Below are positions 1 through 63,765 of a stretch of 63,765 nt of DNA, piece by piece. Numbering within the stretch: the stretch's first letter is position 1; every line of letters starts with the position of its first letter. The DNA comes from Welwitschia mirabilis (taxonomy: Eukaryota): NCBI GenBank assembly GCA_051453625.1, contig JBOZIK010000001.1:48652691-48716455 (forward strand), read 5' to 3'. Both the position numbers and the translations under genes were made by a program. The notes under the pieces were generated by a model, which saw only the letters and a list, made by a program, of their open reading frames with translations, was not told the DNA's origin and searched no databases.

Positions 1-14
1 TATAAAAGCGCTAG

Positions 15-58
15 ATGATATGATGATGATGATGATAGAGCATGATGATGATGATGAT
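15..58. repeat. Interrupted (GAT)n microsatellite
   Basis: Two GAT runs separated by AGAGCAT. Confidence 0.8.
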
Positions 59-179
59 AGAGTGCGACATTTAAATTAACCCTACATAAGTTCAATTGCT
101 CTATCCCGGCCAGTTTTTTATCTTCACAGGATTTTTTTTCATTTATGATAACTTGTAATACTCATACCCTTAAGGTCAA

Positions 180-2477
180 GGGTTCAAATTCTGTCTTCAC
201 ATTTTTATAAAAATTTCCAAAATTTAAAGATCCAGGGGTAGCGATAGTGAGTATTACATTCAAGGGAAACAAAAAGATCAGAAGAGCCTTAATTGACATT
301 GGAGCAAGTGTTAACATTATGCCATTTTACATTTGTAAGAAACTTAGTTTAGAAAGTAGAATTGAGCCTACTCAGATTCTCTTAGAATTAGCAGATAATT
401 TGGTTAAGAAATCCTTATGGGTCATCAAAGATTTAGTGATTCAAATTGAAAAATCCTACTACTCGATAGATGTGGTTATTATAGAGTTCAAACATAACAG
501 AGGATACCCATTACTTCTAGGATAAGTCTTCTGTGCAACATCTCATTGCATTATCGATACAAGAACAGGGATGATGGAGTATTACCTAGAATAAAAATTT
601 TTTGATTAAATTTTTTAATGCAGCCGAGAAAGATCTAGGTGATGAATGGAATATAAAAAATAAAATTAAGTCAACTTTATTCCTTCCACATCATCCCCTT
701 AAAGAGAGATGGCTGAGAAACCTATGCTTTATGATGATCCACTTAAGATTAAGAACTCAGAAGTCTTCAATAAATCCAACTTTGGACATGATTTTTTAGA
801 TAAGAATGAAGAAGAAATGGAATCCTTAGATTGCAAGGAAGTCCTATTATTAAATAAAAACTCATACCTTAAGGGAGATTGTCCGCTACATGAGCTAGAG
901 ACTAAAAATTTTAGTTTGAATTTGAAAAATATTCCTAGTGAACTGAAATATATTTTTCTTTATAATGATTGAAACAAACCTCGTATAATCAATGAAAATC
1001 TTTTACCTAAATAAGAGTCAACATTAATCTCCCTTTTGACTTTCAAAATTCATGCACTTGCATGGTCTCATAGAGATTTATTTGCTATCCCTCTCTTCCT
1101 CCAATTGATTTTACTCAAAAATAATTGTATACCATTTATGTTTTATCAATTGGTGAATATTTGGTTTGGGCCTTATTTCTCTAAAAGAAATGCAATATCT
1201 TGAGATTATGACCTTAGAAACAAATCCTTCTTTTTTTCTTCCTTTACAATAAAAGTGTTAAATAGACTTTAGGATTTAAATCTTTGGTATTTCCTTTTTA
1301 CTCTTATGCATTTATGATTTTGACTTTGATTTTTAAACAATAGAATAATCTATGGTTAAGTCCTTATCTTTTTAAGAAATTACATTCTAATGGCTCTGTT
1401 GAGATTTCTGACTTAATCACTAAATAAATTTAGAAAGTTAATGTACAAAGGTTGAAAATATATGGGCAGCATTCTAATTAAACATGATAGAAGTGCTGAC
1501 CTTAGAGGTTTTATTTGATGAGGAAGACTTCTTTCCTACCATTGTCTAAATTTTATCTTAGCTTTTTATCATCTTTCAAACATGACTTATGTATTTATTT
1601 CCATGACTAGTCTTTGACTTGGGTATTTTATAGTGGTAAGATTGGATTCATCCAATATTAAGACATTCACATGTCTATGAACTTCAGTTTGAAGGAAGAT
1701 GCTTTATTTTTTATGTTTTTCTCAATAATGAAAAGGTATTAAATCGTTTAAGGGTATTTTTTTCTATATTTATCTTATGATTTCACCTTTGTCTTTTGGA
1801 GTGTTTGTTCATGTAGAATGTTTTCATTTAAGCAGTAAAAAAAAAGTGGGGGAGGGGGGAAGAGAGAGGGGAAAAAATTGAAATAAGATCATGATGTTTT
1901 ATATTTGAGATAGCTTAAAAATATGGTCACCATGATGTTCTATCACAAGTACACTGGGGTAAATTTTCTTAAGAGGGGCCTTTAGCAGTGTAATATGGTA
2001 GCTGTAGGGACTCCACTTGGGGGTTAGCTAGCCATGCTTAATGGGTCCTTACTTCTTTAACTATGGTTGGATTCCCCTCATTATGGATAATAAAATAATA
2101 ATAAAAACTTAAAGGCTACAGGATCAATGATGGTCCTAGTGTCATTAAAGACATTGCTTATTTCCTAGACTCTTAGTCTTTCTACATAATCATTTTATTT
2201 CTAAGGATTTGGGTGTTTATGTTGAGATGTAAGCAGGTGAGTTTATTTTTTAGTAACTCTTTGGTTTTATCATTCATTATTTAAAGAATTTGATTTTTAG
2301 CATCATCATAACTACTGCCTCATCAAATGGAATTTTTTATACATCAAATCATGCATTTAAAAATCAAGTGATGTTATGATTTCTTTCACAGAAGTTTGCT
2401 AAGTTAAAATTTAGGGTAGGTAGGCGATCTTCTTTATGTTGCCTTATGTCTATTCTTTTTGTTTTCTTTTGTTGTGT
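180..2477 (+). mobile_element. Internally deleted Athila-type Ty3/gypsy fragment (aspartic protease region joined to 3' non-coding region)
   Basis: KFPKFKDPG...RALIDIGASVNIMP...PLLLG protease signature (about 210-525), then LKNIPSELKYIFL and ALAWSHRDL, which normally precede RT. At about 1085 the sequence switches to a copy of 8110-9565. Truncated by the N gap at 2478. Confidence 0.8.
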
Positions 2478-2577
2478 NNNNNNNNNNNNNNNNNNNNNNN
2501 NNNNNNNNNNNNNNNNNNNNNNNNNNNNNNNNNNNNNNNNNNNNNNNNNNNNNNNNNNNNNNNNNNNNNNNNNNNNN

Positions 2578-3560
2578 GAATTTTGGGAGAGATCTTAGAA
2601 CTTTTCGTATAATCTTCCCTTCATCTATTTTCTCACTAGACTTACCATAGAGTTTACTATGTTTGTTAGTCTAGCAAAGAACTCTTGCAAAGTCTCTTCT
2701 TCTTCCATGCAAATATTTTCAATCTTGGAGATAAGCATCTGTAGCTTTGCCTTCTTTATAGTAGATGTTCCTTCATGTGCTATTTCAAGAATATCCCAAG
2801 CTTCTTTAGTATGTTCATAGTTCATAATCCTCTTGAATTCATCTGCACACACTGCACAAAAAATAACATTAAGAGCAAGGGCATCTAGGGTAGCCTTGGC
2901 TTTGTCGGTAAGGGGTCCATTAATCTCGAGATTTTTCTACAACTATGGTGGTTCCATTACTATCAGTTTTGGATATTCTAGGCGTGACATAGCAATTATA
3001 GATTACCTTCTCTATGTATACATTTAAGAATCTAAGGAAGAGTCTCATACAGGCCTTCCAGTAGGCATAGTTTATCCCATCGAACATGGGTGATCTTCTA
3101 ATAAAGAGGCCATTAGAAGAACTAATTATAATTAGGGTTTAAGAGTTTAGATCTTTTAGGATCTACTAATAACTCAACCTCACTCTAATATCAAATAAAG
3201 GATCAAGAACCCTAGAGCAGGGGGAAGGTGGTGAATAGGATTTAAAAACAAATCAAAAGCTATCTCCACAAAGTATTAAATACAGAAAATATTTATGCAT
3301 ATGAAATACTAAAATTGATCTAAAAGAAAAATAACTGAAAATAGAAAATACCAATGGAGATTGATAAATACAAAATTTATAGGGGTTTGGAAAACCTCCT
3401 ACTCCACTCTCGGCAGTCAACTTCTATTCAAGACTAATCTAGATCTTTGTTACTCACTTTCCAAGTATTTTAGGTTTACTTGTAACCTTTTACAATTAGA
3501 ATTTTGAGAGGTTTAGTTTCAACATTTGAAGAGAATGCTTTTTAGTGTCAATAGTATGCC
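2578..3560 (-). mobile_element. Ty1/copia (Sirevirus-like) 5' remnant: LTR end, PBS and degenerate gag
   Basis: Minus strand reads SPMFDGINYAYWKACM and EAWDILEIAHEGTSTIKKAKLQML...MEEEETLQEFFARLTNIVNSMVSL (copia gag, UBN2-like). Decayed Met-tRNA PBS TGATATTAGAGTG at 3181-3193. A C-rich CTATTCACC motif lies just inside the LTR end. Right boundary uncertain. Confidence 0.8.
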
Positions 3561-3627
3561 ATAATGCATAGGTTTCATTAGATCTGAGGTATAGTAATGA
3601 TAATACTACACTTTCAGAAATGATATC

Positions 3628-6600
3628 TGATGCACTACCAAATATTGTGTATTTGATGGGATGTTATGAGATATTTTATAGGATATTTATATAGGTTTAG
3701 ATGAAATTTTGAGAATTATAATTGATAAAATATCTTAGAAATGTGCAATTCTTAGCATGATTAGAAACATTTAAAACATATTCTAATACATTATACCTAG
3801 GAGAGAGATCACTAATGAAAAAGGATAGCTTCTCTTGAGTTAGAAGGACAAAAAAGACATAGGATGACAACACTGTAGATGTCACATTAGATGCTGATGT
3901 GGATTGAAGCCAGTACTACTGAGTCATCTTTTATAAAGAGGTGTCATCCTCATGGTCGTCTCCACGACATGTAGGATGATGAATGTAACATTTGATCCAT
4001 CATCCCCTTAGTCATCTCCATGATAGACAGGATGATACTTGTAACTGCTAGCCAACCTTTATCCATTTTGTCCATTTCTTTCTTGTAATCGAGTGCATTT
4101 TGTAGCATCTTTTGTTGTCGGTTTTGCTTCTTAACCCTATAAATAATACCCTCATTTTCCTCTTTTCTCCATCTTCGATGCATTAGACATTCTCGTGACA
4201 GGAGATCGAAGGACTGCAGATCCATCTTGCAAGTTATAGAGAGACGTTCCCTTGGTGAAGGGCTGTGCATTCTTCATTAAGGCTCGGTAGTTTTGTAACC
4301 CAGATGCTATTTCTATTTTAATACAAAACTCAATTTGATTTATGCATTTAATTTTGTTAGATTTCCCTTATGGTTTATGTTGTCCTTGATCCAGTGAAAG
4401 TTTCAGTGATGATATAAGTCTTAAGGACAGCCTTTGTTAAGGCTAAATAAAGTAGTTTTAGATTTATTTTGCATTGCATTTAGATTTAGTTACACTCAAA
4501 TTGCATAACATATTAAGTTTCGATTACTATATTTTCTTCGGAAATCAATTCTCATTTTCCTCTCATAAGTCTTTAATGGATTATGACATTTGGATTACTC
4601 CCATTGATATTAGAGTGTGTATTATGCAATCTATATATATTGATTAATAGGATTTAAAGTAAAATGTGAAGTTGAAAACATATACACCATAACATCTTGG
4701 CATCATTACTGGGGAAGGCTGCTGAAGAGCACAAGGATTGTTGTCATTCAGGTGAGTAAATTAGATTTATGTTTAGTTATTTATTTGTAGTGACATTGTA
4801 TTTTTAATTAGGAATTTTTGATTTTTGGTTTTCAGTTTTTTCAGTTTTTGATTTTCATTTTTCGGTTTTTAGTTTTTCGATTTTTTAGTTTTTGATTTTC
4901 AATTTTTTCAATTTTTATTTTTTTCAGTTTTTGTTTTTAGTTTTTAGTTTTTCAATAAAAATATGTTATATTTTCTGTTGTTTCCATGACATTGAGAAGC
5001 CAACACAGATTTCTTGGTTACTTTCTGTTTGTGAATTTTTCTTTTGGTTTTTGTTTTAATAGTAATATAGCTATCGTCTTCTCTATTGTCTCCACGATAA
5101 GGTGGACAACACTTCTATTTTGGTTTTCTGCATTTTGTTTTTGGATTATAGCAAATTTTAGCTTTTTCTTTTTTTTTTTTTAATTTTTGTCATCATCTCT
5201 ATCATCTGCATGAAAAGAAGGACAACCGTTTGTGTGTCTATTTTTGGATTTTGGCTCTCTGCTAAATTTTTGTTTTCTATTTATTCTTTTAGTTTTTATT
5301 GTCCTCTCTGTCGTTCCCATGACCAGAAGGATGACTGTTAGTTATTTTTTATTTCATTTTCTATTGTTTTCTATTTGCAGCATGCTGTGACATGGTTGAT
5401 ACTAGAAAGAAAAAGGCTACTGATAGAAGAAAGTATCGGAGAAGGACCAATTGGCTTTGAAATAGAATCAAGAACGTAATATCTAGGTGCATATAATATC
5501 TTTTTCAAGTTCATTTTTTTTAATCTTATTCCTTGAAAGAAATTTTTTTAGAAGATAATGATAGCCATTACACATATTTTAAGCATTAAGAATTTAGACA
5601 ATTTTGTTAAAACATTAAAGAAAGTAGAACTCAACCATCACTGTGCACTTATCTTTATCTTGAATTAGATTCTCCTTTTTCCATTCTTCTCAATTATGAA
5701 TAGAAATACAAGGATCCTTGGGAAAATTCTTGCTAAAAGAAGGAGAAACTTAAAAAATTCTGATGATAATGGTAAGAAAACGCTTTGAGAGATTTCTGTA
5801 AAAAGAAGAAGAAACTTACAAGATTCTAAGGTTTATAGTGAGAAAACACTTCGAGAGATTTTTAAAAGAGGGAGAACAATACAAAATGATGTTGAGAGTA
5901 GGGATTGGGCCCATTCCTTTTTTCAACCATTCTATTATTCCCCCTCTTCTTTTCAAACTTTATATAGAAATAACAATGAAAATCTTCCACATTTAAAGGA
6001 ATTCAACCTTGTTTATACAAACTTTTTATAATCACTTTTATCAATCCCATTCATCTTCTATGCATTACTATGAAGAAGAACCATCTCCCGTGAACTACTA
6101 CGAGGAAGAAAATGATCTAATAAAAAAATAATTAAGGAAATGAAGAAAAACCAAGAAAATACTAACAATAGCATATAAAATATCAACAATAAACTAGAAA
6201 ATTTGATTGGGATCTTAAAACAAATACTATTACAAAATCTAGGCTCTTTTACAATACAATAACCTCAAACTTATTCTTCTACATCCTACCTTGAGGAAAA
6301 TGAGGAGAACTTAAAAATAAATGATAATGATTCTTGCTTTTAAATAGAGAATGAAAATTTGGATCAAACTTCAACATCCTACTCATTAGAAGATGAGAAA
6401 AAAGTACATAATAATAACTCCACTCAATCTTTCAACAATGAGGATAAGGATGATCATTCATTACATGATGGTATTGAGGGATTAGATCATATTCCTGAAA
6501 TTCATTTACTGCTAACAATTTAGATGAAGAATACATGCATGAAAAATCTGAAAATTCTTTAATCTATGATGAACATAATGATCGTATTTCTCTTTCTAAT

Positions 6601-9600
6601 GAATCTAACAATATGCAACAAGACGATGAGAGTGGTGAAGAAGAAGATAATGATGACATTAAAATATTAGATCACATCCCTTGTTTTCACTTACTTTGTA
6701 AGGATGAAGGAGTTCCACCTATGAAAAAAGTTCAGCTTATGAGATTAATGGAGAATTAAAGTACTGAGACAAAATTAGCGAAGAAGAGTTAACTCAGTAA
6801 CAACAACTCAATAACTATTACAGTTTTGAATTAACAAGATTATTCAACAAAGAGGAAGAAGAGTCAACATAGGAAATATCAGAAAATTTTTCATCACATA
6901 ATGAAGACAATTAAAAATTTCCTTTCAATAATCTTTTTAATGATATTTCCGATGAATCCACCAACTAAGGAAAAAAAAAATCCTCAACAAAATAATAAAG
7001 AAGAAAAAGATACAATCAATGATATTGATGATGAAGAAGAGGGAGATGTGATCAAAGAACATAATGAAGAAAGTAAAGAGAGAATTCAACCAAGTAATGA
7101 TGAAGTCAACAATGAGAAGGAGAGGAATGAAGAAGAATCAATTGAAAATTAAATAAAATTAATGGAGAATAGACTTACATATTTCAATTAAAAAAACCAA
7201 CTTAAAGAGTCTCTACACGTTTCTCCATCTCTTTTTCACTTGTACTTCCATTTGAAACCTCAAATGATGACATCCTTCCTTCTACTTCTACATTATCTTG
7301 TGATCTTGACAATGATAATCTTTCTCTCTTTATCCCTTTTGAACATTTAAGTAATTCTGCAAATCACACCCTTGGCCTTAAAATTAATGAAACACATCAT
7401 CTTGAGGACTCTACTCCAAAAATGTCTCAATCCTTTTCTTTTAAAACTACACATGCTACAAAAGTGACATCTTTTACCCTTTTACAAAGCCAATTCTACC
7501 TTGTGCTTTTAATGTTTATTCTTTTAAAAAATAAGACTTGGAATATCTTGGAACTCTAAATTGGGGAAAATCATACCTTCTCGATCCAAATCCATGCTTA
7601 GAATTAAATGTTGAAGAGCTTCTTAGACATGTAAAACCTATTTTAATTATTTATCTAAGAATTTTCTTGCAAATTATTGGATCCCAAATGATACCTTCTA
7701 TGTTTGATATCAATCTCTGAATGTAATTTATGTTTCAAATGTTTTATATCATGAGTTTGATAAGAGATTGTTTTTCCAAGAGTTATATGAATTTTTTATC
7801 TCTTGTATTGTTGCTAAATCTTGTGGAGATAAAATGTTATGTGGTTATGCTAATTCGAAAAAGTCTCCTTTTTTAAATGAAAATCTATGTCTTGAAGTGA
7901 ATCATAGAAAACTTTTAAATCTTACTAGACATTTTAAAGAACCTTTAAAATCATCTTGGATACTTTCTTTGAGTTCCTTCTTGCATGCCTTTTATAATGA
8001 TACTCAGGATTCACAATGTTTTCATAAGAGATTATTTGTCAATGACACTTATCACTTATTTATCTCTTATTTGAATTATAAAATTTATGCTATCAAAGTT
8101 TTATATTTCTATTCTTTCTTCCTCCAATTCATTTTGCTCAAAAATAGTTGTATACCTTTTATGTTTTATCAATTGGTGAATATTTGGTTTGGGTCTTATT
8201 TCTCTGAAGGAATGCAAAATCTTAATATCATTGTCGTAGAAACCAAACTTTCTTTTCTTTATTTTAATAAAAGCGTTGAATAAAAATTTTAGAACTTGAA
8301 TAAAGTTTGTTTTTTATTTGCGTTAATGCTTCTTTTTTACTCTTAAGTTTTTATGATTTTGACTTTGGTTTTTAAGTAATAAATCAACCTGCAGATGGTT
8401 AGGTCCTTACCTTATCTTTGAGAAAGTACATTCTAATGGCTATGTTGAGATTTCTAACTTAGCCACTAGAGAAATTCAGAAAGTTAATGGGTAAAGGTTG
8501 AAAATATACAAGCAACCTTCTGATATAAACATGATAGAAGCATTGGCATTAGAGGTTCTTCTCGAAGAGGAGGACTTCTTCCCTATCATTGTCTAAATTT
8601 TTTTCTTAGTTTGGAGACCATTATGGTATTACTTGATCATTTTTCAAACATGACTTATGTATTTATTTCCATGATTAATCTTTGACTTAAGCATCTTACA
8701 GTGGTAAGACTAGATTCTCCTAATCTTAAGACATTTACATGTCTATGGACTTCATTCTGAAGGAAGATGCTTTATTTTTGATGTTTTTCCCAATGATGAA
8801 AAGGTCTTAGATTATTTAAGAATGTTCTTTTTTGTCTTTTATCTTGTTACTTTACCTTTATCTTTTGGAGTGTTTGGTTATGTGAAATGTTTCAATAATG
8901 TCCCCAAAAAAGGAAAAAAGAAAAAGGAAAAAGAAGAAGAAGAAGAAACAGAAGGGAAAAAGTAAAAATGAGACCATGATGTTTTATATTTAAGATAGCT
9001 CAAAAACATAGTCATCATGATGTCCTACCTTAAGTACACTGGGACAAATTTTCCCAAGAGGGGCCTTTAGTGGTGTAATATGGTAGCTGTTGGAACTCCA
9101 TTAGGAAGTCAGCTGGCCATGCTTCGTGGGTCCTTACTTCTCTGACTTTGATTGCACTCCCCTCATCATGGGTAGTTAAATAATAAATAATAACAACTTT
9201 GAGGCTACTGGATCACTGATGTTCCTGGTATCATCAAAGGCATTAATTATTTTCTAGACTCTTAGTCTTTCCACATGATCATTTCATTTCTAAAGATGCA
9301 GGTGTTTGTTTTGAGATGTAAGCAAGTGAGTTCATTTTTGAGAAACTCTTTGATCTTATTACTTATTATTTAAAGCATTTAATTTTTAGCATCATCATAA
9401 CCATTACCTTATCAAATGGAATTTTTTTAACATCAAAGCATGCATTTTAAAATTAAGTAATGTTATGATTTCTTTTATGGAAATCTACTGGGTTAAAAAT
9501 TTAGGGTAGGTAGGCTATCTTCTTTATGTTGCCTTATGTCTATTCTTTTTGTTTTCTTTTGTTGTTCAGTTAGTTGTTTCAAAGTCATTCTGATATTATC

Positions 9601-11115
9601 TTATCATTTTAGAACATTAACATTTAATATTTTCCTTGCCCAGTTTTCAATAAAAAGTTGATATCTTGCTTAGATGAATTTTCTTAACAATTTTGTGATG
9701 TTCATTTTTCAGTCTTTTTGAGTTCTAAACACTACTCTTAATCATTTTTTGTGATGACACATTTGTTGGGCATTCATGAATCTTTGTCAGAATATTTCAT
9801 ACATCTCTATTTTTCAAATCTGATATTTATACACTTAGCTTTATGCTTAATTCATTAATTGTCCAAATTCAAAAACATCCATCATTCGCCTTCTCATTCC
9901 CATCTGCTTTCTTTTGCTTCACTAGCCAAGACTCATTTTTATATCTCATTTTCCTAAAATTTTCGAGTTATTTCATAGCTTTCATGAGATATAATTTTGA
10001 AATTTTCACTTCATACACATGAATTGTGTGTTATTTTGCTATATGATGTGTTTGAGATTATTTATGAGCCTATTTTATAATGTCAGATTGATTTTTTTTA
10101 AGATAATTTGACTTACATTTGTAGTTGTTCGTCTGATCTTTATCAAGGACTGATAAAGGCTAAGTGGGGGGCTATGATGTGCTACTAAATTGCATGTATT
10201 TGATGAGGTATTATAAGCTATTTTGCAGAATGTTTATACAAGTTTAGATGAAATTCTGAGGATTATGAAGAATTAATAAAAGATCTCATAAATATGAAAT
10301 TATTAGCATGATTAGAGGCATTTAAGATATATTCTAATGCATATTACTTTAGAGGAAGATCATTGATGCAAAAGGAAGACTTTTTTTTAGTTAAAAAGAC
10401 AAAGAGAACTATCGTCCCCTCTGTCATCCCCATGAGAACTAAGACAACAACACTATAGATGCCACATGAAAATGCTGATGTGGACTAAAGCTAGAATTGC
10501 TAAGTCATCCTTTCTAAAGGGGTGTTATCCCCATGGTTGTTCCCATGACATGTAGGATAATCACTGTAACGTTTGATCCATCGTCCCGTTAGTTGTCCCC
10601 ATGACAACTAGGATGACACTTATAATTACTAGCTAACCTTTGTCCATTTCATCTATTTCTTTCTATAATTGAGTGCATTTTGTAGTGCCTTTTATTTGTT
10701 GGTTTTGTTTCTTAACCTTATAAATAAGACCTCTTTCAACTCTTTTCTTCATCTTCATTTGCACAAGACATTCTTGTGACAAGAGATGGAAGGGCTAAAG
10801 TTCCATCTCACTAGTTGCTAAAAGACATTCCATTGATAAAGGGTTGTGCATCCTCCATTAAGGATTTGTTTTGTAACCCAGATGCTGGTTCTATTTTAAT
10901 ACAGAACTTGGTTTAATTTGTGCATTCAATTCTATTAGATTATCCTTATGGCTTATTTTGTCTTTGATCCAATGATAGTTTCATTGATGATATAGGTCTT
11001 AAGGATAGCCTTACAACATTTGGATTACTTCCATTCATATAAGAGTGCATATTTTGCAATCTATACATTTTGATTAACAGGATCTAAAGTAAGACGAAAA
11101 ATACATACCACAACA
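3628..11115 (+). mobile_element. Non-autonomous (pol-less) Athila-type LTR element with two diverged LTRs
   Basis: 5' LTR 3628-4694 (TGAT...AACA) and 3' LTR 10175-11115 align throughout, except that about 150 bp near 4435-4585 is missing from the 3' LTR. Decayed Athila-type PBS TGGCATCATTACTGGGGA at 4698-4715; polypurine tract (PPT) AAGTGGGGGG at about 10162-10171. No RT, RNase H or integrase motifs recognised inside. The flanking 5-mers do not match (ATATC vs ACCAT). Confidence 0.82.
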
Positions 11116-14100
11116 ACCATTAATAAAATTTAGTAATTTAATTATCAAAATTTTATCCACTTTCTATATAACTTGTGATTTTTATCCTAACTGCATCTAT
11201 CTCTCACATTTTTCATGATCCTCATGCTATCGTAGTTCATCTTGCCTTTACCTGATCTGTACATTTACATTTTGCTAGTGTTATCATCTACTTTCACTGG
11301 CACCGTCATCTCTCTTTTCCTAGGTATATTCGATCTTTACTTATAGCTTTGTTTCAGGATCCTCTAGTTTCTCAATGAATTAATAAGCTTGTTATTAAAT
11401 CTGAAATCCTTATGTTTTCTTTTCAATCCATTTTTCATTTGTCTGGCTTTCTCTTTCGTCTCTTTTACAGTTTCATTTATTTTTCTTTATTTAGTTTTAT
11501 CATTTTAGGCCACCATGAGTGAAAGAGTAAGAAAATTTTTTGAGGAAGGAATTTTCACGTCCTTCTTTTATCTTATTTGTACCTTTTTATAATGATGAAA
11601 TTAAGGTAAGGAATTGGAACTACTTATTGAAGGAGGATGACACTTAATACTTTCTCAAGCTAATTTTCAAGTTTTATAGAAATGTAACAAAATATGAAGA
11701 TAACTCTTGGGTAATCCATTCTTTTGTTCATCATAGTTCCTTTGTTATTTCCCATAGTGTGGTAAAAGCATTAATAGGAACTAAACATCATAATAATTTA
11801 CCTTACATATTTACATAATCCCTTAGTTTTTATTGTGTTGCACTCAATGTTTAGTTTTTATTGTGTTGCATTCAATGCTGAATATGCACCAAATAGTGAA
11901 GGATCCTTACCTTAGAAAGACCTAGATAAGAATCAATTAGTACTTTTTAGATTTATCATTTAAAATGTTTTACCTACATCACATGTGATTTATGCCTATA
12001 GTACCCACCTTGTAAGTACCTTGATATGTCTAGATGTATTTTTGCCATCTTAACATGTCTAGATGTATTTTTACCACTATAGCAAACAACACAGGTTGTA
12101 GGATTAATCTTTATCTTCCATGCTTTGTTTTAGAATTAATTTATAAGGCCTTAACTCATAGTCTATATTTTAAGGAATGGGATAAAAACTTTATAGAAAT
12201 CATAATCTTAAGAAAATTACCCAACTTAGTAAGTGTAAGAATGAAGACTGGATTCTAAGGGATCTTCATAAGATTCAAGAAGAAGAAGAACTTCTTCAAA
12301 GAATTCCTTCTCCTTCTCAAGCTCCTTTCTCTCCCTACCTTCCATCAACTAGAATAATAAAGGGGAAAGTTTTCATTAGTAAATACTCTCATGCCCCTTA
12401 TTCTCCACCCTCTTGTACTCCTCCTTTTATCACTCATTGTCATTCATCCACCACTTCTAGAGATACCTTCTTGAAGGAGTACCCAAATCATAAAGGACTT
12501 AAAGTACAAAGCTATGAGTTATAGTAAAGGAGATTGTTAGAAAACAAAAGAAGATATCAAAGAAGCAATAAGAAATAAATTAAAAGTTGAAAAGGTTAGC
12601 TCTTCATAGAAGACCCATGAGCTAAAATTCTCTTCCCCCACCCCCTTGTCCCCCCATCCTCCCCTTTCCCTCCCTCCCTCTCTCTATCACCCTTTCCCAT
12701 ATGTACTTTTTTAGCTTTTGTAGTTGCTTTATAATTGAATTTTTCTTATTGTAATAACTGTTGTACTTGATGAAAAATCAATATGAATCCCTATTTCTAT
12801 TAATCTAGTTCTTATTTTGAATCGACACTTAATTGCAAAAAATGTTAACTTGATTTTAAGTCTCTATAATTGAATGCCATCAATAGGACTTTTAATAGAG
12901 CTAACAGCATTGGCTTTCTTAACTAATGCCATCACCTTATCCTACACAGATTAACCCCATTTGACAAAGAAATGATATGCTTTATTTCTAGTTTTTCTCA
13001 CACTTAAGTCTATGCTAAAAATTCACAGAAACTAACTGATATAGATTCATCATCTATTTCCTCATCCATAACATTATCACATTCCATTTTTTATTCATCA
13101 TCATTTTTTAGTCAATCTTTTATCATTTGTGTAACTTACATCTAAATTTAGATATTTAAATCATTACAATCAAAGAGTTATTTTGATTAGTCATCTTTTT
13201 TTTACATTAGTCTGCATTTTTCATTTTATAGTTCATTATGCATTACATATTTCATTTTCAATATTGTTATTTTTAGCTCATATTTAATGACATTAGAGCA
13301 TGCATCATTTATCCCTTATTACTTTTCCACTTTTTTTTCACATTCTTCCAATCTTGGAAGATAAAGTTTAGCTTTAGTTGAAGGGAGTGGTATTTGCACT
13401 TAAGTACCTGCCTTTCATGCTTTATTTTCTTGCTTAAGTGTAAATTCAAATTTAAATTAATCAAAGTTTTTAAAATTTGTTCATCATTCTTTGCTTAATA
13501 CTTGATTTAATTGCTTTGCATTTTTTGCAATGTTATTCAATCTTTAATACACCTTTCTTTTGCTAAGGGACTAGTAAAAGCTTGATTGGGGGATATGATA
13601 ACAAGCAAAAAATTGACATTTACATTAAGGAATCTAGGCCTTATTAACATGCTTAATTGATTATTATTACACTTGTATGCATTTATTATGCTTACGACTA
13701 TGAAAATTTAGTTTCACTAGTAATCTACCTTGAGACTATCATTTTACAGAATATTTACACCATCTAGAGTATTACAGTAGAAGATGGAGGTGTGCTAAGT
13801 ATTATTGGCGGCAACTATGTTTTAGAAGCAACGACACTAGTTACTATACATAGAATGGGTTTATACTTATGTTCTTAAGTTTTCCTAATAGAAGCAATCC
13901 ATTTAGAGCATTTTTGAAAGTAGAGGATAAATAAAGAATCTTATCTAAGAAGAACGCTTGAAATTGATCCCCTGACTAAAGGACACCACATACACCTTGG
14001 GCATTCTAAAGAATGATCCTATTAGGCCTTAGAAATCCTAATTGGAAACCTTAAATTTGGCTTATAAATACTCTACTTCACTTCACTTCACTTGAAGGCA

Positions 14101-14900
14101 TCTATAATTTGTTATATTATACAAGAGGTTATTGAAGCTTTAGTCATGTTTCCTTCTAATCCTTCCATTAGGGTTGGGCTAGATTACAAGCTAGCATAAA
14201 GCTTTATGGATTATCAAGATATTTTTCATAGATTACATACTTTTACTTTTCTAATAATAAAGTGTTACATATTCTTTCCTTGGTGCATTACTTTCATATG
14301 AAGTTATGATAGAACTCATACTTGTTATGCTGAGAATTGGCTAAGGAATGTTACTACTTTAAAATCTTTTAGTGATTCTTCTTTTTGCTCTAGCTTACAT
14401 AATCTGAATCTTTATTTGATGGATCTTGGGATGTTCCTACTTTTCATACTTATAATATTCTTATTATGAAGGCTAGATGACTTGAAGACATCACCCCCAT
14501 GTTTATGGTGGATGAGATTACACCACTATGTTTGAGCTACAACCATATGAGATTCATGTCTATGTTGCATAAGATTATGCAACTGTGTTCAAACTAGAGT
14601 AGAAACTACATAGATTTACTTATAGAACTTATGCTTTTCTTGAATTCATTATGATAGTATTGATAGTATGTCCCATTCCTAGATCTCTTATATACTTTTA
14701 ATCTCTTATTATCATTGTGTTTGCTTTATTGATAGCTCATGACATTTATCTCTATGGAAGAACGACACAAGGACCATGCTACTAATGTAAGTCTTAGTGT
14801 TATTAGTAAAAGTTAGGATTAGCCATGCAAGATTTGTATCCTAATGAAATCTTGCTATTTGCCATACATTGACGACTGATACAAGCATATCCATAATTTA
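11116..14900 (+). mobile_element. 3' part of a second Athila-type element (decayed extra-ORF region, PPT, LTR starting at 13596)
   Basis: GCTAAGGGACTAGTAAAAGCTTGATTGGGGGATA-TGATAAC at 13562-13602 is an Athila-like PPT/LTR junction. The LTR start resembles the reverse complement of 22085-22110. Stop-riddled coding-like sequence at about 11500-12600. Both outer boundaries are approximate. Confidence 0.6.
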
Positions 14901-14904
14901 CTAT

Positions 14905-17900
14905 AAATAATAGCCCTTTGCTTTCTTGCTATCTTAAAATTTAAATTCATATTCTTGATTGCCCAATATGCCTTATATTCAAGTTTAACAGGTAGATGAT
15001 AATCCTTTCCATAAACTAACCTAAATGTGGACATTTCTAATGATGTATTATAAGCTATTTGGTAAGCCCACAAAACATCATTTATCTTGTAAGACCAATC
15101 CTTTCTAGATGAGCTCACCTCTTTCTATAGTATTTCGCTTCCCCCATCCCTCCTTGTATTAATGACCTCGACTTGTTTGCTAGTTTAGGGATAATAAGGA
15201 GCTACGACTTTTTAGGTAACCCCATACTTAGTGAGAAGACTATCGAATATCCTATTACAAAAATGAATAACACCATAGCTAATAAGACCCGAGGACAACC
15301 AAATCTTGGTAGAATATTTTCTTTAAAGAACTTGACTATAAATTGGGCATCCTTAGATCTACAAGCGCATGCTTCTACTCATTTAGTAATATAATTAATA
15401 CAAATAAAAATATATTAATATCAATTTGAAGAAGGATATGAGCCTTAAAAGTCAATACCTAAAATATCAAAAGGTTTAATAACAAGAGTGGAGTCCAAAG
15501 GCATCATATGCTTTTATGCAAAGCTACTAAGTTTTTGGCAATTTTTGCATGTTTTACAATAAATATATGATTCATTACATATGGATGACTAATAAAAACT
15601 AGATTAAAGGATTTTGGTGGTTATTTTTTTTAGTAAAGTAGTAGCTGCAGTAAGATTTAAAGTGGTAAAGTTTAAGAATGTCATGAATTTCTAATTGGAA
15701 AACACATTTTGGTCTAGGCAATGTTTGGATAGGTGAGGACTATTCCAAAAGAAATATTTAACTTGACTTAGAAATTTCTTTTTATCATTGAGGATAAGAA
15801 GAGGTAATAACCTTTGAAACCAAGTAATATTGATGTTAGTGAATCAAGTTATTTGCATCATGGAGAAAAATTGCTTGCTGGAAAAAGAGTTGTTGATGAA
15901 AAAGAAATTATGTGAGTTATTTTGAGTTATGCGTGAAAGATGATTAATTACAACATTGTTAAAATCCTTTTTATCCTTAATTTCAAAATCAAATTCCTAT
16001 AAAAGTAAGATGTATCTAATCAATCCATGCTTGTAGTTCTTTTTAGTAAAGAGATATCTAATGGCTGAGTGATTTATGTAGATGATAATCATAAAACCAA
16101 GGAGATACTACTTAAATTTTTCTAAGTCAAAGACTATGATGAGAAGCTCTTTTTTAATGACATCATAGTTTAGTTGATTATTGATTAATTTTTACTTGTA
16201 AAATAGATTATAGTTGGTTTTGTATCTACTTTTTGTCTTAATGCATCATTAACTACATAATCACTAGCATCGCACATGATCTTAAAGGATAACTTCCAAT
16301 CAAATAGTTAAATGATAGTTTTGGTGGTAAGTTTTCCCTTGAGATTATGAAAAGCTTACCAACAATCATGAGTTTAGTTAAAAGAGGCATCTTTTCTCAG
16401 GAGGTTAGAAAAATTTTGAAAATTTTGCTAAAATCTTTAATAAACATCCTATAATAACCTGCATCTCCTAAAAATGATCTCATATCTTTTTGGTTGTGTA
16501 ACATAGGCAAGGGGGTACTTAATAAAACTTTTGCAGAGCTAACTTAAATTCCTTCTGAAGAAATAATGTATTCTAAAACTACACCTTTGTTGATCATAAA
16601 GTGACATTTTTCCAAATTTAACACCAAGTATTTTCCTATTGACTAAATAAGAAACATTATAAGTTGTAAAGGTAGCAGTCAAAAGAAGACTCATAAATAA
16701 AGAAATTATCCATTAAAATTTTAATGTATAAAAATAACAAGTTAGAAAAAATTCCAAGAATACATCATGGAAATGTGGCAAGGGCATTACATAGACCAAA
16801 TATCATTCATCTATAGGTGAAGATTCCATATGAGTAGGTAAATGTGGTTTTATCCTGAACCTTGGAAGAAATTTTTATCTGATTATACCCTAAATATCCA
16901 TCTAGAAATAACAAAATGATGTAGGGCGAGTTGCTCTAAGATCTGGTCAAAAAATGGGAGAGGGAAATGGTCTCTCCTTGAAATAGTGTTAATTTTTTAG
17001 TAATCTATGCATATTCTCCATTTAAACGTAGGCCTAATAGGGGTAAGTTTATTATGATCATTTGGCACTAGGTAATTCCAATTCTTTTTGCTACTACTAG
17101 GGTTGGATTTATCCATTTATTATCCAATATTAGAAAGATGATTCCATTATCTAAAAGCTTAATCACTTCATTTTTCACTACCTATTTCAAGGTGGAGTTC
17201 ATTCTATGTTGGCCTTTTTTAAATTGTTTTCCATTTTTCTCTAAGTAGACATGGTGTACTCAAATACTAGGTTAATGCCTTTAATGTTAAAATGGATTCA
17301 TCTGATGGCTTATTTATGTTTTCTCAAAAGGTTTAACAATTTAATTTCTTGAGAAGAGGACAAGAAGAAATTAACTAGTACTAGAAACATAGAGTCATCT
17401 CCTAAGAAGGCATACTTATGGTTATGGAAAAGAGGTTTATGCTTAATGGAGGTTTCATCTTACGTGATGGTGTAAGAGTCCTGTTCTTGAAGAAGATCTA
17501 AAGCATGCTCATCATGAAGATATGTGAAAGGTTCTTGATAAACAAGAAGGCTCTCTATTTTATCCACATGTTCTATTCCATCATCACTAAAAGGCAGTTT
17601 CATGGCATTAAAAAATGTTTACCTCTACTATCATATTGCAAATGATATTTTTATTAGATCATTGTTATAGTTAATTAAGAAGTTAGAGGTTGTTAAGAAG
17701 GTATTCCTAAGATGATGGGACTAAGTGATTGATCTTGTTCTCAATATCTAAAAGCACAAAATCCATTGAAAAATAATAGTTGTCTATCCTACTAATGATA
17801 ACTTCAATTACTCCTAATGGGTTTTTCAAGGAATTATCAACAAGTTACAGTTGGAGTTTGATATTTTTAAATACTTTCAAGCCTAATTCTTTACAAGTAC

Positions 17901-20900
17901 CATAAGGAAGCACATTTACACTAGCTCCTAAGTTTCATAAGGCTTGGTAAAGGTGTTTTCTCCAATGGTAATGACCATTGTAAAGTAGCCAAGGTTCTTT
18001 AATTTAGGCAAAAATTGGTTTTAAAGTAGTGCACTTGTTTGTTGTGCTAAAAAGGCTTTACTTTTAACATTCATTTGTCTTCTTAGTATGCATATATTCG
18101 TAAGTAACTTTGCATAAGAAGGAACTTGCTTAATTGCTTTTAAGAGGGGAATGTTCACTTTAACTTCTTTGAAGATCTCTAATGCCTCTAACTATTTTTT
18201 AATAATGTTTTTCTTCTTAAGTAGTTAATTGAAAGGTAAAGGTTCTCGATAATTTGATAAAGGATTTTCTAACTACTCTATATTTTGTTCTTCTCTTTGG
18301 TTTTTGTGGGTGTTAATTCCTCTTTAATTTGGTTTTTCTCAAGTTGTTTGTTTAACTCTTTTCCACTTCTAAGATGAATACCCTTGGTTTCTTCTATTTG
18401 GGTAGCTATAATATTTCAATAATTTTAACTGCTCTTGGGTTTGGCTATGAGTTGATAGGGAGTTTTCCAAGCTTTCTTTACTTTAAAGAAGCAAGAATTT
18501 GGTTTTGGATTTGCTAATTTCGTTCTAATTTATTGAAGGAGAAAATAAGTTATTAATTAAACTACTTTTGGAATTTCATAAAACTCTTTATTATTTCCTC
18601 AAATGAATTAGATGATGAAGGTAGGTAATTGGATGACAAATGGTGATTTGAATGGCATTGGTTTAATAGGAAAGAATTGAAGGACAAAGATGCAAATGAG
18701 TTTCTTAGTTAACTATTATGATTTTGGTTAGAAGAGTGGTACTGTTTTCAAGAAAAATTAGGATGATTCCTCTACCTAGGGTTACAGCTATTTGAATATG
18801 AATCATTTTTCTTACTTTGCCAATGATGTCATGTGGCATTACCTTGTTCATTTACTATGTTTTGAAAGAGGGGTATAGAAGGACACTTAGCTTTCTCATG
18901 TGAGTCTATGTAGCAGATTAAGTAATTGGGTTTGGAGGTTAAAGATTTTAGTGAGGTGCAAAGGAATTCTACTCTTCTCAATAATTCATCAATTCAGGTA
19001 TTGACCTCAAAATTTTTTGGCACACTAAAAAAGCTAGTGGACCTAACAAAATACTAGGATCTAGATGGTTCAATTAGTTTCTTCCAATTTTTAAAACTTT
19101 TGGCTACTAATTTAAGGTAGTCCCAAACTTTATCTAAGGGGAAATTTAAGAAACTACTCCTACCCATCCTTTGAACTAAGTGCCTATTTTTTGATGATAA
19201 TCCATCATAAAAGATACTAATTACTCTACCTAACTTAAATCCATGTTGGGAATATTTTTAAAGCAAGTTCTTATACCTCTCTAAGAATTACGAGAATGTT
19301 TTGTGATCTTTCTGTTGGTAGTTCATAATCTCTCATCTTAAAGCATTGATTTCATGACTTGAAAGAAAAAACCTTTGAGAACAAAGCTTTATTAAGGTCA
19401 ATCTAAGTTCTAATTAATAGAGGTTTAAGGGTATAGAGCTAGGGCTTAGCTTTTCCTTTAAGAAGTAATGGAAAAATGGTAAGTTAGAGGGCATTTGGGA
19501 TATTAGAGAACTATTGTAAGATGGCTAGCACATACTCAAATTCCTTTAAATGGAGATAGGGATCTTCTAATTCTAAGTTGTGAAAATGGGGTAATAACTA
19601 AATAGTAGAAGGTCTAAAATCTAGTCTACACACTATTGGTGATTAGACTATACATGATAAGGTACCTAAGCATTAGGGTTGTAAATAATCATAAAGGGTT
19701 TGCCTAAGGGGGTTCTTTGAAAAGTTGGAATTGGTTATATGATATGCTAGGGTTTTGGGCTACTATTTAGCCAAGGTAATAGGCATGCAGATTTTCTAGT
19801 AATTCTTCATTTAATTAAGGTATGTTATTATTATAAAAAATACAATAAAAATCAAATGGAATGTTTGAGTTAGACTATTATTAAGAAGATTATTCGTTAT
19901 GGATTTCTTTATGAGGATGGTTTCTTGATGGGGATATCTATTTATCATTACTACCAGTGTTAGGATCCATGTTTTTGTTGGAAGTACTCTAATTAAATAA
20001 CCTATTTTGTCTCAGATACAATACATACGAGTCTCAAAAAAGGTTTAGAAGGGGCCTAAAAAACAGATAGCTTTTTGATGTTTGACAGAGGTTATAGTTT
20101 AAGTTACAGAGGCTTTTCCATAGAAATGTCAGTGGTGTTAGTTAGGGAAGGTGATGGAACTGATTATTTAGTGAGTTATATTTTCAAGAAAAAGATAGAG
20201 TTTCACAAGATCTACACAAAATGTTTCAAGTTACAGGATACCAAAAAATTATAGTAGAATTAAAATGACAGTAATCTCAAAATGAATTCTTAGGAAAATA
20301 TACCCTTTTTTTTTAGAAATTTTAATAGAAAATACAAAAGTGTGACCGAAAAAGAAACTATCAAAATAAAATATTGCAAAAATAAAAAGAAACACAAACA
20401 AAGGTAAGCTCTATATTAGTCTTTCACCTTTTTCTTTCCTTATTTTGGTTGCGATCCTATAGAAAGCTCATCAAACCTACAATGTAAAATGTTTGATACG
20501 GAAATACTACTTAGGTTAGAATAAAAAATTTAAAAAACTCATAAAAGGACTAGTTTTGATATCACTGAAAATGGAACAGTACCCATTACTAGAGAGAAAA
20601 GAAAATGTAACAAAAATAAAAACAAACTAAATCAATTATTACTAAAGAAAATCAATATGAATCCACTGGAAATTTTGGAAAAAAAATTACAAATTAAATT
20701 AATAAAAAAATTGAAAGAAAGAAAAATTATGCTTCTCTTGAGAAGCTACTATTCCATTCTTCCTAGTAGAAACACTAAAATCTATTCATTAGTCAATACA
20801 GTCAAACTGAAATAAACTATACAAGTACCCAGTATCATTCTTTCACAAGGATAATTAAGGTTAAACTTAATAGAAGTAACATAAAATTGTCAAATTTGCA

Positions 20901-22110
20901 ATGAAATCAAAACAAGGGGAATATAAGAATTGAGATTTGTAATGAACTTGATTTATGAAGTAGAAGGTCTAGCTTGACTTTTCGAATAACACACCTTTAT
21001 TCTAGTGATATCCTATAATTTCTGAAACAAAGCTAAAATTATCAAGTCGTGATGTCTTGGTGAATGGTAATATCATCCCATTTACCACATGAGTGTTGAT
21101 GAATTTAATAGTTACTTTGTTTCTTCATAACCCTTTCATAAGCATAAAAGTAAGGACTACTGTACTCAAAATCCATCAAATAAAAGTAGCTACAACTAAT
21201 AAGCTAACTTAAGAAATTCACTCAGTTATCAAAAAAACTTGATAAAGTAGTTTTAAGTACAAGGTAACTAGCAACTTGAAATTAAAAATAAACAACTACT
21301 TTTATCAAATTAGGAAAATATATTGCATTTAATGAAGAAGATGAGGTTGATACATACTCCTTAAACTAGCCTTACAACAAGTTTGCTTCCAAAGAAGGTG
21401 CTTAGAAGGCCATCTCACTTATTACACTCTAAGGATTCCAACTACATTTGCCAACCAAAAATTCTTTATAATCAAGGTAAAAAGCCCTATTATAGGCGAG
21501 TATGTAGTAAATGCAGTTGGAAGCCTTTGGCTTGTAGTGGTAGCTAGATAGTTACAAAATTTGTCATATAGCTTTAGATAGCATCTTTGTGCTCTCGTGT
21601 TAAGTGACTATTGTCAAGATAAATCCAACATGTGGCCTTTAGATCCTGATGCTTCTATTAACTAATGTTATTTCCATGTGTCTCCAATATCATCTTACGT
21701 AACACTGCCACATGTTGCTACTATGTATCTTCTATGTCATTGTCATGTGCCATTAAAGATGCCAATTATTTTTGATATGATAACTGATTAAGCCTATCAC
21801 AATATTTTGCTCGATTTTTCATGCTAGTTCTAGAACATAACCTTTGAACTATTTTGATCTAAAAGACTAACAACATTAGTGACCTAGGTGGAAGCTTTGA
21901 CATTTTCTATTGAATGATCTTTAACTTTTAGCATATCCTTCAGAATGTAGTAAATAACCTAAATATCTTATAAAAAAGTGACTAGTCTACAGATCATGTT
22001 TAAAATGTTAAAAGACATAGTTTTATGATAAAACGGTTATTTTAATGTCTTTTTCTAAACTAAATTAGTCAAATAAACTTGGTCTAAATGTCAATTTTTG
22101 CATGTTAACA
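14905..22110 (-). mobile_element. Degenerate Athila-type Ty3/gypsy element: 5' LTR, PBS and gag-PR-RT-RH-INT pseudogene, 3'-truncated
   Basis: Minus strand: integrase SRKDWSYKINDVLWAYQIAYNTSLEMSTFRLVYGKDYHLPVKLEYKAYWAIK (14920-15118); RT WRICIDY*KINTISRRDHFPLPFFDQILEQLA and FLDGYLGYNQI (about 16870-17030); protease LGASVNVLPYG (about 17900-17935). Decayed PBS at about 20760-20778; LTR about 20782-22110 starting TGTTAAC. Many stops and frameshifts. Confidence 0.88.
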
Positions 22111-23928
22111 CTTATGACTCTTATTATTGTTATATTAGAATGTTATTATTGTTGTTGCTACTATAGTATTATGCTACTAGAATAAAAATATTATTTTTGT
22201 TTTATGACATTTTCTCGTTTTTTTATCCCTCTTAACTTTCGTCGGCAACTTCACTTAATATGTCAATCATCAATCATACTAACATAACATAATAATTTCA
22301 AGTTTATTAAGTTTATAGAATAATAAATTAGATAATGGCTAAATTTATTATATTAATTGTGATTTTAATGGGAAAAAAGTTGATATCAATTTAATAAGAT
22401 TATTTAATAAAACAAAATTCTTTTCTACTTTAAGCCTTTAAAAATAAATCAATAATGGTCTTAATGTGGTTCATGTTTATATATGAAATCCTTATGTTGT
22501 GGAGTTCAAGATAACTACACATGTGTAAATCTAATTATTACTATTTTTAATACTAAGTATGACATGATCTATTTCCAATTAGTGAAATGTTGACAAAAAA
22601 TAAAAATATTGAAAATGTAAAAGAAAATGTTTATCAATCAAGTAAAAGCCTCTATTGCGAGAAGTGTGACTCAAAAATATCATAAATAGCATAGAACATT
22701 CCATTTCGAAACCAAATAAATAAGCCACATTTAAACTGATAACTATCCTCTATATATAGATCTAGTGGGGCTGTGTTAATGCATACTAAATGTTATTTGA
22801 AAAACACCACATAACATAATAATGATCTTTCATAGTTATATTAACTCTAAAGGTTTTCATGATCATATGTTGTATTAAGTTTAAATTGCATACTTATTTC
22901 TAAAAAGTAAAATCAAAGGAATATCTTGTAATGATATTGTTAGCTTTAATAAAAGAAATTTGAGACTTTTGAGAATAGAAACTAAATGAATCTTTTGTAT
23001 TAAAGATAAGGAATTGTAACGTCCCCATTTTTACTTCTTTTTAAAAGTTAAAAAGATTAAGTTTAATAAAATATTTAGAAAGATTTAATTATTTTGAAAT
23101 CTCCAAATAATCTAAATATTATGTTTTTTAGGTATTGTTATATTAAATTGTACCTTAAGTTCCTTTTATCTTGATTAAAAATATTATTTATAATCTTCAA
23201 AAATGTTCTTGCAATGGTGATGACTTCATTTACTTTTATTTTGTTGCAATTTCCTAGAATTTATGCATTTAAATGTAAATTGTAGAGGCTTGTTATTTAT
23301 TTTGCTACATTATTATGATTAAATGTGAGGCATTATTTTATATTATTATTAAAGTACCTATCGGCCAAGCAAGCCTTTATGAGACGTTATTGAAACCTCC
23401 TTTACCATTGACTCACGTTGTATCCTTTTATATTCTTGAATCTTGTTATCTTACTCATGTTCTATCACTTTAAATAGAGTCCTCCCTCCCTCAAGTCTAT
23501 TTTATTTTTCTGAAATGATCCTGCCTTGAAATATTAGAGCTTAGGAGGTCTAAGAGCATTGGAAACTTGGAAGATCTTCAAAGAGATCAAACATACATGG
23601 ATATGGTTCTATACTTTCTTACTTCCTTTATGCATTATGTTATTGAGTTATCATGTTTATATTCCTGCAAGATGAATGTTTAATTGTGTAATGCTTGATA
23701 AAGATAAATTTAGTTTGTTACATGTCTTGTCTTCCTTCACCTTTTATGCTTGATGTTTTGATGGTATCTGTTCTTAGTATGAGTTAATAGCTTGCAGTCA
23801 AACCTTATCGTATTTATTCTTGTCATTATGTTGTTTGAAATCTATGATTATAAGTTGATAGCTTATGGTCAAACCTTATCTTATTTTTCTTATCATCGTT
23901 ATGTCTTAGACTTATGGTTATGGATTTC

Positions 23929-24133
23929 CACAGATCACCGAATGAGGTAATGAAGTTGATGATATATGAGATTATATATATTTATATATGAGAAACACAA
24001 ATCATCGAATGAGGTAGTGGGCTTTACAGAGCACCGAATGAGGCAGTGAAGTGAAATATGATAAATTATATAAGAACTATAGATCATCAAATGAGGCAGT
24101 GGGCTTCATAGATCACCAAACAAGGCAGTGAAG
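23929..24133 (+). repeat. Array of five ~27-nt motifs in LTR-A
   Basis: Consensus CAYAGATCACCGAATGAGGCAGTG at about 23929, 23996, 24026, 24078 and 24107, with variable AT-rich spacers. Confidence 0.85.
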
Positions 24134-24443
24134 TGATCAAGTTATGATAAAATATATAATGATTATTCTCGTTCATAATCATAAGGTCAGTGTTTGTAAA
24201 ATATCTTGTTTCTTAGAGTTTTTACTTGACTTGCCTATTTTTACTCTTGAAAATACTTGCCTATCTTGCCTAGTCTTGCCTAGACCATACTAGGAGCTGT
24301 GAGATTTTCACAGTTTTCATCTCATACTTTTGCATGACAAGTGGAAAATCGGAGTATAATTATTGTTGTAGGCAAAAGGATGTGAAGGATTAATGTTCCA
24401 GTATTATTGGAAAATTATGCTAAGTAATCTTGTATTCCTTCAT

Positions 24444-25124
24444 CTAGAACTCTACCTTAGACTCTTCTTCAGTAGAAATTCAGCCTCCCCCTCAAGAAGA
24501 AATTGATATGAATGTTGCTCAATGGGAAGTTATGCTGGCAATAATTTAAGGTCTAAAGAGATGCCCCTTTATCACATTAGGAATCTTTCACAAAGCCCTC
24601 CCTCAAGCCATCAAGTCTAGCTACAAAAAGAAAGCCCTTGAACCACATCCAAATAAAAATCTAGTAGGTGCTGAAGAATTCAAGAAGGTAAATCAAGCGT
24701 TTGAGGTACTCTATGATGATATAGATTATTTCTTACTCAATCAAAATCATGGTAATCTGTTCCCGTTTTATAGAAGACTCATAATTCTCCTCCTCCTAGG
24801 TCTTTTCCTTTTCAAACTTAAGTTTTTTTGTAACTTCTAGTAGCATGGGGCATTTTTGCCCCCAGTCTGTTAGTAGTTCTATGCTTTTACTCTTCTATAC
24901 TATTACTTTTCTATATAGGTAGTTCCTCGTGTTCAGCCTATTTCCTTGGGGGTGGTTTCATCTCCATTTTTGTTCTGGTTCACAGTCCTCTCCTAAATGG
25001 TCAGTGGAATACCTTTCCTTTGTTTCTAAACAGTTTAATTTTCCTATCAATCCTGGGCGTTATCGCCCCTTGATGTACATTTTTTAGTCTAGTATATATA
25101 CTTTTTTCCAAAAAAAAAAAAAAA
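24444..25124 (+). mobile_element. Poly(A)-tailed non-LTR retroposed insertion (5'-truncated LINE-type element or retrocopy) inside LTR-A
   Basis: Exact 15-bp TSD CTTGTATTCCTTCAT at 24429-24443 and 25125-25139; A15 tail at 25110-25124. The uninterrupted empty site is visible in LTR-C at about 33481-33510. Confidence 0.93.
24550..24840 (+). pseudogene. DnaJ/Hsp40 J-domain coding remnant within the retroposed insertion
   Basis: Reads GLKRCPFITLGIFHKALPQAIKSSYKKKALEPHPNKNLVGAEEFKKVNQAFEVLYDD..., matching the J-domain pattern (PY.VLG....A...IKKAY+K.AL..HPDKN...EEFK.+N.A+EVL.D). HPD is altered to HPN at 24646-24654. In-frame TAA at 24547-24549 upstream; stop TAG at 24838-24840. Confidence 0.85.
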
Positions 25125-28100
25125 CTTGTATTCCTTCATTAAAATACTTGGCATTATATTATTGAGATCTTGAGATCACGATATACTTTTCTGGAATTCT
25201 ATTTTCTTGGAAGTGTTGAGAATTAAACTCCATTATATCATGTGTGTGATTGTAGTTTATGAAGGTTACTCAGATGTTGCATTTTGTATTGAACAATAAA
25301 TATTTTCCCTCAAATTTCTTGCAATAAAATATGATGATTTTAGCATATATTCTTCTTACTTTTATTAAGAAATTTTATTGGAAAATTTGAGTTTTTAAAC
25401 ATGTAACTCCTCGAAAAATGTATTTTTTAATTTTCAATAATGTATGAAATTGGCAATTTATTTTTAGGCATTACTTGTGGCCATTACTTAAAGATTATAA
25501 GTCTATTTATGAGTATAGAATATTGGTATTATGCCATCAATTTAATATTAATATCCATTTATTAAAAATGAAATCTCATGAAAAGGTCATGTGTTTTCCT
25601 CCTTCTCCCAAAAATGTTTAAATAATGTCATAAATAGGCTTGATGATAGGTGTTAATAATTGTTAAAATATCATTAAAATTTTATATGGGAAGAGTGATA
25701 ATAATTACTTAGGTATTCTCACAATTACGTATGTGTAGGACACCATTAATTATTAATTACTATAAAATTTATATTTATGAAGGGTAATTAAAACTAAGGG
25801 TCCTCATGTGCTGAATTTTTACTAAGATTGTGGGTTATATTGTATTTAATGTATATGGTAAAGGGGAAATAATGAGGATTTAGTCCTTTGATAAATAAAT
25901 AACATTCGTAAATTTAAAATTAGAAATATAGGCATTACATTTTGGTATCATAGTATCTAGTTTGAAGATTTTCAACTATATAAATTTTAGGATCTTTCAT
26001 TTTGGTATCAGAGCCCTAGGTTGCGATTTCACTAAGTGTAGTTATTGTGAAGGTAATATACATTTCAACATTAAAGTCTAGGATTGTGATTAAGCTTTTA
26101 ACATGGATGCCTAAAGTTGACTCTGTGCTTGTTGAATTTGTGGATGTTACACTCCTAGATGAAGAAATCATGAATAGAATGTGTGTATATAATAAATAAA
26201 TATCAAAAAAGTTATATATATTATAATATTAAATATTATTATTAAAAAATTATTATAATATATATTTATTTTTAAAAAAAGGAAAAGGCAAATGCATTAA
26301 TACATTCCTAAAATCATGTGTTTTGGAAATATATTTAGTAAATATAGCCACAATAACTTAAAAACAAGATTAGAAATAAAGCATTAAAACTCAAATTGAA
26401 TAAAACGTTAAAAATAGTTAAGGGTCTTGAAATTTTTTAAAGCATTCATATAGAAATAATTATAATGGAGGAGGAGTAAAAGCGAATAGTAGAAAATGCA
26501 TTCTATGTGATTGAACTCATGAGAAATTATTAATGTCATGTTAAGGTGAAGAAACTCAACCACTTAATACGAATAATTTAGATTCACTTTCCAATCTGCT
26601 TCTGCTTTCATCACTGCCCATTTTGAGGGGATCTACACCACTTTATAATTTCTGTGATTTTTATACTGCTCTTGAGACTCGGTTTCTTTTCTGATTTGCA
26701 CATTTTTCTATAAAATTTAAGTGCATCAAGTCCAAAAATTCTAATTGTAATTCGGTGCCTTAGACAAAGGAGGAAATTAACTTCATTCAGAGAGCACGTA
26801 GTAAGGCTAGTGAGCTAGATCTTTTGTTTGCAATGGGGCTTTTTAATGAATCCACCAAATACAATCTAAAAACATCTCTTTATCGACTATGATAGAATAA
26901 AAAGGCAAGAATAAGTTTTGGTTGAAAAGTGCAAAAACTTGTGATTTTAGAAATCACAGAGGATCTTTCTATGTATCCGACTGAAAGCCATTACGATATC
27001 TTAAATGATGTAGAGAGGAATATTCTTTCTCTTAACATTCAGACCCAAGTAATTTTATAGATTATTTTTCAAAGAAGAGGGTGAATGATCCTCCTGTAAA
27101 CTTTCTGTGACTCATCATGCTCTTCAATAGTTGTTTTAAATAAATAAGATTCTAGTCCTTATCATTTATCCCTCTTCCTGATGAAACTACACTAGCAGTT
27201 ATTCTTAACAATGGTAAGAAATATTGTGAGACAGTAGTAGGAGCAAGTAATTGTCTTTACGTCTGGCATGACGTTGTTATTTCATGTATTATTGACACCT
27301 TGATTTCTCTTAAAAACATTAGCATAGAATATGAAGTATCTAAGCATTAAGCAGTCTACACAGAACTTGACCTACACTACAATGTATTTGGCATCGGGCG
27401 AATAAGGTTTTGAAGTCTGAATGCTATGTTCAAAACCTTCTATAGTGACACTTCGGTGGATATCTAAACTAGTTTCAAGTAACATCATTGTATCCTTCCA
27501 ACAATATCACGTGATCTTAACTCTCCGCATTCTTACTGCAATCATGCTTCTAATTTTATTAGTAGTTTCTTTCTTTCTATTGTCTGGTATTCAACAATGA
27601 AAGGACATCTTCTTCATGCCATTATTCTTTCTTAAGATTTACATTTCTTAACCGGAATCTTGTTAGACCAATGTATATTCATATGGATGCCAAGAAGAAT
27701 GTCTATATAAAGAAACATTAGTCACTAGTGCACAAGAGAGGCAGTGCTTGAGAAAGTGTAGAGCAACGTGGCCAAACATGGAAATAATACACGCACAGTT
27801 AGGTGGTCTCAACTTGTGGGCAGGTGTTAGTGAAAGAAAAATAATAAACTGGCTCTAAATAAAGTTAAAATGACTAGTGAAAGTCAATTTGAACGTTTTT
27901 ATTAATCATTTGTGTTACTTCCATAAGATCTATGTCCTATAAACTCTTACTGGCAAGAGAGTTGGCTTTTAGAAACCTCCATTATGTTGTAGTAAATCCA
28001 AGACAGAAACTATTTAGAAAATGATGTTTTGGGTTTAATTAGAGGATGTCTTAGTGCTGTGATGGCTTTCCTGTTAATTCTACTTTGCTGTTGTTATGTT

Positions 28101-31100
28101 TCCCAGTGTCTTGGATGGCAGAGATGGAGTAGAGAGGGACTGTTGTGGATGTGGAATCATTAAGGTGTTGATTCTGTCTTAGCTCTTGACAAGTTTAAAG
28201 GGTTGATTATTATTGAGTGCAGAGGCATGTGGAAGGGTATTATCGAAATACCTAGGATAAAGAAGAAGGGTCCACTTAGCTGCTTTGAAAATATGTATAA
28301 TGGACTAAAAAGTGTAGCGCTGACCAAGCAAAACATCATGAAATACTTACCTTGAGGTGTTAGATATTAGACAATTAAAAATATAAATCACTATTATCAT
28401 AAACTAATGTGTTCATTGTTGCCTCCCTCCATTCTCACCGTAGTGCTCCTCCTCTCTATGTGCATCATCTATTCTTACTTAGAGCTATGTCTTGCTGCCA
28501 TTTTTTATTTAAATCATCATCCTCTCACTAGTGTTTCTAAACCCATTGTATTTTGTCCTTTTACCCTGATTTCTCTATATTTTGTAAGGGATCTACTTCA
28601 GGTCCATCAAAATTCCAATGCCATCGTAGTAAGCATGGAGAGGATGTCACTAAATTGGTGTTTTAGCAATAACAGGTCCAAGCTTATGTCTAACTATATT
28701 TTTTAGAATACTATCTAGAGCTTGACTGCCATATTTTATGCATGAAAAAGGTTATAACAACATCGAAGAATATACTTAGTTGTATAAGTCTAGTTGGTAT
28801 TACTACTTTTAACTATGGTTTATTCCTCTTACTTTTAGAATAGGTTTTAAGTTTCATGTGACATTTTAGAACTTTTAAGCAAGACTAGTTATATCTTCAA
28901 TGATGTTAAACTTTTAAGTATGATAATAATATTTCCTTATTCTTATGTTGTTTAATTCATTTCTTACTTCAAAACTTTTCTTTTATTTTTTCTAAGCATA
29001 GATATATGACTTATAGTATCTCATTTTCTGCTATGTTTCAATCTCTTAACTGCACTTGTAAGATTGATAAGATTTTCTAAATTCATAGAAATTGTGATTT
29101 TACCTTTATATGTATATTTTGCTTTCATCGCTTTATATTTGAGAATGCATCAAACGACTAATATAACCTTCTATTTTTAGGTCCTGACATAACCTGAAAT
29201 TTGAAAGTCTTGTTATTGAGAAGATAGAATCTTTTAATGCCTTAAAATGAAAAGTAACATATAAACATCTCATGATACCTTATACAAATCTTTAAGACCT
29301 CCTCTCTATATGCTGATGTTTGGGTTGATCACTAGAAAAAGTATGAGTCCATTTGGTTAAACCTCTTAACTCCTTAACCTATCTTGGTAATCTATATCCA
29401 AATAACCCTTTTTCTTAAAAGTTTCTCGTATTGCTTGACTAGTTATTTATATTAATTGAGTCTCCCTTGCTAGTTTTTATTAGCTTACGTCTTGTAATCC
29501 TCAGCTACATGATAAGTTTTAATTAGCTGATCCTATTATGTTAAAGTTTGTAATCCTATTTAGATGGAATATGCATATAGGTTTTCAACCTTATGGATTA
29601 GACTTTTCTCACTTTGAAAAGCTCTTTGTTTGGTCTATGATTACATAACTTTGGCCTCCTATCATACATTTAATCCTTCACTTATTAAGCCTTAAGATGC
29701 TATATTATACATGTAAGCCTTTGAAGTGGAAATTCAACTATATTATACATAAAGAAGTGTAAAAAAGGCATCGAAAGAAGTACACAAAAAAGGAGTGTAG
29801 TATGGAAGGGATCTACAATTTTTGAGCTTAGGCTTGAGGAATTTCTACATAACAACTGTTGAAGTATATGTCACAATTAGAGTAAGAGATTGTTGTGTTG
29901 TCATAATTGAGTTGCAGTTTTGGACTTAACAGTTTGAGCATATTTTGGTTTTAATTCAAGCAAGAAGGTCGTTGAGATATTTTGGCATATGAAACTAAAT
30001 GGTTCAACTTAATTGTAAGCATATTCAATTTTTTCTTAGAAATTCCTTGCTTGAGAGATATGCTAAATTATAACATTTTTCCCTAATCAAGTAATCTTTA
30101 TCACCCCAGAAAATGGAAAAGATAGAAGGACATGATTAACAAAAGAGTTTGTGTTAATTTTTGAAGTTAATATGCCATGAAATTTAATATTACAATAAAG
30201 GTAATTTGGCATCTCTCTTAACATAAGAATAAGTTGTATAAATCTTGAGATTGATGATATCAATCACCTTGAATAACTTATGTGAACTTGTTTGTTAAAA
30301 AACAACAGTGTGAAGCTAAACGCTAGCCTATATCAACCACTTTCAACATGAAGGCACCTAAGAAGAAACTATTAACATGCACGTTGTAGTAAGTTTGTCA
30401 AAGTGAAGAAGGTAGAATATGGCTTCTATTTTATTGTGTGAAGTGCTTAGTAGATGGCATAGTTCATGTTGTGTATAAAGTCATTAATTACAGTTTAGAT
30501 TGCAAAATCAATCCTTAGGAAGATTATGAATATCTATATGTCTATAAAGGTAACTTTTACTACATATTATGGAGAATATTTTTTCAAGATTAATTCAATG
30601 CAACCAATCTATAGAAGTAGCAACTTAAGAGATAAAAGCAGATATTAATCAATGGATACCTGATTTTTTGATAAGTTTTGAGATAAAACTTCTTAAGGAG
30701 GTGAGAAATGTCACCTCCATATTTTTATTTATTTTAAAAAATTACAAAGATTAATTTTAATGAAATATTTATAAAATATTAAATTATTTTGAAACCTCCA
30801 ATTGATATAAATATTATGTTCTTGAGATGCTATCTTATTAAATTATAGTATGAGTACCTTTTAATTAAATGTTTGCATACAATTTTTAAATGTTCTTGTG
30901 GTGGAAATGATTTCTTTTATTTACTTATGCACTTCTTAAAAATTATACTTGATTAAATGTATATTGTGGAGGCATGTTATTTATCTTTTTCCTTCATTGT
31001 TAAATATGAAGCATTATCTTTATTTATATTATTAAAAGCACCTAATGGCTAGGAAATATTTTATGAAAAATTATGTAATCCCCCCTTAACTATTTCTTTA

Positions 31101-31614
31101 GACTGTGTCCTTTCATATTCTCAAGTTTTATCATCTTACACATGTTTCCTGATCATATATAGAGTCCTTTTTTTCTCAAGTCTAGTTTATTTTTGAAAAC
31201 AACCTTACCATGAAATCTTGGAACTTAGAAAGCTTAGAAGATCTAAAAACTTGAAAGGTCTTTAAATAGTAAACATATGAATATGGTTCTATACTCTTGT
31301 ATTTTCTTGATGGTTCTTTCTTATGCATTCGTTTATTCAGATCGATGTGTATGTATTAATGTAAATTGATTGTTAAATCATGCATTTCTTAAATAAGAAA
31401 ACTTCTATGTTGATGCATGTTTCATCTTCATTTATCCTTTTTCTTGATATCTTGAGGTTACCTTTCTTAGTATGAGATGAAAATTTGTGATTAATTCCTA
31501 CTATATTGACTTTATCATCTTGATGTTGAAATTGATGATTAAGATGATATGTTATAATCAAACCTATCTCAGTTTCTTGATATCATTTTGTTTAAACTTA
31601 TGGTTATAAATTTC

Positions 31615-31921
31615 CATAGATTATTGAATGAGGCAATGAACTTCATAGAGCACCGAATGAGGTAATGAAGAGAGAATTCCACAGATTGCCGAATGAGGCA
31701 GTGATGATATTATATTACCATAGATCACTGAATGAGACAGTAGGCTTCACAGATCACCAAACAAGATAGTGAAGTTAATGAAAACTAAGATTATATAATT
31801 ATATTATTATGAAAGCCATAGATTACCAAATGAGGCAGTGTGCTTCATAGATATTATATGAGAATCATAGATCATCAAATGAGGAAGTGAGCTTCACAAA
31901 TCACTAAACAAAGCAGTGAAG
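31615..31921 (+). repeat. Array of about eight ~27-nt motifs in LTR-B
   Basis: Same motif as 23929-24133, at about 31615, 31644, 31680, 31719, 31748, 31817, 31866 and 31895. Confidence 0.85.
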
Positions 31922-34900
31922 CAATTGAGATATTTATTATATTTAATATTGTCATTCAAAATCATAATTTCAGTGTCTATATTATAGCTTTATTTTTTTG
32001 AAGTTTTGATTTGTTCTTCTTGCTTATCTTTTAAAAAGTATTGCCAAAGTACCTTTTTTTGCTTGGATTATACTAGGTGCTATGAGATTTTTATAGTTAT
32101 CATCCCATACTTTTATGTGATAGATGAAAAGTCTAAAGCTTAATTGCTGAAGTGGGAATAAGAATGAAGATGTTTATTAATCCTATATTAATGAAAAGTA
32201 TTCTAGACAATTTGTGATCATTATTATCTCAGTTACTTGGAGTTATGTACTTATTTCCTATTAATTATCATGAGAGATAAATTTCTTTATTTCTATGTGT
32301 GTGATTTGTAGTATGTAAAGTTTATTCTAATTGATTATGTTATGTGATTAATGAATATTTCTCTTAAAAATTTTGATCCATGAATTTTGATTATTTGAGA
32401 TCATATTTTCAACTATTACTTGATGCAGTTTATGAAAATCCTGGATCCTTAAAGCGTATATTTATTTTCATTGTTTGAAATGTCAATTTGAAATTCTGAA
32501 TTTTTGGAATCTTTTTGGTAATTATGAGTTGGCATATCAATTTCATGTTACAGTTGGAATATGAAAAATTATTTTGAAAATCCCTTATAATATGGAGTTT
32601 TTAGAAGAATATTTCTTGGATGTTATGTTTATTTATTGTTAATAAATCCTTTTTAATGGACATTTGATATTCCCTCCTTCGCTAAAGATTTAAACCTGTT
32701 GTAAAGAAAGCTAATTAAATCCTCTCTAAATAAATTTAATGTTTTAAAATTAGGAGTCCTATTTAATTAATTNNNNNNNNNNNNNNNNNNNNNNNNNNNN
32801 NNNNNNNNNNNNNNNNNNNNNNNNNNNNNNNNNNNNNNNNNNNNNNNNNNNNNNNNNNNNNNNNNNNNNNNNCTTGTAGTGGTGATGATTTCATTTACTT
32901 TTATTTTATTGCACTTTCCTAGAATTTATGCATTTAAATGTAAATTGTGGACGCTCATTGTTTATTTTCCCATATTATTATGATTAAATGTGAATCATTA
33001 TTTTTATATTATTATTAAAGCACCCAGTGGCCAAGTAAGCCTTTATAAGATGTTATTAAAATCCTAGAGCTTAGGAGGTCTAGGAGCATGGGAAACTTAA
33101 AAGATCTTTGAAGAGATTGAACATATATGGGTATGGTTCTATACTTTCATGCTTCCTTGTTGGTCCTTTCTTATGCATTCTACTATTGAGATTGTTGTGT
33201 TTATATTTCTACAAGATGAATGTTTAATTATGTGATGTTTGATAAAGATAAATTCAGTTTGTTACATGTCTTGTATCCATCCACTAAGAACAAATACCAT
33301 CAAACATCGAGCACAAAAAGGATGTGACAAGTCTTGCATGGATCATACTGGGAGCTATGAGATTTTTATAATTCTCATCCCATACTTTTGTGTGACAAGT
33401 GAAAGATTCGGAGTATACTTGTTGTTGTGGGCAAAAGGATGTGAAGGATTAATGTTCTAATATTGTTGGAAAATTTTGTTGAGTAATCTTGTATTCCTTC
33501 ATTAAAATACTTGGTGTTATATGAATGAGATCTTGAGATCACGATATACTTTTCTGGAATATTGTTTTCTTGGAAGTGTTGAGAATTAAACTCCATTATA
33601 TGATATGTGTAATTGCAGTTTATGAACTTTACTCAGATGTTGCATTTTGTATTGAATAATAAATATTTTCCCTGAAATTTCTTGCAAGAAAATATGATGA
33701 ATTTAGCATATATTCTTCATGCTTTTCTTGAGAAATTTTATTGAAAACTTTAAATTTTTAGATATGTAACTCCTCAAAAAACGTGTCTTTCATTGAATTA
33801 ATTTTCAATAATGTATGAAATTGGCAATTTATTTCTAGGCACTACTTGCAGTCATTTCTTGAAGATTATAAGTCTATTTATGAGTTAGAATATTGGTATT
33901 TTGCCCTCAATGTGATATTAATATCCATTTATTAAAAATAAAATCTCAAAAAAGGGTTATGTCTTTTCCTTCTCCCCCCAAAAATGTTTAAATACTGTCA
34001 TACATAGGCTTGATGATAGGTGTTAATAATTATTAAAATATTATTAAAATTTTATATGTAAAGAGTGGTAATAATTACTTAAATATTATCACAATTGCAT
34101 ATGTGTAGGACATCATTAATTTAATTACTACAAAATTTATATTTATGAAGGGCAATTAAAATTATGGGTCCTCATGTGCTGAATTTTTATTAAAATTATG
34201 GGCTATGTCATATTCAATGTATATGGTAAAGGGGAAATAATGAGGATCTAATCCTTTGCTAAATAACTAATGTTCAAAAGTTTAAAAATTAGAAATATAG
34301 GTACTACATTTTGGTATTAGAGTGATGAGTTTGAATATTTTTAACTATAAAACTTTTGAGTTATTACATTTGGTATCAAAGCATTAAGTTTGAAGATTTT
34401 CAACTGTATAAACTTGGGGTTTTACAGGAATATAAAATTTCTTTAATGAAACAAAATGAAATCATTGTTATCTCATCATCATGTTTCTTAATTAGTTGAG
34501 AAAGCAAAAATAATATATTTATTTATTTATTCCATATCCTCTTAAAATTGAGCATTTCCTCATTAAATGAATTATGTTCCTTCTTTATAGTTTTTATTTA
34601 TAAGGTAATAAGAAGTTTTTCCATTTATATGCCATTATTGCTACTTTATAAAGAAATGGTTATTAACATAAAAAAAGCAAGGATGTTAAACATCTAATAA
34701 AGTACATTTTATTACAACATGGACTTTGTATAATACATTAATCTACTTGAATCAGTAAATATTGAAGCAAAAAAAGAGAACAAAGATCTATAAGAAAGAA
34801 ATAAAAGGTTCTACATTATATCATATAATGATACAACTGAGGCTCCTACTCTTCAGACCAAAATGTGGAAATAAAACTACTATTTAAAAAAAAGATGTAA

Positions 34901-36684
34901 TATCATATTTATTTTTCTATTTTTTTCTTTTCTTCATACTTTTTTCACGTAAGTGCTCTTTACGAAAATACTTTTAATTCAATTATGATAAGAAAATGAA
35001 ATTGGATTTTACTTTTTAATCGGAGACTATGTTGAGTATTGGTATTTCAATATGAGAATTGATTTATCAAAATCTACTAAATTTGTCCTTATTTTTATAG
35101 GGTTCTTAAAACCTTATACTATACTTAGAGATATTTTGTTAAATTTACAAGTACACAGTGGAATTATGCTGAGAGTAGTTAAATTGTGACTATTTTAACA
35201 CTTTTTAAAGCATTATTTATGAGTATACTTAAAGCCAATTATGACAATTTGGAGCGAGGATGCAATAGGAGTATTATGAAGGGATGAATACCTCTTGAGA
35301 TCTTTATATGAGCTATTCTGTGCTTACATAAGATCTTGTTAATAAACTTGATTATGTAATGTAAATCCTTCCAACGATTCATTATTGCTTTTAAGAGTGA
35401 TCCTTAAGATTGATGAAATTACCAAAAGATATTCTTTATAATTAAAATGAATTATAATGATATCTTATGATATTAATCTGATTCCTGCATGTACAATAAC
35501 TTCTATTAATGATCTAGAAATTTTAAGACATTTTCTTAATGATTTCTAATCTTCTGATAGTGTTAAATTTGTTAATTTTCATGTTTGAAGTATAAAAAAT
35601 GAAAACAAAAATAATATTCTTTTCAAATAGCCTATGTTAAATGCAAGTCATAAAACTTCAAATTTTAGGTGGTGGCATAATACTATTCAGCTAATTTAGT
35701 TGGTTGAAATTTTTCAAAGATGATTCAAAAAGGGGATTTTTGACCTCTAATTAGTTATAACTCACTCATAAAATTTTTTTGCATGTTATAGATAAACCCT
35801 TTATCCACCATTAATAAATCATAATCAAGCCATTTAGATTTTCTTATAGTCAATATTCTACTAATTTATTTAGTTTGGAAGTGATTGTATACATGTTTAA
35901 GCCATTTCCTCTTTCTTAGTTTATCTATTATCGTACATCATCCTAGTTCAATTCCGTATTCTTTCCACCTAAGAGGGGGCTTTAAGAAGTTCAAGACAAG
36001 TCCTTTTAGTAATTTTATAACATATCGGGGCCAAGAATTGACTTTTAAGCATTTGAATGATTTAAGATCAATATAGGGGTGTTCTTGTCCATTGAATAAG
36101 TTTTTGTCTACCTTATCTTGCAATTTTGTGTGTTTTCATATTTTAGCTTGGATGTTTAGTAGTTTTTAGAGTTGGTATGCTTTTTTATTAAGTTTTTAGC
36201 ATTGAAAAAGAGTATATGTTAATGTTTTATAGTTTTACATAAAATTACAAAATGTATTAGATTACTTGAAATATTAGTTACATATTTTTAATAAAGATCT
36301 CCAACAATGTTAAATCTTATCTTGTCCATTTCTCTGGAATTTTTATTATTTTTCATTAAAAAGTATAATATTACATTTTAACATCATACTAAATTAATTT
36401 CACATATCCTCTACTCATTTCTTCTAATTTACTTTAACATATTTTTATATTTTCATGCCTTTTGTCTTTATTTATATTTTTTTAAAAATATTTTATATAT
36501 CCTTATTTACTCTTATTCATGAAAAGTAACTATCTTTAATCATGTATTTTGCTTATAACTTTAGAAATCCTTAGTGAAACCCTTTGTAATATACCTTTTC
36601 TACAACTTTGTATCAAAATGCCTTTTTCTATTTCTTCTAAAAAAATCTATAAGTTTAGCATTCTTTTTTTTTTTTTTGGGTTTA

Positions 36685-37598
36685 TAGTTTTCATTTAAAT
36701 CTAAATTTAAATTGAGTCCATTTTTTTATCTACAATTGAAGAATTGATTTTGTATTAACCTTTTTTTTTTAAATTTAGAATACTTAACTAGTTTTTATTT
36801 GCCTTTGTATTAGTTTCTTAATATTATTATTTAAAATAACATATTAAATGTTGATTTAACATGTTTCACTTAACATTTTTTTTTCCTTTGTTTGATTAAG
36901 CATTGCATTTCTCATGCTAAAATTATTGTATGTTGTTTGGTAGACTAAGCTATGATAATTTGAATTGATTTTCTCTTTCCAAGTTTATCTCATTTCTTCT
37001 AATTATGTGCAAAATGCATGTTTCTAAAGTTAGTACTTTCCAAAAAAAATGTTGTACTAAGTCCTATGTTTTTTAAACCTAGACATGCATCAAGACATTA
37101 TTAAAATGATTCTTTTATAATTTTAAACTCTAATGCTTTTTATTTAATAGTTTTCCTTAAAATCTAAATTTAAATTAAGTCACGATTTTTATCTGCAAGT
37201 GAAGACTTGATTTTGTATTAACCTTTTTTTAACAAATAGAACACTTAACTAATTTTTGTTTACTTTTGTATCAGTTTCTTAATATTATTACTTGAAATGA
37301 TCTTTTAGATGTTGATTTAACATGTTTCACTTGACATCTTTTTTCTTTGTTTGATTAAGCATTGTATTTGTAACTTTGAAATTATTCTAATGTTGTTTGG
37401 TAGACTAAACTATGATAATTCGAATCTATTTTTTCTTTCTAGGTTTATCTTATTTTTTCTAATTATGTGCAAAATGCATGCTTCTAAAGTTAGTACTTCC
37501 AAAAAATATTGTTGTATTGAGTCTTATGCTTTAAAAGCCTATACATGCATTAAGACATTATTAAGATGATTCTTTTATAATCTTCAACTCAAATGCTT
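36685..37598. repeat. Diverged direct tandem duplication, period about 463 bp
   Basis: 36685-37138 and 37148-37598 align. Both contain AAATCTAAATTTAAATT, TTGATTTAACATGTTTCACTT and TTCTAATTATGTGCAAAATGCATG. Confidence 0.9.
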
Positions 37599-38399
37599 GA
37601 GTTTCTATCATGCGTTTTTCATGCATTATAAGTTGAAATTTATAAAATTCTAATTCGTTTGTAGTTTGTTCAAGTGTATATGATGTGTTAAATTATTGTA
37701 ATGATTAATACTCATTATAGGAAATATACAAAACTAAAATAAAACTTTACTTTACACGATTTACTTAATAACCATATTGTTTCATATGCAAAAGTTAAAA
37801 TTTCAAATTTTTTTTAAAGATACGGTAAATGTATATTATATTATAACTTAAGACAAGAGTAGAAACAACATAGCTTAAAAGCTAGTTTTCCAAGTGTGAT
37901 AGAAATCTTGCTGATAATTAAAGCCTCAAACATCAATATCTAATTTAGTCAACCCTTGTTCCCAATTCGAATCAGCTCTTAACTAGCATACTCTAATGGA
38001 TTTATAATAAAATAAAATTCAGAAGACTCTAAAGGTGGGAAATTTTCTGGCCAATCCCAAGGCCTCTACAATTCCAAAAAATTCATTGGAAGGAGAGTTG
38101 AGATTGCTTAACATCTTAAATGTCCTCCTTTGTCTCGTTTTTAATTTTACCTTTTCTGCTATTCAGTAATTTTTCTATCTATTTATCTAGTTTTTCAAGT
38201 TCTACTGCTTGTTAGTGCATCTGAAACATGCTCCTCCCCATCATTACCATTATCTCTTTGCTCCTATCCCATTTCCATTTCTAATGGCTATTGTAACTTG
38301 GAAGAGCAAATTGGTGCGTTGTAAATGCACTCTGTGTACTGCTTTTCTTGTTCCATTGTTTCTCATTCATTTCTTGTTTCATTTCCTACATCTGTTCTA

Positions 38400-39290
38400 G
38401 TTCTTCATCTGACAGAATATCCTATTTATTTGCATGAGTAATTGGACCATTGATTGGGATCGAAGTTGGTTTCTTTTTGCGATCTTTTTTATTGACCTCT
38501 TGCTAGTCATTTTTTTCTACTTTCTCATTTTTCTTACATTTCTCCATCGTATGCCCATTTTCACCATACTTTGAACATTGCAATAGAATATTTTTGATTT
38601 CTAGGTTAAAAACCAATTCTCTCCACATAGTATCCATTTCATGTAAACACATGTTCTAGTCGTTGCCATTTTTACCATAAAATCTGTATTCCTATTAAGT
38701 TTAACAGACTATCCCAACAAATCACCAAGTTGCTTGATAAAATTTGGATGCCATATTTCTAGGAAAGGATTTGAGATGCAAATCCAGATCAACATCTTTT
38801 CAAAAATGGTGGGTATGTCAAGAATGAAAGGGAATTATTTGGTCAAGGATAAATCTTTATGCCCAAAAAACTAGGGCCCTCCTGCTAAAACCTTATTCAT
38901 TTCTTCTTTAGAATAAAAAATGAAATGTAATAACACATCTATGAGAGGGATTACCTTACAACTTGTAGGAGAATTTTGATTGTAGCATAGACGCACTTTT
39001 CAATGAACGAGAACCCTTCCAAGGATTGGAATTTGCCAATGAGGCTGTTTCTAAAATGAGCCTCGAGATGCTTTGAGGAGTTGATGGATATCTTTGCATG
39101 GATGATATTTCCTTCGCGCTTAAAATCAAAATCTAAGTTAGGGAAACTTTGAGGTTTGCTTTCCCCCACAGAATCTGGATAAGATTTAGTACCCAATAAT
39201 TCCATCGCCATTGGAGAATCGAGTCTCACTTCCAAAAGCACATTGAAGATGCCTTGCACCAAGGGTAAAAACCCTAAAAACTAAAAATTT
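38400..39290 (-). mobile_element. L1-clade LINE ORF1 remnant (DUF4283-like), degenerate
   Basis: Minus strand fragments HFRNSLIGKFQ, VLAGGP*FFGHKDLSLTK*FPF and IWICISNPFLEIWHPNFIKQLGDLLG follow the plant L1 ORF1 pattern (L+G+F; GPW.F...L..W.P.F; W+RI..LP.E.W....L..+G..LG). Boundaries approximate. Confidence 0.75.
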
Positions 39291-40448
39291 AATGACTTAA
39301 ATTTCAAAAGTTCATTTGTACTAAATTGTGTGAATCATTTGATCTTGACATTCCTAAGATTTCAATGAAAATACTTTAGCTTAGTTAATGCTTCCTAATG
39401 GTTTTGTAAATACTTTTTTCTATTTATATGCTTTCTTAACAATGTGATCTTTCCTCCCCATTAATGATGTGCTTAATGTGGTTTAATGAAGTTCACTTTG
39501 GTTCTTTCTTCTTTACCCTTTATTCTCACAATGCATTTTAAAGTAATAATAATACAAGTTATCTTATCTTATTAGAGTGACAATGTTGATAGGAAAGCTC
39601 TAGTATGTTGCAAATACTTAGCTTCATCCAGTTGATATTCCTGTACTTAGGACTATCTATTAGTTTGTGGGAGATTTTTATTAAGTTCTTTTGATAAGAT
39701 TTTCTACACTAATACATATAGTACATAAGTTTTAAAGTGCTCGTGTGTGATCTTCGCAGGTTAAAAATCTACTAAAAATAGATTTCAGACAAGAGCCATA
39801 GTTATTCAAATAATGCCACATATTGCATACAATCTTTAGTTTTAGATCTTATTTGACTTCAATTGCTTCTTTGGTAGTAAGAATAAAGTAATAATTAAAG
39901 GGAGAAAACATCTCAATATGTGAGCCTAGAATTTATTTTCCTCTACTTAATATATTTTTATATACTTCTTAATACCTAGTATTCTAATGGTTATATCCTT
40001 GTTCTAAGTGTTTCGAATGACTTTTATTTTTAGACTGTTTTCTGAATAAATTTATAGATTCCATATTGTGAGGGATGTCAAACCTAAAATTTTTAGTGAC
40101 CACCCCTCCTTATCAAGAGTATAGCCACAATGATTAACCAACTGAAGGACTTAAACTATGCTTAAAGCATCATAGTATGCCAAATAAAGTATTTAAAGAT
40201 TGATTTTACTGCCACATTGAAATGTGCAACACTAGACATGCTAGACATTTTGATGATTGAACTTGGCTTTATGGCACCATGATCATAATCATACCGAATA
40301 AAGGGAAATATTATATTACATAGATTTCATTAAAATAGATAGCATGGTTGTTACTATAAGGGTACTTCATGGTCTATGAAAATGAAATACGTTTATTATA
40401 GCCCTTCAAAATCATGAGCGAACAATACCAACAAACACTCTAGGGATT

Positions 40449-40528
40449 GAGCCTAAAGACCTTTTAAGGATACCCCGATTACCACTTGAGCTAAAGATCT
40501 TTTAAAGATACCCCAACTACCACTTGAA
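40449..40528. repeat. Two ~39-bp tandem copies upstream of MCM6
   Basis: CTAAAGACCTTTTAAGGATACCCCGATTACCACTTGA followed by CTAAAGATCTTTTAAAGATACCCCAACTACCACTTGA. Confidence 0.8.
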
Positions 40529-40751
40529 CTACATGTAAAAGACTCATAACAAACAAGCCAAATACCTAAAGGAAATATGCCTATTGCATTAATAATAGAT
40601 ATGGAAGTCATGACATGTTGCTAGTTTATTTTTATTTGTTCATGGAATTTTACTGATTTGCTTTTTTTTTTGTTTTTTTTTTTTTGTTCTTGAGCATCAC
40701 AACCATTTTTCATCCATCCTGTTCGTCAAGAGATAGGTCGTGCTTCTTCGT

Positions 40752-40777
40752 TTTCCCGCGCTTTTTTTAGCGGGAAA
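40752..40777. promoter_or_regulatory. Inverted pair of E2F/DP binding sites upstream of MCM6
   Basis: TTTCCCGC at 40752-40759 and its reverse complement GCGGGAAA at 40770-40777, about 150-170 nt before the ATG. Matches the canonical plant E2F element; MCM genes are established E2F targets. Confidence 0.88.
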
Positions 40778-40922
40778 CGCAGACCTAGATTTTGCGTCGT
40801 GAAGACGCAGACAGCGCTGTTGCACTCTATAATTCAGTCTCTGTTAGCCTTTTTTCGTTGCTGTTTCTTTGGTTTCCCCATTTCTATTGAGGGAGCTTTT
40901 CTCATTCATTCATCAAGCATCA

Positions 40923-46314
<5,392 letters not shown>

Positions 46315-47461
46315 TCTTGCTCAAAAAAGGTCATCATGCTTCCACCCCGGTTTGCAGTCTTATATGCTGCTTATTTTGTATTCCAACAGTAAACCAAAAA
46401 TAGCTGCCAGCAGTTTTTGTTCAACGCTCACACAATTGTTTGGTAGCTATGTTGGAACAGCTTTCTTTTCAAAGCTTTTCTGCCTTCTTGAAAGGGATTT
46501 CAAGTTCTTGAGTACAATAACCGAATGCCAGGTTTCATTCGGGGGATCTGTCTTACCACTTCTCGGACTTGTGAGGCATTTAACTCTGAAATCCTATTTT
46601 CAAGGTTTGTAGGCAGCTTTCATTAAAGAAATCTCATTTACTAGCGTCCTATCCTCTGTATGTACTTAAAGAAATTTCATACTTTTGATCTTTGATGAGA
46701 TTATTGGGGCTTTTTCGGTGAAACTTGATTTTGTGATGGGTTGAAAGAATATCCAGATAGAAAGTAAGTGGCACAAAATGTTAATTTTGCGCTCTAGAAA
46801 TTCTCTGATTTTTCTTGTTAAGCTCATTGTTGTAATTACTTATACTACTAACTGATCGAGCAATATGGAGACATTTTGTATTGTTTCAGCCTTGATTGAA
46901 ATGGAATGTATGTAAATGGCATAAAAATGTTGACCTTTGCCCTTAGGAAATTCTCTGTTTATTGGCATTCTAACTAAGAAATATTAGACATGTGGCAGTT
47001 TTCTTTCAAAACCAAGTTTGTTGAAATCACAATTAATGGCATTTCAAGTTGTCTATAAGATGAATAAAAAGATGTTGAAAACCCACATTGATTAGTTCAT
47101 AAAATCTCAGGGCCATATAACCTTGGCATTCTGTGATAGAAGAGGCTTCATGCAATCAAGAAACTGAAACCATTTGATTAATACAACTATCAACAATTAA
47201 TGATGGGACAAATCAATGTCGATAGAAACATGTCATAGTACAGGCTAATGTCCAAAGACTGTTTTATGTATTACTAGCTAGGTAATTTTAGTTGAGACTA
47301 TTATAGATTGACAATTAGTTGAGACCGCGTTCATTGTGTACTAATGGAAATTGTGTGTCCAAAGTACTTTTTGAATAGTATTTATTTTTATTTGTTAATA
47401 AAGGCTGTAATGACTGACTTTTTAGTTTTAGATAATGCCACAGGTTGTAGTTTAATTCTTA

Positions 47462-47600
47462 AGATGTCTCTCTTCAAATACAGGTTGTAGACTTAACTTT
47501 TGGATCATTTGCTTGGTTTCAGATTTAAGGTCTAGGAGGAGATGTCTCTCTTCAAACAAAGGTTGTAGACTTAAACTTTTGGATGATTTGCTCAGTTTTT
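47462..47600. repeat. Two ~79-bp tandem copies downstream of MCM6
   Basis: AGATGTCTCTCTTCAAA...AGGTTGTAGACTTAA(A)CTTTTGGAT at about 47462 and 47541. Confidence 0.8.
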
Positions 47601-47710
47601 AGGAAGCATAATTAAACCTTTCATTTGAGTGATTGTATTAGTTACACTCATGAGTAAAGATATGATTACTAGAAGTCTCGAGTTTGATAGCTGCTCCCTA
47701 TAATATTGTA

Positions 47711-47819
47711 TTGACAAAAGAGTAGTTGGTTTAATCCATGTTTATAATTTATGAGCCTTGATACCTTGGGTTCGAGTCCTCATCGTGTGTGGGTCGGTTT
47801 TTGATTCTACTTAAAAAGG
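47711..47819 (+). mobile_element. Probable tRNA-derived SINE remnant
   Basis: Consensus Pol III B box GGTTCGAGTCC at 47769-47779, a weak A-box-like TAGTTGGT at about 47723 and a short A run at the end. Flanked by an 11/12 direct repeat, TATAATATTGTA (47699-47710) and TATAATAATGTA (47820-47831). Confidence 0.5.
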
Positions 47820-49229
47820 TATAATAATGTAAGCTTTAACATTTTGTGTAGGAATTGGATGTAAAACACAAGGACATTTAATGGCTAGTTCCTTAGTTGA
47901 TAGGGCTATTTATAGGTTTTCCATTGGCTAAGGTGAGTATGGTATGATTTTCTATGAATTAAAAAAACAAAGGGAAAATATGNNNNNNNNNNNNNNNNNN
48001 NNNNNNNNNNNNNNNNNNNNNNNNNNNNNNNNNNNNNNNNNNNNNNNNNNNNNNNNNNNNNNNNNNNNNNNNNNNNNNNNNNNNNNNNNNNNNNNNNNNN
48101 NNNNNNNNNNNNNNNNNNNNNNNNNNNNNNNNNNNNNNNNNNNNNNNNNNNNNNNNNNNNNNNNNNNNNNNNNNNNNNNNNNNNNNNNNNNNNNNNNNNN
48201 NNNNNNNNNNNNNNNNNNNNNNNNNNNNNNNNNNNNNNNNNNNNNNNNNNNNNNNNNNNNNNNNNNNNNNNNNNNNNNNNNNNNNNNNNNNNNNNNNNNN
48301 NNNNNNNNNNNNNNNNNNNNNNNNNNNNNNNNNNNNNNNNNNNNNNNNNNNNNNNNNNNNNNNNNNNNNNNNNNNNNNNNNNNNNNNNNNNNNNNNNNNN
48401 NNNNNNNNNNNNNNNNNNNNNNNNNNNNNNNNNNNNNNNNNNNNNNNNNNNNNNNNNNNNNNNNNNNNNNNNNNNNNNNNNNNNNNNNNNNNNNNNNNNN
48501 NNNNNNNNNNNNNNNNNNNNNNNNNNNNNNNNNNNNNNNNNNNNNATGGTATGATTTTCTATGAATTAAAAAAAGAAAGGGAAAATATGCTGGTATCATA
48601 GTGGGTTCAAAAAACTCGTCTATAAGTTTTTTTTAAAATTTTTAGAACTAGTGTATTAATAGAACTAGATAAAGGGTAACACATTTAATAAATTTTAAAG
48701 GCACTGAGGATTCCATAATAGTTCCTTTGGTTTGGAGGAGGATATCCTTCATTACAAAATGGTCCTTTAAAAGCAACTTTTGAGATGATGTAAATGTTTA
48801 GTAAGTAATGGAATATTTAAACTTCCGTTTTTCCTCCTTTTTTGTGAGAGAAGGGTAACTTATATTAATAGGATAATATTTAGAGTGTACAAGTTCATAA
48901 AGTCAAGGATGTCCCAACCACTAGTTGATTTACATTACAATATTCTAAGCTTTTAAAATATGGCATGTTTGTTAGATAATACTAAAAGATTGGTTTTTAA
49001 TTTATATTTATTTTAAATAATAGTAAAATATTTGTGAAAGGTCAAACACCAGAAAAAAAGCAAAAGCTCCATAAGTAGAGTTCTTTTTTTTTTTCTTTTT
49101 TGGTTGTTAAGACTTTGTTATTCACAAATAACTGTAGTTGTTAAAGCTTAGTCATATAGGACTAGTTTCATTAATTAGCTTGAGTTTACTTGTTTTAAAA
49201 GTGAACATAAACAAGTTGATGCACACATA

Positions 49230-52200
49230 AGAGACTTGGTTGAAAATTTAAGTTATCTGCAAAGCATGCTCTAGAATTCTTAAAGAAATGGAGTTGTTTC
49301 TTCTTCTATAAGCCAAGAATATTATTGGAACAAAATGGGTATGAAAGAACTAGTTGGACGAGAATAGCAACATGTGTAAAACAAAGCAAGTTAGTTGCAT
49401 AGAGTTATTCTCTATAGGAATCTTTATTAAAGAAGAAGTTATGTAGCTTGATCTCTACATTTAGAGGATTCAAATCTCCACAACATGTGTATAGGCTCAA
49501 GAAAACATTACATGGCCACAAATAGGTTTGTAGGGTCTTGCATGAAGGATTAACAGACTTTCTCCTATCACATAATTTAATTTGTGTCAAGGTAGATAGT
49601 ACCTTGATTATTGAAAGAAATACAAAGGACACTTTGAGTATTCAAGTTTATGTAGATGACATAATTTTTGGTGCTACTAATGAAAAGACATCTATCAACT
49701 TGTTGATCTTATGTCTATTAGAAAATTGAATTTCTTTTTAGGGCTTCAGATCACACAATGCAAAGATGGTATATTCATTTGCCAAATCAAATCCCTAAGA
49801 GAAATATTGAAGAAATTTAAGATTAAGAATTGCAAGAGTATCAATACATTGATAGGCACTAATGCAAAGTTAAGTTTAGACACTACAAGTAAATTAGTTG
49901 ATCAAAATTATATAGAGATATGATTGGTAGTTTGCTTTATCTTATTGCAAGTAGACTTGATATAATGCTTAATGTTGGGATACGTGCTAGATATCAATTA
50001 AGTCCTAAAGAATCTTAGTAGTAGTATTTAAAACATGCTATGAATTTTGAGCTATGGTATCCACACAATGCTACTCTTTGGGCAAGATGTGTTAAGGACT
50101 TATAAAGTATGAGTGTAATATGTCAGTTCCTTAAAAGTTCTTAAGTCTTATGGGGAAGCAAAAAATAAAATTCGATATTTGTGTCAATTGCCAAGGGTAA
50201 ATACATTATAAGTGGTGCCTACTGTGCTTAATTGCTATGGATCAAATTGATGCCAAGTGACTATGGTACCTTTGCGGATTAAGAAAAGATACTATGTGAC
50301 AACAATGTTGCCATAAATATAAGATAGTCTTGTTCAAACACTCTTATACAAAGCATATCAACATCAAGCATCACTTCATTAGAGATCAAGCACAACATGA
50401 AGTTGTATCAATAAAATATATTAGCGTGGAAGAGCAACTCGCTGGCGTCCTCACTACACATTTGAATGAAGAAAAGTTTTCATCCCTTAGAATTAGCTTG
50501 AGATTTTGCAATAACCCAAGCCGTTGGTAGCTTAAACTGATTTATTGAGTTATTTGTATAGCTTATAGGTGTATAACTATTTAACATACGTATGTGACAT
50601 TTCTTAGATTATGCTCTAGCATTTTAAACTTACGCCTATGCCCTCAATATGCCTTCCAAAACCATGTTTCGTCATAGAGTGGTGCTTTGGAATCATCTTC
50701 ACTAGAAATCCTAGTTAACTCTAAACTTTCTTTGATTCTTTCAATTCTAGTCAACTACCCATACAATGGTTCGACCTAGTTTGTCTAAGCTCTGTTAAAA
50801 CATAGATATCCAATCAATTGAGATATAGTCTTAATAAAGTGAGTTGCTCTTGCGTTCTATAGACTAGAGATAACTTGGTCGATGAATATAATTTGGATCG
50901 ACTAAATATGATGGCCATTTTGTTATTTAAAGCCTGTCAACTAATATCTTATCTTAGGCAACCAATAGGAAATAAAACTTAAAAATAAAAAAAAATTGTC
51001 TAGTTCACATGCATTAAGTCCTCTTTTCTTTTTTTTCAAAAAACCCATTTCCCTTTCATACTTCGTGCTACATTTCATTTGCTTCACATTGTTCTCTACT
51101 ATGTTGTGCTCTTAGACTTGCACCATCTATTCCCGAAGTGGATTCTTCATCCAAAATGGTTAGCAAAAGGATTGTTGTGCAATGGAAAAAGAAAGCAAAG
51201 GAGCCAACTTTATCCTCCCAAATCTTGTTCATCTCAAAAGACGTGGAGTGTAATTCAAGGAGCCAACTTAATCCTCTCAAAGCTTGTTCATTTTAGTAAA
51301 AGTGTAACTCAATTGGGATCAATGTTTTTTTTAAGTGCTTAGTTAGCTTAGAGAGGTTAGTCAACTATGATTCCTTTTAGCATGAAGTTCCTCTTTTCTA
51401 ATTCTTTTAAAAACCCAAATGGAAATATCTATTGGGGCCCTTCATAGAATTTTTACCTAGGGTTTGTAGATTATTACATTAGACCCACAATGTTTGGGAA
51501 GCATGTTGAATTTTCTCCAAAGGATATATTTGAGATTACAAAGCTTCCATTAGAAGGAAAGGACATTTGGTTTTCTACAGTTAAAGAGTTAGTTATACTC
51601 ATTTCCATAAATGAGCTCACCTTAGCAATTTGTGGGAATGTTGACTAGAAATACAATATTCTAGCTAGAGATTTGCTACTAAGACTTGAGGTTGTTCATT
51701 ATATTTTTATATACACTTTACTGCCTAACTCACTACCTAACTCCAGTGATAGGGATGAGATAATACTATTCAGGACATAAGTTCTTTACTAATTTTAGAT
51801 CGAAAAGTCAGTTAATGTATGAAGGATTATTGTCAAAACCATATGTCAGCATTTTTCTTTAGGGTATCATTCATCATTACTCTATACTAGTTTAATTAAA
51901 GCAATGTGTTTTAGGAAAAATGTACCTATAGATTCATTTAAAGCAAAAGAGTCTCTAGTGAAGGCATTAGATAAACCTTCCTTGAGTAGGATGAAGTTGT
52001 TTTAGGACTGCATTGGTCCCTTAGCTCTAATCTATTTAGTAAGAGACCCTCAACTAAAGAAACAAGTGCTTCTCCAAAGGATTCATGAGGTAGTATTGGT
52101 CTGCAGGAGCTCTTTTGATTTTTCTAAGGAGTTATCACTAAAATTCAGAACATTCATACAACTAGTGCTAGAATTGACTCACAGAGACGTCGTATAGTTT

Positions 52201-54176
52201 AGGCTCTTTAGAATGGAGCATATGTTAGGGAGAGTCCCAATTACGTTAGGAGCTCTAGTGGGGGTGAAAATGCAAGATCAAATGATGGTAGTGGTTTAGC
52301 TAATGGGAGCTCTAGCTTTAATAATACTGTTTATCAAATGGTAATGGTGCTAGAACATAGCCAGTAGCCTTATCTTTCCCATCTTAACCTTTCTTCCTTT
52401 GCACCCATCTTATCCCTTGTTCCCCGTGAACTATCTTGTCAGATAGGTTTTGTCTTAATATTCACTATCTCTTTATCTAATCCTTTGGCTCATACCGAAA
52501 GGTACACTTGTGACATATATGTGATCATTTTTGTGATGAACTAATATATGTTAATATATAAATATATGCTTGTTTTCTAATAGCTGGTTGCATGGCTATG
52601 TATTACAATTATTTTTTATGCAACAAAGGTTTTAAGTGCATGAACGTTTCAATTCACATTAGAGACATTAATGCTTTCATATATAGTTACTTATTATATT
52701 TGTTGTGATTATTTAGTGAACTCATTAATGTTAGCTACTTGGTAGTTCCCTAAATGATTATAATTTGAAAAGCATACTTCACATGGTCTTTTCTGTGTTG
52801 CTTTTTCTCCCTATGTATTTTTAGACTTTTCAATTATGACAAAAGAGGGAAAAACAAGATGCATGCTAAGTCTACAAAGGGCACACTTATGATGCATGCC
52901 AAGTCATCATGAAAGGTATATCAATCATTGAGATCCATTGCCATGATTTCCTTGGTACATATTAAAAGCATTACACTTTGTAATAGGGCATAACTTTAAT
53001 AGGGAACATGTACCAAGTAAGAGAGTTTTGTCATCATTGAAAAGGGGAAGATTATGGGCACCTAAAGTAAGTTTCAATGACGACTAGTGATTGCTAGAAG
53101 ACTTAGGATGGTAAATTAAAAAATGATGCAATGCAATGATGGTGGTGATTCTGACTTAATAAAGTTTAAAGAAAAGATAATAAGACAATTTGTGCTAACT
53201 TTGAAATCCTACGACTTATGGTTAACCAATCTATATTTGAGTTATGTTTGGGTCAACCGACTTGCATTTGGGTTGATCAACCATAGAAGTGTGTAGACTG
53301 ACTTATTCTTAGTCACTCTTTACAATTGTCTAAGTCAGTAAACTGTCCTATTAAGTAGGTTAACCAACTTGCTTACAGTTTTTACATGTTAGATATTCAA
53401 TGGACTAATCTTGATGTAGGTTTTTCTATTAATGCAAAGTGTTTATCATCAATTACCTTGACAATGATTGATAAACTAAAGACTGATAGAAAAGGTAGTC
53501 AAGAATTTTCTCCTAGGGATAAGCAATCTTTAATTGTAATAGAAGATCTTCGATCAACTAAGGAAGCTTAGAGTTTTGCACTAGCTATCCCCTAGCTCTA
53601 CTCCTACATAAGTGTTCAATCTTTCATTCTAGATGCTAATGGTCTGCTTGACAATCATTCTTTTATACTTGTGAAGCTCTATCCAATGGCTATCTATTAC
53701 AATTATTAATCCTTGCTTCCTAAGCCAACCTACTATATTCTTATCATTTATATTTTGAGCCTACTTGTTTGCATCTATATTTCTAAGCCTAAAGGTTGAA
53801 TCTATGCTAAAGGCACATCATTAGAACTTCTATTTTTCATTTGTAGTTTAACGTAGCAATATAAAGATTCATTGATAAAACTTTGAATGGGGAATTTCTT
53901 GATTTTCCTTGCAAAGTAAGATTTGTTGAACTTAAGAGAACTAGAGGCTGTGAATTTTGATTTCCCCTGCAAGTGGGGTAGGAGAAATCCAAATCACTAT
54001 AAAAATTGATTGTGTGATTGTCTTGTTTTAAATTTGTTTATGACTGCATATTATTCTCAAGCATTATGATAAACATGTTAGATGGTTCTATTCCTAGTAT
54101 TTTCACTAAAGAACTTTTGGATAGTAAAAGTTGGGAACTCTAATCGCCCTCCTCTAGACTTCTTTGCAGAATGACA
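49230..54176 (+). mobile_element. Ty1/copia Sirevirus-like element, 3' half: RT, RNase H, extra-ORF region, multiple PPTs, 3' LTR
   Basis: IIGTKWV; IQVYVDDIIFGATNE; LNFFLGLQITQCKDGIFICQ; HSYTKHINIKHHFIRD...EEQLAG. About 2.5 kb separates pol from the LTR. PPT-like ATTATGACAAAAGAGGGAA (about 52833) and TCATCATTGAAAAGGGGAAGAT (53031-53052). LTR about 53053-54176 with C-rich CTAATCGCCCTCCTCTA near its end. Confidence 0.85.
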
Positions 54177-57100
54177 CCTAGGTCCTTCTTCTTTGAAGGG
54201 CACTACTCCTTGCCACTTTAGAGTTAGTCTTCATCTCCTTGTAACCTCTTTCCTTGTTCATTTTTACAACCTCAATCCTTAGGAGTCCTACACGATCTTG
54301 CATTTTTGAGTTATTCTCCTTAATGGGTCTTAAGTCTCCATGAGTATAAGGAGTCCATATCCCTCTCTTTGCCTCATTATTAAGAGGAAACATTTATCAT
54401 TTTTTAGTGTTCAAATTGTTCCTCATCTCATCTTCCTTGTCCAACACCTCCTTGTGTCTCCTAACACTTACCTAAATTCTTGTAGTGCATATTACAACCA
54501 ATGCATGAGTAACAACATAGCGTCCATGCTAGTGACCATTACAACTAATAGGTGCTCATCCTCTATGGGATGTTAAAAGAGTTCCAAGGTTACACCAAAT
54601 CATGGAGATGTGCTAGACTTAAGCAAGCCAACCCACAAAACTACACATAAGGTGAGTACAAGCCTACTGCCTTATAAGGCAATTAATATTTTGGTAACAG
54701 GATCTCCTCTAGTGCTAGAAAGGGCACTAATAAGTTGTACTCTGGTGCTACACTTAGGGAATACGAAAACCCTAGTGGAAACCTAATTAGATGTGTTTGT
54801 TTACAAAAGCAAGCTCTATCATTTGAAAAGTAGAGGAAAAATAAAATCGTTTTTAGAAATCTTGCTATTGGTCTTTCTTACTCATTTTGCTTAAGAAGAT
54901 TTCCTACATGGAGTATCAAAGCACTTGTTGCTTTTACATTTGGTGTCAGAGCTTAGGCTAGGGTTCCTAAGATTCTTAAGAGTTTACATGCTTTTTTGCA
55001 TGCCTTGCATGCCTATTTTACCTAAAGTTACAGGTTTTCTTTTGTGTTTGCAAGTCTCTTTTAGCCTTGTTTTGGTCTATACCTTTCTATTAAGGATTTC
55101 AGAGTTTTGGGTCTTTGGCTTTGCAGGTTTATTTAGACTAGGTGTGCTAGTTTACTTTTACATCCAGTTTTGCCTCTGCATACTATTTTTTGGTTCTATA
55201 AGTCCTCTCGTATTTTCTTCGCATGTTATTTTCTTTGCATGTAATTTTTTTTTTTTTGGTTTCAACTTGGAACAACTCCTCTGTTGGCTGCCTTCATATT
55301 CATTTTTGTCCAGGAGGAGACAGAAACGGATTTCTGCGGGAATCGTAAATTTAGAAAATCTTAAGCATGGCTATAGTTTCAGCTTGTTTGTTCCTACTCG
55401 GCCACATGCTGCAACATTTCTACCAACTTCGTATGTGATAGCCACATCCTTGTAGCCATTCCTCACGCTGTGCCACTCTTCACGCGCTGAAACCTTAGTT
55501 CCTAAGCTTATACTACCAACCGCGCTGCACTCGCTGCAATCGCAGCCAGCCAAACTTTCGCAAAAGCCTATTGTCACTTATTTCCATTCTGGAGCACAAG
55601 CAGAGGCACCTCATCCAACAATCTCTTCTCATCGCACTAAACACAAACCTCGCGCCTCTGGTTTGAAGAAGGATACCACTCTTTCTCGATCGCCGACTCG
55701 AGATTCCGCCCGTTTGTGTTGGCTAGACAAGGTTCTCTGTCAGTCTTCTTCTACAGTTTTTCTTTAAAGAGATAACAAGAAGGCCGGGCTTCTTGTTTCT
55801 GTTGCCTCCATCTCTGCAGCGTCTATTAAACATCGAGCTCTTTCGTGCAGCAGCGTCGCCTTTACTTCCGCTACCAACTGCATCGTGCAGGAAGCGTCTA
55901 TGATTCTACTAGCCCTGCCATTCAAGGAGGTATTCACCGAGACGAGCATAACACCTGCTTCCGTCTTTCAGATGAGTCGAAACTGTAGATTTTTCCCCTT
56001 TCGTAGCGTCTGCTTCATTTCATCCTTATTAACATTGCTGCCGTTCCTCTTTTGCTTGTTATTTTGTTGGATTGCAGCATTTCTCGCGTGACAAGTAGTC
56101 ACCTCCAACTGCTAGTCAGCTGCGCAACGCTGCTTATTCATTGACGGCGTTGGCATTGGCTCTGTATTCTAACAGCGTTTCTGCTGTTTTGTTTGGCCAT
56201 TCAAATTCAGCAATTGTTGCCTTCGATGATTAATGGTCTGGTTTTTCATAATATTGAAGACCATAAGTGGTGCGTTACAATAGCAAGAGATACTAGCTAT
56301 AGGAGGATGGTGACTAAAATTCGTCGCTGCAAATTAGATGGCATGCAATTATCTTAAACAGGGCAATTTCACTTGGCACTTCAATCCTAATCTATGCACA
56401 TGCAAAACTGCTCTTCTTTTTAGTAGTTTTTGTTGAGCCTGAGAGCTTGTGCTTGGTGTTAGCTTTTAGTCCTTTTCTATGTGCTTCTATTTTTGGTTGA
56501 GGTTTTAGCTCATTTTAGCGTGCATTCACTTTTAAGTGCATTTTCTAGCTTTTTCTTTTTTCTTTTTGGATTTTTGGGGTAAAATTTTATAATTGTAAGC
56601 CCATTTAATCTTCCAATTTTTGCATTAAGTCAAGTTAGGATGAGCAGCAAGATCCATTTAGCTTGATTTTTTTACTTAAACCTATTTTTATGATTTGGAT
56701 AAATTAAACTAAGTGGGATGTTGAGTGAGATCTACGTAGCTTAACTATACCATAATTAGTGCCCTTTTTTTGTGTTTTTTGGTCTTTTACTTCCTCTTTT
56801 TACATACTCAAAATTTTATTAATCCTATTAAATAAAAAGGAAAATTACTTTCGCCTCTGAACACTTAACATACTTTACTGGCAATAAGATGGGGAGCCTT
56901 AGGTCAGACATCTATCCCTGTCAAGCTATGCCACCCTTTGAGGTTATTGTGCAGTCTTTGACAACCATAACTATGTAGTTCGGGTCATATAGAAAGTTGT
57001 CTTAAGCAAAAACATTCCGGGCATCCCTGAGTCCAAATTCTCGCACATGCCTTAATAATCAAGGGTGTATTGGGTGAAGACCAGAGTCATAATAGTAGAG

Positions 57101-57444
57101 TTTATTTGGATTTCATTACCAAGAGACACAGACTTGATAAAATTTGAAATTTACTGAGTTTAAAGTAAGTCACAGCATTGCATTGTACTCTTTTTTAAGA
57201 GGGGTATATAACTGAAGTAATCAAAACTAGCTAATGACTTAGACACCTAACCAACATGATTTACACTTTGTCTTTTTACTTCTTTTTGAGACAAGGGTCC
57301 CATTCTTGGAGAGGATGTAACGACTACCCAGATTGGGGGGCAAACTTTAGAATTGACAAAATAACATTTTCATCACTTGATAATATATTTAAATCCCTTG
57401 CATTAAAATTTATTGTGCTTACATAAAGAAAATTTAACAAATTA

Positions 57445-57445
<1 letters not shown>

Positions 57446-57475
<30 letters not shown>

Positions 57476-57476
57476 T
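57446..57476. repeat. (CTTT)n microsatellite
   Basis: Imperfect run of CTTT units seen directly. Confidence 0.8.
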
Positions 57477-57551
57477 TTTAAATGTGAATAGATGTTCACT
57501 CTTGAGTTTTTTAGGATTTTCCATTAGTTTTTGTCACCTCTTATGGATTTG

Positions 57552-57920
57552 ATAGATCATTCGACTTGTGGACGTAAGTGAGATCCCTATCAAATTAACT
57601 ATACCTCTCTATCGTGACTTGTTCTTCTACATTTATATTGTGTCATTGTGACTAGAATAGATCATTGAAACTCATGGATGTGAGTAAGATCCCTATCAAA
57701 TTAACTATACCTCTCTATCATGACTTGTTCTTCTACATTTATATTGTGTCATTGTGACTAGAATAGATCAGTGAAACTCATGGATGTGAGTAAGATCCCT
57801 TCTCAAATTGACTGTACAATTTTGCATTTCTATTATCACTTTCTCTTGTCAAATTGACAAGTGTTATTTGTATGATGAATAGATCCATTGTTCAATTGTG
57901 GATGTGAGTAAGATCCCCCT
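57552..57920. repeat. Tandem repeat, ~106-bp unit, about 3.5 copies, in the copia 5' leader
   Basis: GATCCC anchor at 57582, 57688, 57794 and 57912; the first two units are nearly identical. Confidence 0.9.
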
Positions 57921-60900
57921 AAAAATCGATTGTACCTCATAACTTATCATCTCCTCTTCTGATTTTATCAACTATGGTAATTTTGAAAGGCAAGTTTTAG
58001 ATGTTGTCAAACTTGTTCACATCGGTTTTGACACAGAAATCATTGTAAATATCAGAGGCACCCTTCAGGATGATAATAGTTAGGAAGATTGACATAAAGA
58101 TTTCATGTCTACAAATGTCTATTCATAATTAGTTGATTAGAGATTATGAAAAAATTCATGGCTTTGCAGTGTAAGAAATTGGTAGATCATAATAAGATCA
58201 ACAACACTAACTTTATCATATTGCGAGATACATTCTACCCAAAGAATGATTTGGAGCTTATAAACCTTATCACAAGCATGAATAACTTGCATTATGAAAA
58301 AGGAAAGATGTAACTGTTAATTAAACAAATGACTAATATCAGGAGAAAGCTTGTTGAAATTAACCCACAAAATCAACTATACATACATTATGTCAACTTA
58401 GTTAGATGTTGTTTGGAGGATCCATCTTTATATAGTTACATCATGTCACTACATGGTAGTAGACAACTACCACAAATGACCTTTAATACACTTAATAAGA
58501 ACTTTATAGCTATTAAAGCACAATTTAACTTTGTTGGTACCTCATCCTCTGAGTTGCATTCAAAGTGTCACAACCTCATAATGGATCATGTTCTAATGAA
58601 TAGTCTTTGAGCAAAAACCCTTCTAATGTCAAACATCATGATAAGGATAAACTTCTTAGAAACAACAAGGAGCTTTACCTCCTCAACACCAATAGTCTTA
58701 ACCAAAGAAGAAGCTACATTAGAATAATACTGTTCTGAGGAAGAATACATATTGGCGTTCATCATATCACAAATTATTATCAAATCGTTTGGGATAAAAT
58801 CAAGGCTACTCACTCCTAAGGCAAGTGTAGTAACTAATGAGTCTAGTTCTCTAGATAATACTAAATGCTATGAATTGAACACTATATTTCAAAGTCATGA
58901 ATTTATGTGTATGAGTGGAAGCATACTTGATGATGACTCTTGAATTCTAGATACTAGTTCCATCAAGCATATGATGTATAGGCATACTCAAGTTTATTTG
59001 GCAAACAAAATCCCAATTCCTATGGAATGTCATGATATAGTTGCCTTTTAGTTGCCTTCTCTCTTCAATGAAAGCTCTCTTATTTTTTTATGTTTCCTTT
59101 TCGCGGTCTCAACTTCTCTCTTTTTTCACATTAGTGAGAGAAGATCATTCAATATCCATGATAAAGGATTTCATCAATATTTTTTATGCTTCTTAGAATC
59201 TTATCATGAAGGGCTACATGAATGCGATAATGATGCATCTTTAAGGATGTGTGAATATGCATGAAATTGCATGCCATGTTTCATAAGAAGAAATTTCCCC
59301 ATTGCTTTTGTGGCATGCTTGCTGGATTATCCTAGTCATTGATCTTTGACTGCAATGCATGAGAATGGATATCGTTTTCTACCCTCTATTACACATGATT
59401 TTCCTTTATGCAAAGTGTGTATAATGGGTAAAACCATAAAACAATGCTCTTCTCCTAGCAACCGGTAGGCTAATTGAAAGCTACTGCTCATCCATAGTGA
59501 TCTATGTGGGCCCATGCCAATCCCTACACTCCAAGGCTATTGCTACTTCATATCTTTTATGAATGATCTTTTGCTTGGTTTTGGTGTATTTTATGAGATC
59601 TAAATCTCTTACTTTAAACATTTTCAAGATTTTCAAAGAAAAATTGAAAAAGGAAACTAGTAACAAGCTTAAGGGTTTTCATTGTANNNNNNNNNNNNNN
59701 NNNNNNNNNNNNNNNNNNNNNNNNNNNNNNNNNNNNNNNNNNNNNNNNNNNNNNNNNNNNNNNNNNNNNNNNNNNNNNNNNNNNNNNNNNNNNNNNNNNN
59801 NNNNNNNNNNNNNNNNNNNNNNNNNNNNNNNNNNNNNNNNNNNNNNNNNNNNNNNNNNNNNNNNNNNNNNNNNNNNNNNNNNNNNNNNNNNNNNNNNNNN
59901 NNNNNNNNNNNNNNNNNNNNNNNNNNNNNNNNNNNNNNNNNNNNNNNNNNNNNNNNNNNNNNNNNNNNNNNNNNNNNNNNNNNNNNNNNNNNNNNNNNNN
60001 NNNNNNNNNNNNNNNNNNNNNNNNNNNNNNNNNNNNNNNNNNNNNNNNNNNNNNNNNNNNNNNNNNNNNNNNNNNNNNNNNNNNNNNNNNNNNNNNNNNN
60101 NNNNNNNNNNNNNNNNNNNNNNNNNNNNNNNNNNNNNNNNNNNNNNNNNNNNNNNNNNNNNNNNNNNNNNNNNNNNNNNNNNNNNNNNNNNNNNNNNNNN
60201 NNNNNNNNNNNNNNNNNNNNNNNNNNNNNNNNNNNNNNNNNNNNNNNNNNNNNNNNNNNNNNNNNNNNNNNNNNNNNNNNNNNNNNNNNNNNNNNNNNNN
60301 NNNNNNNNNNNNNNNNNNNNNNNNNNNNNNNNNNNNNNNNNNNNNNNNNNNNNNNNNNNNNNNNNNNNNNNNNNNNNNNNNNNNNNNNNNNNNNNNNNNN
60401 NNNNNNNNNNNNNNNNNNNNNNNNNNNNNNNNNNNNNNNNNNNNNNNNNNNNNNNNNNNNAATCTCTTACTTCAAACATTTTCAAGATTTTCAAAGAAAA
60501 ATTGAAAAAGAAAACTAGTAACAAGCTTAAGGGTTTTCATTGTAATAATGATGGAGAATACACATTAACAGTATAAAGGAATTCGTCATCTAAAAACATA
60601 CCCAAGAATACCAAAACAGAATGACACCACTGACTGGTTTAATCAGATCATCATGGATATGACACATTCAGTGATGTACTTTAGTGAATGCAAGTCCTAC
60701 TTGTGGGGTGAAGCTATTAGTATTACAGTCTATCTTAATAGTTGTATTAGCCATGTTTCTAAAAAGGGTATTTCCCCTGCTAAAAAATGAAATGGATACA
60801 AGCCTACTTTGAACCATCTTCGAGTATTTGGATGTAAGTTATATGTCCATATTTCTATCAAACATTGTGACAAGCTTGGTGTAAATGCTTATGTTGGCAT

Positions 60901-63765
60901 TTTTTTGGAATATCCAACTGGCCAAAAAGGATATTGCGTACATTCCTGAGCATAATAAGAACATCATTTCTCATGATGTTATCTTTTTGGAAACCTCATA
61001 GAACTTCTTTCATCTTGATCTTTCCAAGTTATGTCCTTCCTCTCATCCTATGCAAATTTTGAATGCTCAACGTCTTATGGTTAAGTTGGGTTATGAGGGA
61101 AAAGGGGAGAGGGGAGGATTGGCAGGGGTTTAATTGAAGTGGGGTGCTTGAGGAGGAGGAGAAGGAAAGTATGGATGGTGGGGGGTAGGAAGGTCATAAT
61201 TTCGTAGTTCCTTATAGCCAAAAGGATTTGTCCACAATAAGACCTAGAGGAATTGAGCTTCTTTGTATGCTTAGCACATACAAACACAATTTTAGTAGCA
61301 ACTTATTAGATCGTCCTAACGAGAATGCTGATATTACCTAATGATGGAAATAAAATACTTGGTTAAAAATTACTCTACAAGATTTCATGATAATGAACAG
61401 GAAAAAACAAGGATTAGGTAGAGCTCTCAATTATCCCATGATGATGATAAGCTTCATATGACTTTTGATGGAGAACTAACCTCCTTTAAAGACACCATTT
61501 TGCATGATCACTAGTNNNNNNNNNNNGCCAGGAAAGAAGAATACAATTCACTTGAATAAAATGGTAAATGAGAAGAGTTGATCTTTTATTAGGTCGCATT
61601 GCATTACATAACAAATGGATTTTTTGTAGCAAGCATAAAGCGGATAATACCCTTAAAAGTCATAAAGCTAGACTTGTCCCTGTAGGCCTATGACAAAGAA
61701 AAGAACTGGACTATAGTGAAGTTTTTGCACTAACACCTAAATATCCTATTATCAGAACTGTGATTGCCTTAGCAACTTAGAAGGGATAAAAGTTGCACAA
61801 GTTAGACATTAAAATTACCTTTCTCAATAGAGATTTCAAGGAATAAACATATATGATATAGCTAAAAAGTTTTGAAGTGAAAGGTAAGGAACAAAAAAAG
61901 TAACTAATTAAGTCACTCTATTGGCTAAAACAAGTTCTAAGAACATAGTACACTAAATTAACTAGTTACTTGAGTACCATTGGATTTAAACTGTATGACT
62001 CTTAAGATGTGGATGCCACATTGTTCATCAAATCTAATAGAAACAAATCTACATATATAGTGCTTTATGTAGATGACATACTGATAAATGTTAGTAATGA
62101 AATGGATGTAAATCATATAAAGATTTCTTTAAGTGAGTGATGGGTGCTTATGTGGTGAAATAATTACAAATAAATATCACAACATAATATAAAATAATAC
62201 AAAATAATTCTAGAAAATGCATAAGCTATGTTGGTGTTACCTAAAATAAGCTCACACGATTAAATAAAAATAACTAAAGGCTTACTAAAGAACTAGTTGA
62301 AATTCAACTATTTAGTTTAAAATGCATCATCACAATAGTCTCATGATGAAGTTACTTGAACTAGTCAGTTTGGTTTATTACTGCTAGATTACTATGTACA
62401 TGTATTATAGTAAGGGGGGATTAAAAAACTATTGAAACATCATAGAATTAAACAAAATGTTAGACAATACTTATTTTTAAGTATTAGAACATGGACAAAA
62501 TGATATCAATTATGGTTTTTAAATTTATATTGAAATATTAATTATTCTATAAAGATGTACTAAGGCTTGTGTTTTCCTTTGCAGGTAACACCTTGGAGTA
62601 TAGAAAATGTTGCCGTGCCCTTTGCAATATAGCTGGAGCTTCCTTTCTTGACCTTCTTGTTTAGTCTATTCCTAGAACTTTTGGCCAAAAAGATTACCAC
62701 CTTTGGTGGTGATTTCTTTCTTATACATCTTTGCTCCTTAGAAATAGGTATATGGTTGGGGTTGCTACTGCTTTTCCACCACCTCAACCTTCTCTCTCAT
62801 TTCATACCACATGGCATCATGTACCTAAAACACATTAATAAAATACATACATAATAACCTATTAACATACTAACTAAACTATTGATTAATAAGTATATTG
62901 ATTTAAAAAAACATCTATTGTTATTTAAAATGCATAATTAAGATAATGAAAACACTTTATTAATAAGTAAGATTTACATCAAAATTTATCATCATCATGA
63001 ATCATGCAATGGATAGCTTGTAATTTATTAATATATTTTAATAAAAGAACTTTAGTTAAGATTAATAGAATAAAAATAAATAAAAATAATGAATAAAAAT
63101 ATTATCATAAAATAACTAAATTTACTTTAACATCCATTGCAATCTATATAAAAATATTATCATGAAATAAATAAAAATATATATAATCATGAGTCATGTA
63201 AAATTTCATAAATATAAAATTAAAGTAAAGAAACAAAAGGATGTTGGATAAAATTAACTTTAACATCCATGCAATCTAGATAAAAATTTATAAGATTATT
63301 CCTCAGTAAATGGGTAGTTACACTAATACATTAGATGTATAAAAAATATATGCTAGGAGATCTACCTCTAAAATGTAATGAAAATGATATTTCTAATGAA
63401 GGTAGGATGCTTAATAGATTCTAGAAATATTAACAACTTTATAACCTATAAATATAAAATGCTAAGGAAAAAATAAAAGTGTAAAAAAAGATCAAAGTTA
63501 ATCCAAGTAAAAATACAAAAAACAAGAAATGGGAAAGGTAGTAATTACCTTATAAAGAAGCAAGAAGAAATACTAAATGAGATAGAATGACACATTTGAC
63601 CTTCTTTTCGAGTAAAACCAATGGAATCTTACACTTGTGTTAAGTGATGGTGCAGTGACGTTAAGGGATTATTAAAGTAATACTTAACTAAATAACTAAC
63701 TTAAATTTAATTAGTAACTAATGTAACAAACATGCATGATTCATTTGATTATGAACTTAGTATAG

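Follow-up and report, generated by a model that had tools for sequence, protein, structure and literature searches.

A J-domain, the universal handle for Hsp70 recruitment, is encoded by a retroposed insert that lies within a long terminal repeat (LTR) in the DNA of Welwitschia mirabilis. Is this insert a stray copy of a host gene, or does it belong to a mobile family that carries a J-domain of its own? An initial annotation of the 63,765-nucleotide stretch analysed here (the window) had offered two origins, namely a retrocopy of a host J-protein gene or the 3' end of a non-LTR retrotransposon family encoding its own Hsp70 co-chaperone domain.

The host repeat

The insert is found in a forward-strand repeat (copy 1, 23015–25999) that begins with TGTAAC at 23015, after the purine-rich tract AAAGATAAGGAA, and ends with CA at either 25938–25939 or 25998–25999. 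Downstream of the repeat, at 26003–26014, is TGGTATCAGAGC, which we take to be a primer-binding site (PBS) of the tRNA-Met type. With its TG..CA ends, its upstream purine tract and its putative downstream PBS, the repeat is by these signals a real LTR. A second copy on the same strand (32873–34382), the 5' part of which is lost in an N gap, contains the empty site described below. The initial annotation had called this the sister LTR of the first. A second copy with an empty site is indeed present, but the two do not form a simple pair: the window contains three copies, and PBS-like sequence lies downstream of copy 1 as well as copy 2. The LTR family may be a chromovirus, as annotated; scans of 26000–32900 in six frames and of 14500–23010 in the plus frames detected no gag, RT, integrase or chromo sequence.

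Anatomy of the insertion

The insert comprises 681 bp on the forward strand (24444–25124), closes with an A15 tail (25110–25124) and is flanked by two exactly matching copies of the 15-bp target-site duplication CTTGTATTCCTTCAT, at 24429–24443 and 25125–25139. These features agree with the initial annotation, as does the empty site that it had placed near 33481–33510. We locate the latter at 33488–33502 in LTR copy 2, where the 15-mer occurs once and runs directly into TAAAATACTT. Across the insert the spacing of the host repeats changes from 9059 to 8363, and the difference of 696 equals the 681 bp of the insert plus the 15 bp of one duplication. No second copy of the insert was detected within the window by blastn (word size 7) or tblastn.

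Contigs from two DNA runs with two organism labels (X1 and X6) were aligned to 1401 bases at 80% identity or more, giving 9697 aligned contigs for X1 and 9650 for X6. Loose ends at 24416 that continue into the sequence after the duplication are present in 61 contigs of X1 and 69 of X6, and joints that connect 24443 to 25142, with the insert absent, in two contigs and one contig, respectively. Other genomic copies of the host repeat are thus also without the insert.

Insertion by target-primed reverse transcription leaves a 7–20 bp duplication and a poly(A) tail at the 3' end, and the matching empty site is precise; all three marks are found here, as the initial annotation had argued; in addition, a T immediately precedes the duplication at the target site. 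Because the 15-bp duplication and A15 tail occur together with a precise empty site, we conclude that LINE machinery delivered the insert, through target-primed reverse transcription, into an LTR copy that was already in place. Amplification by this route is seen for the window copy alone.

Coding content

Read in the sense direction in the frame of 24445, the insert starts with a TAG (24445–24447) that is followed by 33 open codons (NSTLD...MLAII, 24448–24546) and a TAA (24547–24549). This upstream stretch, which contains candidate start ATGs at 24508–24510 and 24529–24531, represents 5' UTR or else coding sequence that has been truncated at its 5' end. The Ser/Pro/Glu-rich linker ahead of the J-domain gave no database match. 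The J-domain itself (24574–24720, forward strand) aligns with positions 5–56 of the 63 in the Pfam DnaJ profile PF00226 over residues 9–57 (E 2.4e-10; 40.8 bits, the gathering cut-off being 27.8), bearing out the profile search that the initial annotation had proposed, and is the sole match above cut-off in all six frames of the insert. Sequences of 36 solved J-domains are also matched at E ≤0.01, the best being dnj-12, DNAJA1 and Sis1. The peptide quoted in the initial annotation, including its two stops and an HPN tripeptide, is correct in this frame. A match to PH_fung_RdRP (13.8 bits against 27) was below threshold and was set aside. A six-frame profile scan of the insert found neither RT nor EN, so that the insert does not by itself qualify as an autonomous LINE.

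In J-domains, the loop that connects helices II and III is required to carry an HPD tripeptide. The window copy has HPN at the aligned position (24646–24654, forward strand), whereas other DNA copies and RNA reads have HPD, with GAT at 24652–24654 (CCA GAT AAA versus CCA AAT AAA). This supports the proposal of the initial annotation that HPN is derived from HPD; the two in-frame stops may, as annotated, each be a single transition. An HPD reading, ..RLHPDKNP.., is found at loose ends at 24638 in 46 DNA contigs of X1 and four RNA reads of run X14. The ORF of the window copy is further interrupted by the TAA at 24547–24549, five codons before the domain starts, and has at 24781 a base that is absent from the majority of copies. 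This base is missing from 27 contigs in X1 (depth 99.5 of 138.9) and from 11 contigs in X6 (depth 56.9 of 81.1). Because the window copy has HPN, is interrupted by a TAA upstream of the domain and is out of frame with the majority of copies, it is predicted to be non-functional and incapable of stimulating Hsp70.

The base missing from most copies is followed by TAA at 24782–24784 (forward strand). We infer from the window sequence that the family ORF probably stops at about 24782, around 20 codons past the J-domain. Because the deletion at 24781 in most copies would put the stop there, the hydrophobic tail that follows the J-domain in the window frame, and that lies outside the peptide quoted in the initial annotation, is probably translated 3' UTR. 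A hydrophobic ORF at 24834–25070 (79 codons, frame of 24444) was considered as a membrane tail and rejected as T-rich UTR, because the third frame is almost equally open and there is no family match. The T-rich, 3' UTR-like part as a whole (24844–25109, forward strand) is without a protein-family match and is present in contigs of other copies.

The insert belongs to a multi-copy family

The initial annotation had reasoned that an ordinary processed pseudogene would show just one or two copies. At the 40 variant sites listed, from 363 differences, at least 28–124 contigs per site (counted up to 128) differ from the window inside the insert, in each of the two DNA runs. Summed depth over the insert is 328–7921 in X1 and 123–13593 in X6, against 2–8 for single contigs, and this contig-derived depth is not equivalent to copy number. 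Both maxima fall over the linker and J-domain, with several-fold less depth over the 3' part.

Long pieces spanning 24444–24774, 24509–24884 and 24782–25097 differ from the window by 16–20%. In other copies the pieces 24509–24884 and 24627–24883 connect the J-domain to the 3' part, and position 24781 is bridged by at least 27 contigs of X1. The 3' part is multi-copy to about 25097, with pieces of 24782–25097 that are about 82% identical and with 28–71 contigs per variant site. Many of the joints among family copies are internal deletions, and the alignments of other copies end at 24444, where the window turns to LTR sequence. The insert is therefore a member of a repeat family of about a hundred or more copies and not a single-copy pseudogene.

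Family members are also represented in RNA. None of the 76 reads in run X14 or the 34 in run X17 is 99% or more like the window. Because all of the RNA reads are diverged, it is relatives of the insert that are expressed and not the window locus itself; no RNA data set is listed as containing the insert stretch. The reads span 24429–24757, and depth is zero at 24805–24898. Between the RNA and DNA consensus sequences at 24616–24668, nine codons differ, six of them synonymously, which, in a small sample, suggests protein-level selection in the source lineage.

Search for a parent or relatives

A search of 1.84 billion representatives yielded generic J-domains only and revealed no close parent protein. 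At E ≤1e-3 there were 90 matches with identities of 28–53%, and in 84 of the 90 listed the best-matched stretch lies within query residues 36–125, comprising the J-domain and tail. The other six (P0007, P0015, P0020, P0025, P0027 and P0064; E 2.6e-05 to 5.8e-04) reach residues 9–32, covering 4–27 residues of the upstream part. One of them, P0015, is a repeat protein that lacks HPD. The sequences inspected were those of 8 of the 90 matches. The motif L[RK]LHPD[KR]N occurs in 0 of the 90 matches. A word-indexed protein collection ('longer' and 'near' lengths) that includes many plant proteomes gave no match at E ≤1e-3, and the ESM Atlas returned generic J-domain clusters only. MCM6 exon matches, at 63–69% identity, are scattered among seed plants and point to no particular lineage. 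Two of 371 candidate stretches in metagenome contigs passed; these are J-domain-only matches (54% and 38% identity) and were rejected as family members.

SINEs are about 80–500 bp long, with a pol III promoter and a 5' head that originates from a tRNA, 7SL or 5S RNA. A SINE identity was rejected for the insert, which has no Rfam match at E ≤1 and no tRNA in 24300–25300, and which is 681 bp long with an ORF.

Origin of the family

We lean towards a non-autonomous origin and tentatively read the insert as a dead member of a poly(A) retroposon family with a J-domain ORF, copied in trans by a LINE. The source of such a family would be the polyadenylated mRNA of a J-protein gene, with the J-domain near the C terminus and a 3' UTR of about 330 nt, which a LINE would have copied in trans many times. 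The window copy may be full length, with a 64-nt leader before the ATG at 24508, or may have lost its 5' end. The J-domain of an intact relative would stimulate ATP hydrolysis by Hsp70 through its HPD. A host parent gene was not found in the protein searches. The layout of the insert, with a leader, a short ORF, a T-rich UTR and poly(A), fits an mRNA. The lack of RT and EN in the insert, and of a tRNA or Rfam head, argues for a non-autonomous element. Against this reading, depth is highest over the J-domain and lower over the 3' part, which would not be expected of a simple 3'-anchored family, and the relatives recovered in the protein searches are limited to generic J-domains. We know of no high-copy mRNA-derived family described in plants.

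It is possible, though on balance rather unlikely, that the insert is instead the decayed, 5'-truncated 3' end of an autonomous plant LINE with an intact HPD J-domain at its coding 3' end, whether this forms the C terminus of ORF2 or belongs to an additional ORF. The ribonucleoprotein of such a LINE would recruit host Hsp70 directly. Its poly(A), 15-bp duplication and possible 5' truncation would all suit a LINE, as would a frame that is open for 33 codons to the 5' end of the insert and a family that is multi-copy, old and rich in deletions, as transposable elements are. A transposon protein that is masked would be expected to be missing from protein databases, as this one is, and the expressed and genomic versions differ mostly synonymously. 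There are also precedents for added C-terminal ORF2 domains. Plant L1-type LINEs with RNase H added in ORF2 were reportedly described by Smyshlyaev et al. in 2013. Two papers record a plant L1 ORF2 with an added RNase H domain (PMC5203782) and an insect R1 with a viral helicase at the C terminus of ORF2 (PMC4686597), and the order of magnitude of the copy number fits plant L1 elements, at 10–1000 (PMC5203782). Against this reading, no RT, EN or ORF1 is linked to the family, the window holds no further copy, and there is no increase in depth in the 3' direction. The literature searched contained no J-domain as LINE or retroposon cargo, and the terms 'DnaJ' and 'J domain' have 0 occurrences in the main text of a 503-genome survey of L1 domains (PMC5203782).

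We consider it unlikely that the insert is a one-off retrocopy of a polyadenylated transcript from some other multi-copy unit, with only the window copy made by target-primed reverse transcription and the many others by a different mechanism. The source might be a mobile element (DNA transposon, Helitron or LTR element) with a captured J-protein fragment, or a large tandem gene family. Plant transposons are well known to capture and amplify gene fragments. The J-domain part may be shared more widely than the tail, consistent with the several-fold excess of depth over the linker and J-domain and with the absence of RNA at 24805–24898. Against this reading, contigs bridge 24781 and pieces join the J-domain to the 3' part in other copies, the 3' part is itself multi-copy to near the tail, and a separate amplification is less parsimonious than one mechanism.

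It is highly improbable that the insert is simply a processed pseudogene derived from a host J-protein gene that is single-copy and contains introns: such an origin would account for the poly(A), the duplication, the lack of introns and the mRNA-like layout, but it is contradicted by tens to more than 100 diverged contigs per variant site over the whole insert in both runs, where few copies and an identifiable intron-containing parent would be expected and no parent protein was found, and a class A/B parent, the class of the closest solved J-domains, fits poorly because those domains lie at the N terminus, over 1 kb away from where the mRNA ends, and the J-domain of the insert is about 400 nt from the tail.

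Significance

What is new here is that the insert is a member of a J-domain repeat family and not a lone gene copy. Among the modules known from LINE-mobilised elements are RNA-binding, esterase, RNase H and helicase domains. Should the family prove autonomous, a cellular retroelement would share with DNA tumour viruses a route to co-opting host chaperones, and the dependence of retrotransposition on chaperones would become directly accessible to genetics. If it is non-autonomous, as we favour, it would be an unusually prolific protein-coding, mRNA-derived plant retroposon family, of a kind that is rare in plants.

Comparison with known systems

The closest solved sequences to the J-domain of the insert are those of the class A/B Hsp40 proteins C. 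elegans dnj-12, human DNAJA1 and yeast Sis1 (E 4e-9 to 1e-6), with which helices II–III and the ..KNP.GAE.FK.. segment align without gaps. In class A/B Hsp40 proteins, an N-terminal J-domain is followed by G/F and client-binding domains, whereas in the insert the reading frame probably stops some 20 codons beyond it.

Polyomavirus T antigens carry their own HPD J-domain, which engages host Hsp70. They resemble the insert family as selfish elements that would bring their own J-domain, in what is a functional analogy only: the element class is different, homology is limited to the J-domain fold, and the window copy lacks HPD.

Retrocopies made by LINE machinery (PMC5408686) are likewise intronless and mRNA-like, with poly(A) and a duplication, and are dead on arrival or decayed. 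One gene normally yields few of them, whereas the diverged copies of the insert number in the tens to hundreds and have no identifiable parent. Plant L1 elements (PMC5203782) share with the insert a poly(A) 3' end and a duplication, which in L1 measures 7–20 bp. They are commonly 5'-truncated, number 10–1000 copies, and provide a precedent for modular domain gain downstream of RT. They differ in that no APE, RT or ORF1 is linked to the insert family.

Sadhu elements of Arabidopsis (PMC2848041) are sub-kilobase and non-coding, with poly(A), a 7–16 bp duplication preceded by T, and a 5' motif CAATCGTTSC with a polypyrimidine tract; A. thaliana has 39 of them. Membership of this family was rejected for the insert: it codes for a J-domain, is by eye without CAATCGTTSC and comes from a family with seemingly at least several-fold more copies. 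The likeness is one of mechanism and not of family identity, and it extends to the sub-kilobase size, the poly(A), a similar duplication (15 bp here) with T before it, and the lack of a tRNA or 5S head. Both are also old, diverged families with expressed members and presumed mobilization by LINEs in trans.

A poly(A)-tailed insertion in a long terminal repeat

The insert is a 681-bp element (24444–25124) that lies between two exact copies of a 15-bp target-site duplication, CTTGTATTCCTTCAT (24429–24443 and 25125–25139), and its 3′ end is an A15 tail (25110–25124). In LTR copy 2 the 15-mer occurs singly, at 33488–33502, with the repeat sequence unbroken after it, and the spacing between LTR copies 1 and 2 is 9059 on the 5′ side of the insert and 8363 on its 3′ side, a difference of 696 that equals 681 + 15. 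The duplication, insert length, tail and empty site described in the initial annotation are all borne out by these exact 15-mers and by the spacing. The insert represents a single target-primed reverse transcription (TPRT)-type event that placed a family member in an LTR, and the window holds no second copy of it. Neither an Rfam family nor a tRNA was found in 24300–25300, which rules out a SINE.

The host repeat, LTR copy 1 (23015–25999), starts with TGTAAC at 23015 after a purine-rich, PPT-like tract and ends with CA at either 25938–25939 or 25998–25999, where about 60 bp of sequence is present in duplicate. It is followed at 26003–26014 by a sequence resembling a primer-binding site (PBS), TGGTATCAGAGC, which we take to be of the tRNA-Met type. 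A PBS-like sequence also follows LTR copy 2 (32873–34382), the 5′ part of which is lost in a 100-N gap (32773–32872) that limits how the structure of that element can be read. An older copy (30705–32114) has 72–74% identity, and the three copies are in tandem orientation. Of the 990 sites aligned between LTR copies 1 and 2, 116 differ (84 transitions and 32 transversions; K2P 0.13). Scans of the 6.9 kb between these two copies in six frames, and of the 8.5 kb upstream of LTR copy 1 in the three plus frames, detected no gag, RT, integrase or chromodomain. The three copies look like an LTR–internal–LTR–internal array or non-autonomous elements. LTR copies 1 and 2 had been described as sister LTRs of a chromovirus: the host is a genuine LTR, and the rest of that description exceeds the data, there being three copies and PBS-like sequence after both LTR copies 1 and 2.

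The LTR end and PBS are doubled about 60 bp apart (25940–25952, ..TTACA TTT TGGTATCATAG.., and 26000–26014, ..TTTCA TTT TGGTATCAGAGCC), and the same doubling follows LTR copy 2. The LTR also contains tandem units of about 81 nt (23983–24145 and 31602–31933; 5 copies, 63–100% identity), and reads from two public RNA runs (X14 and X17) pile up just downstream, at 24100–24146. The sole match in domain scans between and upstream of LTR copies 1 and 2 is a FAE1/3-ketoacyl-CoA synthase-like fragment at 28554–28706 (+), within an ORF at 28371–28706 (PF08392, E 3.8e-11, profile positions 145–194 of 290). This may represent part of a pseudogene, or a piece of a gene captured by a non-autonomous LTR element.

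Other features of the window

MCM6-like replication helicase exons lie at 43062–45101 (MCM P-loop E 3.7e-35; exon at 44523–45044), the stretch with the highest G+C of the window (0.38–0.40). Their best relatives are seed-plant MCM6 proteins, with 63–69% identity over exon–intron read-through. Together with the FAE1/3-ketoacyl-CoA synthase-like fragment, the MCM6-like exon identifies the window as DNA of a seed plant. About 460 bp are duplicated in tandem at 36674–37598 (83–87% identity), in a stretch of 23–25% G+C. Five N runs total 1548 bases (2478–2577, 32773–32872, 47983–48545, 59687–60460 and 61516–61526).

The insert encodes a J-domain

Translation of the frame from 24445, which contains TAG (24445–24447), TAA (24547–24549) and HPN (24646–24654), reproduces the peptide quoted in the initial annotation. 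The J-domain proposed there is significant by profile: Pfam DnaJ (PF00226) matches 24574–24720 with E 2.4e-10, its 40.8 bits exceeding the gathering score of 27.8, and no other Pfam family passes its cut-off in any of the insert's six frames. Among solved sequences, the closest matches come from C. elegans dnj-12, human DNAJA1 and yeast Sis1 (E 4e-9 to 1e-6), whose J-domains align without gaps and place their HPD over the window HPN.

A HMMER search of 1.84 billion protein representatives turned up neither a parent nor a close relative of the insert protein. Its matches (90 at E ≤ 1e-3, 1 at ≤ 1e-10, 0 at ≤ 1e-30) all have 28–53% identity; in 84 of them the best matched stretch is limited to the J-domain plus the residues that follow, and the other 6 extend 4–27 residues into the upstream part (E 2.6e-05 to 5.8e-04). 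One database match, P0001, whose 679 residues comprise six tandem J-domain units, all nearly identical and all with HPD, ranked top through its repetition alone. A word-indexed search of a protein collection including many plant proteomes gave no match, a metagenome scan returned two generic J-domain loci alone, and the ESM Atlas yielded only generic J-domain clusters.

The insert belongs to a diverged multi-copy family

The insert stretch is partly present in 13 of the 24 public runs listed, with at least half of the sampled words in 4, and these runs span two organism labels and four studies. We aligned contigs from two DNA runs (X1 and X6, one per organism label) and raw reads from X14 and X17 to 24100–25500 at ≥80% identity; over these 1401 bases, 9697 (X1) and 9650 (X6) contigs aligned. 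The host LTR family is far commoner than the insert family, with summed depth up to 58169 at 24288–24334. Loose ends at 24416 (61 contigs in X1, 69 in X6) continue into post-duplication sequence, and joints 24443>25142 were found in the DNA runs. Other LTR copies thus lack the insert, so the insertion is private to LTR copy 1, and the insert family and the LTR element are independent of each other.

At each of 15 listed variant sites in the insert, 28–124 contigs per run carry a non-window letter, on a counter that stops at 128. The longest pieces (for example 24444–24774, 24509–24884, 24627–24883 and 24782–25097) differ from the window at 16–20% of positions and jointly span the insert from the linker through the J-domain and along the 3′ part as far as the tail. 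The entire 681-bp unit is common to this diverged multi-copy family. Alignments end at the equivalent of 24444, where the window turns into LTR sequence; contigs extend 278–447 bases past that point. Window and other copies differ by transitions at 262 of 331 listed places (X1). Fourteen of the 15 listed joints (114 in all) are skips of 73–933 bases; 9 lie wholly within the insert and are read as internal deletions in other copies, and the remainder are LTR copies without the insert or lie in flanking LTR. Summed depth along the insert (328–7921 in X1, 123–13593 in X6; 2–8 for single long contigs listed) is not a copy number, so the family can be sized no more closely than to its order of magnitude, some 10^2 to 10^3 copies at ≥80% identity. 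An origin of only one or two copies from a single host gene, which would make the insert an ordinary processed pseudogene, is contradicted by these variant contigs in both runs and is highly improbable.

Relatives are expressed and retain HPD

Alignments break at 24638 and 24646. There the loose-end consensus reads ..SSYRKKALRL and RLHPDKNPVG in DNA contigs (46 and 55, X1), and ..STYRKKALRL and RLHPDKNPAA in RNA (4 reads each, X14). Since DNA and RNA relatives both read HPD, the ancestral tripeptide was HPD and the window AAT is a G-to-A change, as had been proposed. Across the two 30-base stretches, 9 codons distinguish the RNA consensus from that of the DNA, and 6 of these differences are synonymous, which suggests, from a tiny sample, protein-level selection somewhere in the source lineage of the family.

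Relatives are expressed, and no RNA read derives from the locus of the insert: 0 of 76 reads (X14) and 0 of 34 (X17) are at least 99% like it. RNA depth is about 1–10 across 24429–24710 and zero at 24805–24898. In X17, 4 RNA reads have a loose end at 24707 that reads on as ..VSDKLGRFLL; it agrees with the window at the end of helix IV, after which only about half the letters match. One base at 24781, a position crossed by at least 27 contigs, is absent from most other copies (27 contigs, depth 99.5 of 138.9, X1); the family frame would therefore reach TAA at 24782–24784, about 20 codons past the J-domain. If that base is extra, the hydrophobic LIILLLLGLFLF.. tail that the window frame encodes would be translated T-rich UTR.

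How the family multiplied

We rate the insert as part of a LINE-mobilised retroposon family with an unusual protein cargo. As to its multiplication, we tentatively infer a non-autonomous family that arose from the mRNA of a J-protein carrying its J-domain near the C terminus and that LINEs copied in trans; such a family would work as Sadhu elements do while being coding, and the mRNA-like layout and lack of a link to RT favour this reading. It is less probable that the insert is the 3′ end of an autonomous LINE encoding a J-domain, which would fit a copy number and age like those of a transposon, the absence of the family from protein databases and the frame open up to the 5′ end of the insert. 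Slightly less probable again is that the insert is a single retrocopy made from a transcript of a different multi-copy unit which had captured a J-gene; depth that peaks over the J-domain and RNA cover that is lost farther downstream would point to this.

Comparison with known retroposons

In the full-text literature searched we found no LINE or poly(A) retroposon described as carrying a J-domain, an absence that is not proof. Plant L1 elements are described as typically having 10–1000 copies, ORF1 domains of the RRM, zinc-knuckle or DUF4283 type and sometimes an RNase H after RT (PMC5203782); 'DnaJ' and 'J domain' have 0 occurrences in the main text of that account of plant L1 domains. Gain of a 3′ domain does occur, as in an insect R1 LINE reported to carry a viral helicase at the C terminus of ORF2 (PMC4686597). 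Sadhu elements, as described in PMC2848041, are non-coding, unlike the insert family, and number 39 in A. thaliana. The two are alike in having a poly(A) tract, a T before the duplication, no pol III head, old divergence and expression, and the 15-bp duplication at the insert compares with 7–16 bp in Sadhu (PMC2848041).
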